NCBI GenBank assembly: GCA_964507565.1
Contig: CAZDPV010000002.1
Location: forward strand, 24,879 to 88,878
Source: an uncultured Clostridium sp.
GTDB lineage: Bacteria; Bacillota; Clostridia; TANB77; CAG-508
DNA length: 64,000 bases
Reading direction: 5' to 3'
In this document: piece by piece, positions 1 to 64,000 of the stretch
Numbering within the stretch: the stretch's first letter is position 1
Layout of the letters: each line of letters starts with the position of its first letter
The notes under the pieces: generated by a model
Seen by the model: the letters and a program-made list of their open reading frames with translations, nothing else
Databases searched by the model: none
Told to the model about the DNA's origin: nothing
Made by a program: the position numbers and the translations under genes

Positions 1-3000
1 AAAAAAGAAATAAACGGATATGCAGAAATAGAATATGAAGATAATGAAATAGTAAATATCTATAATCAAGAAATAACTTATCAAACAATATCTTCAAAAG
101 CATATTTAGAAATTCCAAATGGAATAAAAATAAATTTATCAAATAAAGTTATTAGTCAAAACGGCGAAAATAAAATGAGTTTAAATAATATGGTAATAGA
201 TTCAGAAGATAATGTTACAATAACTGATTTAGAAGAGCTTCAGAAAAAAGAAAATACGATATCTGAAAATTCAACTAATGAAAACAACACATCTTTAGGA
301 ACAGGAAGTGTTACTCAAGGTCCTACAACAGTAATAAATAACCAAACATCAACTTCTATAACAGCAGGGAATGTAGGAGATTCAAAAACAGACTCAGAAG
401 AAACGGTAGATGAAACTAAAACTGTAATTGCTCCAACATATAAAGTAACAAAATTTGAAACAACATCAACTGGAATAAAAGCAACAATTGCGGTAAATGA
501 TGAAGAATCACTACTAACATCAGATAGCAAAATTAAAGTAATAGATGGTGAAACAGGAAAGTTAGTTTATGAAAATACGGAAAGCTTAGGAGTATATAGC
601 ATAGATGTTGACATATCTACACTTTCTCCAAATACAGAGTACACATTAGAAGTTGAATCAAGCTATACTGTTGATTCAATAAGCTATACAAAGAATTTTG
701 TATACAAGGTATTCAAAACTTTACCCATTGGATTAGGAATTACAAAAGATGTTTATACTTCTGATAGCTTAGGAATAAATGTAGTTTTTGAAAGTGAATC
801 AGATGTTAAAGAAGTAGAGGTTGCACTACTTAACAATAAAGGTGAAACAATAAAAACTCAAAAGGTTTATAATAAAGGTAAGACTGAAAACACAAGCAAC
901 GTGGAATTTACACAATTAGAATCAAATACAGAATACACAGTAGAATTACTTAATGCAATATATAATGGACAAGTTATATCAAATGGCTTCGACATAACTA
1001 AAAATTGCAAAACACTAAAGGAAAAACCACAAATTAGTAATCCTGAATTTGAAATAGACAAAAGAAATGGCAAATTTAACCTGGATTTAAAAAACTCAAT
1101 TGACAAAGATAGTGGAATTCAGGAATATAGATTTGAAGTATATGATACAAGACAATCTGCTGCAAAAACACCAATAATGTCATTATCAACAAATGGAACA
1201 CAAACAAGCTTAAAGGTTGATAACGATAAAATATTTAGAAATGTAGCATATATTTTCAAAGTTATTGCAATATTCAATGATAATGAAAAAATCCATGAAT
1301 ACGAAAGCGAATTTAGTGATATTATGCAATTAGATGGAACTGAATTTCCAACAATATCATTCGAAAAGAAAGAGGTTACGTACGAAAGAATCGAAGGGAC
1401 AATAATAGTTGAAGACAAAGGAAACGCAATCAGCCTAAAAAATGGAAATAAATTTACCGTAATCTATAATGACTCGGTTGGAGGAAAAAATGAGTCATTT
1501 ACATCAGAGGGAAGTCTTAAAATTCCAGTATCAGTAAATAATTTAAGAGCAAACGAGACTTACAAATTTTCAGTATATACAACAGTAGATTTACAAGATG
1601 GCAATGATCCAATTAAAGAATGCTTTATAGGTTCAGTAATTGTAAAAACAGAATTACCTAAAAATCTAGTAGCAAATTTTAAAACTAATAAACAAAATAC
1701 AAAAAGCACTTTTGATGTAACGTTTCAACTAGCAAAGGAAAATCAAAGCCAAACTGATTTAGAATCACAGACTCTTACAGGAGTTACATTTAGTATTTAT
1801 CCAGGACAAACAACTGATGGAAAATTGCCAACTGGAACTCCAAAGCGAACTGTTAAGATTGTGGATAGCGATGTTTCAGCATATTCAAGCGAAATAAAAA
1901 CAAATTATTATGACCAAAGTAAATCAATTAATCCAACGTTTTTTGGGTCACAAAACAATGATTTTAAGGACAAATATTATACACTTGTTGTTTCAAAGGC
2001 TTACGACTATACAGATTATCAAAATGCCTTACCAATAATAAATAATGTTTACACAATTGAAACAAATGGATATATGCCTGACCTACCAGGGGACGTTAAT
2101 GATGCACTGCAAGTCAACGTAATTAGAAACAGAGATTCTAGTTCAATAAGAGAAGAATTGGATGCAAGCACAATTGTGGGATATACCGTAAAAGCAAGTT
2201 ATGATAATTCCGATTACTATGCAAAAAAAATAATATATAAAGCGTATAATGCAATATCAAAAGCTTTAATATCAACTAAAGAAGTGAGCATGGACAAAAC
2301 ATTAGAAATTCCTAGTGTAACATTTGATGTAAAAGATGGAATAGATTCAGCTAGTACTGATGATGAAAATCTAACAAGAGGAAATACTTATTACTTTACT
2401 TATGAAGCAGAACTTGACTTAAATGGCGATGGAGAAGCAGAAACTCATTATCCATATAATAGCAACGGACAAGCAGTAACACTTAAATCAAAAGATGTTA
2501 TTCCAGAAAAGCAAGAGGCAAAAATAGAAATGTTTCCAATAATATCAACAAAAAACACATATTCATTTGGAATTAAAATAATAGATATTGACAAATCAAT
2601 AAATACAAATACAGCTAGTGCAAAGATAGATGATAAATTAGTAGATACAGAAGTATTAGACAAGACATCAAATCAATATGGACAAATAACATTTAAAAAC
2701 CTGTCAAAAGGAAATTTGGAAATATATATAACACAAAAAACAATCAATACTGAAGACTCAAAAAAAATATATTTAATTTATCAATACTTTGAAGGAATAA
2801 AAAGCATTAGTGATATTAAGTTTAAAAAGAGCTTAGAATCAAACAAATTACTTATAACATTGATAGATTCTGGAGAACAAATCAACAATATAATAGCGGT
2901 AAAAGTTACTCTTGAATCAACAGATGGAACGGTAAAAATAGAAAAAGATATGTTAAAACCAACAAATAATATTATAAGCATAAATTTAAATGACATTAGT

Positions 3001-4755
3001 GATTTACTCAATAAAGAAACTAAAGTATCAGTAAAAGCTTACTATGATAGTGGAATAACTGGATATAATTTAGAACAAAATCACTTTGTAACATATCAAA
3101 AACCATATCTGTCTGGGGAAACCGTATACTATTATAAGATAGATGGTAAAAAACAATTTGTTGATACTCCAGATATACTAGGAAATATATATATAAGTAC
3201 AAGAACAGAAAACTCTTTGCAAATAGTTAATGCTATGACAACAAGTTTAACAACAACAATAACACTTGATATTACAAAAAACGGATTCACATATAATGGA
3301 AATGTTATTCTACCAAAACAAGTAAATGAGCAGGAAATCGTTTCAGAGGATGGCGATAACATTATTAAATTCGATGTAATAATAACAGGAATAACTCTAA
3401 AAGATAATAAGGGAAATCTAACAATATCATCAGAGCTAGACAACGTTAGTTTTGAAGCATCTCTTTTAACAAAAGAATCTGTTAAGGATGATTTGATATA
3501 TATAGAGATATATCAAACTGACGAAAATGGAAAAACACAATACTTAACTAATACTATTTCAAAGTTAACAAGTGATTTTAACAGTAAAATTACAATAGAT
3601 GGTTTAAAACCAAAAACATATTATTTTCTTAAATTTAGAGCAAATTTTGACACATCAGATGGTGTTTCATCAAAATACTTATATGATATAGATTACGAGG
3701 TAGAGGGGAAGCAATATTATTTTTCAACGCTTGCAAATGTTGGAATAACAAATATAAGTGTAAAATATAATCCAGTTGATTATGATAACAAAACAATTGA
3801 CATAACATACAACCTTGATAAAATAATGGGATATAAGAAGATAGCATATAAGATAGAAAAATATAATGAAGTTACAAAATTATATGAAGAAACAGGAATA
3901 AAAATATCAAACGATGTACTATTTAAAAATGAAATGACTAAAAAAATAGTATGCAACCCAACTGGAGCAGATACAAAAATTATATTCGGAAAAAAATACA
4001 AAATTATAATTGCACCATTAACAGAATATACATATAATGGAACTACTACAACCTTAGATCTAGGCACAAAAGAATATGAATTTGAGCTTCAAGAACTTTC
4101 TAATCCAATTATTGCTTTAAAAGGTTCAAGATCGGGAGAAAGTAGTGCATATTTTAAAGTAACAATATATGATAATGATAAAATAATAGTTGGTGGAAAT
4201 TATTCTGTACAGATTTTTGAAAATGGTTCTATAGATATTACACCAGAGGAGTACGTAAATCAAAAATATTCAATAAATACATTTAATAAAACATTCTCTA
4301 TCTCAAACGTTAATAAAACAAGTAAATATAAAATACTAATAAAATGCAAAATAGATAAAAAGAACAATGGAAATGAAATAACAGACTTTGAAAAAAGTTA
4401 TGAATTACCATCTGTAAATGAATATGGAATTTCAGTAGGAAACGTTTCAACAGCAACAAACTTGAATGGTGGAATTTATAAAATTGATTTAATTTTTAAT
4501 AGTTCATACAAACTAAACGAAATAGACATGGTGAAATATTCAATTTATAATGTAAGCGGATATTCGCAAAGTAATGAGGAAAACTTTATACCAACTGAAA
4601 TAAATTCAGAAGATGGTGGTTTATACTATAAATTTACATTAAATAATAATATGAATGATTGTGATCAGGGAACTTATTATATTGAATTACAATTTTATAA
4701 AGATGGAAATTTAGTTGACGAAACAACAGTTGAACATGTTTATTTAAAAGAATAA
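1..4755 (+). CDS. Giant surface protein with tandem Fn3-like repeats. It is 5'-partial: the frame is open from nt 1, so the protein is longer than the 1526 aa seen here.
   Basis: There is no stop codon in frame 1 from nt 1 up to the ATG at 175, so the ORF continues upstream of the window. Repeated motifs resemble fibronectin-III/Ig-like modules (LSPNTEYTLEV, LESNTEYTVELL, LRANETYKFSVYT, LKPKTYYFLKFRA). Composition is T/S/N/K-rich. Confidence 0.6.
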   Translation, partial: KKEINGYAEIEYEDNEIVNIYNQEITYQTISSKAYLEIPNGIKINLSNKVISQNGENKMSLNNMVIDSEDNVTITDLEELQKKENTISENSTNENNTSLGTGSVTQGPTTVINNQTSTSITAGNVGDSKTDSEETVDETKTVIAPTYKVTKFETTSTGIKATIAVNDEESLLTSDSKIKVIDGETGKLVYENTESLGVYSIDVDISTLSPNTEYTLEVESSYTVDSISYTKNFVYKVFKTLPIGLGITKDVYTSDSLGINVVFESESDVKEVEVALLNNKGETIKTQKVYNKGKTENTSNVEFTQLESNTEYTVELLNAIYNGQVISNGFDITKNCKTLKEKPQISNPEFEIDKRNGKFNLDLKNSIDKDSGIQEYRFEVYDTRQSAAKTPIMSLSTNGTQTSLKVDNDKIFRNVAYIFKVIAIFNDNEKIHEYESEFSDIMQLDGTEFPTISFEKKEVTYERIEGTIIVEDKGNAISLKNGNKFTVIYNDSVGGKNESFTSEGSLKIPVSVNNLRANETYKFSVYTTVDLQDGNDPIKECFIGSVIVKTELPKNLVANFKTNKQNTKSTFDVTFQLAKENQSQTDLESQTLTGVTFSIYPGQTTDGKLPTGTPKRTVKIVDSDVSAYSSEIKTNYYDQSKSINPTFFGSQNNDFKDKYYTLVVSKAYDYTDYQNALPIINNVYTIETNGYMPDLPGDVNDALQVNVIRNRDSSSIREELDASTIVGYTVKASYDNSDYYAKKIIYKAYNAISKALISTKEVSMDKTLEIPSVTFDVKDGIDSASTDDENLTRGNTYYFTYEAELDLNGDGEAETHYPYNSNGQAVTLKSKDVIPEKQEAKIEMFPIISTKNTYSFGIKIIDIDKSINTNTASAKIDDKLVDTEVLDKTSNQYGQITFKNLSKGNLEIYITQKTINTEDSKKIYLIYQYFEGIKSISDIKFKKSLESNKLLITLIDSGEQINNIIAVKVTLESTDGTVKIEKDMLKPTNNIISINLNDISDLLNKETKVSVKAYYDSGITGYNLEQNHFVTYQKPYLSGETVYYYKIDGKKQFVDTPDILGNIYISTRTENSLQIVNAMTTSLTTTITLDITKNGFTYNGNVILPKQVNEQEIVSEDGDNIIKFDVIITGITLKDNKGNLTISSELDNVSFEASLLTKESVKDDLIYIEIYQTDENGKTQYLTNTISKLTSDFNSKITIDGLKPKTYYFLKFRANFDTSDGVSSKYLYDIDYEVEGKQYYFSTLANVGITNISVKYNPVDYDNKTIDITYNLDKIMGYKKIAYKIEKYNEVTKLYEETGIKISNDVLFKNEMTKKIVCNPTGADTKIIFGKKYKIIIAPLTEYTYNGTTTTLDLGTKEYEFELQELSNPIIALKGSRSGESSAYFKVTIYDNDKIIVGGNYSVQIFENGSIDITPEEYVNQKYSINTFNKTFSISNVNKTSKYKILIKCKIDKKNNGNEITDFEKSYELPSVNEYGISVGNVSTATNLNGGIYKIDLIFNSSYKLNEIDMVKYSIYNVSGYSQSNEENFIPTEINSEDGGLYYKFTLNNNMNDCDQGTYYIELQFYKDGNLVDETTVEHVYLKE

Positions 4756-4775
4756 AAATAAATTGGAGGTAAAAG

Positions 4776-6445
<1,670 letters not shown>

Positions 6446-6468
6446 ATAGATAAAATATAAAAAGTCTA

Positions 6469-7320
6469 ATGCTATTTTACAGGAGAAAAAATATGATAAA
6501 ACTAATTATACCAGCAATAATAATGGAATTCTTAATGTTTGGATTTTCTATATATATTTTTGATAATCTCTCAAAAAGGATAAATAACAGAGTAAAAAAA
6601 TATTTTATAGACAAACTTCAAGATTATAATTATTTAATTGAAGAAAAAGCTAAAGAGCTTGAAAATTTGAGAAATTTGGTAGATAATGAAAATAATAAAA
6701 TAAAAAAACTTCAAGAAACGCCAGAAAGCACATTCTCAAAAACTATAGAGAGCAAGTTAAAGAAAATGAAGAAATTTAAAGAGGGAAAAATCAAACTAGT
6801 AGAAGAAGAAGATATAATTTATGATATACCAACTCCTGCATATAGGGAAGAGTCATTCTTTAAAAATTATAAAGAGCTAAAAAAGAACTTTAACGTGGAT
6901 ACACAAAATGTATTAGAGAAATTTGTTAAGGAACATAAGAATACAAAACAAGAAGATGAAGCATATAAAATTCTTACAGAATTCAGGTCTAAATTTAATC
7001 AAAATACAATTTATGATTGTTTAACATTAAATTCTAATAATCAATACAATTTAATGAAAGAAGTAATGTCCTCAAAAGAAAAAAACACAATTAACTTTGA
7101 GGAAAAATTTATGCAGGACAAGAAATTTACAATATTAAAATTATTAAATTATGTTGACGAGCTGATAAAAAAATACGATCCAACAATATATGTATATGTC
7201 GGATCAGACAGTGTTGATTATAATTATATTGAAAAGAACATCAAGACATATTTTTATAAAAACATGTCCGAAGGAATAATTATAAACTATAAAGGAAAAA
7301 TGTATGACTATAGTATATAG
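6469..7320 (+). CDS. F-type ATPase b-subunit-like protein (N-terminal TM plus long charged coiled coil), possibly a b/delta-like fusion
   Basis: One N-terminal TM helix (IKLIIPAIIMEFLMFGFSIYIF) is followed by a K/E-rich helical region. The gene sits at the atpF/atpH position between the c-like and alpha-like genes. At 283 aa it is longer than a typical b subunit. Confidence 0.4.
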   Translation: MLFYRRKNMIKLIIPAIIMEFLMFGFSIYIFDNLSKRINNRVKKYFIDKLQDYNYLIEEKAKELENLRNLVDNENNKIKKLQETPESTFSKTIESKLKKMKKFKEGKIKLVEEEDIIYDIPTPAYREESFFKNYKELKKNFNVDTQNVLEKFVKEHKNTKQEDEAYKILTEFRSKFNQNTIYDCLTLNSNNQYNLMKEVMSSKEKNTINFEEKFMQDKKFTILKLLNYVDELIKKYDPTIYVYVGSDSVDYNYIEKNIKTYFYKNMSEGIIINYKGKMYDYSI

Positions 7321-7346
7321 AAAATAATTAAGAAAAGGAAGAAAAA

Positions 7347-8679
7347 ATGGGTACACATATTGAGGATTTATTAAATAAAAAAATAGAGCAAATTAAGACA
7401 GAAGAAAATGTTTTTGATTCTGGAAATGTTACAAAAATAAAAGACTATATAATTGAAGTTTCCGGATTGGAAAACGTTAGGTTTTTTGAAAAAGTAATAA
7501 TCCAAGGTAAGGGAATGGGATATGTAAATCAAATAAATGAAAATTCCGTAATAATTGCATTGGTAAAGCAATATGCCCCAATCCAAATTGGAGATATTGT
7601 AAATTCAACAGGAGAATTATTTAAAGCAATATTTGCAAAAGAAGCAATGGGAAGAATAACAGATTTATTTGGCGTCGATTTATTAACAGGAAGAGCTTTT
7701 GAAAACTTTGAATATATAAATATAGAAAACAAAACTACTCCAATAATGGACAGGCGAGAAGTAAACAGACCTCTTAAAACTGGAATATCAGGAATAGACT
7801 TAATATACCCAATAGGAAAAGGACAAAGACAGTTAATAATAGGCGATAAAAAAACTGGAAAAACGCAAATAGCTCTTGACATAATTGCAAATCAAGCAAA
7901 TGTAAGGCGAGAACAAGGAGACAATATAGTTTGCATATACATAGCGGTAGGAAAAACAAAAAAAGAGATTAAGAATATTTATAATGAACTACTTAGAAGA
8001 AATGCATTATCATATACAATGATTTGTGCTGCAACTAATGATGATAAGCCACCTGTATTAAGTCTTATTCCTTATGTAGGATTATCTATTGCAGAAGAAT
8101 ATATGAAAATGAAAAAGGATGTAATTGTAATAATAGATGATTTAAAAAAACATGCACAAGCATATAGAGAGATTAGCTTAATATCGAATAAAACACCAGG
8201 AAGAGACGCATATCCATCTGATATTTTCTATACGCATGCTCGTTTGTTAGAGAAAGGTTGCCAATATAAAGACGGAGGTTCAATTACAATTTTACCTATA
8301 ATGGAAACAAAAGGTGGAGATATAACAGATTATATATCAACCAATATTATTTCAATAACTGATGGACAGCTTGTATTATCAGAAAAAAACTTTAGCGCAG
8401 GATTTAAACCGGCAATTGACTATGGAGTATCAGTATCTAGATTAGGTGGAGCAGTTCAAGAGGAAAGTGTAAAGAAATTAGGAGCAACAGTAAGAAGAAA
8501 ATTCTTAAGCTACTTGGAAATGAAAGAAGTATATGAGCTTGCGAATATGGATGAAATGAGTCCAGAATTAAGACAAAAAATGAAAGAAGGAGAAGCTATA
8601 CAAGAAGCATTAAAACAAGATAAATTTTCTCCTCTGTCAAATGCGGAAATAATTGATAAATTTAATATGTTAGGTGAGG

Positions 8680-8696
<17 letters not shown>
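7347..8696 (+). CDS. F1 ATPase alpha-subunit-like protein (divergent, 449 aa)
   Basis: The Walker A region GISGIDLIYPIGKGQRQLIIGDKKTGKTQIALDIIANQ aligns with AtpA [29 protein letters not shown]. The C-terminal segment YPSDIFYTHARLLE...ISITDGQLVLSEKNFSAGFKPAIDYGVSVSRLGGAVQ is co-linear with bovine/bacterial alpha. The Arg-finger position (GIRPAINVG) reads GFKPAIDYG, so Lys replaces Arg at codon 354 (nt 8406-8408). Confidence 0.8.
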
Positions 8697-10828
<2,132 letters not shown>

Positions 10829-10865
10829 AATATACAAAACAAAATATTATATAGAGGTAAATTAG

Positions 10866-11159
<294 letters not shown>

Positions 11160-11174
11160 AAGAGGAGAGAATTT

Positions 11175-11744
11175 ATGATACAAACAATAATGTATAATGT
11201 TAGTAAAAGTGCAATTCCAATGTTAATATACTTAGGAATAATAGTATTTACTGGATTCCTCATAAATTTCTCAACAAAAAAATTTGATATTCATAAAAAA
11301 ACAGTTATGTTTGGAGGAATGTTAGTTAAACTTCATAGAAGGCAAATAATCTCAATAACTGCAGTTATGATAAGAACATTTCTAATAATATATGCATCTA
11401 TAAACTTTAAAGAAAATTTGGTATTGTACTTTACGATGATTATTATGGCAGATATAGTTTATATTTTTATGAATCCCAAAAAAATAGTATTTGAAATTAT
11501 AAATACTTCTGCACAGGGAATTTTAATATATATAATAAGTCTACTAAGCACATATCGAGTTGAAATTAGTGATGAACTATACGTAAAACTAATGCAAACA
11601 TTGCTTATTATTTTTATAATTGTGTATGCAATATACTTTTTATTTAAAAATTTTGAAGAAATAATATCAAAAAAATATAAAATAACAAAAAGAGAGAAAA
11701 AAGACCAAGAATTGAAGGGAGAATTAAATGAAAAAAATAGCTAA
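11175..11744 (+). CDS. Polytopic membrane protein (about 4-5 TM) of unknown function; possible stator/membrane component of the F1-like module
   Basis: Several hydrophobic segments are present. It lies immediately downstream of the epsilon-like gene with an RBS. It has no recognisable a-subunit LRLFGN/Arg motif. Confidence 0.4.
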   Translation: MIQTIMYNVSKSAIPMLIYLGIIVFTGFLINFSTKKFDIHKKTVMFGGMLVKLHRRQIISITAVMIRTFLIIYASINFKENLVLYFTMIIMADIVYIFMNPKKIVFEIINTSAQGILIYIISLLSTYRVEISDELYVKLMQTLLIIFIIVYAIYFLFKNFEEIISKKYKITKREKKDQELKGELNEKNS

Positions 11745-12459
11745 TAAAACATCACAAAATGCTTTAATAAAAGATATTGTCATAAAAATAGTATTAGTAT
11801 TATTACTTCTAGATGTAATATTTATTGCAATATACTATATCAAACAGCTAAATACAACAGAAGTAGAAAATCATAGCTTCTATCAATACTTAGGTGGTCA
11901 AAAGCAAAGTTATGCAGGAAGTATTAAAATAAGCAAAAACGGTGATATAACAGAATTAAAATGTAACGATATTGAAATCGAATTAGACTCAACACCAGTG
12001 TATTATTCAGATATAGAAAATACCGCAATATTACCAGAACAAATGTCAATTATTTATCCAAAAGAAAATGGAAAAACATATAGAACAACAAGATTCTCTA
12101 TATGCTCAATAAAAGACAAATCTGTGTATATTGAAATGAGTAAAAGCGAAAAATTAGTGCAAAATGCAATTCTATATGATGGAGATAATTTGTATTTTTT
12201 TATAGAGCAAACAAAGCTAATGATTGGTAATAAAGAGTATGATATTTCACCATTATCTTATGTATATGCAAAATACAATGAATATGTAGAAATTTATGAT
12301 AAGAAAAGTGATACATTTCAAGTGGTAGAATGTGCAAAAAAGAATGTAACAGCAAGCAATGGCTCATATATAATAGACTTAAACACAGGCAGTTTAAAAA
12401 ATGGAGAAAAAGAACAGCTATTACTTAAAAAGTTTAATTCATTAGAAATTTTAAAATAG
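11728..12459 (+). CDS. Membrane-anchored protein (N-terminal TM, extracytoplasmic domain), unknown function
   Basis: It overlaps the previous stop, suggesting translational coupling. TM helix is IVIKIVLVLLLLDVIFIAIYYI. Confidence 0.4.
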   Translation: MKKIANKTSQNALIKDIVIKIVLVLLLLDVIFIAIYYIKQLNTTEVENHSFYQYLGGQKQSYAGSIKISKNGDITELKCNDIEIELDSTPVYYSDIENTAILPEQMSIIYPKENGKTYRTTRFSICSIKDKSVYIEMSKSEKLVQNAILYDGDNLYFFIEQTKLMIGNKEYDISPLSYVYAKYNEYVEIYDKKSDTFQVVECAKKNVTASNGSYIIDLNTGSLKNGEKEQLLLKKFNSLEILK

Positions 12460-12505
12460 ATTTTAAAAATTGCGTATATGAAATTCTAAATCAGGAGAAC
12501 TAAAA

Positions 12506-15500
12506 ATGAATAAAAATGAAATAAAAGATAAACCAAAATTACATAAAAAAGGTAAAATAGCAAATCTAATAAGAAGCAATATACCAATGTTTCTAATAGT
12601 ATCAATTGGGCTACTAATAATATTATTAGTGGCACTTTATTATATATTTATGCACTTTGCTCCAGTATATGTAATCGAAAAAAGTGGATATGCAGTAAAG
12701 GATAAATTAATATATCAAGGATTACAGACATCAAATTTTAGTAGTGCAGAAAAACGAGTTAGCCTATTAGAAATTTCAGAAGAAGATACTCTATACAAAA
12801 AAATAAACAGTTATTATATTGGTGGAAATAGTAAAAAAGCTATAAACTTAAATTATCCAATATATTTAGAAGATTCAGCAATGCTAAATTTAAGTAAAGA
12901 AATGAATTTGATCACAAATTCTTTTGAAGAGGTAGGAGGATATCCAAATTTTACAATAATAGATGGAAAGATGTATAATGAAAAAGATTTAACAAGAGCA
13001 GATAGCAATGAATACATATTTCTTAAAAATAAAGAGAATTTGTTTGTAAATATTAAAGAAATATATATAAAGACTTCTACAAATGAATATAAAATACCAA
13101 TAAATAGTATTATAAATTTTAACAAAGAATTTGTTAGTTATTATAAATTACAAGACAAAGATAACTTAGAATATAGTGTAATACAAGATATAGACTTAAG
13201 TAGTATAATTACAATAAATAATGAAAGTGATAATTATGAAAATATATTAAAGAAACTTAAAATTATACAAGAAGAAAAGAAACAGGATGTAATTGTAAAT
13301 GAAATAGAAGAACCTGTTAAAAATGAAACACCCAAAAATGAAATAACGGAAAATAAAGAAGAAGAAAAAACGGACGATGAAGAAAAAAAATATATTGCTC
13401 CAGAAGTAAAATGTACAGACTTTACTGCAAATGTTTATACTGCAAAGACGAATTTATATATAAGTGACCCAAGCGGAACGATTCAAAAAGCAGTAGAATT
13501 TACAATATACAAAGATGGTAAGGTATATCAAAGAGCTCAAACTTTAGTAGGAGGAAACATTTTAATAAGTGGACTAATGCCAGATTCAAAATATTCAATA
13601 ACAGGAGAGTACACATACAAAAAAGAATCAGGAGAAAAAGTAATAAAAACATTTTATGAAGGTACGTTTAATACCAATAGATTAGAAACACTAGAAACTA
13701 TAAATTTGGAATTTGAGAATGGAGAAATATTTCCAACAAAGATTGAAATAAAAGATTTAAAAATAAATAATGATTTATATAATGACGAAGTTTTATATGG
13801 AATATCAAAAATAGTATTGGATACAGGAAAATCTAAATATAATTTAAGAGCTTCACAAATAAAAGAACTACTAAATGGAAATAAAATAACATATCAAACC
13901 GACCAAAATATAACAAGTAATAGTAATATAAAATATAAATTCCATATATATGATAAATTTGAAAATGAATTATCAGTCTCAAATAGTGAAGGGGAAACTA
14001 TAACTTCAAAAAGAGCTCCAACTTTAGTATTAAATGCAAAAAGTCAAAATATAACAGAAGTAAATGTAGGAATTAAAGTTAATAACAAGGATAACGTTAT
14101 AATAGAAAACTATAAATATGCTATATACGATGGGGAAGGGAAAGAAGTAGAAAGCCAAAACTTAAAATCATTACCAAGCGAAATTAAGATAAGAGATCTA
14201 GACCCTAATAAATTCTATGTAATAAAAATATTTGGAGATTATGATTTGGAAAACAATCAGGGAAAAACATATAATGTTGAACTGGGGGAAGCAAAATTTA
14301 CGACGTTACCAATATCTTCACTAGGATATGTATACATTGATGATAACTTAAAAGATATAAAAAGTAACCAAACAACAATTTCTATAAAAATAAATACTGA
14401 AAAAACTGATACTAGATTGGTAGAAATATTATCACAATTTAATATAAAAATAAAATCAAACAAAGATAATAAAGATACTCAAGACTATAACTTATCAAAC
14501 GAAGACCTTCTCAAAATAAAGCAGGGAAATGAATTTGAATACATATTCCAAAATCTAAATTCTAACACTAAATATTCTATTGAAGTAGAAACGAGGGCAA
14601 AACAAGGAGCTTCAACGGAAAAAGTAGGTGTAAATTTCGAGATAACGGACTTTATTACACTTAAGGAATCTGCTAGTGTACAAATTAAAAATCAATTTGT
14701 TACAGGAGAAATAATAGATTTTGATGCAAAAATAGTAGATAAAGATGAAGCTGTTTTAAATAATTCTGTACGTATGGAATTAAGGGACGAAATGGATAAG
14801 CTACTATCAATAGAAGATATGAAAACAAATGAAGAATATAAAAGAGAGACATTCAATAAATTGAGTAGTGGAAAAACATATAAAATATTATTTTACGCTG
14901 ATGAGTATAATGAGGGAAGTAAAGATGATACATACAAATCAAACTATCTTCTTAAAAAAATACAAGTTGTTACTGAGGAGGGGATAAGTGGAAATTTAAG
15001 ACTAAGTGAACTTAATAAAAAAGAAAACGGAAAAAATCTAATTGATATGGCTTCAGAAGTAAAATGGTATGTATATCCAAATTTTGACACAGGAGACTGG
15101 TATGGAAAAGAGTATAATGAAGTAACAGAAACATTGTCAATTGGAGGACATGGAAACAGTAGAAGATGTGTATATGACTTAACAGATTATTCAGGACAAA
15201 CTGTAACGATGTCTTTTAAGGCAAAGCGTATTACTAAGAACTCAAGCACTCTATATATTCAAAATGCAAGAACAGATAAAAATAGAACAATAGTTAGTGA
15301 CATAAATGAAACAGAATGGAAAAGTTATTCATATACCATAAAACTTGATGAAAGTGGATACCTTGGCTTTTATGTACAAGGTGGTGATGGAGTTCAAATA
15401 AAAGAATTACAGGTTGAACTGGGATCTAAGCAAACTCCATATCAAAAATATAAATATAATATGAGAACTAGATTACAAGTAAATTTAATTGACAAAAGAA

Positions 15501-18500
15501 ATGAAATAGAGTCGAACGAATATTTCATAAAAGAATATAAAAACAATGAGCTTATTGAAACTAAAAACTTTCAAGAAATAGATGAGAGCAACATAGTAAA
15601 AGATGTAATAAAAGAATTTTGGGTAGATGAAGAAGGAGAATACAAGTTTCAGTTAGTAATAAAGATAAGAAACAGAGAATATATACTAGATACACAAGAA
15701 ATTAAAACTGAAAAAGGAAAAGAAATAAAAGGAATTTATCAATATTCGGATTTTAAGTTGATCCAGCCAAATGGGAACTATACAGTATTTTGTGATTTAG
15801 ATTTTACAGTAGAAAGTAAACAATCATGTTCTTTTGGATATACATGGGACGAAAGATTTTCTTTTAATGGAAGCATAGATTTTAACGGACACAAAATTAT
15901 AAAAGATGCGTATGGAAATAATAGAAGTTGGCCTATATTCCCTAGAATAGGAAAAAACGGATATCTAAAAAATATAGTTATGGATGTAAGCCTAAGAAAT
16001 AATGTAGAAGTAAGAGAATTCTATGGATTATTTTATGTAAACTCTGGAACAATAGAAAATCTAGAAGTTAATTTATTAGAAAGTACAAAATATGGAAATA
16101 TACAAACTCATCTAATAGGTTTAACAAACTATGGAACAATAAATAAATTTGTTATAAATTCAAAGGTACCATACTATGGAAATTGTAGAGTAACACTGGG
16201 ATTGTATAACAATTATGGGACAATTAAAAATGGATACTTATATGGCAGTCCAATTGATGTATTTGGAGATATACCAGAAGAAATTGGATATAGATATGCA
16301 GCTGGACTGGTATTACAATCATATGGAAGTGGACAAATATCAAATGTTTATAGTTTAATAAATGTTAATGTGGAAGACCAAACTACTACTGGAAGAGAAA
16401 ATGTATCTAATATAGTAGAACATAATTACGCACACATAGATAATATTTACTCAGTAGGAACCGGAAATACAATTGAAATGTCACATGGACCATCAGTTGC
16501 ATATAATAATGGAAAAATAAATAATAACTATTACTTTGCAGATAAAGTATTTAATAACTCATATAATAATAAAACTACCAAACTTGCATTATTAGATGAA
16601 CAATTTCAAAATCAAATACTAAATAGTGAAGATGCATTTAATATAGATGATCTTATTTCAAGAGGATATTATCCACAAGTTGTTATGCCAGATTGTATGC
16701 CACGACAGGAATATATCAACCTACCTAAAGTAGATGATGCAGACTTACCAGATATAATTTCAACTAACATAATACAACAAGGCTCAGATACGGTAAAAGT
16801 TAGATTTAGTATAAATAATCCATCTGGAGAAAAAATTCAAAACATAAGTGTACAAAACCTACAAGTAAGAATAGAATCACAAAATTATGCAGATGGAAAA
16901 AGTGAAGTAATAGCAACACTACTAGAACCTACAAAGTATGTATCAACATATAATGTTCTAAGTATAACTACAAAAGGTGCATTCAATATACCATATACTA
17001 GAAAATATGCAAGCAATGAAAGAATAATAAATGTGGATTTATATAGGCAGATAAATTCTATATCAGATTGGAACAATATATCAAACCATACAGATGAAAA
17101 CTTTATGCTACTAACAGATTTAGATTTTAAAAATGAAGGAAGTTCTATATCAATAACTAAAACCTATTATGGAAAATTAGAAGGACAGGGTCACACCATT
17201 AAAAATATAAAGTCAAATAGAGGACTTCTTGCAACATTTACTGGACAAATAAATAATTTATTTATTGAAAATTATTATAATGAATCAGCATCAACAGACT
17301 ATACTGGAGTAATAGAATATTTAAATGGCGGAATAGTAAATAATGTACACATTAAAGGATTAGAGATAGACGTAAATCAAAAAAGAATAGGTGGAACAAT
17401 TACGTGTGGAGGCCTTGTTGGATATACTAATAGTGGCTCAGTAATAAAAAACAGCTCAATTGTAGATGCAACTATTATATCAAATGCAAAACTAGATAAT
17501 GCAAGATTTGGCGGATTAGTAGGATTATCAGACCAACTAGTAATAGATAACTGTTTTGCACAAAATGTAGATATTTCAGCTAATAAAAGTATTTATTATG
17601 AAGGAGTAGGAGGACTAATAGGAAGAGGAACTCCTTGTTACATAACTAATTGCTACTCGACAGGTAAAATTTTTTCAGATGGAGATAGATGTGGAGGAAT
17701 TATCGGAAACAGTAATACAAGCGGAACCCTAACAAATTGCTATAGCTTAGTAAATGTAGATAGTTATGGAGAATATATAGGAGGAATTATTGGATATAAT
17801 CTTACACCAACTTCATGCTTATCTATTGGAAATATTTATACTAGACAAGATACAAAAAACATATCTAGAACATCTGGATATCAAATAAGTAAAAAGATAA
17901 ACTATGCTTATGAGAATCAACTAATAAATGGATATATAAATGAAAATGAATTAGATTCAAATGTACTAAGTAGAGACGAAATATTTAAAAAATCCAATTA
18001 TTTAAGTGAGCTTAAATGGGATGATAATTACAATTATGATGGATTATCTAATTATATACTTCCAAAACTATATTACACAGATAAAAAAGAACTACTACCT
18101 AATCAAGAAGATAATACAATTTCAATAGACAGAGAAATAAAAGTAGAAGAGGTTCAAGCAGAGAAAACAGACGTTAATACTGTTGGTGTAAGAGTTGTAG
18201 TAAATAATCCAGGAAACAAACAAATTAAAAATGTAATAATTGATGACATGAATTCAATAATCTCAAAATCAATTTTTGATAATGGAAAAACTTATATAGA
18301 CTTAGTAACAACGCCTAAAAGATATTATGACAGCTATAAAATCTCAAGCATTGTATATGATGACAATGGAGAAGAAAAATCAAAAGAAACAGAAAATAGA
18401 ATTGATGTTAAATTTTATAAAGAAATATATAACTACAATGACTGGCAATCAATAGAAAAAGATACATTTCAAAATTATAAACTTATGAATGACATTGACT

Positions 18501-21500
18501 TTGAAGGAAAAAGTGAAGTAAATTATAATGTTACAATGGCTAGATTCGAAGCGGTAGGTGATAATAAAACATTAAAAAATATTACATTAGCAGAAATTGA
18601 GCAACAATCTGGACTAATAAACAAAATTTCCATAAATTTAGAAAATATAAATTTCGAAAATATTAACATTACATCTACTAAGTCTGGAAATGCAGTAGGA
18701 ATAATTAGAAAAGCAAGTGGAAATGTAACAAACATCAATTTTAAAGACATAACAATAACCGCAAAAAAAGTTTCTTATGTGGGATGCTTTGCTGTGGTAG
18801 ATTCCGTAACGAAAGATGTTGGACTAGAACACATTACATGCTATGGAATACACTACGTTGGTGGATATGCAGGTTCTGTCTCGAATTTAGGAAAAAATAT
18901 AAATGGAAACAACATCACGATTATTTCAACAGGAAATTATGTCGGTGGAATAGTTGGACTAAATGGTAATGGAATAGAGCCAAATCATTATAACATAAAT
19001 ATAAGTAATTCAAATGTTACAGGATATGATGTTGTTGGTGGACTTGCTGGACAATCTCCTAATATAATGGGTGCGAAAGCTACTTTTGTAACAGTAAATG
19101 GACATAGCAATGTTGGAGGAATGTATGGATATATATATGACTCTTGGGATGGATATAGCAATATTGTAACGGATTCAAATATAGCAGGTTCAGGTTCAAA
19201 TATTGGTGGATTAGCAGGACAATCAACAGACTGGTGGGGAGGAATTAGAACTGTTAAAAACAGTACTGTTACGGGTAAAAATTCAGGATCAAACAACGTG
19301 GGAGGAATCTTTGGATACTCAACAGGAGCATGTAATGCTATGAATACAATAGATGTAACTGTTACAACATTAGGAAGCAATGTAGGTGGAATTATAGGAA
19401 ACTGGAATAGATCGAATTCAACATCTGGATACTGGAGTACAGATAATGTAACGCTAACAGGATATTCAAATGTAGGAGGTTTGGTTGGTTATCATAAAGC
19501 AGGAAGAATAAATTATGCATATAGTAATGCAAAAGTAACAGCAACAGGGTATGCAGCAGGAGGAATATCTGGATATTTGGCCAATACTGGAATGACAGCA
19601 ATAACAAATGATACAGCAATAGTACAAGTTTATGTAGCTAAATCTACTGTAATTGCTCCAATAAATGCAGGAGGAATATTTGGAAAAGTTGAAACAGACT
19701 TTTATATGCCAGTATCTTTATATACTAAAATATTTGTAGAAGCCAACGTAAAATCAAATTATGACACGACATCTTCAATGATTGTGGGTTCAGACAAGAC
19801 AATGAATAGTCAATTATCAAAAATATACATCTACCAATACAGCAAGATAAATGAAAATTACATTACAAAATATAACGACAATATAGAAGCAAATAATTTC
19901 TTAAATGAAAGTAATTTAAAGCTAGCAAAAACATATTCTTCAACACTAGGATTTAATACAGGGGTATTTAATACGAATATGTTATCAAGTAATATTTATC
20001 CAACAATAAAATATGGTAGAGATGGAAATACAATGGAGCAAAGAGGAATTTCATTGCCAATGGATCCAGTAGACGTAGTTATAAATTTAGAAGAAATACA
20101 AACAATGGATTTGAAAGAAGATGAATATCCACTTATGGTAGCATCTAATTTCTTAATTAACTTAAATACTGAAAACGACCAAAAAGTGAATAACTTACCA
20201 ACGTATAGTGCATATCCAATAAGTGTAAATGAGTTTAATATAGATTTTAGTAAAATAGACGAAAATGCTTTCTTTGAATGCTATGTAAATGGTAGAAGTG
20301 CTGTAAAACAATATATAAAAAATAAAACATATACATTTAAATATGACTTTAAAACTAATATTGAAATCAATATAGGAAAAGATGATGTGGTAAAAACATT
20401 AACAATTATACCAAGTGATATAAATAAACGAACAAGTTTAAAGGGAGAAAGCATTGCATATATAAATGAAAATAAATTATATGTAAATAATGAGGAAAAA
20501 AGTGAACAATCTGTAAACTTATATGATTCCCAAGCTTTAACGAACAATGGAAAGATATACAACATATTAACTGGTGAGTATACAAATAGCAATGAAAAAA
20601 CAAATACTACAAGCATAGATGAAGAGAGCCAAAACAATAATGTTCAAAACACATTAGCATTAGAAGAAACTAAAGCGTTAGAAAAATACCAATATGATGG
20701 AAATAATATTGAAAGCTTTGGAACGTACAGCATAGTAAATGGCAATAGAAAGTCACAAATTTATATAGTAAAAAACAACAAGTTATCAGTGATAGATAGC
20801 TCATTAGATATCAAAATTTCAAACCAAGTAATTGATTTCTACAATGGAAAAGAATATCAATCAGTACTAAAAAAAGATGGAAAGATAAACAATTTAAAAG
20901 AAAGTCTAAAATATCCTAAAAATTTTAATAATAGTACAATAAAAGAAATAACAATGAATCAAGAAGAAGAAAGAAAAGAAGTAATGGTACTATATGAAAA
21001 CGGAAAGGTCATAGTATTCAATTACATGGATGGAAATGAAAAATACAATAATAATGTGAAAGAAGAAGTAAGTTTATTAGACTTTTTAAAAGAAAATTTG
21101 TTTAATGCAAATATGATATATGAAGACTTATCAGAAGAATATGAACAATGCAAACAAGTACAAGAAAAGCTAGAAGAAACTCCAATAAGTGAGCTAAACA
21201 TAAATTCGAGTTCAAATAATAGTTCATCTAATGCAACATCAAGTGGATCAAACAATAATAAAACAAATAAATACACTACAATGTACAATGCAACAAGCAA
21301 AAAATATGAAGTATATAATGAAAATGAACTATTAACAAGCAAAGAAGAGGTACCAGAATCAGAAACTACTAAGATTGAAAAAACAGAATTATTATCTAAA
21401 TATTATCTAAGTGGAATAAAAGAAAAATCAAATTCTAATAAAAATAATGGTACGGTTTGGATAATATCAACAATAATTGGAATTTTAATAATTCTCATAA

Positions 21501-21562
21501 TATTATACAAAGTAAACAACAGAAAAAGAATAGCAATTAAAAAAAATACAAATAAAAAATAA
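12506..21562 (+). CDS. Giant (3018 aa) cell-surface protein anchored by a TM helix at each end. It has Fn3-like repeats, a jelly-roll/CBM-like module and a long GLUG-type right-handed beta-helix repeat region.
   Basis: N-terminal TM is IPMFLIVSIGLLIILLVALYYIFM. C-terminal TM is WIISTIIGILIILIILY followed by NRKRIAIKK. Fn3-like motifs LMPDSKYSITGEYTY, LDPNKFYVIKIFGDYD, LNSNTKYSIEVETRA. Repeated GLUG-like units (NCYSTGKI...GGIIGNSN..GTLTNCYS, VGGLAGQS, VGGIFGYS, VGGIIGNW, VGGLVGYH, AGGISGY) span about nt 17400-19700. Confidence 0.6.
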   Translation: MNKNEIKDKPKLHKKGKIANLIRSNIPMFLIVSIGLLIILLVALYYIFMHFAPVYVIEKSGYAVKDKLIYQGLQTSNFSSAEKRVSLLEISEEDTLYKKINSYYIGGNSKKAINLNYPIYLEDSAMLNLSKEMNLITNSFEEVGGYPNFTIIDGKMYNEKDLTRADSNEYIFLKNKENLFVNIKEIYIKTSTNEYKIPINSIINFNKEFVSYYKLQDKDNLEYSVIQDIDLSSIITINNESDNYENILKKLKIIQEEKKQDVIVNEIEEPVKNETPKNEITENKEEEKTDDEEKKYIAPEVKCTDFTANVYTAKTNLYISDPSGTIQKAVEFTIYKDGKVYQRAQTLVGGNILISGLMPDSKYSITGEYTYKKESGEKVIKTFYEGTFNTNRLETLETINLEFENGEIFPTKIEIKDLKINNDLYNDEVLYGISKIVLDTGKSKYNLRASQIKELLNGNKITYQTDQNITSNSNIKYKFHIYDKFENELSVSNSEGETITSKRAPTLVLNAKSQNITEVNVGIKVNNKDNVIIENYKYAIYDGEGKEVESQNLKSLPSEIKIRDLDPNKFYVIKIFGDYDLENNQGKTYNVELGEAKFTTLPISSLGYVYIDDNLKDIKSNQTTISIKINTEKTDTRLVEILSQFNIKIKSNKDNKDTQDYNLSNEDLLKIKQGNEFEYIFQNLNSNTKYSIEVETRAKQGASTEKVGVNFEITDFITLKESASVQIKNQFVTGEIIDFDAKIVDKDEAVLNNSVRMELRDEMDKLLSIEDMKTNEEYKRETFNKLSSGKTYKILFYADEYNEGSKDDTYKSNYLLKKIQVVTEEGISGNLRLSELNKKENGKNLIDMASEVKWYVYPNFDTGDWYGKEYNEVTETLSIGGHGNSRRCVYDLTDYSGQTVTMSFKAKRITKNSSTLYIQNARTDKNRTIVSDINETEWKSYSYTIKLDESGYLGFYVQGGDGVQIKELQVELGSKQTPYQKYKYNMRTRLQVNLIDKRNEIESNEYFIKEYKNNELIETKNFQEIDESNIVKDVIKEFWVDEEGEYKFQLVIKIRNREYILDTQEIKTEKGKEIKGIYQYSDFKLIQPNGNYTVFCDLDFTVESKQSCSFGYTWDERFSFNGSIDFNGHKIIKDAYGNNRSWPIFPRIGKNGYLKNIVMDVSLRNNVEVREFYGLFYVNSGTIENLEVNLLESTKYGNIQTHLIGLTNYGTINKFVINSKVPYYGNCRVTLGLYNNYGTIKNGYLYGSPIDVFGDIPEEIGYRYAAGLVLQSYGSGQISNVYSLINVNVEDQTTTGRENVSNIVEHNYAHIDNIYSVGTGNTIEMSHGPSVAYNNGKINNNYYFADKVFNNSYNNKTTKLALLDEQFQNQILNSEDAFNIDDLISRGYYPQVVMPDCMPRQEYINLPKVDDADLPDIISTNIIQQGSDTVKVRFSINNPSGEKIQNISVQNLQVRIESQNYADGKSEVIATLLEPTKYVSTYNVLSITTKGAFNIPYTRKYASNERIINVDLYRQINSISDWNNISNHTDENFMLLTDLDFKNEGSSISITKTYYGKLEGQGHTIKNIKSNRGLLATFTGQINNLFIENYYNESASTDYTGVIEYLNGGIVNNVHIKGLEIDVNQKRIGGTITCGGLVGYTNSGSVIKNSSIVDATIISNAKLDNARFGGLVGLSDQLVIDNCFAQNVDISANKSIYYEGVGGLIGRGTPCYITNCYSTGKIFSDGDRCGGIIGNSNTSGTLTNCYSLVNVDSYGEYIGGIIGYNLTPTSCLSIGNIYTRQDTKNISRTSGYQISKKINYAYENQLINGYINENELDSNVLSRDEIFKKSNYLSELKWDDNYNYDGLSNYILPKLYYTDKKELLPNQEDNTISIDREIKVEEVQAEKTDVNTVGVRVVVNNPGNKQIKNVIIDDMNSIISKSIFDNGKTYIDLVTTPKRYYDSYKISSIVYDDNGEEKSKETENRIDVKFYKEIYNYNDWQSIEKDTFQNYKLMNDIDFEGKSEVNYNVTMARFEAVGDNKTLKNITLAEIEQQSGLINKISINLENINFENINITSTKSGNAVGIIRKASGNVTNINFKDITITAKKVSYVGCFAVVDSVTKDVGLEHITCYGIHYVGGYAGSVSNLGKNINGNNITIISTGNYVGGIVGLNGNGIEPNHYNINISNSNVTGYDVVGGLAGQSPNIMGAKATFVTVNGHSNVGGMYGYIYDSWDGYSNIVTDSNIAGSGSNIGGLAGQSTDWWGGIRTVKNSTVTGKNSGSNNVGGIFGYSTGACNAMNTIDVTVTTLGSNVGGIIGNWNRSNSTSGYWSTDNVTLTGYSNVGGLVGYHKAGRINYAYSNAKVTATGYAAGGISGYLANTGMTAITNDTAIVQVYVAKSTVIAPINAGGIFGKVETDFYMPVSLYTKIFVEANVKSNYDTTSSMIVGSDKTMNSQLSKIYIYQYSKINENYITKYNDNIEANNFLNESNLKLAKTYSSTLGFNTGVFNTNMLSSNIYPTIKYGRDGNTMEQRGISLPMDPVDVVINLEEIQTMDLKEDEYPLMVASNFLINLNTENDQKVNNLPTYSAYPISVNEFNIDFSKIDENAFFECYVNGRSAVKQYIKNKTYTFKYDFKTNIEINIGKDDVVKTLTIIPSDINKRTSLKGESIAYINENKLYVNNEEKSEQSVNLYDSQALTNNGKIYNILTGEYTNSNEKTNTTSIDEESQNNNVQNTLALEETKALEKYQYDGNNIESFGTYSIVNGNRKSQIYIVKNNKLSVIDSSLDIKISNQVIDFYNGKEYQSVLKKDGKINNLKESLKYPKNFNNSTIKEITMNQEEERKEVMVLYENGKVIVFNYMDGNEKYNNNVKEEVSLLDFLKENLFNANMIYEDLSEEYEQCKQVQEKLEETPISELNINSSSNNSSSNATSSGSNNNKTNKYTTMYNATSKKYEVYNENELLTSKEEVPESETTKIEKTELLSKYYLSGIKEKSNSNKNNGTVWIISTIIGILIILIILYKVNNRKRIAIKKNTNKK

Positions 21563-21579
21563 AGAATATATAAAAAACG

Positions 21580-21608
21580 TTGACATAAGCAACAAAAAAA
21601 TGTATAAT
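21580..21608 (+). promoter_or_regulatory. Consensus sigma-A promoter for the thrS T-box leader (TTGACA, 17 nt spacer, TATAAT)
   Basis: ttgaca at 21580-85, a 17-nt spacer, tataat at 21603-08. Confidence 0.6.
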
Positions 21609-21614
21609 AAAAAT

Positions 21615-21860
21615 AGTTTAAGAAAGCTAATGGAAGGAAAAGTAAAGTAAAAGTTACTTATAAGAGAAAATTAGTCGTGGGCTGAAAGCTAATTTAAGCA
21701 AACATACTTGAAAAACTACCTTCAAAAAGTGCTAGTGAGTAAGCTAGACGTTTAAGCTACGTTATAAGCTATAAAAATAAGTGAAAAATCCGGGTGGAAC
21801 CGTACTAAATAAAGTACCCCAGAACATATCTTTTTAGATATGTTCTGTTTTTTATTTTAT
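21615..21860 (+). promoter_or_regulatory. T-box riboswitch leader (Thr specifier) controlling thrS
   Basis: The T-box consensus AAUCCGGGUGGAACCGUAC is at about 21787-21805. The specifier region ...AAAACUACC... contains ACU (Thr) followed by A. An AGAGA-like element is upstream. An intrinsic terminator (agaacatatc...gatatgttct plus T-run) is at 21821-21857. Confidence 0.8.
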
Positions 21861-21898
21861 AAAGACTATCTAGATTTGTAAGAAGAAAGGAAAATATT

Positions 21899-23824
21899 AT
21901 GATTAAAGTAACTTTAAAAGATGGCTCTTGTAGAGAAGCTCAAAATGGAATATCAGTATGTGATTTTGCTAAATCTATTAGTGAAGGATTAGCAAGAATG
22001 GCAACATGTGCAAGGATAGATGGAAAGGTTGTAGATTTAAGAACAAAAATAGAATCTGACTGCAAGCTAGAAGTATTAACTTTTGACTCAGATTTAGATG
22101 GACAAAAAGCTTATTGGCATACAACATCACACATTATGGCTCAAGCAGTTAAACATTTATTTCCAGATACAAAATTCGCAATTGGACCTGCTATTGATGA
22201 TGGAGGTTTTTACTACGATTTCGATACAACAGAAAATTTTACAGAAGATGATAAATTAAAAATAGAAGAAGAAATGAAAAAAATTATTAAGGAAGACTTG
22301 CCAATTGAAAGATTTGAACTACCAAAAGAAGAAGCTTTAAAACTTATGGAAGGGCAACAATATAAACAAGAACTTATAAATGACTTAGCAGATGATGTAA
22401 CTATTTCATTCTATAAACAGGGAGATTTTACAGACCTTTGCGCAGGACCACACTTAATGAGTACAGGAAAAGTTAAAGCAGTTAAATTACTATCTAATTC
22501 AGGAGCATATTGGAGAGGAAATGAGCATAACAAAATGCTACAAAGAATTTATGCAATATCATTCCCTAAACAAAGTGAACTTGATGAATATATGCAAAAA
22601 TTAGAAGATGCTAAAGAAAGAGATCACAGAAAAATAGGAAAAGATTTAAACTTATTTATGACACATAAATTAGTAGGCTCAGGATTTCCAATGTATTTAC
22701 CAGATGGAGCAACTATAAGAAGACTTTTAGAAAGATATATTCAAGATAAGGAAATTGCTTTAGGATATGAACATGTGTATACTCCATCTTTAGCAACTAC
22801 AGAATTATACAAAACAAGTGGACACTGGGACCATTATAAAGATGATATGTTCCCTATTATGAAAATGGACAATGAAGAATTGGTTTTAAGACCAATGAAC
22901 TGTCCTCATCATATGTTAATTTATAAAAACAGTTTACACTCATATAAGGATTTACCAATTAGAATTGGAGAACTAGCACATGATTTTAGATACGAAAATA
23001 GCGGAGCTGTTTGCGGTCTAGAAAGAGTTCGTGAAATGTGTCAAAATGATGCACATTTATTTGTAAGGCCAGACCAAATAAAATCAGAAGTTGGAAATGT
23101 AGTTAAATTGATTTTATCAGTTTACAAAGATTTTGGATTTAAAGATTACAAATTCAGATTATCATTAAGAGACAAAAAAGATAAAGTTAAATATATAGAC
23201 GATGATGAAATGTGGGAAACAGCAGAAAGTCAGCTAAGAGAAATATTAAATGAACTTGGACTAGACTTTTATGAAGCAGAAGGAGAAGCAGCATTCTATG
23301 GACCTAAATTAGATGTACAAATTAAATCTGCTTTAGGACATGATGTAACAGTTTCAACTTGTCAATTAGACTTTGCACTTCCTGAAAGATTTGAATTAAC
23401 ATATATAGGAGAAGATGGAAAAGAGCATAGACCAGTTGTAATTCATAGAGCTATCCTAGGAACACTTGACAGATTTATGGCATTTTTAATAGAAGAAACT
23501 AAGGGAGCATTACCACTATGGCTTGCACCACATCAAGTAAAAATACTTCCAGTTTCTGATAAGCATTTAGAATACGCTCAATTATTGAAAGAAAAAATGG
23601 TTAAAGAGAAAATTCGTGTTACAGTTGATGATAGAAACGAAAAAATAGGATATAAGATACGTGAAGCACAACTTTCAAAAGTACCATATATGCTAATAGT
23701 AGGAGACAAGGAAGCCCAATCTAATACAGTTTCTGTAAGAGATAGAAAGCAAGGAGATTTAGGACAAATGGCTTCAAGTGAGTTTATTGAAAAAATTACA
23801 AAAGAAATTAAAACAATAAATTAA
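21899..23824 (+). CDS. thrS: Threonyl-tRNA synthetase
   Basis: 641 aa with the full architecture (TGS/editing N-terminal region, class II core, anticodon-binding domain). The zinc-ligand motifs MNCPHH, NDAHLF and VVIHRAILG are present, as is motif 2 DFRYE. Confidence 0.95.
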   Translation: MIKVTLKDGSCREAQNGISVCDFAKSISEGLARMATCARIDGKVVDLRTKIESDCKLEVLTFDSDLDGQKAYWHTTSHIMAQAVKHLFPDTKFAIGPAIDDGGFYYDFDTTENFTEDDKLKIEEEMKKIIKEDLPIERFELPKEEALKLMEGQQYKQELINDLADDVTISFYKQGDFTDLCAGPHLMSTGKVKAVKLLSNSGAYWRGNEHNKMLQRIYAISFPKQSELDEYMQKLEDAKERDHRKIGKDLNLFMTHKLVGSGFPMYLPDGATIRRLLERYIQDKEIALGYEHVYTPSLATTELYKTSGHWDHYKDDMFPIMKMDNEELVLRPMNCPHHMLIYKNSLHSYKDLPIRIGELAHDFRYENSGAVCGLERVREMCQNDAHLFVRPDQIKSEVGNVVKLILSVYKDFGFKDYKFRLSLRDKKDKVKYIDDDEMWETAESQLREILNELGLDFYEAEGEAAFYGPKLDVQIKSALGHDVTVSTCQLDFALPERFELTYIGEDGKEHRPVVIHRAILGTLDRFMAFLIEETKGALPLWLAPHQVKILPVSDKHLEYAQLLKEKMVKEKIRVTVDDRNEKIGYKIREAQLSKVPYMLIVGDKEAQSNTVSVRDRKQGDLGQMASSEFIEKITKEIKTIN

Positions 23825-23850
23825 AACTGTAAGACAAAACATATTTATTA

Positions 23851-23890
23851 AAACAGTATTTTTAGAAAATACTGTTTTTTTTTATTTTTT
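23851..23890 (+). terminator. Rho-independent terminator after thrS
   Basis: aaacagtattt...aatactgttt hairpin followed by a T-run. Confidence 0.6.
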
Positions 23891-23931
23891 AATGATATAA
23901 TTTTATAAAATATAGGAAAAGGAATTGTATT

Positions 23932-25134
23932 ATGGAAACAACGGAAATAAATAAATTAGGAAAAGAACTAGAGCTATATAAAACAGTAGATTATATTGGA
24001 AAGGGATTCCCAATAATTTTGCCCAGAGGAGCTAAAATACTAAAAATAATTAAAGATTATGTTGAACAAGAAGAAGAAAAAGAAGGGTATAAAATTGTAC
24101 AAACTCCTAGCGTCTCAAATGCAGAAATATATATAATAGAAGACAGATTTGAAAATGAAAAAGATGAAATGTTTATAATAAAAAATAATGAATCAGATAA
24201 TGATTGCGATGAAAAGTCAACAAACCAAATAGTATTAAGACCATATGTACAACCGTTTCATTGTAGTATTTATAAATCAAAACAATATAGTTATAAAGAA
24301 TTACCAGTAAAGTTTAGTGAAACATCAACAGTATTTAGAAATGAAAGAGATATAAAAGGAATAACTAGAACAAGGCAGATAACTATGTCTGATGCAAGTA
24401 TATATTCTACACCTGAAAAAATAGAAAAAACTATTAGAGAAGCAATTATGATGCAACAAAGATTTATAAAGAAGCTAAATTTAGATGTAGAATATGTAAT
24501 AGAAACATGGAATGATACAAAAAAAGAAGAATATATTGGAAATATTGAAGAATGGGACTTTCTTACAGAAAGTATGAAATCTGCGTTAAATAGCTTAAAT
24601 ATAGAATATAAAGAAAAAGAAAATGCAAAAATGTATGGACCAACAATAAAAATATTATATAATAAAAAATACTTTTCAAGCTTACAAATTGACTTTGAAA
24701 TTACCCATAGATTTAATTTAAAATATATTAGCGAAAATAATGAGGAAAAATTCCCAGTATATATGCACTTAACATTTGTTGGAAGTTATGAAAATATGCT
24801 TGGCATTCTCTTAGAAAAATACAAGGGTACTTTTCCACTGTGGTTATCACCAACGCAAATTATGATAATAGACGAAGGTGAAGAATTTGATGACTATGCT
24901 GATAATCTGAAAAATGAATTTATAAAAAATGGATTAAGAGCAGAAACAGACAATTCAAGTAATAGCAGTCAAAACAAAATAGGAAAAGCGGTAGACTTTA
25001 AAATACCATATATAGTAACTATTGGAAAGAAAGAATTAAACCAAAATACAATAAAAATTCACGGAGTAGATAAACCATACAAAATAGAAGAATTTATAGA
25101 GGAGGTTCTAAATTGCAACAAGATTCAAAAGTAA
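23932..25134 (+). CDS. Truncated ThrRS paralog (class II catalytic core plus anticodon-binding domain only; two of three zinc ligands substituted)
   Basis: It is co-linear with thrS residues from about 250 to the C-terminus (GKGFPIILPRGAKI vs GSGFPMYLPDGATI; LRP...IYK; MYGPTIKILY vs FYGPKLDVQI; FPLWLSP vs LPLWLAP). The zinc Cys (MNCPHH) aligns with Gln (VQPFHC) and the His (DAHLF) with Ser (DASIY). The third His and the motif-2 Arg are retained. Confidence 0.75.
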   Translation: METTEINKLGKELELYKTVDYIGKGFPIILPRGAKILKIIKDYVEQEEEKEGYKIVQTPSVSNAEIYIIEDRFENEKDEMFIIKNNESDNDCDEKSTNQIVLRPYVQPFHCSIYKSKQYSYKELPVKFSETSTVFRNERDIKGITRTRQITMSDASIYSTPEKIEKTIREAIMMQQRFIKKLNLDVEYVIETWNDTKKEEYIGNIEEWDFLTESMKSALNSLNIEYKEKENAKMYGPTIKILYNKKYFSSLQIDFEITHRFNLKYISENNEEKFPVYMHLTFVGSYENMLGILLEKYKGTFPLWLSPTQIMIIDEGEEFDDYADNLKNEFIKNGLRAETDNSSNSSQNKIGKAVDFKIPYIVTIGKKELNQNTIKIHGVDKPYKIEEFIEEVLNCNKIQK

Positions 25135-27311
25135 TAGAAGAAAATAATTTTGAAGAAATATTAAATTACATTGGACTAAATATGAATGAAAATTATCAAG
25201 AAGATAATCAAAAGCCTGAATATAATATTGCAAAAGCCTATGACAATAATGTTTTATATAAAATCTATAAAAAAATAAATATAAATGATATAGTTATTTT
25301 AATAAGCAATACAGATAGAACAACAGATATAAAAGAAAGATATGAAACTGCTAAACCAATATTCACATATATAAAGGAAAACAAAAATGATTTTAAAAAT
25401 ATAGTAGAAAGAGCATCTATACAAGAAATAAAAAAATTGGAAAACATACAAGAAGAATTTAAAACAAAAATACCATATTTTATAAAATATGATAAAAACT
25501 ATTTATGGCAGATTTATTACTCAAAAGCAGATGATAAATATTTTATGCTATTTCCAGCAAAAGAAGGAGAAACATCAGTAGTACTATACTTACTAAAAGA
25601 ACAATTAAAAAAAGAAGATAATTATATATATATACCAATCTGCAAAGAAGAATATAGTGAAGAAATACTGTCTAAAAAGCAAATAAGTGATATGGAAAAT
25701 TATATTTGGCTATTTACTAACCAATTTCCAACCACTTATGAATATACAACTACTGATGGTAGCAAAACATTATTCTTAATTGGAGAAACTAATATTCAAG
25801 AAAATTTAAAAACAAAATATAAAATAGAAATAAAAAATAAAGATGAAGCGGAAAAACAATATGCACTATTTAAAGCATTATTTATATTAACAACAGAAAC
25901 TAACTATAATTACGAATTTGAACCAAGACTTGATGAAATGGGAAAATTAGTTTTAACATACAATGATAAAATAATCTCATTTGATAATCTCGAGCAATTT
26001 ATTAAAACGGAAAACTTGGAAAAGAGAACATTGGAAAAGAGTTTAAACACGAAAATTGGAAATGAAAAAAAGTATTTAGAAGAACTAAAACAACAAATAA
26101 AAGAACAAACAGATACTTATGCAAAACAAGAGAAGCAAATTGTTATGTTTTTAAACTGCAAAAAAAGTTTTTTCAAGAGGATAAAGTTTTTTTTCTCTGG
26201 AAATAAAAAACTAAAATTAAAAATAAAAAATGATGAAGAATTACCAAAAAAAGATACAGACTTTGTTTCTGAAGAAGTAAAACAAGAAGAAAATAATCAG
26301 GAAGAAATAGTAAGTAGAACATATTCAATAGCTGACTTAATAAAAATCTGCACAGAAGCTAAGAAAATAATAGAAGAAGAAAAAAACATAAGTGCAGATA
26401 TAAAAGCATTAGAGCTAAAAAAAGAAAATATGATTAGAAAAATAGAAAACGCACAAAATTATATTGAAGAAATAGAAAAACACAAGAAAAGTATCTTTGA
26501 CTTTTGGAAATTTACTAATAAGGATAATTTACCAGAACTATCGGTAGGAGAAAAAAAAGAAGTCGAAGCAAAAGTGAAAATTGGTTTTAATTTTGAAGAA
26601 GATTTACCAGAACTTATGATAAAGGCTGATGAATTGCAAAGAAGAAAACTTTCAATAGATGAATGTAACTCTATTTATTTATGCGATAAAATTTTGCCAG
26701 CAATAAATAGCTCAATTTGTAAATGTGATACATACAAAATTGGAGAGGAATATGAAAAATTAGTTAAAGAGTATTCGCCAATAAATAAAATATCTGAATT
26801 ATTTGGTGGAATTGAAGATGACTATACTAAAATAAAAACTTTGAATAATAGAAAGCATAGAGAAAACCAAAAGAATATTTATTCAATTTTAAAAATAAAT
26901 CAAACCACAAGCGTTGATGATTTTAAAAATATAATAAAAGAAAAATCAAGACTTGTGAATGAAGCATATCAAAAAATCACTTCAATTTGCAGTATGCCTA
27001 TTTATTATACAAATAAACAAAAAGGATTTACAATTGGAAATATAAATCCGTACAAATTATTTCAAGAATTGGAATGTAATAAAATATATAAAATGAATCT
27101 AAATGAAAATTCACATATTTTATATATGAGCAATATCATATTTTATGATAATTACAATAAAACTTTACCACTAGGAATGGATGAGTCAACTGAAGTAATA
27201 ATAAAAGTCGGAGAAAATAGAAAAATCTCGGAAAAAAATATAAATATCTTAATAGAAAAAGATTTATACAATGTTGAAATAAAGCAAATAAAACTAATAG
27301 AGGAACAGTAA
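25113..27311 (+). CDS. Hypothetical 732-aa protein (central K/E-rich coiled coil), translationally coupled to the ThrRS paralog
   Basis: Its start overlaps the upstream stop by 22 nt. No recognisable motifs. Confidence 0.4.
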   Translation: MQQDSKVIEENNFEEILNYIGLNMNENYQEDNQKPEYNIAKAYDNNVLYKIYKKININDIVILISNTDRTTDIKERYETAKPIFTYIKENKNDFKNIVERASIQEIKKLENIQEEFKTKIPYFIKYDKNYLWQIYYSKADDKYFMLFPAKEGETSVVLYLLKEQLKKEDNYIYIPICKEEYSEEILSKKQISDMENYIWLFTNQFPTTYEYTTTDGSKTLFLIGETNIQENLKTKYKIEIKNKDEAEKQYALFKALFILTTETNYNYEFEPRLDEMGKLVLTYNDKIISFDNLEQFIKTENLEKRTLEKSLNTKIGNEKKYLEELKQQIKEQTDTYAKQEKQIVMFLNCKKSFFKRIKFFFSGNKKLKLKIKNDEELPKKDTDFVSEEVKQEENNQEEIVSRTYSIADLIKICTEAKKIIEEEKNISADIKALELKKENMIRKIENAQNYIEEIEKHKKSIFDFWKFTNKDNLPELSVGEKKEVEAKVKIGFNFEEDLPELMIKADELQRRKLSIDECNSIYLCDKILPAINSSICKCDTYKIGEEYEKLVKEYSPINKISELFGGIEDDYTKIKTLNNRKHRENQKNIYSILKINQTTSVDDFKNIIKEKSRLVNEAYQKITSICSMPIYYTNKQKGFTIGNINPYKLFQELECNKIYKMNLNENSHILYMSNIIFYDNYNKTLPLGMDESTEVIIKVGENRKISEKNINILIEKDLYNVEIKQIKLIEEQ

Positions 27312-27339
27312 CACCATACATAATAAGAATGGATTATAA

Positions 27340-27395
27340 AATGAGGTTGTAAAATATGATGTGCTAATTATAAAAATAACACCATATTTACAACC
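27340..27395. terminator. Bidirectional hairpin terminator between convergent genes
   Basis: A long inverted repeat (aggttgtaaaatatgatg...caccatatttacaacct) lies between the + strand ORF and spoIVA (-). Confidence 0.5.
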
Positions 27396-27443
27396 TTAAT
27401 AGTTTCTAATAAATATATATCCAAGCTTAATAGGTAATGAGAA

Positions 27444-28925
27444 TTACAATATAATGCAAATCAATCCTCCAGAACCCTCATTTACAATACGCTCTAATGT
27501 CTGCTGTAATTTTACTTGAGCATCTTCAGGCATACATGCCAGTTTGTTTTGAAGACCTTCATTAACAAGCTCATGTAAACTTCTACCAAATATATTAGAC
27601 TCCCAAATTTTCTTGGGATCATTTTCAAACTGAGAAAGAAGATATTTTACTAAATCTTCAGATTGTTTTTCACTTCCAACAATAGGAGAAATTTCAGTTT
27701 CAACATCAGTTTTAATTAAATGAATTGAAGGTGCTTTTGCTTTTAACTTTACTCCAAATTTAGAACCTTGTTTAACCATTTCAGGTTCATCTAAAATTAA
27801 ATCTTCCATAGAAGGTGTAATAATTCCATATCCCTTAGCTTTAACTTCCTCTAATGCGGGTTCAATCTTATCATATTCTGTTTTAATTTTAGAAAATTTA
27901 TAAAATGTTGAAAACAGTTCAAATTCATTGGAAATTGTTTGACCTGACATTTCTGTAAGTACCTTATAGAACAAATCGGATTTTACATTCATAGTAACTG
28001 TAACATTTCCATTCCCAAGATTTATTTCATCGACTGAACTTGACGTTACAATGTTACTTTCAGGCATTGATGCAACTGTAGCACTTACTTGTTTTATAAT
28101 TCTTACGTTTTGAAAATCTGTTTTTATTTCTTTAAACATTTCTTTTCTTAACCAGTGATCAAACCCAAGGGCATCAATCCATTTAGGATAATTTATGTTA
28201 ATTCTCTGTGTTGGAAATTCATACAACATTTTACCGAATATTTCATTTACATTATCTATATTTAGATTTGCACAGTCCATTGAAATAACAGAAACTCCAT
28301 ACTTCTCCTGTAAGGAATTAGCTAAATCCTTTGAATAATCAGAGTTCGGGTCAACACTATTTAAAACAATTACGAATGGTTTATTTAGAGATTTTAATTC
28401 TTTTGCAACTCTTTCTTCTGCTAAAATGTAATCATCACGAGGAATTCCAGAAAAGCTTCCATCTGTTGTTACTAAAATGCCAACTGTTGAATGATCTTGA
28501 ATTACTTTTTTTGTGCCTATTTCAGCTGCTTCTTCAAAAGGAATTTCATCAGCAGACCACGGAGTTTTTACCATTCTTGGAATATCATTTTCTAAATATC
28601 CAATAGCATTACTAACCAAATATCCAACGCAATCAACAAATCTTGCTTTAAATTTCACATTTCCGTTAACAGTAATTGGAACAGCCTCATTAGGAATAAA
28701 TTTGGGTTCTGTAGTCATTATTGTTTTTCCAGAACCACTTTGAGGCATTTCATCTAAAGTTCTTTCTCTTTTATATTGATTGTCAATATTAGGAATTACA
28801 AGTAAATCCATAAAATTTTTAATAAACGTGGACTTACCAGTCCTTACTGGACCAACAACACCAACATAAATGTCACCATCTGTACGCTTTGCAATATCTT
28901 CATATAATTTTGAATTGTCCTCCAT
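27444..28925 (-). CDS. spoIVA: Stage IV sporulation protein A
   Basis: The N-terminus DIAKRTDGDIYVGVVGPVRTGKSTFIKNFMDLLVIPNI matches the SpoIVA Walker A region. Length is 493 aa. Confidence 0.9.
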   Translation of the reverse strand: MEDNSKLYEDIAKRTDGDIYVGVVGPVRTGKSTFIKNFMDLLVIPNIDNQYKRERTLDEMPQSGSGKTIMTTEPKFIPNEAVPITVNGNVKFKARFVDCVGYLVSNAIGYLENDIPRMVKTPWSADEIPFEEAAEIGTKKVIQDHSTVGILVTTDGSFSGIPRDDYILAEERVAKELKSLNKPFVIVLNSVDPNSDYSKDLANSLQEKYGVSVISMDCANLNIDNVNEIFGKMLYEFPTQRININYPKWIDALGFDHWLRKEMFKEIKTDFQNVRIIKQVSATVASMPESNIVTSSSVDEINLGNGNVTVTMNVKSDLFYKVLTEMSGQTISNEFELFSTFYKFSKIKTEYDKIEPALEEVKAKGYGIITPSMEDLILDEPEMVKQGSKFGVKLKAKAPSIHLIKTDVETEISPIVGSEKQSEDLVKYLLSQFENDPKKIWESNIFGRSLHELVNEGLQNKLACMPEDAQVKLQQTLERIVNEGSGGLICIIL

Positions 28926-29119
28926 TTTAAACCTCCTTTAGAGCGTTTGTACAAAACTTTATTAAAGTATATTAGACTTTTCAAAAAGTTATGACTAATT
29001 TAACAAAGAAAAAAATATTGCATAATATATTGTAATGTGATAAAATGTGAAAAGTTATTTAACAACACGTGCAAAGCTAAGCAAAAAATGATTGAATACA
29101 GATAGAAAGGACTTTAATA

Positions 29120-30364
29120 ATGATGGAAAATTATAAGGAAAAGTTAGAAAAATATAAACAAACTCACTTACTAAAATACTTAGAAATGTGTAATAACAAC
29201 CAACAAAGTCAACTAATAGACGAAATTGAAAATTTAGATTTTGAAACATTAAACAGATTGTATGAAATAAGTAATAGAAATAATGATAAAGCTATTTCAA
29301 GTTGTATAATAGAACATACAAAATTTTCCGATAAATATAAAATGTCAGAAGGAGAATTTAAAGACTTAAAGAAAATAGGAGAAGACACAATAAAAAATAA
29401 TCAATATGCTGTTGTTACTATGGCTGGAGGGCAAGGAACCAGATTAGGCCATGATGGACCAAAAGGAACCTTTCTTTTAAATGTAGAACCAAAACCAAAG
29501 TATTTATTTGAAATTATTGCTGATGGTTTGAAAAAGGCTAACGAAAAATACAATGTTACTTTACAATGGTACATAATGACAAGTTCTGAAAACAATGAAA
29601 AAACAAAGAATTTTTTTGAAGAACATAATTATTTTGATTATCCAAAAGATAAGGTAATGTTCTTTAAACAAGGAAACCTACCTCTTTTAAGTCAAGAAGG
29701 AAAAGTACTTATTGATGAAAATTTTAATATAAAGTTAGCAGCAGATGGAAATGGTTGCATATATAAAGCAATGAAAAAAGATGGAGTACTTAACGATATG
29801 AAAAGTAAAGGAATTAAGTGGGTGTTCATTGGAGCCGTTGATAATGCGTTACTAAATATGGTTGACCCAATATTATTAGGTCTTACAATAAATGATTGCA
29901 ATGAAATAGGATCAAAATCAGTAGTTAAGGCAAATCCACATGAAAAAGTTGGAGTTTTCTGCAAGAAAAATAATGCACCAGCTGTTATTGAATATACTGA
30001 ACTACCAGAAGAAATGGCAGAAGAAACAGATGAGGATGGAGAATTATTATTTGGAGAATCACATATTATGTGTAATTTATATAGTCTTAAAGCACTAGAA
30101 AAGATTAGTAGCATGGAACTTCCATATCATAGTGCACATAAAAAAGCAAGCTATATGAAAGAAAATGGAGAAATGTTTATTGCAACAGAGCCTAACGCAT
30201 ATAAATATGAGGCATTCATATTTGATGGATTTAACTATTTTGATGATATTTCAATATTAAGAGGAAGAAGAGAAGAAGACTTTGCACCTATTAAAAATAA
30301 AGAAGGAAACGATAGTCCAAAAACAGCTGCAAAATTATATAATGAATATTGGGGCAGAAAATAA
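29120..30364 (+). CDS. UDPGP-family nucleotide-sugar pyrophosphorylase (UAP1/UGP-like)
   Basis: AVVTMAGGQGTRLGHDGPKG matches the UDPGP signature LAGGQGTRLG...PKG. Confidence 0.65.
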   Translation: MMENYKEKLEKYKQTHLLKYLEMCNNNQQSQLIDEIENLDFETLNRLYEISNRNNDKAISSCIIEHTKFSDKYKMSEGEFKDLKKIGEDTIKNNQYAVVTMAGGQGTRLGHDGPKGTFLLNVEPKPKYLFEIIADGLKKANEKYNVTLQWYIMTSSENNEKTKNFFEEHNYFDYPKDKVMFFKQGNLPLLSQEGKVLIDENFNIKLAADGNGCIYKAMKKDGVLNDMKSKGIKWVFIGAVDNALLNMVDPILLGLTINDCNEIGSKSVVKANPHEKVGVFCKKNNAPAVIEYTELPEEMAEETDEDGELLFGESHIMCNLYSLKALEKISSMELPYHSAHKKASYMKENGEMFIATEPNAYKYEAFIFDGFNYFDDISILRGRREEDFAPIKNKEGNDSPKTAAKLYNEYWGRK

Positions 30365-30453
30365 TACAAACTAACAAGTTTTAAATAGCAAATATCAAAT
30401 AATTTTAAGAAATAGCTTCAGAATTGATTTTAAATAAATAGATTGGAGAAAAA

Positions 30454-31119
30454 ATGGAAGAGTGTAAAATTAAAAACCTTTATAATCTGGATGAAACAAT
30501 AGCAAAAGAGCTGTTAGAAGAATATGAATATCCATGGGAAGTATTACCTAACATTAGTGACTTTATTTTAAAACTTGGCAATAAACTACCTAAAGAAGAG
30601 TACAATAAAATAGGAGAAGATGTGTGGATACATAAAACAGCCAATGTATTTCCATCAGCATATATAAAAGGACCTGCTATAATTTGTGCTGGAGCTGAAA
30701 TAAGACATTGTGCTTTTATTAGGGGAAAAGCAATAGTAGGAGTTGGTGCGGTTGTTGGAAATTCTACAGAATTAAAAAATGTAATATTATTTAATAAGGT
30801 ACAAGTACCACATTACAACTATGTTGGAGATTCAATTTTGGGATACAAATCACATATGGGTGCAGGATCTATTACGTCTAATGTTAAATCAGACAAAAAG
30901 CTTGTAGTTATAAAAGGAAGTAAAGAAAAAATTGAAACTGGAATTAAAAAAATAGGAGCAATGATAGGCGATAATGTTGAAGTTGGATGTGGAAGCGTTT
31001 TAAATCCAGGAACAGTAATTGGTAGAAATACAAATATTTATCCTTTATCTTCAGTAAGAGGAGTAGTTCAACAAGATATGATTTACAAAAACAAAAACGA
31101 AATTGTGAAAAAAGCTTGA
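30454..31119 (+). CDS. Hexapeptide-repeat (left-handed beta-helix) transferase, GlmU C-terminal-like
   Basis: Repeated [LIV]-G-x-x-x-x-[LIV] hexapeptides (IKGPAIICAGAEIRHCAFIRGKAIVGVGAVVGNST...). Confidence 0.55.
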   Translation: MEECKIKNLYNLDETIAKELLEEYEYPWEVLPNISDFILKLGNKLPKEEYNKIGEDVWIHKTANVFPSAYIKGPAIICAGAEIRHCAFIRGKAIVGVGAVVGNSTELKNVILFNKVQVPHYNYVGDSILGYKSHMGAGSITSNVKSDKKLVVIKGSKEKIETGIKKIGAMIGDNVEVGCGSVLNPGTVIGRNTNIYPLSSVRGVVQQDMIYKNKNEIVKKA

Positions 31120-31171
31120 CAAATAGGGAAAAAATAAGTATAATTAAAACATACATAAGAGATAGCAAAGA

Positions 31172-31852
31172 GTGGAAACAAATTCCACTCTTTCATTTAT
31201 GCTAAAAGATAGAAAATTTTTAAATATTAAAATAAATGGAAGGAATAATATTAAGAAGATGACAGGTATAGAAGTTAAAATAAGCGAGTGTATTCAGCCA
31301 ATTATAACAAATCTTGGATATGAATTATATGATGTTATCTATGAAAAGGAAGGCAGAGATAATTATTTAAGAATATACATAGACAGTTCGCAGGGAATTA
31401 GTTTAAATGATTGTGAGAATGTTAATAATAATATAACTGAAGTACTAGACGAGAAAGACTTTATAAAATCACAATATTTTTTGGAAGTATCATCAACAGG
31501 CGTTGAAAAGAGACTAAGAAGTGATGAACAACTAGAAAAAAACATTGGAAATAAAATAGAAGTACATACATATAAAGCAATAGAAAATATGAAGGTTCTA
31601 ATAGGAATATTAAGAAATAATTCTAGCCAAGATATAACTCTTGAACTTGTAGAAAATCAAACTGACAAAAGTAAAACAGAAAAATCAAAAGAAAAAAAGA
31701 AAAAGTCAAAAAGCAATGAGAATAATGTTCTACCACAAAATGAAGACAAATTATTGGTAAAAACAGATAACTCAGAAGTAACAAATATAATAAAAATAAA
31801 TAAAAGTAATATTTCAAATATGAAAACAGTTTTTAATTGGGAGGAAATGTAA
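31172..31852 (+). CDS. rimP: Ribosome maturation factor RimP with a K/E-rich C-terminal extension. The true start is probably the internal ATG at about 31259 (MTGIEVKISE...).
   Basis: Core IQPIITNLGYELYDVIYEKEGRDNYLRIYID matches RimP, and the gene lies immediately upstream of nusA. Confidence 0.7.
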   Translation: METNSTLSFMLKDRKFLNIKINGRNNIKKMTGIEVKISECIQPIITNLGYELYDVIYEKEGRDNYLRIYIDSSQGISLNDCENVNNNITEVLDEKDFIKSQYFLEVSSTGVEKRLRSDEQLEKNIGNKIEVHTYKAIENMKVLIGILRNNSSQDITLELVENQTDKSKTEKSKEKKKKSKSNENNVLPQNEDKLLVKTDNSEVTNIIKINKSNISNMKTVFNWEEM

Positions 31853-31853
31853 A

Positions 31854-33047
31854 ATGAAAAAGAAAGAAGTAAAAATAGTTAACAAAGGTATAGATATGAC
31901 AGAGCTAATGTCTGCAATGAATGAATTAGAAAAGAATAATGGAATAAAGAAAGAATTTCTAATGGAATCAATTGAAACTGCATTATTAGTAGCATATAAA
32001 AGAAATTTTGATTCTGCAGATGAAAATATCAAGGTAATAATAGATAAAATAGATGGACAAATGCACGTATATCAAGAAAAAGATATTGTAGAAAATGTTG
32101 AAGATGATAAAAAAGAGATTTCATTAGAAGATGCAAATAAAAAAGGTAATAAATACGAATTAGGAGATAAATTCGAAATTGAGCTTATGCCTAAAGAATT
32201 TGGAAGAATTGCCGCACAAACAGCAAGACAAGTGATAACTCAAAAAATAAGAGAAGCTTCAAGAGATGTTATATTTAAGGAGTTTGAAAATAAAAAAGGC
32301 GAAATAATGACAGGGTTAGTTCAAAAAGCAGATGGAGGAGCCATTGTTCTTGATTTAGGAAGAATAGAAGGAATAATGCCAAGAAAAGAACAAATACCAA
32401 CTGAAAGATATTCTGTAAATGATAAAATTAAAGCATGTATAATAAGTGTTGAAAAGGGAGTTAAGGGTTCTACTCAAATACTACTATCAAGAGCAAGTAT
32501 TGAATTTGTTAGAAAATTATTTGAAATAGAAATTCCTGAAATATATGAAGGCCTTATAGAAATAAAGAGCATTTCAAGAGAAGCAGGAGCAAGAAGCAAA
32601 ATTGCTGTATACTCTCCAAACCCCAATATTGATCCAGTTGGCTCTTGTGTTGGACAAAAGGGAATACGTATTCAAAATATAATAAATGAATTAAATGGAG
32701 AAAAAATAGACGTAATCGAATGGAATGAAGATCCATCAATATTTATATCTACTGCATTATTACCTGCGAAAGTATTAGCTGTTGACATAAAAGAAGAAGA
32801 CAAATTTGCACAAGTAATTGTACCAGATGATCAATTATCTTTAGCAATAGGTAAAGGTGGTCAGAATGCTAAATTAGCTGCAAGACTTACTAATTGGAAA
32901 ATTGATATAAAGAGCGAATCTCAATTTAGAAAAATGATAGAAGATAGCCAAGAGGAACAAAATCAAGTAGAAACTGTCGATGAAAATATATTAGAAGATG
33001 ACGAAATACCTGATAATGAAAATCAATCAGAAAAAGAAGAAGAATAG
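31854..33047 (+). CDS. nusA: Transcription termination/antitermination factor NusA
   Basis: S1 and KH domains are present (GEIMTGLVQKADGGAIVLDLG; GSCVGQKGIRIQNIINELNGEKIDVIEW), with an acidic C-terminal tail. Confidence 0.9.
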   Translation: MKKKEVKIVNKGIDMTELMSAMNELEKNNGIKKEFLMESIETALLVAYKRNFDSADENIKVIIDKIDGQMHVYQEKDIVENVEDDKKEISLEDANKKGNKYELGDKFEIELMPKEFGRIAAQTARQVITQKIREASRDVIFKEFENKKGEIMTGLVQKADGGAIVLDLGRIEGIMPRKEQIPTERYSVNDKIKACIISVEKGVKGSTQILLSRASIEFVRKLFEIEIPEIYEGLIEIKSISREAGARSKIAVYSPNPNIDPVGSCVGQKGIRIQNIINELNGEKIDVIEWNEDPSIFISTALLPAKVLAVDIKEEDKFAQVIVPDDQLSLAIGKGGQNAKLAARLTNWKIDIKSESQFRKMIEDSQEEQNQVETVDENILEDDEIPDNENQSEKEEE

Positions 33048-33179
33048 AAGTAAAACTAATTAAAAGGAATAATATTCAAATGTTTTATATAAAATATAAG
33101 GAAAATGTAAGAGGTGTAATATTGAGAAAGTTTAATAAAGGGACAAATCAAAATAAAAAAATGGGAGGTGAAGAATAAT

Positions 33180-36100
33180 ATGAGTAAAACAAAAATATAT
33201 GAATTAGCAAAAGAATTAAATGTAGAAAATAAGAAACTAGTAGAAATGGCTCAAAAATTGGGGATAAAAGCAACAAGTCATTTAAGTGGAATAGAAGATA
33301 GTGATGTAGAAAAAATAAAAAATAATATATCAAAAAATACATCATCTGAAAAAGAAGCAAAGAAACAAACAATCCAAAGCCCTTCTAGTAAAGATAAAAA
33401 AGTCGAAGCAAAAAAAATTAACTCTTCAAAAAATAATAAAAAGAAAAGTTCTTCAAACAAAAGCAATGAAGTAATGAATGAAAAAAGTAAAGAAGAGCAA
33501 AAGGGAGAACAGGTTAAAAAGACAGAATCGATAAATGTAAAAAAAGAAAGCAAAGATAGTTCAAAAAAAGAAGAAATAAAAACAACGGGTCATGTTATTA
33601 TAAGAAGAGAAGTAATTGTTGAAGAAGAAAAGAAAAATTCAAAACCAGTAAGAGAAAATAAAAATGGTATTGGATTTACTGAAAGACGCAACAAGGATTT
33701 TAATATTGTTTACAGAGAAAAGCCTGTAAAACCAATGACAGTAAATGAATTATTTGGAATAAAACCTAAAATAGCACCTAAAAAAGAAGAGCCTATTGCT
33801 TCTAATGAAGAACCAAAACAAATTGCTGAAAAAGAATTAAAATCTGTTGACCAAAATCAAAAAACATTAGATGATAAAAAAGTTATAATTAAAGAAGAAT
33901 CAGCTAAAAATGAAAATCAAGAAGAAAACAAACAGTCAAACGATAGAAACAATAAAAATGATTTTCAAAGAAATAATACTGTAAATAGAAATAATAGAAC
34001 TGAAAATGGTTTTAATAATAAAGATATGAATGGCTATAATAGAGATAATAGAAATAACAGAGAGTCTGGTTCATATAATAGAGACAATAGAAATTATAGA
34101 GATTCAAAAGATTCAGCAACATATAATAGAGATTCTGGCAATCCAAACAGAGAGTATAGAAATAACAATTATAACAACAGAAATAATAATTTCAACAATA
34201 ACAGAAGTAATTTCGGAAGAGATAATAGCAACAATAGAGATAATAACTTTGGAAGAAATAATTATAACAATAATAGAAGTAATTTTGGAAGAGATAATTA
34301 CAATAACAGAGATAACAACTCTTTCCAAAGAAATGTACAAAACAATCAAGACAGAGGATATTCAAGACAAAATGACAATGATTCTAGCAATACATTTAGA
34401 CATAATGATAGATTTGGAAATAGAAATCCAAATAGCAATTTTAATAGAAGTAATAACTCTGGATTTAATAATCATGTTGGAAACGGAACAAATTTTGCCA
34501 ATAGAGGAAATGGAACATTCCAAAGAAATAACAACAATGGATTTAAAAAGGATTTCAGAAAGCCTGGCATGGGACATTCTACAATTGATAAAGATATTAA
34601 GGATATTGTTTCAGTTGATTTTGGAGAAAAAGATAATCAAAGAGATTATAGTACAAAAATAATAGACAAACAAAAGGCAAATAGAAATTTTGATGACAAG
34701 AAAAAGACATCAAAAAGTAGAAGAAATGATGGTGAAGAGAATTTTGATGAAGACAAATTAAGAAACCTTAAACAAGTTGATAAACTTTCTAACATGTTTG
34801 AAGATCAAGAAGGTGGAATGTTAGATTATTATGATTTAACAACCGAAAGAGGAAAGAAAAATAAGAGAAAGATTAAGAGAAATGAAGATAGAAATAAGCA
34901 AAAAATCTTTGAACTAAAATCTATTCTAATTCCTGAAACTATTTCTGTAAAAGATTTGGCAGCAGAACTTAAAAAAACAAGTACAGAAGTTATAAAAAAA
35001 TTATTTGACTTGGGAATAATGGCATCAATAAATCAATCTTTAGATTTTGATACAGCATATCTTGTAGCGGATGGATTTGGTGTATATGCAACTAAAAAAG
35101 AAGTTGTAAAGGATGAAGACATACTATTTGATGACACAGACGATAAAGAGCAAGACTTACAAGACCGTCCACCAGTAGTAGTAGTTATGGGTCACGTTGA
35201 TCATGGAAAAACTTCTTTACTTGATGCAATTAGAAAAACAAATGTAATTGAAGGAGAAGCTGGAGGAATTACACAACATATTGGTGCGTATAAGGTAAAT
35301 GTTAATGGAAGAGAAATAACATTCTTAGATACTCCAGGTCACGAAGCATTTACAAGTATGCGTGCAAGAGGAGCACAAATAACAGATATTGCAATATTAG
35401 TAGTTGCAGCAGATGATGGTGTTATGCCTCAAACAATCGAAGCTATTAACCATGCTAAATCAGCTGGAATTCCAATAATTGTTGCTGTAAATAAAATTGA
35501 TTTACCAGGAGCAAATGTTGAAAAAGTAAAACAAGAGTTAATGAAATATGAGCTAGTTCCAGAAGAGTGGGGAGGAGATACAATTTTTGTACCAATCTCA
35601 GCTAAAAACAATATAAACATAGACAATTTACTAGAAATGGTATTATTAGTTGCAGATATGCAAAACCTTAAAGCTGATCCGAATAGACAATCTAAAGGTA
35701 CTGTTATTGAAGCTAGACTAGATAAGGCACAAGGACCAATAGCATCTGTATTAGTACAAAGAGGAACATTAAATGTTGGTGATACAATTATTCTTGGAAG
35801 TTCAATTGGAAAAATTAGAACAATGAAGAATGATAAAGGTAAGAATGTTAAAGAAGCAGGACCATCTACACCAGTTGAAATAACAGGATTGCATGATGTA
35901 CCAGAAGCAGGAGACACATTCTACGAAGTAAAAAATGAAAAGGTTGCTAAACATTTAATAGAACAAAGAAAACTTGAAAATCGTGAAAAGGCAATAGAAA
36001 ATACAGACACAGTAACATTAGACAATTTATTTGAGAAGATGGAAAGTGAAGAACTAAAACAATTAAGTATTATTTTAAAGACAGATGTTCAAGGAACAGC

Positions 36101-36662
36101 AGAAGCTTTGAAAACATCACTAGAAAAATTATCAAATGATGAAGTAAGAGTAAAAGTAATTCATTCAAATGCAGGAGGGGTTACTGAATCTGATGTTGAG
36201 CTTGCAAAAGCAGCGCATGCAATAATTATAGCATTTAATGTACGCCCTGTTGGTGCAACTAAAAAATTAGCTGAAAAAGAGGGTGTTGAAATAAAGCAAT
36301 ACTCAATTATTTATCAAGCATTAGAGGATGTTGAAGATGCTATGAAGGGAATGCTTGCACCAGTTTATAAAGAAGTTAATATTGGAAATGCAGAAGTTAG
36401 ACAAACATTTAAGATTTCAAATGTCGGAACTATTGCAGGATGTTTCGTACTAGATGGTAAACTTGCTAGAAATGCAGGAGTCAGAGTAATTCGTGATAGC
36501 GTTGTCATTCATGAAGGAAAGTTAATTTCATTAAAGAGATTTAAAGATGACGCAAAAGAAGTTTCAAAGGGATTTGAATGTGGACTTCAAATAGAAAGTT
36601 TTGATGATCTAAAAGAAGGAGACACAATAGAAGCCTTTATAAATGAGGAAGTTAAAAGATAA
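33180..36662 (+). CDS. infB: Translation initiation factor IF-2 with a greatly expanded Asn/Arg-rich low-complexity N-terminal region (about 1160 aa total)
   Basis: N-terminus [15 protein letters not shown]. The G domain has [25 protein letters not shown]. An RBS GGGAGGTG is upstream; the ORF track started at an upstream in-frame GTG (33168). The N/R-rich segment spans about nt 33945-34590. Confidence 0.9.
34200..34334 (+). repeat. Imperfect tandem repeat of about 72 nt (2 copies) inside infB, encoding NRSNFGRDN(S/Y)NNRDNN(F/S)...
   Basis: aacagaagtaatttcggaagagataatagcaacaatagagataataac... is followed by aatagaagtaattttggaagagataattacaataacagagataacaac... Confidence 0.6.
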
Positions 36663-36688
36663 ATAAACTTTTTGGAAAGGATAAAATA

Positions 36689-37042
36689 ATGGCTAAAAAT
36701 ACAAATAGACTTGGAAGGGTTAATGAGGAATTAAAAAAAGAAATAAGCCAAGTTATAAATTATGAATTAAAAAATCCCAACGTAAGTGGAATGGTCAGTG
36801 TAACTAGAGTAAACATAACACCTGATTTCAGATACGCAAAAGTTTACATTAGTTTGCTAAATTCAAAAAGTATAAAAGGAACCATAGAAGGGCTTAAAGA
36901 ATCGGCAGGATTTATAAGAAGCAGAGTTGCAAATACAATAAATTTAAGAATTACTCCACAATTAGTATTTGAATATGATGATTCTGAACTTCAAGGAGAA
37001 AAAATTGATGCCATATTAAGAGGGCTGAAAGAAAAGGAGTAA
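36689..37042 (+). CDS. rbfA: Ribosome-binding factor A
   Basis: 117 aa, located after infB, with KH-like RbfA sequence (RLGRVNEELKKEISQVI). Confidence 0.85.
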   Translation: MAKNTNRLGRVNEELKKEISQVINYELKNPNVSGMVSVTRVNITPDFRYAKVYISLLNSKSIKGTIEGLKESAGFIRSRVANTINLRITPQLVFEYDDSELQGEKIDAILRGLKEKE

Positions 37043-37044
37043 AA

Positions 37045-37998
37045 ATGTCTACTTTAGATGAAATATTAAAAGAAATAAATAAAGCAAATAACATTATAAT
37101 ACTTACACATGAAAATCCAGATGGAGATGCTATAGGTTCAAGCCTTGCAGTATATAATATGTTAAAAAAACAGGGAAAGAATGTAGAAGTAGTAATACCA
37201 ACATATTCAAGGATATTCTCAAAATTACCTGGAATGAAAGATGCTAAAACAGAAGGAAAACTAAAACAATATGATTTAGCTATATCATTAGATTGTGCGA
37301 CAATAAAATTATTAAATGGATGGTCAAATTATTTTGAAGATGCATCACAAAGAATTGTAATAGATCATCATAGTACAAATGACATGTTTGGAGACTTAAA
37401 TTATGTAGATTTAAGTGCTCCAGCATGTGCACAGGTTTTATATACAATATTCAAATCTTATGGCTGGCAAATAGACCAAGATATTGGAACATGTCTAATG
37501 ACAGGGATTATTACAGATACAGGAGGATTTCAGTATTCTGGGGTATCAAAAGAAACATTTGAAATAGCATCAAATTTATTATCATTAGGAGTAAATATTT
37601 CTAAAATATATAAACAAGTTATGGAAACACATACTAAGGCTAGTATGGAACTAATGAAAATAGCATTAAATAGAATGGAATTTATACATGATAGTAAAAT
37701 AACATTTACATATATAACTAAAGAAGATGAAGAAAAAGTTGGAGCTGAAACTGGAGACTATGAAGGGATTGTAAATGAAGGAAGAAACATTGAAGGTGTT
37801 GAGGTTTCAATATTCTTACATGAAATGAATGATTGCTATAAGGCCTCTCTAAGGGCAAATGAATATGTAAATGTTTCTGATGTATGCTTAATGTTTGGAG
37901 GCGGTGGACATATCAAGGCAGCAGGTGCAAAAATGATTGGAACTCCAGAACAAATTAAAGAAAAATTAGTAAAAGAAGTGGAAAGACAGCTTAAATAA
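37045..37998 (+). CDS. nrnA: DHH-family bifunctional oligoribonuclease / pAp phosphatase NrnA
   Basis: DHH motifs ILTHENPDGDAIGS and DHH are present, plus a DHHA1 C-terminal domain with GGGH. Confidence 0.8.
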   Translation: MSTLDEILKEINKANNIIILTHENPDGDAIGSSLAVYNMLKKQGKNVEVVIPTYSRIFSKLPGMKDAKTEGKLKQYDLAISLDCATIKLLNGWSNYFEDASQRIVIDHHSTNDMFGDLNYVDLSAPACAQVLYTIFKSYGWQIDQDIGTCLMTGIITDTGGFQYSGVSKETFEIASNLLSLGVNISKIYKQVMETHTKASMELMKIALNRMEFIHDSKITFTYITKEDEEKVGAETGDYEGIVNEGRNIEGVEVSIFLHEMNDCYKASLRANEYVNVSDVCLMFGGGGHIKAAGAKMIGTPEQIKEKLVKEVERQLK

Positions 37999-38039
37999 AT
38001 TTTAAAAGAATATTTTACATAATAATTGGAGAAAATAAA

Positions 38040-38867
38040 ATGAACGGATTAGTAATAGTTGATAAACCAATAGGAGTTACATCTTTTGATGTAATTAGGA
38101 ATATTAGAAAAGAATATAATATAAAAAAAGTTGGACATATTGGAACTCTTGATCCAATGGCAACGGGAGTATTACCAGTACTTATAGGCGAAGCAACTAA
38201 ACTATCTGATTATTTAATGGAACATGATAAAGAATATATAGCTGTATTAAAACTAGGAGAAAAAAGAGATACAGGGGACAGCGAAGGAAGTATTATTGAA
38301 GAAGATAACCTTTCAAACTGCATATTATCAAAAGATAATATTTTAAAAAATCTTAAATATTTTGAAGGTGAAAGCATGCAAATTCCACCAATGTATTCGG
38401 CTATTAAAGTAAATGGAAAAAAACTATATGAACTTGCTAGAAAAGGAGAAACAATACAAAGAACTCCCAGAAAAATTCATATAAGCAATATTATGTTAAA
38501 TAAAATAGACAACGAAAATAATGAAATAGAGTATGGTGTTACTTGTTCAAAAGGAACGTATATTAGAGTATTGTGTGAAGATATAGCAAAAAAACTTAAT
38601 ACGGTTGGCTATATGAAGTCTTTAAGAAGAATTAAAGTAGGCAATTTTAAAATTTCAGAAGCTGGAAAGTTTATAGAAATGGAAAAAATATTAGATAGTA
38701 ATAAAAAAATAGAGATAATACATGATGATGATATCAAAAAGCTTTTAAATGGAGTTTCTATAAATATCGCAAATGCAAATGACTTATATAATTTATACTA
38801 TAATAATAAATACTTAGGAATTGGAGAAGTTAAAAACCAAATTTTAAGAAGAAAAATTATTATATAA
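38040..38867 (+). CDS. truB: tRNA pseudouridine(55) synthase TruB
   Basis: GLVIVDKPIGVTSFDVI...VGHIGTLDPMATGVL, with the catalytic Asp in TLDP. Confidence 0.9.
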   Translation: MNGLVIVDKPIGVTSFDVIRNIRKEYNIKKVGHIGTLDPMATGVLPVLIGEATKLSDYLMEHDKEYIAVLKLGEKRDTGDSEGSIIEEDNLSNCILSKDNILKNLKYFEGESMQIPPMYSAIKVNGKKLYELARKGETIQRTPRKIHISNIMLNKIDNENNEIEYGVTCSKGTYIRVLCEDIAKKLNTVGYMKSLRRIKVGNFKISEAGKFIEMEKILDSNKKIEIIHDDDIKKLLNGVSINIANANDLYNLYYNNKYLGIGEVKNQILRRKIII

Positions 38868-38960
38868 TATATAAAAATTATGGAAAAAACATACAAATTA
38901 TTATACAATCTTAATAGTAAATTTTTCTAAAAAAAATTTTTGGAAAATGCAAAAAAAGTA

Positions 38961-38989
38961 TTGCAATTTTTTTAAATATATGGTATTGT
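38961..38989 (+). promoter_or_regulatory. Candidate sigma-A promoter (ttgcaa, 17 nt spacer, tattgt) for the downstream structured RNA
   Basis: The -35/-10-like hexamers have a 17-nt spacing and lie just upstream of the GC-enriched block. Confidence 0.4.
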
Positions 38990-38997
38990 ATAAATGT

Positions 38998-39195
38998 AAA
39001 GTGAATTCATTCCTGCCTGGTTCGTGCAAATTAGGATTTTAGAACCAACAAATAGATTAAAGGGAGTCCGCCTTTGAATGTGGCGTGTATGCTTAACATA
39101 ACGTTATGAAACCCAGAAGCATTCGACAAGACACCCACCTGTGTAAACAGGCTCTTAAAATTCTTAATTAACGGCCGAGGCGGGCCTTTTTTTTT
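38998..39195 (+). ncRNA. Candidate structured small RNA of about 200 nt (6S-like or unknown) ending in a GC-hairpin/T9 terminator; alternatively a cis leader of the downstream gene
   Basis: A 200-nt non-coding block has much higher GC than its surroundings (cctgcctggttcgtgc, gggagtccgcc, ggcgtg, acccacctgtgtaaacaggc). The 5' end (gaatt...gcctg...gtg) is partly complementary to the 3' end (cac...caggc...aattc), which suggests a long imperfect rod. A terminator ggccgaggcgggcc plus TTTTTTTTT is at 39174-39195. Confidence 0.45.
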
Positions 39196-39301
39196 GCCAA
39201 AAAAACAGTTAATTTATTTATAGCTAAAACACTTTAATTATTGTTGAAAAATGGAACTTAATGTGATAAAATGATAAAAAATATATTATGGAGATGCAGT
39301 T

Positions 39302-40144
39302 ATGAGAAAAGAAACTACTGTAATAGTAAATGGAAACGATAATTATAAAATAAAGAGAAAATTACTAATTACTATAATACTTTTAATTTGTGCAATAATA
39401 ATAAGTGCTTACTCTATAAATACATATATTACATCTAAAAAATTTGCAAATGAGGTAAATGAATTTGCAAAGTTGAATTCCAAAACAGTATTCAGTATAG
39501 ACAAAATATATTTATATAGTTCAGCAAATGCGATAAATAACGAAGAAAAAAGACCAATATGGAACGTTAATATTTATCAATATACAGATATAGCACTTTA
39601 CATAAATAATAAATCTACAGAAAAATTAAACTATGAAAATTCAATAAAGCAATTATATATAGACAATGTAAAGTTCTCTGGCTTAAATACTGGAAATCCG
39701 AGCCTATATTATAAAAATATAAATGATTTTGCAAAATTTAAAATTGAAAAAGAAAATCAAATTACAGATAAATTGGAATACAAAGTATTAAATGATGGCG
39801 ATTTAGACTACTCAAAACCGGAAATTTATGCAGACACATCAACTCCTATTACTCTCGAATATATAAATAGTAATATAAAAGAAAATACAATACTTTCAGA
39901 TATAACAACTGATTTAAAATATGACGGAACAATACTAAGAAAAAGTGCGGTAATATTAGGTGATATTAAGTGCACGATGTCTTTTAATATAACAATAATA
40001 AATTATTACAATCAAAAATTTATTGCAACTGCCTATATTGAAGTTCCACTAGAAGATTCAGTAACAGGCGAAACAATATATAATGGTAAAATTGTTAAAA
40101 AGGTAGAAAATGCAAATACAATAAGATTTTTTAGAATGGAATAG
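39302..40144 (+). CDS. Hypothetical membrane-anchored protein (N-terminal TM, 280 aa)
   Basis: TM helix is LLITIILLICAIIISAYSI. No recognisable motifs. Confidence 0.4.
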   Translation: MRKETTVIVNGNDNYKIKRKLLITIILLICAIIISAYSINTYITSKKFANEVNEFAKLNSKTVFSIDKIYLYSSANAINNEEKRPIWNVNIYQYTDIALYINNKSTEKLNYENSIKQLYIDNVKFSGLNTGNPSLYYKNINDFAKFKIEKENQITDKLEYKVLNDGDLDYSKPEIYADTSTPITLEYINSNIKENTILSDITTDLKYDGTILRKSAVILGDIKCTMSFNITIINYYNQKFIATAYIEVPLEDSVTGETIYNGKIVKKVENANTIRFFRME

Positions 40145-40255
40145 GATGAATTAAATCTTTTGCTATAAAACTTTTAAAAATAGCATAATTTTAATTTTAG
40201 AAACAATATAGTATTATACAAAAGAATAAAAAAGCAGAGAGGAAATAAAAAATAA

Positions 40256-41092
40256 ATGACAATAAAAGAAGCAATAAACTTGGGAAGTAAAATAATAAAT
40301 ATAATTGATGCAAAGTCACTATTAAAATATGCATTAAATGTAGATAATCAATATTTAATAATAAATTATGAAAAAGAATTAACTAATGATAATATAAACA
40401 AATATTTTAAGCAAATAGATTTAATCAAAAATGGAAAACCTTTGCAGTACATAACAAATAAACAAGAATTTATGGGACTTAATTTTTATGTAAATGAAGA
40501 TGTTCTAATACCACAGCCAGATACGGAAATTCTTGTAGAAGAAACATTAAAAATAGTAGAAAAAATAAAAAATGAACAGTCAAGAAAAATTAGAATATTA
40601 GATCTTTGCACAGGAAGTGGAGCCATAGGAATCTCAATAAAGAAAATGGCTCAAAATAGTGATATTGAGATGTGGGCATCAGACATAAGTCCCAAAGCAC
40701 TGGAAGTTGCAAAAATGAATACTAAAAACATTCTAAATGATGAGAATAATATTAAATTTATACAATCAGACTTATTTGATAATATCCACTCTTTAAAGAA
40801 ATTTGATATAATTATTTCAAATCCACCGTACATAAAAACAGAAATGATTAAAACATTAGACAAAGATGTGCAAAACGAACCTATATTAGCATTAGATGGA
40901 GGAATAGATGGTTGCGATTTTTATAGAAAAATTCGATCAAATATTGTAAACTATGTTGACGGGTATGTTCTACTTGAAATTGGATATGACCTAAAAGAAG
41001 AAGTAATAAATATTTTTGAAGGAGCTACTTGCAAAAAGGATTATGCAGGTAACGATAGGGTAATAATATGGAATCATTTTCTGCAAAGATAA
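40256..41092 (+). CDS. prmC: Release factor glutamine N5-methyltransferase PrmC (HemK)
   Basis: NPPY motif (IISNPPYIK) and a SAM-binding motif (LDLCTGSGAIGISI) are present. Confidence 0.85.
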   Translation: MTIKEAINLGSKIINIIDAKSLLKYALNVDNQYLIINYEKELTNDNINKYFKQIDLIKNGKPLQYITNKQEFMGLNFYVNEDVLIPQPDTEILVEETLKIVEKIKNEQSRKIRILDLCTGSGAIGISIKKMAQNSDIEMWASDISPKALEVAKMNTKNILNDENNIKFIQSDLFDNIHSLKKFDIIISNPPYIKTEMIKTLDKDVQNEPILALDGGIDGCDFYRKIRSNIVNYVDGYVLLEIGYDLKEEVINIFEGATCKKDYAGNDRVIIWNHFLQR

Positions 41093-41898
41093 AAGAAGAA
41101 CTAAGCAAACTAAATAATTTATCAAATAAAGATTTAGTAAAAGCTGAATTAGAAGGATACTTGAGTGTAAATTCATCTAATCAGTTTGTAACAGAAAATC
41201 AATATAATATAAATAGATTTGGAAAACTTTTAAATAATATAGGACAAAATAGCTACTCTATTGAAATACAGGGAAAAAAATTTTGCATTAAAACAAAGAA
41301 AAAAATAAAAATAAATGAAGAAATAAAAACAAATGAACAAATTAGGGCTTTTGTAAGAGGTTGCTTTTTAGCATCTGGTTCAGTAAGTAATCCGAGAAAT
41401 CTTTATCATTTAGAAATAATATTTGAAAACGAGGAAAATGCATTAAATATTAAATATTTTTTATCAGAAAATGAAATAAACTCAAAAATTATTACAAGAG
41501 AAGATAAGTACATTATATATATAAAAGAAGGAGATAGCATATCTAAATTTTTAGCATTTATTGGAGCAAGCAAAGCAGTGCTGGATTTTGAAGATATGAG
41601 AGTAATAAAATCTGTAAGGAATAATGTTAATAGGCTAGTAAATTGCGAAACGGCAAATCTTAATAAAACAATTTCTGCGTCCGTAAAACAAATTGAATAT
41701 ATAAAACTAATAAAGGAAAAACATAAATTTGATAAACTTTCGGAAAAAGAAAAAGAACTGGCAAATTTAAGATTAGAAAACGAGGACTTAACTCTTGAAG
41801 AATTGGGAAAATTACTAGAGCCAAGCATAAGTAAATCTGGTGTAAATCATAGAATGTCAAATATACTAAAATTTGCAGAAGAATTAAAAAATAAATAG
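41068..41898 (+). CDS. whiA: Sporulation/cell-division regulator WhiA
   Basis: N-terminus MESFSAKIKEELSKL. A LAGLIDADG-like region (RGCFLASGSVSNP) and a C-terminal HTH are present. Confidence 0.8.
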   Translation: MESFSAKIKEELSKLNNLSNKDLVKAELEGYLSVNSSNQFVTENQYNINRFGKLLNNIGQNSYSIEIQGKKFCIKTKKKIKINEEIKTNEQIRAFVRGCFLASGSVSNPRNLYHLEIIFENEENALNIKYFLSENEINSKIITREDKYIIYIKEGDSISKFLAFIGASKAVLDFEDMRVIKSVRNNVNRLVNCETANLNKTISASVKQIEYIKLIKEKHKFDKLSEKEKELANLRLENEDLTLEELGKLLEPSISKSGVNHRMSNILKFAEELKNK

Positions 41899-41913
41899 AA
41901 AGAAAGGCATGGA

Positions 41914-43047
41914 ATGAAAGATATTGGAATATATGTGCATATACCATTTTGCAAAAGTAAATGCAATTATTGCGACTTTACATCTTTTCAAAATAAAGAC
42001 AATAAAATAAGTGAATATATTGCATGCTTAAAAAAAGAAATAGAGAGTAAATCGGATGATGAGTATTTTGTAAAGACAATATATATAGGTGGAGGAACGC
42101 CTTCATATATAAATTCACAATATATTGAAGAAATATTACAGACAATTGAAACCAGCTTTAAAGTGTATGAAAAATGTGAGATTTCAATAGAAGTAAATCC
42201 AGGAAGTGCAGACGAAAAAAAACTAGAGGAATACTTTAATTCAGGAATCAATAGATTAAGTATAGGAATGCAGTCAGGTAATGATAATATTCTAAAAACA
42301 ATAGGTAGAATTCATACATATAGTGATTTCAAAACAACGGTTATAAATGCAAAAAAAGTTGGTTTTACTAACTTAAATGCAGATATAATAATTGGACTGC
42401 CAAATCAAACAATTTATGATGTTGAAAATACGATAGATAGCTTACTAGAGTTAGATTTAAAGCATATTTCAGTATATTCACTCATAGTTGAAGAAAATAC
42501 TAAACTAGAAAAAATGCTGAATAACAAAGAATTAAAACTGCCAGATGAAGAAATTGAAAGATATATGTACTGGTTTGCTAAAAGAAAATTGGAAGGTAAG
42601 GGTTATAATCATTATGAAATATCAAATTTTGCAAAACCAGGATATTGCTCTAAGCATAATTTAGACTGCTGGAATCAAAAAGAGTATTTAGGGTTTGGAG
42701 TATCTGCATCTTCATATGAAAATGCAGTAAGATATACTAATACAAATTGCATAGAAACATATATTAGAAACATATTAGAAAATAATAATTATAAAAACAT
42801 TAAAATAGAGGAAAAACAAGATAAACAGGCAAAAATGAATGAATATATGATGTTAGGACTAAGAAAGATAAGTGGAGTTAGCATAAATGAGTTTAGAACA
42901 AAATTTGACAGAAATCCGATACAACTATATAAGGAAATATTAACCAAATTACTACAAGAGAATCTTATTATAGTGGATACAAATTGCATAAAATTAAGCA
43001 AGAAAGGAATAGATTTAGCAAATTTGGTATGGGAAGAATTTGTCTGA
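41914..43047 (+). CDS. hemW: Radical SAM heme chaperone HemW (HemN-like coproporphyrinogen oxidase family)
   Basis: CxxxCxYC motif (PFCKSKCNYCDF) and a GGGTPS motif. Confidence 0.85.
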   Translation: MKDIGIYVHIPFCKSKCNYCDFTSFQNKDNKISEYIACLKKEIESKSDDEYFVKTIYIGGGTPSYINSQYIEEILQTIETSFKVYEKCEISIEVNPGSADEKKLEEYFNSGINRLSIGMQSGNDNILKTIGRIHTYSDFKTTVINAKKVGFTNLNADIIIGLPNQTIYDVENTIDSLLELDLKHISVYSLIVEENTKLEKMLNNKELKLPDEEIERYMYWFAKRKLEGKGYNHYEISNFAKPGYCSKHNLDCWNQKEYLGFGVSASSYENAVRYTNTNCIETYIRNILENNNYKNIKIEEKQDKQAKMNEYMMLGLRKISGVSINEFRTKFDRNPIQLYKEILTKLLQENLIIVDTNCIKLSKKGIDLANLVWEEFV

Positions 43048-43117
43048 AATCATTGACTTTAAACATTGCAAATGCTAAAATAACTTATATGAAAATAATA
43101 TGCTAAGGAGAATAATA

Positions 43118-43288
43118 ATGTCAAAAAATAAAACTGAATTAGATAATGAAATACGAGATAATAAAGTAAAAATAAAAAAACATCATAATCCCGCTCGTGG
43201 AGCAGTTAGGATAATAGCACTACTTTTAGCTTTAATTATGCTATTTGCATCTGCAGGTACCCTAATATTTTATCTAATGTTAAAATAA
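43118..43288 (+). CDS. Small tail-anchored membrane protein (56 aa) upstream of cdaA
   Basis: RBS AAGGAG 7 nt before the ATG. The C-terminal TM is RIIALLLALIMLFASAGTLIFYLML. Confidence 0.4.
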   Translation: MSKNKTELDNEIRDNKVKIKKHHNPARGAVRIIALLLALIMLFASAGTLIFYLMLK

Positions 43289-43320
43289 AAAAATAAAACT
43301 ATGTAACAGGAGGATAAATT

Positions 43321-44274
43321 ATGTTTGAAGAATTAAATAAGCAAATGTCCATTGATTTCCCAGCATATATAAAAGAATTGCAAACGAGTCCTTGGGAGAT
43401 ATTTACTCTCATATTGGACTTGATAGTTGTAGGATTTCTAGTATATGGATTTGTGAAAATTGCAAAGAAGTCAAGAGTATGGCAATTACTAAAAGGAATA
43501 GCGTTCTTAATAATAATAACTGTGCTTAGTGGTTTATTAAAATTACGTATTCTTAATTTTATTTTAACTTCATTTATGACGTATGGAGTAATAGCACTTC
43601 TTGTTATCTTTCAGCCAGAACTTAGAAGAGCACTAGAGCAATTAGGTTCTAACACATTTTCAAAAATGTTTGGAATGGATAAAAGCCTAATGGATAAAAC
43701 AAAAGAAGATATTTACAAAATAGTAATAGCAATAGAGGAACTTGCTAAAACTAGGACTGGAGCGTTAATTGTTTTTGAAAGAGAAATTAAATTGCAAGAT
43801 ATTGTTGAAACTGGAGTAGAAATGGATTCAATAATTTCTCCTCAAATTTTAGTAAATATATTTGTGCCTAATACACCATTGCATGATGGGGCGGTTATAA
43901 TTAGTAATAATAAAATTATTTCTGCAGCATGCATTTTACCTCTTGCAGATGATAAAGATATTGCAAAGGAGCTTGGAACAAGACACAGAGCCGCAATTGG
44001 AATATCAAAAGATTCTGATGCGATTGCAGTCGTTGTGTCGGAGGAAACTGGCAAGGTTTCTATTGCAAAAGATGGAACATTAATTGCTGATGTAAAAGAA
44101 GATGCATTAAAAAGAATTTTAATAAAGCATTTAGTAACTGCTAGATTTGGAACAGAGGAACAAGTTGATAGAGTCACTAAAATAAAAGAAAAAATAAAAA
44201 ACAAAAAAGCTGAAATACAAGAAAAAAGAAAAAATAGACAATCAAAAAAAGAAGAAAATAAAGAGGCAAAATGA
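43321..44274 (+). CDS. cdaA: Diadenylate cyclase CdaA (three N-terminal TM helices plus a DAC domain) with a K/E-rich C-terminal tail
   Basis: DAC motifs are present (TGALIVFERE...LHDGAVIISNNKI...GTRHRAAIGISKDSDA). Confidence 0.85.
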   Translation: MFEELNKQMSIDFPAYIKELQTSPWEIFTLILDLIVVGFLVYGFVKIAKKSRVWQLLKGIAFLIIITVLSGLLKLRILNFILTSFMTYGVIALLVIFQPELRRALEQLGSNTFSKMFGMDKSLMDKTKEDIYKIVIAIEELAKTRTGALIVFEREIKLQDIVETGVEMDSIISPQILVNIFVPNTPLHDGAVIISNNKIISAACILPLADDKDIAKELGTRHRAAIGISKDSDAIAVVVSEETGKVSIAKDGTLIADVKEDALKRILIKHLVTARFGTEEQVDRVTKIKEKIKNKKAEIQEKRKNRQSKKEENKEAK

Positions 44275-45026
44275 GAAATATAAAATTAACAATCGAATAT
44301 GATGGAAAAGACTTTAATGGATGGCAAAAACAACAAAATAAATTAAACATTCAAGGAGAAATAGAACGAGCAATAGAAGTTGTTACAGGTGAGAGGGTAA
44401 ATCTAATTGCTTCTGGAAGGACAGATGCTGGTGTTCATGCTATTGGGCAAGTTGCAAATTTTAAAATTGAAAAAGACATCCCAATTCAAAAGATACCGTA
44501 TGCCCTAAATTCACAGCTTAAAAAATCAATTAGAATAAAATCTGCCCAAGAGGTTGATGAACAATTTCATAGTAGATATACTTGTAAAAGAAAAACATAC
44601 AGATATGTTATAAATAATTCAGAACAAGGTAGTGCAATATACAGAAATATGCAATATCATTTTCCAAATAAGCTAAATGCAGATAAAATGAACAGAGCAG
44701 TAAAGTATTTAATAGGAGAACATGATTTTAAATCTTTTAAAGCAAGCGGAACAAGTAGTAAAAGTAGCGTAAGAACAATTTTTGATGCAAAAGTATATAG
44801 AGATAAAGAAGATAATGAAATTATTAAGATAGAGCTAACGGGAAACGGATTTTTATACAATATGGTAAGAATCATTGCGGGAACATTACTTGATGTGGGA
44901 GAAGAAAAGATAGAACCAGAAAAAGTAAAGGAAATATTAGAAGCAAAAAACAGATTAGAGGCAGGAAAAACGCTTCCTGCAACAGGATTATTTTTAATAA
45001 ATGTAGAATATGAAAATATAGATTAA
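44271..45026 (+). CDS. truA: tRNA pseudouridine(38-40) synthase TruA
   Basis: MRNIKLTIEYDGKDFNGWQKQ, GRTDAGVHA. Confidence 0.9.
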   Translation: MRNIKLTIEYDGKDFNGWQKQQNKLNIQGEIERAIEVVTGERVNLIASGRTDAGVHAIGQVANFKIEKDIPIQKIPYALNSQLKKSIRIKSAQEVDEQFHSRYTCKRKTYRYVINNSEQGSAIYRNMQYHFPNKLNADKMNRAVKYLIGEHDFKSFKASGTSSKSSVRTIFDAKVYRDKEDNEIIKIELTGNGFLYNMVRIIAGTLLDVGEEKIEPEKVKEILEAKNRLEAGKTLPATGLFLINVEYENID

Positions 45027-45071
45027 CATAATTTAATAGTTAACATATAATATAGTAGGAAAGGAGCACAA

Positions 45072-45431
45072 ATGGATCCAATCTTACTATATTTTGTATT
45101 TCCACTTGTAACAATAATATTTGCAATAGCACTAGAAAAAATATTCAACAACCCATTATTAGTTGCAGCAATAATATTTGCTGTATTCTTAATTGTAACA
45201 TTTGCAGCATTTACCGTAGATTTTCTAATCTATGCAATAGCATATACAATAATTGCATTTGTTACCGCATATTTAACGAGTGTTATATCAGGACTTATTG
45301 AAAGACTGAATAATTCTAATAATAATTCTAACAACAATGATAATGATAACAACAATCGTGATCCTAATACAACTGCTTGCAGAGTATGCCAATGTCAAAG
45401 ACAATATTGCAGATGCCTACGTGGAAGATAA
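45072..45431 (+). CDS. Small membrane protein (3 TM) with an Asn-rich linker and a Cys-rich C-terminal tail (CRVCQCQRQYCRC)
   Basis: The ORF has hydrophobic helices. The tail motif is CxxCxCxxxxCxC. Confidence 0.4.
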   Translation: MDPILLYFVFPLVTIIFAIALEKIFNNPLLVAAIIFAVFLIVTFAAFTVDFLIYAIAYTIIAFVTAYLTSVISGLIERLNNSNNNSNNNDNDNNNRDPNTTACRVCQCQRQYCRCLRGR

Positions 45432-45439
45432 AAAAATAA

Positions 45440-45490
45440 AAAACTGTAAAACCTCGATTTTAAGGGGTTTTTACAGTTTTATTTTTTTAC
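45440..45490. terminator. Bidirectional terminator between the small membrane protein gene and mutS2
   Basis: aaactgtaaaacc...ggggtttttacagttt hairpin with flanking T/A runs. Confidence 0.55.
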
Positions 45491-45554
45491 TTATGAACAC
45501 TTTTTATTGTTAATAAATTATAAATAAAGAAAAAATAGCTTTAACATTTTATAT

Positions 45555-47741
45555 TTATTTTAAGTTAACAATAGTTACTCCGTAGTCACCCTCACCAAAT
45601 CCAGCAATACTATATGAATCAACATACTTACAATTTTTTAAATATGAATGAATACCTTGACGAAGTTTTCCAGTTCCTTTTCCATGTACAATCCTTACTT
45701 GACGCAAATGGGCCATACAACAGCTATCTAAATATTTATCTAAAATATCAACGGCACTTGCAACAGTTTCTCCAATCAAATTTATTTCTGTAGAAGTTGT
45801 TAATGCTTTATTATTTCCAATATGAACTGAACCAGTGCTTAAATTATTTTTGCTCTTCAGGTCAACTTTTTTTGTTTTATTATTTATATTTGGATTAACA
45901 TTTTTATGTTTTGAGTTTTCATCATATTTAGAATTTAAATTCAACAAAACGCTTAAATCTAACTCATTTGCACCAAATTTTGATACTGAATTATTCAAAT
46001 TATTTCTAAGATTATTTGCTTTTTTCATATCAGGTTCATTCATTTTAGAAAGTTCACTAATTATACTATCAGCTTCTTCTTTAGCATCTATAAGTATTTG
46101 TTTAGCCTCTTTTTTAGCTTCCTCTATTTTTTCTTTTTCATGAAATAACTTATCAGAGCAATCATGCTCCAAAGATTTTCTAAGAAGGGAAACTTGATTT
46201 AGATTTTTAGCAATCTCAAGTTTATCAGCTTCAATTTTAGCTTTGTTATCGTATATTTCTTTAAGCAAAGACTCAATATCTGTATCAGGCTTACTAATTA
46301 AGCTAGAAGCTCTATCTAAAATATCTTGAGATATACCTAACTTTTTACTAATGGCAAAAGCATTACTTTTACCAGGAATACCTATTAAGAGATGATAGGT
46401 AGGTTTTAAATTCTTAATATCAAATTCACAACTTGCGTTTTCAAAGCCTTCATGAGTTATTGCATAATTTTTAATTTCATGATAATGAGTGGTAGCTATA
46501 GTAAATGCACAAGTTTCATGAAATTTTTCTAGCAGACTAATAGCTAGATTAGCACCCTCAATGGGATCAGTTCCAGAACCAAGCTCGTCTACTAATATTA
46601 AACTATTTTTAGTAAAAGTATTTAATATTTGAACAATATTAGTTATATGTGAAGAAAAAGTACTTAAAGACTCTTCAATACTTTGCTCATCACCAATATC
46701 AGCAAAAATATTATCAAAGATTCTTATTGAGCTTCCATCTTGAACTGGTATATGAAGACCAGATTGAGCCATACAACATAATAAGCCAACGGTCTTTAAT
46801 GTAACTGTTTTTCCGCCTGTATTTGGACCTGTAATTACTAAGGTAGTAAAAGTCTTGTCAACTGCACCAACCAAATTTGGCATTCCAATAAAAACATTAA
46901 CAGGAATAACTTTAGATTTATCTATTAAAGGGTGTCTTGCATTTTTAAAATTAACAAAAGAAGTTATATTAGGGCATGAACAGTTATCATCAATAGAAAG
47001 CTTTGCTTTTGCTGATATAAAATCCAATTTACCAATTATGTTAATATCTTGCTTTAAAAGACCAGTAATAGAAAATAAAAGACCAGACAAATTCTCCAAA
47101 ATTCTTTCAATTTCTCTATTTTCCTCAACAAGTAAATTCCCAATAGTATTATTCATGTCAAATACAGCCATTGGCTCAATATAAACCGTAGAACCGCTAC
47201 TTGAGGTATCGTGAATAAACCCTTTAATATTATTTCTATATTCTTCTTTAACAGGAACAACATACCTTCCATTACGAATTGTTACGACCTGATCCATGAT
47301 ATATTTTGAATATGTATTTGAATGTATAATTCCGTTTAATTTATTTTTTATCTCTAATTCAAGATTCTTTCTATTTCGTCTAATTGATGCAAGCTTAGAA
47401 GAAGCCTCATCTGCAATAGCATCTTCTGATAAGATACTTGAAAAAATCTTTTTCTCTATATCTTGATTAAAATAAAGGTCGTCAAAATATTTTGACAAAC
47501 AAGTTAGCGGCAATTCATAACTTTTATAATATGCTGATAATTCTCTGGATGTTTTTAAACAATAGGCCATATCTAATAGATTTCTAGCAGACAAACTAAT
47601 ACAACTTTCTATTTTTTTAATAGGCAAAGAAAGGTCTGAAATTTCAGAAATAGGGAAAGAACCTAATGAATGCACTAAATTACATCCTTCAGTAGTTTCC
47701 TTAAGCATATTTCCAACCTTTTCTTGGTTATCAGAAGGCAT
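45555..47741 (-). CDS. mutS2: Endonuclease MutS2 (MutS domain plus C-terminal Smr). The N-terminal ~37 codons are encoded in a different frame (47731-47844), indicating a frameshift near the 5' end.
   Basis: Walker A GPNTGGKT is present, and Smr is at the C-terminus (IVHGKGTGKLRQ). Upstream on the - strand, ATG at 47844 with RBS GTGAGGT encodes MIEKYLDKLEYNIIIDKLTREVSNLY..., which matches the MutS2 N-terminus. Continuity with ...GKSISQGLMPSDNQ requires a 1-nt shift near 47758-47769. Confidence 0.8.
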   Translation of the reverse strand: MPSDNQEKVGNMLKETTEGCNLVHSLGSFPISEISDLSLPIKKIESCISLSARNLLDMAYCLKTSRELSAYYKSYELPLTCLSKYFDDLYFNQDIEKKIFSSILSEDAIADEASSKLASIRRNRKNLELEIKNKLNGIIHSNTYSKYIMDQVVTIRNGRYVVPVKEEYRNNIKGFIHDTSSSGSTVYIEPMAVFDMNNTIGNLLVEENREIERILENLSGLLFSITGLLKQDINIIGKLDFISAKAKLSIDDNCSCPNITSFVNFKNARHPLIDKSKVIPVNVFIGMPNLVGAVDKTFTTLVITGPNTGGKTVTLKTVGLLCCMAQSGLHIPVQDGSSIRIFDNIFADIGDEQSIEESLSTFSSHITNIVQILNTFTKNSLILVDELGSGTDPIEGANLAISLLEKFHETCAFTIATTHYHEIKNYAITHEGFENASCEFDIKNLKPTYHLLIGIPGKSNAFAISKKLGISQDILDRASSLISKPDTDIESLLKEIYDNKAKIEADKLEIAKNLNQVSLLRKSLEHDCSDKLFHEKEKIEEAKKEAKQILIDAKEEADSIISELSKMNEPDMKKANNLRNNLNNSVSKFGANELDLSVLLNLNSKYDENSKHKNVNPNINNKTKKVDLKSKNNLSTGSVHIGNNKALTTSTEINLIGETVASAVDILDKYLDSCCMAHLRQVRIVHGKGTGKLRQGIHSYLKNCKYVDSYSIAGFGEGDYGVTIVNLK

Positions 47742-48062
47742 TAAGCCCTGAGAAATAGATTTTCCTATATAAGTTTGACACTTCCCGAGTTAACTTGTCT
47801 ATTATAATATTATATTCTAATTTATCTAAATATTTTTCTATCATTTTTACCTCACAATAACTTAATTATAGCGCAAAAACAATATTTTTTCAATTCTAAT
47901 TTAAATATTATTTGAGCGTACATAACTTATATTACTAAAATAATCCTAATAATTCCAAAATTAGATTAAATTACCCTATTTTTTTTTTCAAATATACTTG
48001 AAAATCTACAAAATTATTGATATGATAATGTAAATATTTTATATTTGTAAAGGATGATTAAA

Positions 48063-48746
48063 ATGATAGAATTTAGAAATGTTTGTAAAACCTATGATAC
48101 AGGCACAGAAGCAGTACATAATGCAAACTTTAAAATAGAAAAAGGTGAATTTGCTTTTTTAGTTGGTAGTTCAGGTTCTGGAAAATCTACATTAATTAAG
48201 CTGATTTTAAAAGAAGAAGAACCAACTTCAGGTAACATAATTATAAATGGGAAGGATACTACTTTTTTAAAACCAAGTAGAGTACCATTTTTAAGAAGAA
48301 GTATGGGAATAGTTTTTCAGGATTTTAGATTGTTACCAGACAAAACCGTATATGAAAATGTTGCATTTGCAATGTATGTAGTTAAAGCAACACCAAAGCA
48401 TATAAGGAGACAAGTACCAATGGTACTTTCACTTGTAGGGTTGAGTAACAAGGCAAAAGTATATCCTAATGAATTATCTGGTGGTGAACAACAAAGAGTT
48501 GCACTAGCACGAGCAATAGTAAATAATCCTTCAATGCTAATAGCGGATGAGCCTACAGGAAACTTAGATCCAAATACTGCATGGGATATAATGGAACTAT
48601 TAAATGATATAAATTTAAGGGGAACAACTGTAGTTGTTGCAACACACGCAAAAGATATAGTAGACAGAATGAAAAAGAGAGTTATCCGTGTAGACCATGG
48701 AAATATTGTAAGAGATGAAAAAGGTGGGTATGACGGTGAGATATAA
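48063..48746 (+). CDS. ftsE: Cell-division ABC ATPase FtsE
   Basis: N-terminus MIEFRNVCKTY. Walker A GSSGSGKST, signature LSGGEQQR, Walker B LIADE. Confidence 0.9.
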   Translation: MIEFRNVCKTYDTGTEAVHNANFKIEKGEFAFLVGSSGSGKSTLIKLILKEEEPTSGNIIINGKDTTFLKPSRVPFLRRSMGIVFQDFRLLPDKTVYENVAFAMYVVKATPKHIRRQVPMVLSLVGLSNKAKVYPNELSGGEQQRVALARAIVNNPSMLIADEPTGNLDPNTAWDIMELLNDINLRGTTVVVATHAKDIVDRMKKRVIRVDHGNIVRDEKGGYDGEI

Positions 48747-49635
48747 TGTTATAGGATATATAATATCCGAGGGATTTAAAAGTGTAATTAAACAGAAAAA
48801 GATGACGAGTGCATCTATCGTAATAATGTGTGCAACTATGTTTATGTTTGGTATGTTTTTCTTAATTGGAGAAAATATAAACTTTATAATGAAACAAGTT
48901 GAAAGCCAACAAGGTATGAAAGTAGTTATAAAAGAAGATTTAAGTGAAGATAAAATAGAAGAATTAGGAAACAAAATAAGACAAGTAGATGGAGTAAATA
49001 AAGCAACTTTTAATTCTAAAGAAGATGCCTTAGCAACTGTTAAAACTTGGCTCGGAACACATCAAGACTTAATTACTGGATACGATGAGGACAATCCATT
49101 TCCAGCATCTTATTTTGTAACACTAACGGATTTAACTAAAAATAAAGATGTACAAGATCAAATTAAAAGTCTTGATGGGGTAGAAGAAATTACAAGTAAC
49201 AATGATACTATTTCAAATCTAGCAAGTGTAGCCAATGGAATTCAAATTGTTACAATAATACTACTACTATTACTTGTAATTATTTCAATATTTATTATTT
49301 CTTATACAATAAAGCTAACTGTGTATGCGAGAAGAAGAGAAATATCAATTATGAAGTATGTTGGTGCAACTAATGGATTTATTAGAGGACCATTTGTAGT
49401 AGAAGGTATTATAATTGGGGTTATATCAGCATTTATAACCTTAGGTGTAGTTGGACTTGTATATAATACAACAATTTCTAAAGTTCTAACATCAAATGTA
49501 ATACAAAGAATGTCAATATCATTATATAGCTTTTCAGATTTATTTATTAAAGTACTATTTGTATATTTAGTATTAGGAATAGGCATAGGAATATTAGGAA
49601 GTATAATTTCAATGAGAAAGTACTTAAAAGTTTAA
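48715..49635 (+). CDS. ftsX: Cell-division permease-like protein FtsX
   Basis: RYNVIGYIISEGFKSV, 4 TM helices, and a periplasmic loop. The gene overlaps the ftsE stop. Confidence 0.85.
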   Translation: MKKVGMTVRYNVIGYIISEGFKSVIKQKKMTSASIVIMCATMFMFGMFFLIGENINFIMKQVESQQGMKVVIKEDLSEDKIEELGNKIRQVDGVNKATFNSKEDALATVKTWLGTHQDLITGYDEDNPFPASYFVTLTDLTKNKDVQDQIKSLDGVEEITSNNDTISNLASVANGIQIVTIILLLLLVIISIFIISYTIKLTVYARRREISIMKYVGATNGFIRGPFVVEGIIIGVISAFITLGVVGLVYNTTISKVLTSNVIQRMSISLYSFSDLFIKVLFVYLVLGIGIGILGSIISMRKYLKV

Positions 49636-49674
49636 ATTTATAATTTATTCAAAGTTATAAATTAAGGAGGAACA

Positions 49675-50874
49675 ATGAGAAGAAAATTATTAGGAATAAT
49701 AGTAATAGTTATATTATTTTTTACATATACTTTAAATGCTTACGCAGAAAGTGAAGCAGATTTAAAAAGCGAAAAAGATGATATTAAAAATAAACAAAAT
49801 AAGGTTAATGAAACACTAAACCAAATTACCAGCCAAAAAGCTGAAGAAAAAACAGCACTTGATACAATAAATGATCAAGTAACTAGCTTAAATAATGAAA
49901 TTTTGTCTCTACAGTCTCAATTAGAGGAATTAAATTCTTCTATTGAAACAAAACAAAATGAAATAAATCAGAAAGAAAAAGAAATTAAAGAAAAATCAGA
50001 ACTACTAAAGAAAAGATTAGTAGCAATGTATAAAAACGGAGGAACTTCATATTTGGATGTGCTACTTGGTTCAGGTAGTTACTTAGATATGCTCTCAAGT
50101 TTCGATGTTGTAGAAAAGATAGCAAATGCTGATACACAGCTTATAAATCAAATAACAGATCAAAAATCCGAAATAGAAAAGGGAAAAAAAGAATTAGAAG
50201 AGAAAAAAGCTGAAATAGATACAATAAAATCAGAAAAAGACGCTAAAAGTCAAACTCTAAAAGCTAAAAAAGTTGAAAAGCAAAAACAAATAGAAAAATT
50301 ATCAGAAGAACAAAAAAGTGCCCAAGCAGAAATAGAAAAATATAATGATGCAATGGAAAGAGTAAACCAAAAATTAGAAGAAATTGCCAAAAAGGCAGAA
50401 GAACAAATAAAAGATCACAACGGTGGAGCAGGATTAAAATTTGACGGAACATTTATCTGGCCATGCAATAATAAAATAGTTACTTCAAGGATGAAGTGGA
50501 GATGGGGAAGGCAGCATAAAGGAATTGACATTGGAGCAAACTATGAGTCAGTATATGCAACAGCATCTGGATATGCATATAATGCATATGATGCAAATGG
50601 ATATGGATATTACATAATGATATTTCATGGCGATAATTATATTTCTTTATATGGACACTTATCACAAAGAAAAGTCTCTGATGGTCAATTTGTTAAACAA
50701 GGGCAAATAATTGCAACATCTGGCGGAAGAGCAGGAGCAGCAGGAAGTGGTTCAAGCCAAGGACCTCATTTACACTTTGAATTACGACGTGCATCATCGG
50801 TATACGAATTCTTTAATAAATCACCTTTAGATCCATTGGATTATCTTCCAGGTGGATATACTATTAGCGAATAG
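49675..50874 (+). CDS. Coiled-coil M23 (LytM) peptidoglycan endopeptidase, a likely FtsEX-regulated hydrolase
   Basis: A signal/TM segment, a long coiled coil, and an M23 domain (HKGIDIGA...GHL...GPHLHFE). Confidence 0.8.
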   Translation: MRRKLLGIIVIVILFFTYTLNAYAESEADLKSEKDDIKNKQNKVNETLNQITSQKAEEKTALDTINDQVTSLNNEILSLQSQLEELNSSIETKQNEINQKEKEIKEKSELLKKRLVAMYKNGGTSYLDVLLGSGSYLDMLSSFDVVEKIANADTQLINQITDQKSEIEKGKKELEEKKAEIDTIKSEKDAKSQTLKAKKVEKQKQIEKLSEEQKSAQAEIEKYNDAMERVNQKLEEIAKKAEEQIKDHNGGAGLKFDGTFIWPCNNKIVTSRMKWRWGRQHKGIDIGANYESVYATASGYAYNAYDANGYGYYIMIFHGDNYISLYGHLSQRKVSDGQFVKQGQIIATSGGRAGAAGSGSSQGPHLHFELRRASSVYEFFNKSPLDPLDYLPGGYTISE

Positions 50875-50980
50875 CAAAAAAATGAAATTAAGGAGGCACA
50901 GTATGTTATTTTTGATGATATAAAATATCAACTAAAATAAAAGCCATATACTTGTGCCTTATTTAATGGAAAGGGGTAAG

Positions 50981-52189
50981 ATGAAAAATAAAAGTATTAA
51001 GTATAAAATATTTATAATTATATTAGTTTTATTGACTATTTTTACCCTTTTTTATGTTGTTTTTGCAGATGAAAATGCAAACAATGTAGTAAATACTACA
51101 AATAGAACATTATCACTCCAAGAACAACAAAATCAAGTAAATGAACAACTAGCAAACGCACACAATCAGCTACTATATGTAGAAAGTGAACTATCAGCCT
51201 CTCTAGTGCAAATTCAAAAACTTGAAGATAAAATATCTGAGTATCAAAAAAAAGTAGATGAAGTGAATGCGAAATATCAAGAATTACAAAGTAAGGTTAC
51301 TACTTATGAAAAACAATTATCAAATATTCAAGCTCAATATGACAAAAAAGACAAACTGCTAAAAGACAGATTAGTTCAAATGTATAAAAGAGGGACAACT
51401 AGTTATTTAGATGTATTACTAAGCTCAAGAGATATAATAGAATTTATATCTAATTATTTCATAATTCAGCAGGTTGTAGAATATGACTCTAAGACATTAA
51501 AAGAAATAGAAGAAAAAAAGCAGGAATCTGAGAAGATAACTAATGAATTAAAGGAAGCAAAGGCAAATATGAAATTAACAAAAGTTGAAGCAGAAAAACA
51601 AACTATTATTTTATCAAACACTAAAACTATACTTGAAAATCAAAAAACAAGTTTAACAGAAAGTGAGCAAAAGATATCAGCAGAAATAGACTCATATAAA
51701 AAACAACAAGAGGAACTAGAAAATTTAATAAACTATGCAATAAATGGTTCAAATTACGAATTACAATATTCAGGTGGGGTTATGATATGGCCAACACTAA
51801 ATTCATCATACATAACATCTCCATTTGGAACAAGGTTGCATCCAATTCAAGGAATTATTAAAAATCATGACGGAATTGACATAGGAGGTTCAATAGGAAA
51901 TCCTGTATATGCATCGGCAGACGGACTAATAATATATTCTAATTACAATACAGGGGGATATGGAAACATGGTTATGATTGACCATGGAACAAATGCAGAA
52001 GGAATAAAAATTGTTACACTATACGGACATGGAAACAAACTGCTGAAAAATGTAGGAGATGTTGTAAAACAAGGAGATTTAATAATGGAAATGGGATCTA
52101 CAGGGAATTCAACAGGACCTCATGTACATTTTGAAGTTAGAGAAAATGGAATTCCAACTGATCCAAAAAAATATTTATCATCAAATTAA
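50981..52189 (+). CDS. Second coiled-coil M23 (LytM) peptidoglycan endopeptidase
   Basis: Coiled coil plus M23 motifs (HDGIDIGG...GHG...GPHVHFE). ATG 50981 has RBS AAAGGGG; the ORF track started at an upstream GTG. Confidence 0.8.
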   Translation: MKNKSIKYKIFIIILVLLTIFTLFYVVFADENANNVVNTTNRTLSLQEQQNQVNEQLANAHNQLLYVESELSASLVQIQKLEDKISEYQKKVDEVNAKYQELQSKVTTYEKQLSNIQAQYDKKDKLLKDRLVQMYKRGTTSYLDVLLSSRDIIEFISNYFIIQQVVEYDSKTLKEIEEKKQESEKITNELKEAKANMKLTKVEAEKQTIILSNTKTILENQKTSLTESEQKISAEIDSYKKQQEELENLINYAINGSNYELQYSGGVMIWPTLNSSYITSPFGTRLHPIQGIIKNHDGIDIGGSIGNPVYASADGLIIYSNYNTGGYGNMVMIDHGTNAEGIKIVTLYGHGNKLLKNVGDVVKQGDLIMEMGSTGNSTGPHVHFEVRENGIPTDPKKYLSSN

Positions 52190-52249
52190 AAGTGGTTTAT
52201 GGGTAAAGACCAATAAAAACCTAAATTAGTAATGTAAGGAAAAATTAAA

Positions 52250-53449
52250 ATGAAAAAAAATACAATAATGAGAACAATGATGACTATCATCATAACATCA
52301 ATTATTACTTTCACTGTAACATATTTATGGTTATATGGAAGTAAAGGAAGAACAATAGCATCTGAATCTTTAATTGGAAACGCTTTAGCAACAGACACAT
52401 TAACATCTAAATTAAAAATTATTAAGGACAAAATAAATGAAGTGTATCTTGGAGATATAGATGAAAATAACTTAAAAGAATATACAATTAAAGGATATGT
52501 TGCAGGGTTAAAAGATAAATATAGTGGATATTTAACTTCAGACGAAATGTCAGAATATACAACAGATACTTTAGGAGAATATGTTGGAATTGGAGTATAC
52601 ATAACTAAAGACGAAACTAACAATCAGATTTTAATATATAGCACGATTAAAGACTCTTCAGCTGAAAAAGCAGGTTTACTAGCCGGAGATGTAATAACAG
52701 AAGTAGATGGTACAAAGTGCAATGGAGATGATTACGAAACAATTACCAATAGGATAAAAGGAAAAGAAGGTACAAAAGTTAACATAAAGATACTTAGAAA
52801 TAAAGAAGAAAAAACATTTGAGATTGAAAGAAAAAAGGTTACTCAGATTAGAGTTAATTCACAAATGCTAGAAAACAATATAGGATATATATATATTTCA
52901 AGTTTTGATGGAAATATTGCAAAACAGTTTAAAGAACAATATGATGAACTTGAAAATAATGGTGCCACATCGCTAATAGTAGACGTTCGTAATAATGGTG
53001 GTGGAATGATTGATGAAGCAACTGGTATTGGCGACTTATTTACGGATAAAGATTCAGTTCTACTAATTGAAAAAGATAAAAATGGAAAAGAAACTACAAC
53101 TAAGGCAAAAAGTGATAAAAAAATAACAATGAAAACAGTATTATTAGTAAATAAAGATTCAGCAAGTGCATCTGAAATTTTAGCCGGAATATTCCAAGAC
53201 AGTATAGAAAACTCGAAAATTATTGGCACAAAAACTTATGGAAAAGGTGTAATACAAACAGTATTCCAGCTATCAGATGGAAGTGGGTTAAAACTTACAA
53301 CTAATGAATACTTTACACCAAAACACAATAAAATAAACAAAATAGGAGTTACTCCTGATATTGTAGTAGATGATTATCAATATACAGGGATCCTTGAAAC
53401 AGAAAAAGATACACAACTAAAAAAAGCAATAGAAGAACTAAAAAAATAA
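52250..53449 (+). CDS. ctpA: C-terminal processing protease (S41, CtpA-like) with a PDZ domain
   Basis: PDZ (GIGVYITKD...AGLLAGDVITEVDG) and the S41 catalytic region (LVNKDSASASEILAG...TKTYGKG). Confidence 0.85.
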   Translation: MKKNTIMRTMMTIIITSIITFTVTYLWLYGSKGRTIASESLIGNALATDTLTSKLKIIKDKINEVYLGDIDENNLKEYTIKGYVAGLKDKYSGYLTSDEMSEYTTDTLGEYVGIGVYITKDETNNQILIYSTIKDSSAEKAGLLAGDVITEVDGTKCNGDDYETITNRIKGKEGTKVNIKILRNKEEKTFEIERKKVTQIRVNSQMLENNIGYIYISSFDGNIAKQFKEQYDELENNGATSLIVDVRNNGGGMIDEATGIGDLFTDKDSVLLIEKDKNGKETTTKAKSDKKITMKTVLLVNKDSASASEILAGIFQDSIENSKIIGTKTYGKGVIQTVFQLSDGSGLKLTTNEYFTPKHNKINKIGVTPDIVVDDYQYTGILETEKDTQLKKAIEELKK

Positions 53450-53694
53450 TTTTAATTATAACTTGAGTAATTATAGCTTGAGTGAAAGGCACATAAATTG
53501 AATTACTCATTACTGAAAAGTACAATGAGGTGACATGAGAGAGGAGAAATTCATTAAGAATTATCCTCTACTCAATTAACTAAAAAACACATTTAAAAAG
53601 TAAAAGGCATTTATAGACAAAGATATATTTACTAGCAAAAGATTATTTTTAAAATTAAAAAACTCAAAAATTTTTAAAAATTTCAAAAAAAACA

Positions 53695-53723
53695 TTGACA
53701 TTATACAAATAATTTAGTATACT
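53695..53723 (+). promoter_or_regulatory. Consensus sigma-A promoter of the tRNA operon (TTGACA, 17 nt spacer, TATACT)
   Basis: ttgaca 53695-700, a 17-nt spacer, tatact 53718-23, about 20 nt upstream of tRNA-Val. Confidence 0.6.
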
Positions 53724-53744
53724 AAGAAAGTCAGATAAACAAAT

Positions 53745-53820
53745 GGTCGCTTAGCTCAGCTGGGAGAGCATCTGCCTTACAAGCAGAGGGTCATAGGTTC
53801 GAGCCCTATAGCGACCACCA
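53745..53820 (+). tRNA. tRNA-Val (anticodon TAC)
   Basis: Acceptor stem GGTCGCT/AGCGACC, D-loop AGCTCAGCTGGGAGAGC, anticodon loop CTTACAA, T-arm GGTTCGAGCCC, encoded CCA. Confidence 0.9.
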
Positions 53821-53826
53821 TTTAAT

Positions 53827-53904
53827 GGCCCGGTAGTTCAGTTGGTTTAGAACGCTAGCCTGTCACGCTAGAGGTCGACGGTTCGAGCCCGTTCCGGGTC
53901 GCCA
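53827..53904 (+). tRNA. tRNA-Asp (anticodon GTC)
   Basis: GGCCCGGTAGTTCAGTTGGTTAGAACG..CCTGTCACG..GGTTCGAGCCC...GCCA. Matches the Bacillus tRNA-Asp pattern. Confidence 0.9.
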
Positions 53905-54014
53905 TTTTTTTATTAGAGATAATAAAGATGGTGACTTTTGTTATATTACTAAGAAATATAAATTCTTGTTATTTAAGTAATATAAAATTAAATAAACTTT
54001 CAATTAAGCAAAAC

Positions 54015-54090
54015 GCCTCGATAGCTCAGTCGGTAGAGCAAGGGACTGAAAATCCCTGTGTCAGTGGTTCGATTCCACTTCGAGGCACCA
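54015..54090 (+). tRNA. tRNA-Phe (anticodon GAA)
   Basis: GCCTCGATAGCTCAGTCGGTAGAGCA, anticodon loop CTGAAAA, T-arm GGTTCGATTCC, acceptor TCGAGGC-A-CCA. Confidence 0.9.
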
Positions 54091-54095
54091 TACAC

Positions 54096-54140
54096 AAAAA
54101 AGAAATCTTAGAGAAATCTAAGATTTCTTTTTTTTTGTGT
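54096..54140 (+). terminator. Rho-independent terminator after the tRNA cluster
   Basis: aaaaaagaaatcttag...ctaagatttcttttttttt. Confidence 0.7.
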
Positions 54141-54357
54141 AAATATTAAATTATATTTGTTTGTAATTAGTTCTTTTATAGGGTTATTTAATAATTATAG
54201 TAAATTTGAATAGATGTGATGTAAACTTAGCAGATGAAATCAACATAATTGAAATTTTAGGCATAGTATATTATGAGGCAGAATTACTTTAAAAAATAGC
54301 AGATTTAATTAAAGTATCAACTGCACTTAATAATAAAATCAAAAAGGAGGAATAAAT

Positions 54358-55407
54358 ATGAAATACGGTATAGATATTTCAGGTTGGCAAAAAAATATTG
54401 ATTATGAAACTTTATCGCAGAATATTGGATTTGCAATTGTTCGTATAGGATATGGAGTTCAATATTTACCAAATAAACAAAAAGATAGTGAATTAGAAAA
54501 TCATTATTATGGATTAATTGATAAGGTTCCAGTCGGAGGATACTATTATCAATATGCTAATGAAGAGGGAGAAGGAATTAAAGAAGCACAGAATTGTTTA
54601 TTGTATATTGAAAATAAACAATTTAACTTACCAATTTATTATGATATAGAAGATAAAAGTGTTTTAGGATTAGATAAAGATATTTTAACTAATATTGCAT
54701 TAGAATTTTGCGAAACTATTGAGGCAAATGGATATAAAGCCGGAATTTATGCAAGTAAATCAGTTTTAGAAGATAAACTTGATACAGATAGAATTTCTAA
54801 ATATTCAATATGGTGTGCAAGTTACGGGAAAAACGATAGTTCAAAATACGAATGGGCAAAATATAATGGAAAACATGAAATTTGGCAATATACTTCTAGA
54901 GGAGAAATAAATGGAATTAATGGATATGTAGATATGAATATTATGTATGAAGATGATTTACCATCTAATGCTAATAATTCTCCTTCTCAAGGTGCCAGTG
55001 AGCCAACAATATATTCAGGAGATGATTCAATTAGAACTATTCAACAATGGTTACAAAACAATTATGGATATAGTCTAAGAATTGATGGATACTTTGGAAA
55101 TGAGACAAAAAAATATTTAACAATGGCTTTGCAACATGAATTAAATACGCAATTTAATGCTAGCCTTGTTGAAGATGGAATATTTGGCAAGAACACATTT
55201 AATGCTTGTATAAACGTAAGAAAAGGAGCAAATGGCAATATTACTTGGCTAATTCAAGCAATGCTAGTTTGTAATAAATTTGATATTGCAGTAGATGGAG
55301 ACTTTGGAAATAATACAGAAAATGCAGTAAGAAAGTTCCAATTAAGAAACGGACTCTCAGCAGATGGAATAGTAGGCAAGAACACATTTAATAAATTATT
55401 TAGATAA
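54358..55407 (+). CDS. GH25 muramidase (lysozyme) with two C-terminal peptidoglycan-binding (PG_binding_1) repeats
   Basis: N-terminus GIDISGWQKNIDYETL...FAIVRIGYG (GH25). C-terminus DGYFGNETKKYL and DGDFGNNTENAVRKFQLRNGLSADGIVGKNTFNKL. Confidence 0.8.
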   Translation: MKYGIDISGWQKNIDYETLSQNIGFAIVRIGYGVQYLPNKQKDSELENHYYGLIDKVPVGGYYYQYANEEGEGIKEAQNCLLYIENKQFNLPIYYDIEDKSVLGLDKDILTNIALEFCETIEANGYKAGIYASKSVLEDKLDTDRISKYSIWCASYGKNDSSKYEWAKYNGKHEIWQYTSRGEINGINGYVDMNIMYEDDLPSNANNSPSQGASEPTIYSGDDSIRTIQQWLQNNYGYSLRIDGYFGNETKKYLTMALQHELNTQFNASLVEDGIFGKNTFNACINVRKGANGNITWLIQAMLVCNKFDIAVDGDFGNNTENAVRKFQLRNGLSADGIVGKNTFNKLFR

Positions 55408-55412
55408 AAATT

Positions 55413-55447
55413 AGGTAGCTTTAATCAGCTACCTTTAATTTTTTTGC
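55413..55447 (+). terminator. Rho-independent terminator after the GH25 gene
   Basis: aggtagct ttaatc agctacct followed by ttaattttttt. Confidence 0.6.
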
Positions 55448-55730
55448 CAACCAAATATAATTCTTACTAAAAATAAAACAACAAATGTATACCAAAAATA
55501 TAAATGGACTTAAAATGAATTGTCACTAAAATTCACTAAAACATGAAATAAAGCTAGCTCTAAGAATATAGAAAACTAATTCATAATATATTTTTTAAAA
55601 TATATCCAAATTTAATAAAAGTGTAATATCATTAAAATTTAAAATAAAATATCTAATAACACTTGAATAAATCACTACTTTTGTGATAATATGTAATACA
55701 AGTAAATTTAATTTATGCAAAAGGAAGAAA

Positions 55731-55967
55731 ATGAATATGACAAATGAAAAAGGTATAACAATTTTATCATTAGTTGTAACAATGATTGTTATGATTATAT
55801 TAGCAGGTGTAACCATAAGCATTATAGGAAATGATAAGGGATCAACAAATGAAATAATATCACAGGTGCAAAATCATGTTTCTAATCAATCTCAGATGAT
55901 TGACAAGGAAAATGATAAAATGAATCAAACACTTAAAAATCAAGAAGAAGATTGGGGCATAACATAG
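55731..55967 (+). CDS. Small type IV pilin/pseudopilin-like protein (N-terminal hydrophobic helix, Glu5 absent)
   Basis: RBS AAGGAAG precedes MNMTNEKGITILSLVVTMIVMIILAGV, which resembles the prepilin KGFTLIE...hydrophobic helix but with S at +5. Confidence 0.35.
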   Translation: MNMTNEKGITILSLVVTMIVMIILAGVTISIIGNDKGSTNEIISQVQNHVSNQSQMIDKENDKMNQTLKNQEEDWGIT

Positions 55968-55970
55968 AAG

Positions 55971-56699
55971 ATGTATAATTTTTTTGTAGAAAACAACCAA
56001 ATTGAAAACGAAAACGTATATATAATGGGTAAAGATGTTAATCATATTACAAATGTTCTAAGAATGACAATCGGACAAAAAATTTTTGTGTGCAACAATG
56101 AAAAAGCAGAGAGTTTTCTAGCAGAGATTATAGAAATAGAAAAAGAAATTGTAAAATGTAAAATAATTCAAAAAAACAATTCAACTGAATTACCAGTAAA
56201 GGTTACACTATACCAGGGACTACCTAAATTTGATAAAATGGAATATATTATTCAAAAATCTGTTGAACTAGGTGTTTCTAAAATAGTACCAGTTGATATG
56301 AAATATTGCGTTGCAAAGATGAAAGATGATGGCAAAAAAATAACAAGATGGCAAGCAATTTCAGAGTCGGCAGCTAAACAAAGTAAAAGAAATTTAATAC
56401 CAAAAGTTGAAAATATTATTAGTTTTACAAAATTATGTAATGAAATAAGTAAATACGATTGCACGATAATTGCATATGAAGATGAGAAAAAAACCTCTTT
56501 AAAGCAGATTCTTAAAGAAAATAAAAATTGTAACAATATTGCAATAATTGTTGGTCCAGAGGGTGGAATTAGCACTGATGAAGTTAAAGTACTTAGCGAA
56601 AATGGAGCCAAAAAAGCTACCTTAGGAAATAGAATTTTAAGAACTGAAACGGCACCTATTGCTATGCTTAGTATGATTGCTTATGAATATGAATTGTAA
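55971..56699 (+). CDS. rsmE: 16S rRNA (uracil1498-N3)-methyltransferase RsmE
   Basis: MYNFFVE..., a PUA-like N-terminus, and a SPOUT C-terminus (IVGPEGGIS). Confidence 0.8.
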   Translation: MYNFFVENNQIENENVYIMGKDVNHITNVLRMTIGQKIFVCNNEKAESFLAEIIEIEKEIVKCKIIQKNNSTELPVKVTLYQGLPKFDKMEYIIQKSVELGVSKIVPVDMKYCVAKMKDDGKKITRWQAISESAAKQSKRNLIPKVENIISFTKLCNEISKYDCTIIAYEDEKKTSLKQILKENKNCNNIAIIVGPEGGISTDEVKVLSENGAKKATLGNRILRTETAPIAMLSMIAYEYEL

Positions 56700-56720
56700 A
56701 TATAATAGATAATAGATTGG

Positions 56721-57920
56721 TTGGAGGAAAAAATGAAAGAAAAAAGTTTAAATTCTGATGATGAAATCATGGAGGACATAAAGAGAAACAGCAAAAACAT
56801 TAATGCCAAAGAAGACGATAATAAAAAAAATAAAGGAAAACAAAAAGCATTAAGAGAGTCTAAAGTTAAAACTGCCAAAAGTGAAAATACAGAGTCAAAA
56901 GCTAAAGCTACCAAAAGTGAAAAGAAAGAGAAAAAAGCTAAAACTACAAAAGGTGAAAAGTCGGAATTAAAAGTTAAAACTGTAAAAAAAGAAACTCAAA
57001 ATACAAAAATACGAGTTAACTTAGAAAAGTTAGATAGTTCAGAAGATTTGGAAGACAAAGAAAAAAAGAAAACGAAAGAAGAAACTTTTAAGAATCAAGA
57101 AAATAAAAAACAAGAAACAGATAAAAAAAATAATAAGCAAAAAAATTCTTATAAAAACGAAAAAAGTCAGGAAAAAGAAAAAACATCAAAAGTGGGAAAA
57201 AATGTAGCAGATGACAGCAAAAATCAAAATAACAAGAAAAAAGAAGAAAATAAATTAAACAATAAAAAGAAAAAAACATTTAACAATAAAGAAAAAAACA
57301 ATGATAAACAAAAAGATGTTAAGAATGCAAAAATAAATGAAAAGAATGACAAAAAAACGAAACAACCTTTAAAAAGAAAGAAAAATGTTGATGAAGAATT
57401 AACTGTTGCACTAGTAGAAAATGCTGGAGATGAAGAATTAGAAAACAATAAAAACAATGCAATAACAGAAATTGATGAAAACAAAATTGAACAAATTGAA
57501 AAAGAAATTAAGGCAAACAAAAAGAACAAGAAACAAAATGAATCAAGAATAAAAAAATATAAAGAAATAATAAAGAATGTTTTAATTGCAATTATAGCTA
57601 CAATATATTTTGCTTTACTAATATTAGGACAAAAAAATATACCAACAATAGAGTATATCATAGATTTAAAAACATTCTCTATTTTTGAATTGATAATATC
57701 TATAATCCTTATGGAAATTGCCTATAAAAAGGATAGCGGAGTAATAGGATTACATTCAGTAGAAATGATAGGAATTGCAAGCGAAACAATAGTACTATTA
57801 AGCTTATACAGCAGACAAAGTGAAAAAATAAATTTAGCTTTACAAATAATGATTATATCAACAGATTTGTATTATTTAATAAAATCAATAGTAATAGCAC
57901 TAAAAAAGGAAAAACATTGA
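56721..57920 (+). CDS. Hypothetical protein: highly K/E/N-rich cytoplasmic region plus C-terminal 3-TM anchor
   Basis: Charged repeats ([32 protein letters not shown]). C-terminal helices are [32 protein letters not shown] and [13 protein letters not shown]. Confidence 0.4.
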
Positions 57921-57970
57921 CTTATAAGAAAGAAAGTAGTAAAATAATGGTTATAAGTTTAGGAGGATTT

Positions 57971-58231
57971 ATGCAACTCATAAATATAGGATTTGGAAAT
58001 ATTATTTCTGCTGAAAGAGTTATAGCAATAGTTAGCCCAGAATCTGCACCAATAAAAAGAATGATACAAGAAGGAAAAGACAATGGAAAAGTTATTGATG
58101 CAACATGTGGGAGAAAAACTAGAGCAGTTATAATTATGGATTCTGGTAATAATATTTTATCAGCAATTCAACCAGAAACAATAGCAGGTAGACTATCTGC
58201 AGATAATAGTATAATAGAAGATAAGGAGTGA
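57971..58231 (+). CDS. remA: Biofilm/sporulation regulator RemA (YlzA, DUF370)
   Basis: [75 protein letters not shown] is near-identical in pattern to B. subtilis RemA. RBS AGGAGG is present. The ORF track started at an upstream in-frame ATG (57917). Confidence 0.85.
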
Positions 58232-58236
58232 TAAAT

Positions 58237-58707
58237 ATGTTAGTTAAACCTACAGTAGTAGAATTATTAAACAAGGCTGAAAATAGATACAGATTAGTAG
58301 TAGCTACAGCCAAAAGAGCAAGACAAATTTCACAAGGAAGTATACCTATGACGGAAGAAGACGATATTTCTCCTGTTTCACTAGCAGCAGATGAGATTGA
58401 AGAAGGGAAACTAGAAATTTTCAATGAAAAACAATGGGAAAGCTTTAAGACTGAACAGGAAAAGACAAACAGTGAAAATAATTCAAATAATGATGCCGTC
58501 GAAAATGTTGAAAAAATAGATACTGATGATTCAGAAGGAAAAGTAGAAAACAAGGAAGATTCAGAAAAAAAGATATCTAAAAAATCAGATAAAGAAGATA
58601 CTTCTAATGGTGCAACTGTAAACAAAGAAGATAAGATTTCTGGAAAGACAAAGAAAACATCTAAAAAAACATCAAAAAAAGTTTCAAAGAAATTGGATAA
58701 TGAGTAA
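58237..58707 (+). CDS. rpoZ: RNA polymerase omega subunit with a long K/E/D-rich C-terminal extension (about 157 aa)
   Basis: N-terminus MLVKPTVVELLNKAENRYRLVVATAKRARQI matches RpoZ. RBS AAGGAG. Confidence 0.8.
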   Translation: MLVKPTVVELLNKAENRYRLVVATAKRARQISQGSIPMTEEDDISPVSLAADEIEEGKLEIFNEKQWESFKTEQEKTNSENNSNNDAVENVEKIDTDDSEGKVENKEDSEKKISKKSDKEDTSNGATVNKEDKISGKTKKTSKKTSKKVSKKLDNE

Positions 58708-58731
58708 AATAAAATTAACCGGAGAAAATGT

Positions 58732-59292
58732 ATGAATAAAAGACATATAATATCAATAGCAGGTGACTTAGCTAGTGGAAAAGGTGAAACCTCAAAATTA
58801 CTTATTGACAAACTAAACTATGGAATATACAGAAATGGTGAGTATTTCAGAAGTCTAGCTAAAAACATGAATATGAGTGTTACAGAATTTAATATTTATG
58901 TAAAGGATCATCCTGAAATTGATAAGAAGATAGAAAATAGTGCGGCAGAATATGCCAAAACACACGACCACTTTATAATAGATGCTAGACTTGGATGGTA
59001 TGCTGTTCCAGAATCTTTTAAGGTGTATTTAAAAGTAGACATAGATATTGCAGCAAAAAGAGCATTTCTAGACGAAAATAGAAAAGACACAGAATCTTTT
59101 GAAACTATTGAAGATCAAAAACAGGATATGCTAGTAAGATACGAGCTTGAAAATAAACGATATTTTGAATTATATAATGTACATAAAGAGGATATGTCAA
59201 ATTATGATTTAGTAGTAGATACCACTAAAATAACGCCAATTCAAGTTGCAACTCAAATAATAGAAGAATATGAAAAATGGTTAAAAAATTAA
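58732..59292 (+). CDS. Cytidylate kinase-like family protein with an atypical P-loop (GDLASGKGE)
   Basis: ISIAGDLASGKGETSKLL aligns with the Cmk P-loop IAIDGPAGSGKST. NMP-kinase-like length. Confidence 0.5.
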   Translation: MNKRHIISIAGDLASGKGETSKLLIDKLNYGIYRNGEYFRSLAKNMNMSVTEFNIYVKDHPEIDKKIENSAAEYAKTHDHFIIDARLGWYAVPESFKVYLKVDIDIAAKRAFLDENRKDTESFETIEDQKQDMLVRYELENKRYFELYNVHKEDMSNYDLVVDTTKITPIQVATQIIEEYEKWLKN

Positions 59293-59310
59293 AATAAAAA
59301 TACTAAAAAA

Positions 59311-59345
59311 CGGACTAATTATAAAATAATTAGCCCGTTTTTGCA
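59311..59345 (+). terminator. Hairpin terminator after the cmk-like gene
   Basis: cggactaatt ataaaat aattagcccg followed by ttttt. Confidence 0.5.
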
Positions 59346-59360
59346 AAGGAGGAAATTTAC

Positions 59361-60051
59361 ATAAATACTATAACTGAAAATAAAAAAAATATATTTAATA
59401 AAGAAACAATAACAATAAACCAAGGTGATTTAGATTATCCTTTTCTTTTATCACAAATTTATAATAAACCTAAAAAAATATATGTCCTTGGAAATAAAGA
59501 AATTTTAAGAGAAGAATGCATATCAATAGTAGGATGCAGACAATGTAGCAATTATGGAAAAGAATGTGCACAAAAAATAGCTTTTCTCTTAGCAAAACAA
59601 GGAAAAATAATTGTTAGTGGTCTAGCAATTGGAATAGATTCTTATGCACATATAGGAGCAATTCAAGCAAAGGGCAGAACCATAGCTGTTATGGCTACAC
59701 GGATTAGATAAAATTTACCCTCCATCTAATTACAATTTAGCAAAAGAAATATTAGACAATGGAGGAGCAATAGTAACCGAATATGACATAGAAAGTAAAT
59801 TAGAAAAGACCAACTTCCCTGAAAGAAACAGAATAATAAGCGGATTATCAACAAGTACAATTATAGTTGAAGCTAAGGAAAAAAGCGGGGCGCTAATAAC
59901 CGCAAACTTTGCCATTGAACAAGGCAGAAATTTATATGCTGTTCCAGGAAGTATATTTAATGAAAATTCAATTGGCACAAATGAACTTATAAAATACGGT
60001 GCAGAAATAATAACTAATATTGATAAAATTTCCGGAAATAAAAAAATATAA
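59361..60051 (+). pseudogene. dprA: DprA/Smf (DNA processing protein A) disrupted by a +1 frameshift at about 59699-59701, with no canonical start codon after its RBS
   Basis: Frame 1 reads ...IYVLGNKEILREECISIVGCRQCSNYGKECAQKIAFLLAKQGKIIVSGLAIGIDSYAHIGAIQAKGRTIAVMATRIR* and stops at 59709-11. A +1 frame continues GLDKIYPPSNYNLAKEILDNGGAIVTEYD...GALITANFAIEQGRNLYAVPGSIFNE..., which completes the DprA Rossmann fold. An RBS AAGGAGG at 59346-52 is followed only by ATA/ATT codons. Confidence 0.6.
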
Positions 60052-60135
60052 TTATTTACAAAAATATGTAATGAATGTTGTAATTATGTATTTTTTGTAA
60101 TATAATATACCTATCAATACCTATAGGAGGCATAT

Positions 60136-62769
60136 ATGGAAAGAAAAAACAAACATATAAGAGAAGATAAAGCAATAAAGAAAGAAGAAAAAATCATAAA
60201 CAAAAAAGACAAAAAGATGAAAAAAAAGCATCCTAAATTGAGACTAGCAATAAAAATAATTCTAATATTATTCTTAGTAACAATAATAGCTGGAATAGCT
60301 ACAGTAGTGGCAATATTTAAAACAGATAAATGGGCAATTACAAAAGAACAACTTTTAAATGAGGCAGGAGCAACCATTTATGATATTAACGGAAACGAAA
60401 TAGCAACACTTACTGGAGACGAAATAAACAAAAAAATAGCATTAACAGAAATGGGAAAGGTACCAGAAGCGTTTATTTCAATAGAGGATGAAAGGTTTTA
60501 TGAGCATAATGGAATTGATCTTACAAGAACACTTCATGCAATTGTAAAATACATATTAAGCGCTGGAAAGACATCATTTGGTGGAAGCACAATAACACAG
60601 CAACTTGTAAAAATAACAATGAAAGATGACAGTAGGTCAGGTATTGCAGGAGTTGAAAGAAAAATAAGAGAATGGTCAAGAGCAGTACAAGTAGAAAAAA
60701 TGCTTACCAAGGATCAAATAATTGAAAGATATTTAAATAGGATTTATCTAGGATCTTCATCGGGACTTGAAGTTAGGGGTGTAGAGGCAGCAGCAAATTA
60801 TTACTTCAACAAAGTTGCCAAAGACTTAAGCATTGCACAATCAGCATTTATTGCTGGAATAAACCATTCACCTGCATATTATAATCCATTTACATCTACA
60901 AAAGACATATCAGAAAAGATAAAAGATAGAACATTAACAGTACTTGGAAAAATGCATGAATTAAAGAAAATATCAGATGATGAATATAATCAAGCAGTTG
61001 AAGAAACAAAAAATGGATTAAAATTTGAGCAAGGCAAAGTATCAAATGGTAAAGGAGATTTATCATACCATACTGCAGCAGCAATAAACCAAATTGCAAA
61101 CGAATTATCTGACAAAAATGATATTTCTTATAATGAAGCAAGAGAATTACTTGTAAACAGTGGATACAAAATTCATACAACAGTGGATAATAATGTTCAA
61201 AAGAATATGGAAACAACTTTTCAAAATGATAAATACATATACAAAGGAAGTTATGCTAAAGATCCAAATGATAGATATGGTCAATCAGCAATGGTAATAA
61301 TAGATCCTAGTACAGGATACGTTGTTGGAGAAGTTGGAGGATTAGGCTCAGATCAAAATACATTGGGATTAAATAGAGGAATTTCAAAAAGACAAGGTGG
61401 ATCAGCATTTAAACCTTTAGTAACAATAGCACCGGGACTTGAAAACAAAGTCATTACAGCCTCAACACTGTTTTATGATGTTAAGACTACATTTGGAAGC
61501 AACTATACTGTTTCTAATGATGGGAATTCTTATTATGGAATTGCAAATATGAGAACTATATTAACTCATTCGTGCAATGTTCCAGAAATAAAACTACTAT
61601 CAATAATGGGAACAAATAAAGCACAAGATTTCTTATCACAAATAAATATAAAAATGGATGCTGCATCAGCAGGATTAAGTATGGCACTTGGCACAGTTGA
61701 TATAAGCCCAGTACAAATGGCAGCTGGTTATGCAATGCTTGCAAACGGTGGAACATATATTACTCCAACATTCTATACAAAAGTAGAAGACAAAGATGGG
61801 AATACAATAATTGAATCTAAACAAGATAAAAAGAGAGTAATGTCCGAAGCTAATGCATATATAGAAGCATCATTGCTACAAGGACCAGTTAAAAGTGGAA
61901 CAGCATCATCATTTAGAAATTATCTAGGAAGCATGGATGTAGCAGGAAAAACAGGAACGACAGATGGAGCAATAGACAGATGGTTTTGCGGATTTACTCC
62001 ATATTATGCTGCAGCTTGTTGGTATGGAAATGATAACAACAACGCATCATTCTATAATTCGAATTCTGGAGGAAACAATCCAGCAGGAACATTATGGTTT
62101 AACACAATGAAATTAGTACACAGCGAATTAGAGGTTAAAAAATTTGCAAGACCAGATGATATAGTAGAAGTTACAGTTTGCAAGGCTTCTGGTAAAAAGG
62201 CAACAGATAAATGCACAGATACATATACTGAAATATTTGCTAAGGATAATATTCCTGGAGATTGTGACGCACATACATCTACAGTTAAGGTTTGTAAAGA
62301 ATCGGGAAAGTTGGCAACTGAATTCTGTACAGATACTGAGGAAAGAAATGTAGGATATGTAATTGAAACAGAAAAAAATGCATCATGGAGTCCAAGACAA
62401 GACGAATCATCAGTACCTACTGAAAAATGTAACATTCATACACAAGCACAAAAATTTGATGTGCCAAATGTAATTGGAAAGTCACAAGCATCAGCAACTA
62501 AGGCTTTAGAAGATGCAGGATTTAAAGTTAAAATAGAAAAAGATAATGATAAGACAAAAGCTAAAGGCGTTGTGCTAAAACAAAGCGAAACAAAAGCACC
62601 TAAAGGTGCAGAAATTATTATAAGCATAAATCAATATGACGGTTCATCAAATACAACAGATGATGACCCAAAAAACAACACTACTGGAAATACGAATACA
62701 ACAGAACCACCCGCAAAAAATGAAACAACAGGAAATAAAACGGAAGAGAATAAAACAGCAGGAGAATAA
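60136..62769 (+). CDS. Class A penicillin-binding protein (PBP1A, transglycosylase plus transpeptidase) with a C-terminal PASTA domain and a low-complexity tail
   Basis: TM helix, GT51 motifs (EDERFYEHNGID, RKIREW), TP motifs (SAFKP, SCN, KTGT), PASTA (FDVPNVIGKSQASATKALEDAGFKVKIE). Confidence 0.85.
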   Translation: MERKNKHIREDKAIKKEEKIINKKDKKMKKKHPKLRLAIKIILILFLVTIIAGIATVVAIFKTDKWAITKEQLLNEAGATIYDINGNEIATLTGDEINKKIALTEMGKVPEAFISIEDERFYEHNGIDLTRTLHAIVKYILSAGKTSFGGSTITQQLVKITMKDDSRSGIAGVERKIREWSRAVQVEKMLTKDQIIERYLNRIYLGSSSGLEVRGVEAAANYYFNKVAKDLSIAQSAFIAGINHSPAYYNPFTSTKDISEKIKDRTLTVLGKMHELKKISDDEYNQAVEETKNGLKFEQGKVSNGKGDLSYHTAAAINQIANELSDKNDISYNEARELLVNSGYKIHTTVDNNVQKNMETTFQNDKYIYKGSYAKDPNDRYGQSAMVIIDPSTGYVVGEVGGLGSDQNTLGLNRGISKRQGGSAFKPLVTIAPGLENKVITASTLFYDVKTTFGSNYTVSNDGNSYYGIANMRTILTHSCNVPEIKLLSIMGTNKAQDFLSQINIKMDAASAGLSMALGTVDISPVQMAAGYAMLANGGTYITPTFYTKVEDKDGNTIIESKQDKKRVMSEANAYIEASLLQGPVKSGTASSFRNYLGSMDVAGKTGTTDGAIDRWFCGFTPYYAAACWYGNDNNNASFYNSNSGGNNPAGTLWFNTMKLVHSELEVKKFARPDDIVEVTVCKASGKKATDKCTDTYTEIFAKDNIPGDCDAHTSTVKVCKESGKLATEFCTDTEERNVGYVIETEKNASWSPRQDESSVPTEKCNIHTQAQKFDVPNVIGKSQASATKALEDAGFKVKIEKDNDKTKAKGVVLKQSETKAPKGAEIIISINQYDGSSNTTDDDPKNNTTGNTNTTEPPAKNETTGNKTEENKTAGE

Positions 62770-62800
62770 TATAAAATTAGAATCATAAGTGGAGGATTAA

Positions 62801-64000
62801 ATGCAAATAAAACTATATAATACATTAACACATAAAAAAGAAGAATTTATTCCTATAAAACAAAAAGAAGTTAGCATTTATAGCTGTGGACCAACAGTCT
62901 ACAGCTATGCCCATATAGGCAATTTCAGAACATATATATTTGTTGATAGCCTTAGGAGAATGTTTAAATATAATGGATATAAATTAAATCATGTTATGAA
63001 TATTACAGATGTTGGACACTTAACATCTGATGCAGATACGGGCGAAGACAAAATGGAAAAGGCTGCAAAAAAAGAAGGAAAAAATCCTTATGAAATTGCA
63101 CAATTCTATACTGATGCATTTATGAAAGACATAGCAAGTCTTAATATAGATAGTCCAAACATCATAACAAAAGCAACTGACAACATAAATCAGATGGAAG
63201 AAATGGTAAAAGAAATAATCAAAAATGGTTATGCGTATGAAACAAGTAAAGGAATATACTTTGATGTTTCAAAGCTAGATAAATATCCTGTACTTTCTAA
63301 CAATGATGTATCAGGGCAAGAAGCAGGGGCAAGAATAGAAGTAGACAAAGAAAAAAGAAATCCATACGATTTTGCAATTTGGATAAAAGCACCTGAAAAT
63401 CATATAATGAAATGGGATAGCCCATGGGGAAAAGCTTATCCTGGCTGGCATATAGAGTGCTCTACCATGGGGAGAAGATTTTTAGGAGAACATTTTGATA
63501 TACATACAGGAGGAGTAGACCATATTCCAGTACATCATGAAAATGAAATAGCACAGTGCAAAGGAGCTTTTGGACATAACCCAGCTAATTTTTGGATGCA
63601 TTGCGAATTTCTACTAGTAGACAATGGGAAAATGTCAAAATCACTCGGAAATGTATACACCCTTACACAGCTAAGTGAAAAAGGATTAGAACCTTTAGCA
63701 TATAAACTATTTTGCTTTAGCTCTCATTACAGAAATAAGCTTAATTTCACATTTGAGGGAATTGCCTCGAGCCAAAAAGCATTAAATAGATTAAGAGAAG
63801 GATTTCTTAAAAACAAAAATGGAAGTGATTGTATTTCGGAAAATACAATAAAGGAATATGAAAACAGATTTCACGAAGCTATAAATGATGACTTAAATAT
63901 GCCTCTAGCGATAGGAGTTATTTGGGATGTTATTAGAAATGAAAAAAAATCAAAACAATTCGCAGATCTTATTCTTAAATTTGATGAAGTGTTAGGACTA
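62801..64000 (+). CDS. cysS: Cysteinyl-tRNA synthetase (3'-partial, runs off the window end)
   Basis: RBS GGAGG precedes MQIKLYNTLTHKKEEF. HIGH motif (AHIGNFRT) and KMSKS motif (KMSKSLGN) are present. The frame is open from 62801 to 64000. This ORF is absent from the ORF track because no stop lies within the window. Confidence 0.9.
   Translation, partial: MQIKLYNTLTHKKEEFIPIKQKEVSIYSCGPTVYSYAHIGNFRTYIFVDSLRRMFKYNGYKLNHVMNITDVGHLTSDADTGEDKMEKAAKKEGKNPYEIAQFYTDAFMKDIASLNIDSPNIITKATDNINQMEEMVKEIIKNGYAYETSKGIYFDVSKLDKYPVLSNNDVSGQEAGARIEVDKEKRNPYDFAIWIKAPENHIMKWDSPWGKAYPGWHIECSTMGRRFLGEHFDIHTGGVDHIPVHHENEIAQCKGAFGHNPANFWMHCEFLLVDNGKMSKSLGNVYTLTQLSEKGLEPLAYKLFCFSSHYRNKLNFTFEGIASSQKALNRLREGFLKNKNGSDCISENTIKEYENRFHEAINDDLNMPLAIGVIWDVIRNEKKSKQFADLILKFDEVLGL

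Follow-up and report, generated by a model that had tools for sequence, protein, structure and literature searches.

A giant surface protein, apparently anchored at both ends, beside a divergent rotary ATPase in a gut Clostridium

Introduction

Why should a gene for a 3018-aa protein with a hydrophobic segment near each end lie directly downstream of genes for an F1-like motor? The question is raised by a window of 64,000 nucleotides (the whole stretch of DNA analyzed here) from an uncultured gut Clostridium, a host that makes a peptidoglycan wall (genes for PBP and PcsB-like proteins) and forms spores (SpoIVA). We propose, giving the idea about an even chance of being correct, that the protein, giant B, is the partner of a divergent rotary ATPase doing ATP-driven mechanical work at the cell surface. 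If true, this would be an ATP-driven surface machine outside the wall-less mycoplasmas, where such machines have been known so far.

A giant gene and its constant neighbors

Giant B is encoded by one uninterrupted open reading frame, with a ribosome-binding site (AGGAGAA) 7 nt ahead of its ATG. An identical product is encoded on eight independent metagenome contigs, bearing out the frame called in the earlier note as a real gene. No terminator-like site was found in the 46-nt gap between giant B and the 243-aa gene that precedes it, and a consensus promoter is located after the giant B stop codon. More than 200 full-length homologues share 36-46% identity with giant B, which founds an unannotated family of 398 clusters at 50% identity with members of 2800-4430 aa. 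The genes up to and including giant B are as follows.

1..4755, + strand: giant A gene, 3' part, an open frame from nt 1 (1754 aa when complete; start upstream of the window)
4776..6182, + strand: 468-aa N-anchored ectoprotein, module member
6197..6445, + strand: 82-aa c-subunit-like protein without the helix-2 Asp/Glu (Pfam ATP-synt_C)
6469..7320, + strand: 283-aa conserved protein with an N-terminal TM, coiled coil, and globular part; candidate peripheral stalk, from sequence
7347..8696, + strand: F1 alpha-like subunit, 449 aa (Pfam 5.5e-71; below atpA cut-offs)
8674..9477, + strand: F1 gamma-like subunit (Pfam ATP-synt 1.3e-27)
9470..10828, + strand: F1 beta-like catalytic subunit, 452 aa (Walker motifs, including Walker B, intact)
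10866..11159, + strand: 97-aa protein at the epsilon position
11175..11744, + strand: 189-aa multi-TM protein, candidate stator/X0 component, not recognizably subunit a
11728..12459, + strand: 243-aa N-anchored ectoprotein directly upstream of giant B, module member
12506..21562, + strand: giant B gene, apparently double-anchored 3018-aa protein (ORF and translation)

The F1-like motor genes that had been read from the sequence upstream of giant B were confirmed by Pfam for alpha, gamma, and beta. They belong to a 10-gene module with the order giant A, 468-aa, c, stalk-like, alpha, gamma, beta, epsilon-like, multi-TM, and 243-aa. The first giant copy comes after this module in 15 loci with GC contents from 25-30% to 53%. 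Eleven are related loci with a complete module (L007, L012, L016, L025, L038, L039, L041, L050, L053, L054, and L058), and the module also precedes the giant in 4/4 distant members examined, namely, L073, L074, and L075 (50-53% GC) and L076 (30% GC), where a contig end leaves the last three module genes visible. The giant-ATPase link is therefore not an accident of one genome. Ten additional metagenome loci carry the giant N-domain 6-9 kb past the c gene. Conversely, among 32 metagenome loci with sufficient flanking sequence, 22 show no double-anchored giant in the 10 kb downstream of the module, in a redundant sample of genomes whose giants could sit elsewhere, so the ATPase does not strictly need a giant nearby. 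A functional link between giant B and the ATPase module is strongly supported.

A predicted ectodomain of adhesin-like parts

Close to the membrane, each end of giant B would carry a small conserved domain, and beyond it a disordered linker possibly threading the peptidoglycan. Between the ends, a five-module Fn3-like stalk, a CBM-like domain, and three GLUG beta-helix modules with Ig-like spacers are predicted.

12659..13270, + strand: membrane-proximal all-beta N-domain, conserved, aa 52-255; family signature
13271..13390, + strand: disordered linker, acidic/lysine-rich, aa 256-295 (pLDDT <50; length varies among homologues)
13391..14971, + strand: stalk of five homologous ~100-aa Fn3-like beta-sandwich modules, aa 296-822 (hhalign 82-95%)
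14972..15475, + strand: CBM4-like or jelly-roll-like segment, aa 823-990, weakly assigned (profile vs PDB)
15722..16717, + strand: beta-helix-like module 1, aa ~1073-1404, with one GLUG-like unit (own HMM, aa 1259-1286)
16718..17041, + strand: Ig-like spacer I1, aa 1405-1512 (homologous to I2, hhalign 96.6%)
17042..18181, + strand: GLUG beta-helix module 2, aa 1513-1892, 5 units at aa 1628-1776 (Pfam GLUG 4.3e-11)
18182..18421, + strand: Ig-like spacer I2, aa 1893-1972 (homologous to I1, hhalign)
18422..20155, + strand: GLUG beta-helix module 3, aa 1973-2550, 8-9 units at aa 2139-2397 (Pfam GLUG 9.8e-6)
20156..21205, + strand: C-terminal ectodomain, aa 2551-2900, with an Fn3-like sandwich, a partial beta-propeller-like domain, and a helical hairpin
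21206..21448, + strand: Ser/Asn-rich linker and small conserved membrane-proximal domain, aa 2901-2981

The N-domain has neither a Pfam family nor a PDB fold relative; the 243-aa protein encoded just upstream is possibly a remote relative of it (hhalign E=0.0023, probability 12.5%). The linker at aa 256-295 is possibly a wall-spanning spacer. The Fn3-like modules proposed earlier are upheld by their mutual homology, though Pfam fn3 falls just short (22.6-24.7 bits vs a cut-off of 25). The proposed CBM-like segment fared less well: its one line of support is a weak match of the family profile to the laminarinase CBM4 1gui_A (aa 899-952, E=0.006), and aa 823-990 have no Pfam match.

GLUG repeats are present, as evidenced by a whole-protein score of 34.2 bits against PF07581 (cut-off 20.5), by searches per segment (4e-11 for aa 1520-1900 and 1e-5 for aa 2010-2560), and by a match between the family profile and the solved GLUG beta-helix 3n6z_A in the module 2 region (4.6e-7). 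However, the earlier count of about 25 repeats was too high; only ~13-16 units are detectable, spread over three separate beta-helix modules divided by the two homologous spacers. Module 1 (aa ~1073-1404), which has no Pfam match, is hypervariable (35-45% identity between paralogues), and module 3 is the most variable region of all (33-42%). Paralogues are mosaics in which anchors and stalk are 73-93% identical and beta-helices 33-47%. The beta-helix modules would form the variable and presumably ligand-binding surface.

Such a protein could be passive. In this explanation, which we consider unlikely though it is the strongest competitor, the giants are a multi-copy set of variable adhesin, coat, or antigenic-variation proteins that do no more than bind ligands, and the ATPase serves export, insertion, or assembly of giant envelope proteins or has some other job in the membrane, so that the giant is its cargo or its neighbor and bears no force. 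Adhesins usually contain GLUG, Fn3, and CBM-like domains, and Apilactobacillus kunkeei has comparable tandem giant genes without an ATPase (PMC12863079). One complete 1.7-Mb genome devotes ~5.5% of its DNA to ~10 giant copies, with hypervariable beta-helices and conserved anchors. Mobile or defense-type genes are interspersed among the paralogues, many ATPase modules have no giant as a neighbor, and most giants are far from the ATPase, since only 1 of up to ~10 per genome adjoins the module. Against a passive role, the first copy stays beside the module in lineages ranging from 27% to 53% GC. We know of no F1-type ATPase with gamma, epsilon, and a c-ring that acts as a protein exporter. Moreover, both anchors and the membrane-proximal domains are conserved, which hints at a partner in the membrane.

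Two probable membrane anchors

A 19-residue Kyte-Doolittle scan of giant B found exactly two hydrophobic segments above 1.5. These are the terminal TM segments with basic flanks that the earlier note had described.

12506..12583, + strand: predicted basic cytoplasmic N-tail, aa 1-26 (net charge +6)
12584..12658, + strand: TM1, probable uncleaved signal anchor, aa 27-51 (Kyte-Doolittle peak 3.02)
21449..21511, + strand: TM2, aa 2982-3002 (Kyte-Doolittle 2.75; AF2 helix)
21512..21559, + strand: predicted basic cytoplasmic C-tail, aa 3003-3018 (net charge +7)

TM1 reads IPMFLIVSIGLLIILLVALYYIFMHF (aa ~26-51), and TM2 reads GTVWIISTIIGILIILIILY (aa ~2982-3002), followed by the tail KVNNRKRIAIKKNTNKK. 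Net charge drops to +1 just past TM1 and is +3 just ahead of TM2, a bias that agrees with an N-in/C-in topology under the positive-inside rule. AF2 modeling, which the earlier note had suggested for segments of the protein, gives a single long helix over aa 2982-3017 when applied to aa 2550-3018. Both anchors are kept in 112/120 close homologues (the seven without the C-terminal segment are truncated sequences) and in 78/80 distant long family members. The absence of LPXTG and SLH anchoring remarked on earlier also holds: a regex search found no LPXTG-type motif in giant B, and no SLH or sorting-signal family matched it in Pfam or NCBIfam. Giant B thus seems, from its sequence, to be a surface protein whose two ends are each inserted in the cytoplasmic membrane, with both termini inside; we infer that the intervening region is surface exposed.

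It is improbable, in our estimation, that giant B is instead a type I membrane protein with a single C-terminal anchor and a long, cleaved Gram-positive signal peptide. A basic n-region and a hydrophobic core are the layout of a signal peptide too. Giant A of the same module, which has an N-terminal TM, Fn3-like parts, and no C-terminal TM, begins with a short MKK and then an 18-aa hydrophobic stretch that could be a signal peptide (its complete gene, including the N-terminus, was found on L071). In the giant B family, the n-region has a median length of 18 aa and a median net charge of +5. The apolar run of TM1, however, is long (median, 22 aa; range, 17-26), and its end is conserved as Y-[YF]-I-F-L-[RK]-Y-[SA]-P, where the only candidate cleavage site has [RK] at -3 and Pro at +1 (Pro53 in 110/113 sequences). 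A proline in the +1 position prevents cleavage by signal peptidase I. No plausible signal-peptidase site was found for TM1, small residues at -3/-1 are absent, and a conserved folded domain begins directly after the TM1 helix. Judged by these features, TM1 is probably uncleaved.

A divergent ATPase and a proposed machine

Homology of the beta-like subunit to F1 beta is genuine (3.6e-117). Nevertheless, the module ATPase does not reach the curated thresholds set for atpA, for the N-ATPase, or for either mycoplasma type, and its c-subunit-like protein reaches 35.7 bits in NCBIfam against a cut-off of 71. The 283-aa stalk-like protein has no match to Pfam b/delta, the 97-aa protein matches no family, and no homology to mycoplasma X0 proteins was found for the module. 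That the upstream genes are an ordinary housekeeping F1Fo operon, with the giant a coincidental neighbor, is highly improbable: the order c-(b-like)-alpha-gamma-beta-epsilon is similar to that of atp operons and beta barely clears the atpD equivalog cut-off (476.9 vs 462.85), but the helix-2 carboxylate is absent from the c subunit in 14/14 genomes (11+3; aligned with reference c subunits), alpha and c are under curated cut-offs, subunits a, b, and delta are unrecognizable in the module, four extra anchored ectoproteins are conserved within the cluster, and giant synteny persists across very distant lineages. The ATPase is atypical but, with intact catalytic motifs in beta, looks catalytically competent. 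A c-ring of such subunits is predicted to lack the usual means of binding H+ or Na+, and it may have an unconventional ion site.

The synteny of the first giant copy with an ATPase whose rotor ring has no ion-binding site suggests that the module may be an ATP-driven surface machine, with the giant as its dedicated partner. ATP hydrolysis by alpha3beta3 would rotate gamma, epsilon, and the c-ring, and the torque, in place of pumping ions, would pass through the membrane proteins of the module (189-aa multi-TM, 243-aa, and 468-aa) to the anchored giants. Adhesins would then be cycled or pulled, in gliding or in attachment and release. Giant B may physically contact the ATPase, and by analogy with M. 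mobile and MIB-MIP, it might be a force-transducing element or "leg." In mycoplasmas, surface proteins are powered by F1-like ATPases of Type 2 and Type 3 (PMC11864180, PMC12994834). Passing force from membrane to surface is harder across a peptidoglycan wall than in those wall-less cells.

Comparison with known systems

With the canonical bacterial F1Fo ATP synthase, the module shares alpha, beta, gamma, and c homologues, an atp-operon-like order, and intact catalytic motifs. It differs in a c without the essential Asp/Glu, the unrecognizable a, b, and delta, a short alpha (449 aa), and the extra ectoproteins in the cluster. Among GLUG surface proteins (PF07581), the Bacteroides "putative IgA1 protease" 3n6z shares with giant B the motif, above the Pfam cut-off. 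However, giant B has no HEXXH or other protease signature, and it embeds its three GLUG/beta-helix modules in a double-anchored 3018-aa frame with a novel N-domain.

Giant1-5 of A. kunkeei resemble the Clostridium giants in their small genome (~1.5-1.7 Mb), with ~5-6% of the DNA spent on giants, and in being surface proteins of 3000-8000 aa encoded in tandem, with variable middles between conserved ends (PMC12863079). Yet the signal peptide of the A. kunkeei giants is cleavable, TM segments are absent, the C-terminus is SH3b-like and binds the wall (DUF5776), and no ATPase is linked to them (PMC12863079), and none of their domains, DUF5776 included, was found in giant B.

The mycoplasma Type 3 F1-like X0 ATPase of the MIB-MIP system is likewise an atypical F-type ATPase genetically linked to surface proteins. 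It is required for MIB-MIP function by a mechanism that is unknown and thought to be mechanical (PMC12994834), and it has been described as without equivalent outside mycoplasmas (PMC3369863). Its accessory subunits differ from those of the Clostridium module, whose proteins are under the MSC_0618/0619 cut-offs, and it is paired with small Ig-binding and protease proteins rather than with giants.

Finally, gliding in Mycoplasma mobile (Type 2 "G1" ATPase; Gli123, Gli349, and Gli521) likewise involves an extra F1-type alpha/beta/gamma/epsilon set that is not for ATP synthesis, and both systems are associated with giant (>3000-aa) membrane-anchored surface proteins. The logic proposed for both runs from rotary ATPase to membrane sector to surface adhesin (PMC11864180, PMC12994834). 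Gene set and order differ: the Type 2 set lacks a c subunit and runs 12-TM protein, GliD, gamma, epsilon, 2-TM protein, alpha, beta, whereas the Clostridium module includes a c-like subunit together with b-like and 5-TM proteins, and its alpha and beta are under the MMOB1660/1670 model cut-offs. In contrast to M. mobile, the Clostridium host is walled and spore-forming, and its giant genes adjoin the ATPase genes.

A giant protein with a diversifying ectodomain

Giant B combines hydrophobic segments at both ends with an adhesin-like, diversifying ectodomain and conserved membrane-proximal domains at both ends. Moreover, its genetic link to a catalytically intact F1 head, with a c-ring that lacks the canonical ion site, is conserved. 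Both this architecture and the link to the ATPase are solid. The protein is encoded by one unbroken ORF of 3018 codons (window 12506-21562, + strand) with a ribosome-binding site, AGGAGAA, 7 nt 5' of the start. Because eight independent public contigs call the identical protein, it is not an assembly artefact.

Homology searches place giant B in the GLUG-motif class. A GLUG/beta-helix signal had been claimed by the earlier note and is borne out: Pfam GLUG (PF07581) scores 34.2 bits on the whole protein against a gathering score of 20.5, with segment matches at aa 1520-1900 (4e-11, 42.9 bits) and aa 2010-2560 (1e-5), and it matches 9 of 16 homologues. As a single sequence, giant B has no sequence match in the PDB; a profile of 16 full-length homologues matches the GLUG beta-helix of known structure 3n6z_A ("putative IgA1 protease") at 4.6e-7. 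The count of about 25 repeats has to be lowered, as an HMM iterated from GG[LIV][VIA]G units detects 13 to 16 units in three blocks (one at aa 1259-1286, five at aa 1628-1776, and eight to nine at aa 2139-2397). The 16-homologue profile also finds, more weakly, the laminarinase CBM4 1gui_A (E=0.006) over about 55 residues (aa 899-952), within the segment that had been called jelly-roll/CBM-like and for which Pfam gives no match. Pfam fn3 (PF00041) falls just below its 25-bit gathering score, and aa 296-822 consist of five mutually homologous modules of about 100 aa (hhalign, 82-95%). Also homologous to each other (hhalign, 96.6%) are aa 1405-1512 and aa 1893-1972, which lie ahead of beta-helix modules 2 and 3, respectively. 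NCBIfam has no match for giant B or for any accessory protein. A stretch of about 200 residues (aa 2521-2720; window 20066-20665) occurs in only about 30% of homologues and is absent from a 2824-aa clade, making it a lineage-specific insertion.

More than 200 full-length homologues (2800-3200 aa, 36-46% identity) were found, all unnamed or "hypothetical," in gut metagenomes and in MAGs labelled Clostridium sp., Clostridiaceae, or Clostridia. A scan with an N-terminal alignment, one genome per species, recovered 66 loci, many from the same genome. For instance, the complete 1.697-Mb chromosome OZ006978.1 carries a tandem array of six giant copies (1.457-1.524 Mb) and about four others (0.466-0.520 Mb), summing to about 93 kb, or 5.5% of the genome. 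Five are intact (3050-3181 aa); in the other four or five of the roughly ten copies, frameshifts within GLUG module 3 break the reading frame in this HiFi assembly. The frameshift sites lie at about 16612 (locus L020), 16693 (L031), 16800-16867 (L037), and 15160 and 17240 (L034), and no obvious homopolymer was found at the sites inspected. Two split copies have an identical break and are thus part of a segmental duplication. The split copies could be pseudogenes, sequencing errors, or products of a switching mechanism.

The intact paralogues are 64-69% identical overall and strongly mosaic: the N-domain (the conserved, membrane-proximal all-beta domain) is 84-93% identical, the Fn3 stalk 85-91%, and the C-terminal domain 73-82%, with only 33-47% in the three beta-helix modules. 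From these alignments, we read the beta-helices as the putative diversifying, ligand-facing part, with the anchors and stalk serving as a constant scaffold. Such variability would also suit a passive, variable adhesin that is tied to the ATPase through biogenesis or in some other way, the main rival reading, which we hold possible at modest odds and that has to be weighed against the conserved synteny described below.

The other paralogues form arrays downstream or elsewhere, in which genes for AAA_14/DUF4143 ATPases and for the toxin-antitoxin pair AbiEi/AbiEii lie between neighbouring giants, as at L004 (8243-9550 and 19548-20962), L007 (19510-20817), and L013 (8173-9587), and the arrays may be recombination prone or island-like. 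Two loci, L003 and L004, were considered as giants without an ATPase and rejected, both being internal copies of arrays, because what looked in L003 like upstream genes of "2278 + 615 aa" is one further paralogue that has been split.

Predicted membrane anchors

A 19-residue Kyte-Doolittle scan detected only two hydrophobic segments in the 3018 residues, one near each end, as had been proposed from the sequence. The first (aa ~26-51) is preceded by MNKNEIKDKPKLHKKGKIANLIRSN, and the second (aa ~2982-3002; GTVWIISTIIGILIILIILY) is followed by KVNNRKRIAIKKNTNKK. The net charge amounts to +6 ahead of the first segment (TM1) versus +1 after it, and +7 after the second (TM2) versus +3 before it. 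By the positive-inside rule, this bias fits a predicted N-in/C-in topology with an external loop of about 2930 residues. Both segments are present in 112 of 120 homologues; in the seven without a C-terminal segment, the sequence ends prematurely among the repeats. A profile of the N-domain, searched against 1.84 billion representatives, yielded 398 clusters in which the domain always directly follows the N-terminal hydrophobic segment, in proteins of up to 4430 aa; among distant long members, 78 of 80 have both ends hydrophobic.

Signal peptidase I cleavage obeys a -3/-1 rule and is blocked by proline at +1. No features of a signal peptidase I site were found at the N-terminal segment of giant B or in its family. 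At its outer end, TM1 shows the conserved motif Y-[YF]-I-F-L-[RK]-Y-[SA]-P, whose proline occurs in 110 of 113 sequences, and the apolar run of TM1 has a median of 22 residues in the family. Under these rules, the motif and the length of the run argue for TM1 being an uncleaved signal anchor. The same segment could alternatively be a cleaved signal peptide, which would change the topology and nothing else; in view of the motif, we consider this unlikely.

The absence of LPXTG and SLH elements, already reported from the sequence, holds up. A motif scan detected no LPXTG, NPXTG, or [LV]PX[TA]G anywhere in giant B, Pfam gave no SLH match at E<=1, and no NCBIfam sorting-signal model matched at E<=0.01, a hydrophobic segment and basic tail being present. 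Also, giant B contains no HEXXH motif and no Pfam peptidase family. Giant B is thus neither LPXTG- nor SLH-anchored, and it is not an IgA1 protease.

An F1-like ATPase module

As the earlier note had said, F1-like motor genes lie directly upstream of giant B; alpha-, gamma-, and beta-like genes map there within a tightly spaced, single-strand series.

Genes of the module in the window (same strand as giant B)
1-4755 (+): giant A, 1754 aa, N-terminal TM only; 3' part of the gene
4776-6182 (+): 468-aa N-anchored protein
6197-6445 (+): 82-aa ATP-synt_C (c-like) protein
6469-7320 (+): 283-aa TM and coiled-coil protein
7347-8696 (+): F1 alpha-like subunit
8674-9477 (+): F1 gamma-like subunit
9470-10828 (+): F1 beta-like subunit
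10866-11159 (+): 97-aa protein in the epsilon position
11175-11744 (+): 189-aa multi-TM protein
11728-12459 (+): 243-aa N-anchored protein

Only 46 nt, with no terminator-like site, separate the 243-aa gene from giant B. A perfect consensus -35/-10 promoter lies just 3' of the giant B stop, ahead of thrS (window 21580-21608). The thrS leader (about 290 nt) has a terminator-like hairpin with a 12-bp stem (window 21820-21847), and Rfam gave no T-box match upstream of thrS at the gathering score.

The beta-like subunit is a genuine F1 beta homologue (best PDB match, 3.6e-117; M. mobile G1 beta, 3.4e-96) with Walker A, GERSRE, and Walker B all intact. It barely exceeds the atpD equivalog cut-off (476.9 versus 462.85). 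The alpha-like subunit is under the atpA equivalog cut-offs (399.8 versus 484.45; 429.9 versus 554), and the c-like subunit is under its curated NCBIfam cut-off. Alpha, beta, and c also fall far short of models for the N-ATPase and for the mycoplasma F1-like ATPases of Type 2 (gliding G1) and Type 3 (X0, with MIB-MIP). Bit scores against cut-offs for the alpha/beta models are 355.7 versus 750.5 and 425.3 versus 752 (N-ATPase alt_F1F0), 380 versus 600 and 387 versus 850 (MMOB1660/MMOB1670, Type 2), and 302 versus 520 and 412 versus 570 (MSC_0619/MSC_0618, Type 3). The module contains no MIB/MIP-like genes. The 189-aa and 283-aa families are not recognisable by profile as a, b, or delta subunits: Pfam ATP-synt_A, ATP-synt_B, and OSCP matched none of 16 members, and NCBIfam gave no match.

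The 82-aa c-like protein is highly conserved, being 65-87% identical among organisms of 27% to 53% GC (the window, L007, L025, L041, L050, and L073-L075), and its helix 2 is devoid of acidic residues. At the position of the universal ion-binding carboxylate (D61 in E. coli, E56 in PS3, and E65 in I. tartaricus), all 14 genomes examined have Ala, Leu, or Thr. Because helix 2 lacks Asp or Glu at this position, the c-ring should not translocate H+ or Na+ canonically. With the c carboxylate and recognisable a, b, and delta subunits both missing, the ATPase does not appear to be a canonical F1Fo synthase, and a coincidental housekeeping ATP synthase, to which the atpD score of beta might otherwise point, is a highly improbable account of the upstream genes.

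A first hhalign comparison of the N-domain with giant A and with the 243-, 468-, and 283-aa proteins, in their ectodomains, gave TM-segment matches only (probability <18%), and profile-against-sequence comparison gave <1%. With an enlarged alignment, the N-domain and the 243-aa family show a weak match, colinear over 171 columns (hhalign E=0.0023, probability 12.5%). Common to the 243-aa ectodomain (11728-12459) and the N-domain (12659-13270) are the motifs YP[IV]Y and Y[IF]F. A shared fold, if present, would suggest that the two pack together at the membrane.

Conservation of the module with giant proteins

In related genomes, tblastn and ORF maps identified 11 loci at which all the module genes, in unchanged order, immediately precede one giant copy. 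Four distant members found only through the N-domain profile (P0212, 4067 aa; P0205; P0267; P0241) are all preceded by the same gene series, with only the last three module genes visible at the fourth locus, L076, owing to a contig end. Three of these loci are at 50-53% GC and so come from very different organisms. The c subunit lacks the carboxylate in all three loci with the c gene on the contig, and HMMs of accessory proteins from close relatives recognise the distant counterparts, if not every family in every locus. Because synteny survives such divergence, these comparisons are strong evidence that the module and giant form a functional unit.

A reciprocal test started from the c-subunit alignment on metagenome contigs, with 32 loci having at least 9 kb of flank. 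The notion that a double-anchored giant follows each ATPase module of this kind fails here: the giant N-domain lies downstream in only 10 of 32 loci, and the remaining 22 retain giant A and the 468-aa protein on the upstream side, with no double-anchored giant within 10 kb downstream. The sample is redundant, with 11 of its loci from a single species, and the same genomes may carry giants at other positions. From this outcome, the core machine appears to be the ATPase, giant A, and the small anchored proteins, with the double-anchored giant as a frequent, lineage-amplified partner.

Module variants occur in metagenome loci L082, L112, L138, L145, L149, and L151. Gamma is displaced to after the 243-aa-like gene in L082 and L112, and c is placed ahead of giant A in L149. 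In some variants, the only giant is the upstream, N-anchored one of 1700-2800 aa; L151 has no giant within 10 kb and has type IV pilin-like genes upstream.

Host and genomic setting

The window (GC ~27%) carries SpoIVA, a class A PBP with PASTA domains, and PcsB-like hydrolases, which identify the host as a walled, spore-forming Firmicute. PcsB-like coiled-coil and M23 peptidase cell-wall hydrolases form tandem paralogues at 49675-52189, perhaps also 52250-53449, and the gene at 54358-55407 encodes a GH25 lysozyme that bears a PG-binding domain. A 732-aa ORF (25113-27311) with no Pfam family overlaps the end of a class II tRNA-synthetase-like gene (23932-25134). The context is that of an ordinary chromosome, with a 6S RNA (90.7 bits) at 39007-39190 and three tRNA genes at 53745-54087.

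Possible function of the machine

We class the module and giant as an F1-like ATPase associated with surface proteins and built with new parts. Even conservatively, three things are new: the family of giant adhesins with predicted anchors at both ends; their signature N-domain, for which no Pfam family and no PDB fold relative was found; and the carboxylate-less c subunit. The module is distinctive in being kept across very different genomes, in retaining a c-ring whose ion site is lost, and in being hard-wired to giant surface proteins with conserved, predicted membrane anchors at both ends.

That giant B belongs specifically with the ATPase machine and plays a mechanical part in it is, in our judgment, about as likely as not. 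In the proposed mechanism, both ends of giant B would sit in the membrane, and disordered linkers beside each membrane-proximal domain would cross the wall. The ATPase would hydrolyse ATP and turn a non-pumping rotor, whose motion would be passed via novel membrane subunits to the anchored surface proteins. The reading given in the earlier note thus finds partial support, and force transduction by giant B is proposed only by the logic of Type 2 and Type 3.

More tentatively, the module could represent a fourth type of F1-like rotary ATPase machine, one not described before. An ion-binding-less c-ring would then serve as a pure mechanical rotor, with torque passing via novel membrane subunits to double-tethered giants, yielding an ATP-powered surface motor (gliding, adhesin cycling, or winch) that acts across a peptidoglycan wall in walled, spore-forming gut Clostridia and unrelated higher-GC bacteria. 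If the coupling is real, it would provide an independent, possibly more tractable system for studying how rotary torque becomes work outside the cell, and it would explain a large unannotated investment (~5% of a 1.7-Mb genome) in common but uncultured Clostridia of the human, chicken, and rabbit gut.

Comparison with known systems

F1-like ATPases recruited to drive surface proteins are so far known, to our knowledge, in mycoplasmas only. Our literature searches found no description of a clostridial F1-like ATPase module or of a rotary ATPase linked to giant proteins. The mycoplasma enzymes have been described as without counterpart elsewhere among bacteria (PMC3369863), and their mode of action is not yet settled (PMC12994834, PMC11864180). 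The same rotor-to-surface logic has been proposed for the Type 2 ATPase with Gli521 and Gli349 in M. mobile and for Type 3 with MIB-MIP; the latter system depends on its ATPase, by a mechanism yet to be worked out (PMC11864180, PMC12994834).

The present module may work like the mycoplasma F1-like X0 ATPases, but it differs in its subunits, gene order, and sub-cut-off HMM scores. The Type 2 cluster encodes 12-TM MMOB1610-like and 2-TM MMOB1650-like subunits in the order 12TM-GliD-gamma-epsilon-2TM-alpha-beta, whereas the module has a c-like subunit and the multi-TM 189-aa protein instead, in the order c-stalk-alpha-gamma-beta-epsilon. If a fourth type of machine does exist, Type 2 and Type 3 would be special cases of a wider principle rather than a mycoplasma oddity. 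A good ecological parallel to the giant family is provided by the giant proteins of A. kunkeei, which take up 6% of a 1.5-Mb genome; these carry signal peptides, lack TM segments, and bind the wall in an SH3b-like manner (PMC12863079).

Follow-up and report, generated by a model that had tools for sequence, protein, structure and literature searches.

A truncated ThrRS-derived paralog translationally coupled to a conserved partner gene in uncultured gut Clostridia

In the window, a stretch of 64,000 nucleotides from an uncultured gut Clostridia bacterium, the gene for a ThrRS-like paralog adjoins a canonical thrS gene and is followed by the gene for a 732-aa protein, here called the partner (Table 1). 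The product of canonical thrS carries four Pfam domains (TGS, tRNA_SAD, the class II core and the anticodon-binding domain) and scores 739.7 bits against TIGR00418 (cutoff 383.65), and its catalytic and zinc residues are all intact in a residue table. The thrS leader contains an AGAGA box, a Thr specifier region, a T-box sequence and a terminator, and in its MFE fold the antiterminator 3' arm and the terminator hairpin do not overlap. These elements make the originally predicted T-box on thrS likely; against Rfam RF00230 the leader scores 55.9 bits (E 8.9e-12), and it has no T-box match at the Rfam gathering threshold, which is 93. The paralog had also been placed directly 3' of thrS and its terminator, which agrees with the gene order and with the 13-bp, U9 hairpin in the spacer. 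A hairpin with a U-run is found in the thrS-paralog spacer of related loci as well, and in most loci a terminator separates transcription of the paralog from thrS. Beyond the hairpin, an extended -10 box lies 31 nt 5' of the paralog ATG, and TGnTATAAT occurs at the equivalent site in L005, L007, L008, L010, L013, L022, L026 and L083. Read from the sequence, this box is a putative promoter of a paralog-partner operon, which the terminator and the conserved box would together set apart from T-box control. In four loci with the paralog and no adjacent thrS, a T-box was sought and none was detected.

Table 1. Features of the thrS-paralog-partner locus, in window coordinates.
Feature	Position	Strand	Basis or detail
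Sigma-70-type promoter, 5' of thrS leader	21580..21608	+	TTGACA-17-TATAAT, 12/12 matches
T-box leader of canonical thrS	21621..21824	+	Rfam RF00230 (below gathering score); Thr specifier region ACU/ACC; T-box sequence GGGUGGAACCG
Leader terminator of thrS	21820..21857	+	12-bp hairpin and U-run
Canonical thrS, 641 aa	21899..23824	+	TIGR00418, Pfam, residue table
Terminator-like hairpin 3' of thrS	23850..23890	+	13-bp stem, 3-nt loop, U9; -10.5 kcal/mol
Extended -10 box TGATATAAT, putative own promoter of paralog-partner operon	23893..23901	+	Read from sequence
ThrRS-derived paralog, 400 aa	23932..25134	+	ORF, Pfam, TIGR00418, alignments
Asp71-Arg72 in place of Gly308-His309	24142..24147	+	Asp invariant, Arg in 118/119 paralogs
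Gln107 at zinc-ligand Cys334 position	24250..24252	+	Alignments; family-variable Q/S/R/M/A/E
Ser156 at zinc-ligand His385 position	24397..24399	+	Ser in 118/119 paralogs
Thr238 at Lys465 position	24643..24645	+	Ser, Ala or Thr in paralog family; Ser/Ala in >90%
His279 at third zinc-ligand position His511, kept	24766..24768	+	His in 90% of paralogs
Asn288 at motif-3 Arg520 position	24793..24795	+	Asn in 77%, Arg in 5% of paralogs
Shine-Dalgarno GAGGAGG (25099-25105) and partner TTG start (25113)	25099..25115	+	Inside paralog 3' end
Partner protein, 732 aa	25113..27311	+	ORF; no curated-family match
Partner N-terminal alpha/beta domain, residues ~45-290	25245..25982	+	AF2 model; invariant residues
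Partner coiled-coil hairpin	25989..26516	+	Helices 293-361 and 406-468, acidic disordered loop 368-399 (AF2 model)
Partner C-terminal domain, residues 494-731	26592..27305	+	Four helices and eight-stranded sandwich; Foldseek vs PDB

Only two Pfam domains are found in the paralog, tRNA-synt_2b (residues 95-297, E 5e-27) and HGTP_anticodon (residues 310-392, E 5.5e-13), and its alignment begins at residue ~242 of E. coli ThrRS. TGS and tRNA_SAD (editing) domains were not detected by Pfam, which confirms the predicted reduction to a class II core with an anticodon-binding domain. The tRNA-synt_2b (PF00587) score of 95.6 bits against a gathering score of 29.3 makes the paralog a member of the class II aaRS core superfamily, and its closest PDB relatives are ThrRS without exception. 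Its score against the thrS equivalog TIGR00418 is 305.2 bits, under the cutoff of 383.65; it has no sequence membership in the HisZ-type TIGR00443 (16.6 bits, cutoff 271.65) and reaches 44.5 bits against NF011500, the Ser-tRNA(Thr) hydrolase model (cutoff 362). A PADLOC profile search with the paralog gave no match, and the sole match in PHROG was a ThrRS-like phrog.

In order to map individual residues we aligned the paralog to the ThrRS of S. aureus (1nyq) and of E. coli, whose numbering is used for ThrRS positions, and we compared conservation in 119 paralogs with that in 59 canonical ThrRS. Both alignments bear out the Cys to Gln and His to Ser replacements predicted at two zinc ligands: the paralog has VLRPYVQPFHC where canonical ThrRS has VLRPMNCPHH, and MSDASIY where it has QNDAHLF. 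The third His and the motif-2 Arg had been read as kept, and they are, as His279 corresponds to His511 and Arg136 to Arg363. Arg136 and Glu138 represent motif-2 Arg363 and Glu365, retained in 95% and 97% of the family, and the motif-2 loop of the family is two residues shorter than the canonical one. We considered and rejected a zinc ligand at a shifted position: position 334 is variable in the family, and although Cys111 close by is conserved, canonical proteins also have Cys more often than any other residue at that position (338). Among the 45 positions conserved at 90% or more in canonical ThrRS, 29 are kept in the paralogs, and those lost are mostly named active-site residues (H309, C334, H385, K465, R520) and neighbors such as T482 and R512. 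Of the old pocket, half survives (R363, E365, D383, Y462, Q484, D486 and H511); Gly463-Pro464 and the motif-1 features GY..V.TP are also kept, with Pro296 in 100% of paralogs. Residues D71, R72, S153, S156, E256, H259 and Y277 are paralog-specific and invariant (R72 and S156 in 118/119 each). In the anticodon-binding domain, R583 is found in 0% and R609 in 29% of paralogs, and E600 is kept in 92%.

The functional meaning of these positions is known from canonical enzymes, in which the zinc triad Cys334/His385/His511 holds the threonine substrate. Lys465 and His309 are active-site residues of ThrRS (PMC3907816), motif-3 Arg520 stacks on the adenine of ATP (PMC11252418), Arg583, Glu600 and Arg609 bind the anticodon (PMC6430810), and mutation of the zinc ligands in the Anabaena ThrRS T1 abolishes aminoacylation (PMC4787780). 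Because Arg520, Lys465, His309, zinc ligands and motif-2 loop residues are lost, ATP-dependent amino-acid activation by the paralog is unlikely, and the loss of Arg583 and Arg609 makes normal recognition of tRNA-Thr unlikely as well; given the half-retained pocket, some residual nucleotide or amino-acid chemistry may persist. The altered zinc site had originally been taken to suggest either a non-canonical substrate or a regulatory or moonlighting role. That the protein is no ordinary ThrRS holds, and of the two options the evidence favors the second. We rejected its annotation as a threonine--tRNA ligase on each feature considered: the score under the TIGR00418 cutoff, the broken zinc triad, the replaced motif-3 Arg and K465, the missing TGS and editing domains, and the lost anticodon residues.

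Members of the paralog family share 51-63% identity with the protein of the window. Intact ORFs of 390-449 aa are present in over 100 clusters formed at 90% identity, and disrupted copies were seen in L021 (split) and L003 (truncated). The dN/dS ratio for unsaturated pairs is 0.02-0.15 which, together with invariance at the replaced positions, indicates that the paralog is a remodelled protein under selection and not a decaying one. It shares ~31% identity with the adjoining thrS product and falls outside the local thrS clade in an NJ tree. Judged from these comparisons, the paralog did not arise recently from the neighboring thrS; its placement in the tree does not demonstrate an origin by duplication, and an old horizontal transfer is possible.

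The paralog stop occupies positions 25132-25134 and the partner TTG, at 25113, lies 7 nt past GAGGAGG, so the two genes overlap by 22 nt, as had been anticipated from the stop of one running into the start of the other. In 11 related loci AAGGAGGT is found with a TTG or GTG start and a 19-nt overlap, two further loci (L006 and L016) have a 7-nt overlap, and in nearly all remaining loci the genes are separated by gaps of 2-101 nt. The original prediction had also called for a look at the distribution of the paralog together with the 732-aa protein, and this pairing proved invariable, as 30/30 paralogs in the fetched loci lie directly 5' of a partner gene (26 intact and 2 disrupted copies in the first 80 loci, and those of L083 and L085). 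In five paralog loci the upstream sequence extends for 4.7 kb or more and shows no adjacent canonical thrS, and the partner is always adjacent. The partner also lies 18-250 nt 3' of canonical thrS in 14 loci that lack the paralog, and it is present in many genomes without the paralog, often also without an adjacent thrS; therefore, it has no strict need for a ThrRS-like neighbor. Flanking synteny, for example with spoIVA and UDPGP, is kept within the clade, and the thrS-paralog-partner trio persists while flanking genes change. Additionally, the evolutionary distances of paralog and partner co-vary beyond those of canonical ThrRS (partial r 0.76, permutation p 5e-4), and canonical ThrRS and partner distances given the paralog have a partial r of -0.06; part of this mirror-tree signal may arise because two fast-evolving proteins track time better than the slow canonical ThrRS. 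Translational coupling and synteny are evidence of co-expression, not of complex formation.

At least 440 species-level genomes, from uncultured Clostridia of the gut, rumen and mouth, encode the partner. It has no match in Pfam, NCBIfam or PHROG and none in PADLOC beyond LmuB at E 0.15, which involves the coiled coil only, and no relatives of either protein were found in viral contigs. Its N-terminal domain is the most conserved part and carries the motifs PYFIKYDKNYLWQIYYS, YFMLFP and ENYIW.FT..WP. The long helices of the AF2 model support the earlier coiled-coil label, and this region has the conserved basic/aromatic segments QEKQIVMFLNCKKSFFK and HKKSIFDFWKFTNKD. When the full model or the C-terminal domain alone was compared with the PDB using Foldseek, the C-terminal domain matched C3-like ADP-ribosyltransferases (ARTs) only (E 3e-4 to 1e-2, probability 0.9-1.0; model pLDDT 81.7), with a TM normalised by target of 0.45-0.53 for C3. 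The order of elements in the C-terminal 245 residues (four helices, beta-beta-alpha, six strands) is shared with C3bot, iota Ia, C2-I, CDTa, Certhrax and Plx2A. There is no sequence similarity to these toxins, however, and no invariant Ser-Thr-Ser or Glu-x-Glu is seen in the partner; unlike in C3-like ARTs, the domain is part of a 730-aa protein whose other parts are a coiled coil and an unrelated domain at the N-terminus. We regard the ART fold, as predicted from the model, as borderline but consistent. Residues D506, E517, R583, E584, K621, Y631, N674, N680, TLP684-686 and GM688-689 are invariant in 197 sequences of this domain, and an R-S-E motif, judged by conservation in the same sequences, is not evident (no STS and no invariant Glu past residue 584). 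In the model, the domain is closer to inactive ART-fold adaptor domains, such as those found in anthrax lethal factor and binary toxins, than to an active enzyme.

Gene anatomy, residue losses, purifying selection, synteny and the partner C-terminal fold are direct observations, and from them we infer, with confidence a little short of even, that the paralog is a non-catalytic ThrRS-derived pseudoenzyme that serves the partner, in stoichiometric amounts, as an adaptor or regulatory subunit. It keeps the class IIa synthetase fold, including the catalytic-core scaffold, motif 1, the motif-2 Arg and Glu and the fold of the anticodon-binding domain. Because zinc-dependent threonine binding, the motif-3 Arg, Lys465, His309 and the anticodon arginines are lost, it would neither activate threonine nor charge tRNA-Thr. 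Transcription from its own promoter 3' of the thrS terminator, with translational coupling to the partner, would supply both proteins in matched amounts, and they would then most likely be complexed, with the paralog as an adaptor or regulatory, possibly ligand-sensing, subunit, as HisZ is for HisG and POLG2 for Pol gamma. The partner would first have worked or been co-expressed with a ThrRS core, and a ThrRS copy would later have been dedicated to it and freed from the constraints of aminoacylation.

HisZ is similar to the paralog in being a class IIa synthetase core with no aminoacylation and a relic pocket, which acts as a subunit of a hetero-complex with HisG, the ATP phosphoribosyltransferase. 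It differs in being HisRS-derived, in lacking a canonical anticodon-binding domain and in having a known partner and ligand, and the likeness is one of functional analogy, not of family membership. POLG2 (Pol gamma B), the accessory subunit of the mitochondrial DNA polymerase, has an inactive class IIa aaRS-like fold including an anticodon-binding-like domain; it is comparable in fold and role, and it differs in being eukaryotic and mitochondrial, of GlyRS/ProRS-like origin and partnered with a DNA polymerase. In crenarchaea the functions of ThrRS are split over two genes, ThrRS-cat and ThrRS-ed, and the catalytic domain of one of the two is degenerate. With its editing domain preserved, that copy edits Ser-tRNA-Thr, whereas the paralog lacks both the editing domain and the anticodon-reading arginines. 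A second ThrRS-family gene per genome, as found here, is also seen in Anabaena (T1/T2), B. subtilis (ThrS/ThrZ) and with the resistance copies BorO and ObaO; unlike the paralog, these proteins are full-length and active and keep the zinc triad. A review of aaRS duplication (PMC9437257) includes neither a truncated zinc-less bacterial ThrRS paralog nor a bacterial ThrRS-derived non-catalytic example.

The paralog family is a clean case of a repurposed synthetase core, strongly selected and lineage-wide, in which the zinc site, the ATP clamp and anticodon reading were discarded together and the old pocket gained new invariant residues. Other non-catalytic synthetase paralogs, among them HisZ, POLG2 and SLIMP, each led to unexpected biology. 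The partner family has no annotation, is linked to thrS even in the absence of the paralog, and has an ART-like fold. If the two proteins do form a complex, it would open a direct way to the function of an unannotated protein that is widespread in the gut microbiota and offer a natural experiment in how aaRS scaffolds turn into adaptors. If they do not, the paralog is still a well-defined new aaRS-like family which deserves a curated model, so that its misannotation as threonine--tRNA ligase would end.

Other readings have to be weighed against the subunit role. It is unlikely that the paralog is still an enzyme, acting on a small molecule, a carrier-protein acceptor or an amino acid other than threonine, and that the partner is its acceptor or the next enzyme of a pathway. 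To our knowledge, catalytically active class II paralogs keep the motif-3 arginine, which here is Asn in most of the family; the replacement of Lys465 and the shortened motif-2 loop point the same way, and there are no carrier-protein or biosynthetic genes nearby. An enzymatic role would account for the retained half of the pocket, for the new invariant polar residues lining it and for the strong purifying selection, and it has precedents in AsnA, EpmA/PoxA and the SerRS-like amino acid:carrier-protein ligases (reviewed in PMC9437257).

We likewise doubt that the paralog acts on canonical ThrRS, forming a heterodimer through the conserved class II dimer interface in order to modulate or re-target it, with the link to the partner being secondary. 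The five loci in which the partner is adjacent and thrS is not, the paralog distances that track the partner more closely than thrS, and the terminator between the two synthetase genes all speak against such a role. It would nevertheless fit the adjoining genes and the conserved motif-1 features. SLIMP, an inactive SerRS paralog, pairs with canonical SerRS. The duplicated ThrRS proteins T1 and T2 of Anabaena also heterodimerise (PMC4787780).

It is similarly improbable that paralog and partner are functionally unrelated neighbors whose order and overlap are synteny passed down in a genome that is compact and AT-rich. Compact genomes often have short gene overlaps, many genomes carry the partner by itself, and spoIVA and UDPGP are conserved in the clade as well. 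However, the trio outlasts its changing flanks, the start inside the stop with a strong Shine-Dalgarno sequence is conserved in 13 loci, and the evolutionary distances of the two proteins are correlated.

Going further than the subunit role, the two proteins might make up a new machine tied to translation in gut Clostridia, composed of a zinc-free ThrRS-derived recognition subunit and an ART-fold protein, although we hold out rather little expectation of this. What the paralog recognises, whether an RNA, ThrRS itself or a small-molecule signal, would be handed to a partner with a non-canonical active site, and the partner would act on some component of threonine or tRNA metabolism by modifying or regulating it. 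Such a machine would contain the first pseudo-synthetase of ThrRS origin in bacteria to have an effector partner of its own, and the partner would belong to a new family of ART-like proteins with housekeeping duties inside the cell.

A toxin-immunity or anti-phage module, with the ART-fold partner as effector and the synthetase-like paralog as immunity protein or sensor, is very improbable. The tight coupling of the genes and the structural matches of the C-terminal domain to ART toxins only, including an ART-ARH effector-immunity pair (8za7), would be expected of such a module. Its fixed site beside thrS in many species-level genomes would not, and the distances of both proteins rise with those of thrS, as vertical descent predicts. 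The database and viral-contig searches described above also offer nothing in its favor, the invariant Glu or STS required for ART catalysis was not seen, and no signal peptide or secretion context stood out on informal inspection. Lastly, that the paralog is a decaying thrS duplicate, as the lost catalytic residues and the split and truncated copies might suggest, is refuted by the low dN/dS, the many intact ORFs and the family-specific invariant residues.

The window is very AT-rich (28% G+C) and encodes, between a canonical threonyl-tRNA synthetase gene (thrS) and the gene for a 732-aa protein (the partner), a ThrRS-like protein of 400 amino acids (the paralog). The canonical enzyme scores 740 bits against TIGR00418. 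The T-box leader and the terminator that the original prediction placed upstream of the paralog were both recovered; the leader lies below the RF00230 gathering score of 93 and is hence missed at that threshold, and the terminator is present as a hairpin with its U-run. The overlap proposed between the end of the paralog gene and the partner start was also found, the latter being a TTG codon. All factual points of the original prediction hold.

Features of the thrS-paralog-partner locus (window coordinates)
Feature	Position	Strand	Basis or remark
Sigma-70 promoter, perfect match	21580-21608	+	sequence
T-box leader	21621-21824	+	Rfam RF00230, 55.9 bits, E 8.9e-12
Leader terminator (12-bp hairpin)	21820-21857	+	
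Canonical thrS, 641 aa	21899-23824	+	TGS, tRNA_SAD, class II core, anticodon-binding domains (Pfam)
13-bp hairpin then U9	23850-23890	+	between thrS and paralog
Extended -10 box TGATATAAT	23893-23901	+	
Paralog ORF, 400 aa	23932-25134	+	
Partner ORF, 732 aa	25113-27311	+	TTG start 7 nt after GAGGAGG, within paralog gene end; overlap 22 nt
spoIVA	27444-28925	-	convergent with partner

In the T-box alignment of the thrS leader (window 21621-21857) the stem II and stem III regions are mostly deleted, and in the minimum free energy fold the terminator hairpin sits beside the predicted antiterminator helix with no competition between them. Directly upstream of the thrS promoter lies a giant ORF of 3018 aa (12506-21562, + strand); because hydrophobic segments lie close to its two termini and it has long GG(I/L)xG-type repeats rich in Gly, its product looks like a cell-surface or adhesin-like protein. 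The window also carries a 6S RNA gene (39007-39190, + strand; RF00013, 90.7 bits) and a tRNA cluster for Val(TAC), Asp(GTC) and Phe(GAA) (53745-54090, + strand).

The only Pfam matches of the paralog are the class II core and the anticodon-binding domain, as had been predicted for a protein without TGS and editing domains. Its TIGR00418 score of 305 bits is below the cutoff of 383.65, and its nearest solved structures are all ThrRS, with alignments starting where the catalytic domain starts. We compared 119 paralogs with 59 canonical enzymes, aligned with E. coli thrS and the canonical ThrRS of the window (residues are numbered as in the E. coli enzyme). The active-site set of ThrRS consists of the zinc ligands together with His309, Asp383, Gln381, Arg363 and Lys465 (PMC3907816), and the adenine of ATP is stacked between Phe379 and Arg520 (PMC11252418). 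Alignment with E. coli thrS bears out the predicted replacement of one zinc ligand, Cys, by Gln and of another, His, by Ser, with the third His and the motif-2 Arg retained. Across the family the Cys334 position is variable (Q/S/R/M/A/E), His385 is replaced by Ser in 99% of paralogs, and His511 is kept in 90%. The alignment gave no support to zinc ligands conserved at shifted positions, a reading we rejected: residue 334 varies, and the conserved Cys at 338 is the commonest residue there in canonical ThrRS as well.

Beyond the zinc site, Gly308-His309 is replaced by Asp-Arg (Asp invariant, Arg in 118 of 119), Lys465 by Ser, Ala or Thr, Gln381 by Leu or Met, and the motif-3 Arg520 most often by Asn (77%; Arg persists in 5%), and the motif-2 loop is two residues shorter. 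The anticodon-binding domain keeps its fold, Glu600 and the conserved linker (Pro539, Gln541); Arg583 and Arg609, two of the three residues named for anticodon/operator binding (PMC6430810), are gone. In Anabaena ThrRS T1, mutation of the zinc ligands abolishes aminoacylation (PMC4787780). The comparison shows a protein lacking the residues that bind threonine through zinc, clamp ATP, catalyse transfer and read the anticodon; judged from these positions, the paralog is derived from ThrRS but cannot be one. Arg363, Glu365, Asp383, Tyr462, Gln484 and Asp486 are retained, as a ligase acting on a novel substrate might require, and set against the losses they leave such an activity unlikely.

We surveyed the genomic neighborhoods of the 80 best partner loci. 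The closest relatives have the order thrS-paralog-partner or, where contig or synteny breaks off, paralog-partner, and in every paralog-bearing locus the paralog is encoded directly upstream of the partner. In 14 paralog-less loci canonical thrS is followed by the partner at 18-250 nt, showing that the partner gene is linked to canonical thrS in genomes without the paralog; the rest encode the partner with no thrS immediately upstream. The partner starts inside the end of the paralog gene (AAGGAGGT followed by TTG or GTG) in 13 loci, the overlap being 19 nt in 11 and 7 nt in two, and nearly all remaining loci have gaps of 2-101 nt. In the window and eight further loci the spacer between thrS and the paralog contains a U-run hairpin followed by TGnTATAAT, and in two loci it is too short for either a hairpin or a -10 box. 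T-box control of the paralog found no support: searches of the stretch separating it from thrS, and of four loci where the paralog has no adjacent thrS, detected no T-box. The paralog and the partner are co-expressed, and the paralog is probably translationally coupled to the partner.

Pairwise distances of the paralog and the partner are correlated (r = 0.86), with a partial correlation of 0.76 given canonical ThrRS (permutation p 5e-4), and the correlation between canonical and partner distances is gone once the paralog is controlled for. This is a weak but consistent sign of paralog-partner co-evolution. No Rosetta-stone fusions occur among the 120 best matches listed for the paralog, nor among the 120 listed for the partner. 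The pairing could instead be mere synteny; in two further look-ups the trio is kept among different flanking genes, and together with the distances this makes mere synteny improbable.

Several loci depart from the common arrangement. In L021 (4779-5973) the paralog is split into two overlapping ORFs by a frameshift or an assembly error, L003 (4607-5515) has a truncated copy of 303 aa, and L011 (5606-5974) has a gap of ~370 nt between paralog and partner, with no overlap. The thrS-paralog spacers of L007 and L008 (~4500-4680) hold a GC-rich insert of ~170 nt in AT-rich surroundings, flanked by an inverted repeat (GTTATAGT...ACTATAAC); it resembles a small mobile or structured element, matches nothing in Rfam and has no copy elsewhere among the fetched loci. 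Two loci from oral Clostridiales MAGs (L019 and L030) have canonical thrS followed directly by the partner, without the paralog. Their partners are ~40% identical to that of the window, as near as those of some paralog-bearing species, which suggests secondary loss of the paralog or a gain that was not strictly clade-wide. spoIVA was noted in the window and 15 related loci: in about half of the loci with a paralog it follows the partner closely in convergent orientation, and in three paralog-less loci (L037, L052, L055) it lies ~3.5 kb upstream of the partner; we read this adjacency as regional synteny with no functional link.

The partner has 934 detectable homologues, and in a scan of one genome per GTDB species it is present in at least 440 species, all of them uncultured Clostridia from gut, rumen or oral samples (e.g. 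Clostridium sp. CAG:793 and CAG:567). NCBI labels it a hypothetical protein. Pfam, run on the window protein and on each of the 23 sequences of the alignment, gave no real match for it, and nor did NCBIfam, PADLOC, PHROGs or a sequence-profile search of the PDB. The AlphaFold2 model, built on a 23-sequence alignment (pLDDT 79.5, pTM 0.66), consists of an N-terminal alpha/beta domain (residues ~45-290), which is the most conserved portion, a long helical hairpin (293-361 and 406-468) with a disordered, acidic loop and a pair of basic/aromatic segments that are strongly conserved, and a C-terminal region of four helices followed by eight strands (494-731). For the N-terminal domain the libraries searched gave no significant structural match, and hhalign detected no homology to the C-terminal domain, which gives no support to an internal duplication.

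When the whole model was compared with the PDB by Foldseek, the only hits were C3-like and binary-toxin ADP-ribosyltransferases (ARTs), at E ~1e-3. Residues 488-732 modelled alone (pLDDT 81.7) again matched only the ART fold (Ia, C2-I, Certhrax, Plx2A, CDTa, C3bot, ExoS/T and anthrax LF; E 3e-4 to 1e-2, TM normalised by target at most 0.53), and the similarity therefore belongs to the C-terminal domain. Across 197 sequences its invariant residues are D506, E517, R583, E584, K621, Y631, N674, N680, TLP684-686 and GM688-689; these include no Ser-Thr-Ser, and no invariant Glu falls in the strands expected to carry ExE. As modelled, the domain resembles an ART fold in which the canonical R-S-E catalytic residues are not evident.

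With somewhat less than even confidence, we propose that the paralog serves the partner as an adaptor or regulatory subunit with no catalytic role of its own. Ancestrally the partner would have been associated with the ThrRS core, and a ThrRS copy would later have been dedicated to the partner-associated role. The closest functional precedents are HisZ-HisG and POLG2-Pol gamma. SLIMP and Anabaena T1/T2 are aaRS paralogs able to pair with the canonical enzyme as well, and by their example the paralog might modulate ThrRS through heterodimerisation, which we find doubtful beside its constant pairing with the partner. A toxin-immunity or defence module, which the resemblance to toxin ARTs might bring to mind, is very unlikely; a phage or defence origin was rejected, no relatives having been found in viral contigs.

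For unsaturated locus pairs, dN/dS is 0.02-0.15 for the paralog, 0.04-0.05 for canonical thrS and 0.06-0.20 for the partner. Thirty-one positions are at least 90% conserved in paralogs yet rare in canonical ThrRS, and the family-specific conserved residues D71, R72, S153, S156, M234, E256, H259 and Y277 (paralog numbering) border what was once the active site. The paralog descends from ThrRS, is conserved and under selection, and has had its pocket remodelled under that selection; a pseudogene, for all its lost catalytic residues, is ruled out by the dN/dS values and these family-specific invariant residues and has a negligible chance of being the right reading. The paralog is ~31% identical to the thrS product of its own genome, which is not above its identity to unrelated ThrRS, and in a neighbor-joining tree, too crude to decide origin, the paralogs form a monophyletic long branch outside the local thrS clade. 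Identity and tree do not support a recent tandem duplicate of the adjoining thrS and point to an old, fast-diverged copy or an old acquisition.

For ThrRS, the only entries in a 2022 review of aaRS duplications are Anabaena T2 and eukaryotic ThrRS-L (PMC9437257), and full-text literature searches turned up no account of a bacterial ThrRS paralog that is truncated and zinc-less, nor of the partner family. Pseudoenzymes derived from aaRS are an already known kind; new here are the ThrRS origin, the joint loss of the zinc site, the ATP clamp and anticodon reading, and the probable coupling to a protein of predicted ART fold. The anatomy of the locus is secure, and the family occurs widely among gut Clostridia; its function is what we infer. 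Tests will necessarily be heterologous because the host organisms are uncultured.

The homology search with the paralog gave more than 100 clusters at 90% identity, of 390-449 aa and 51-63% identical to the window protein. In an exhaustive search with clustering at 50% a single full-length representative stands for the family (P0241, 435 bits), and the next score, 263 bits, belongs to an ordinary ThrRS. Among the best 150 representatives the other short ThrRS-like proteins all retain the complete catalytic set, and only the paralog family and one full-length oddity, P0371, are degenerate. P0371 is a ThrRS-like protein of 634 aa whose catalytic set is almost wholly degenerate (K/M/E/V/D/Y/G/R/R at 309/334/363/365/383/385/465/484/511), with Arg520 and the anticodon residues R583, E600 and R609 intact; it may represent a second, independent kind of inactive ThrRS paralog, akin to an editing-only enzyme.
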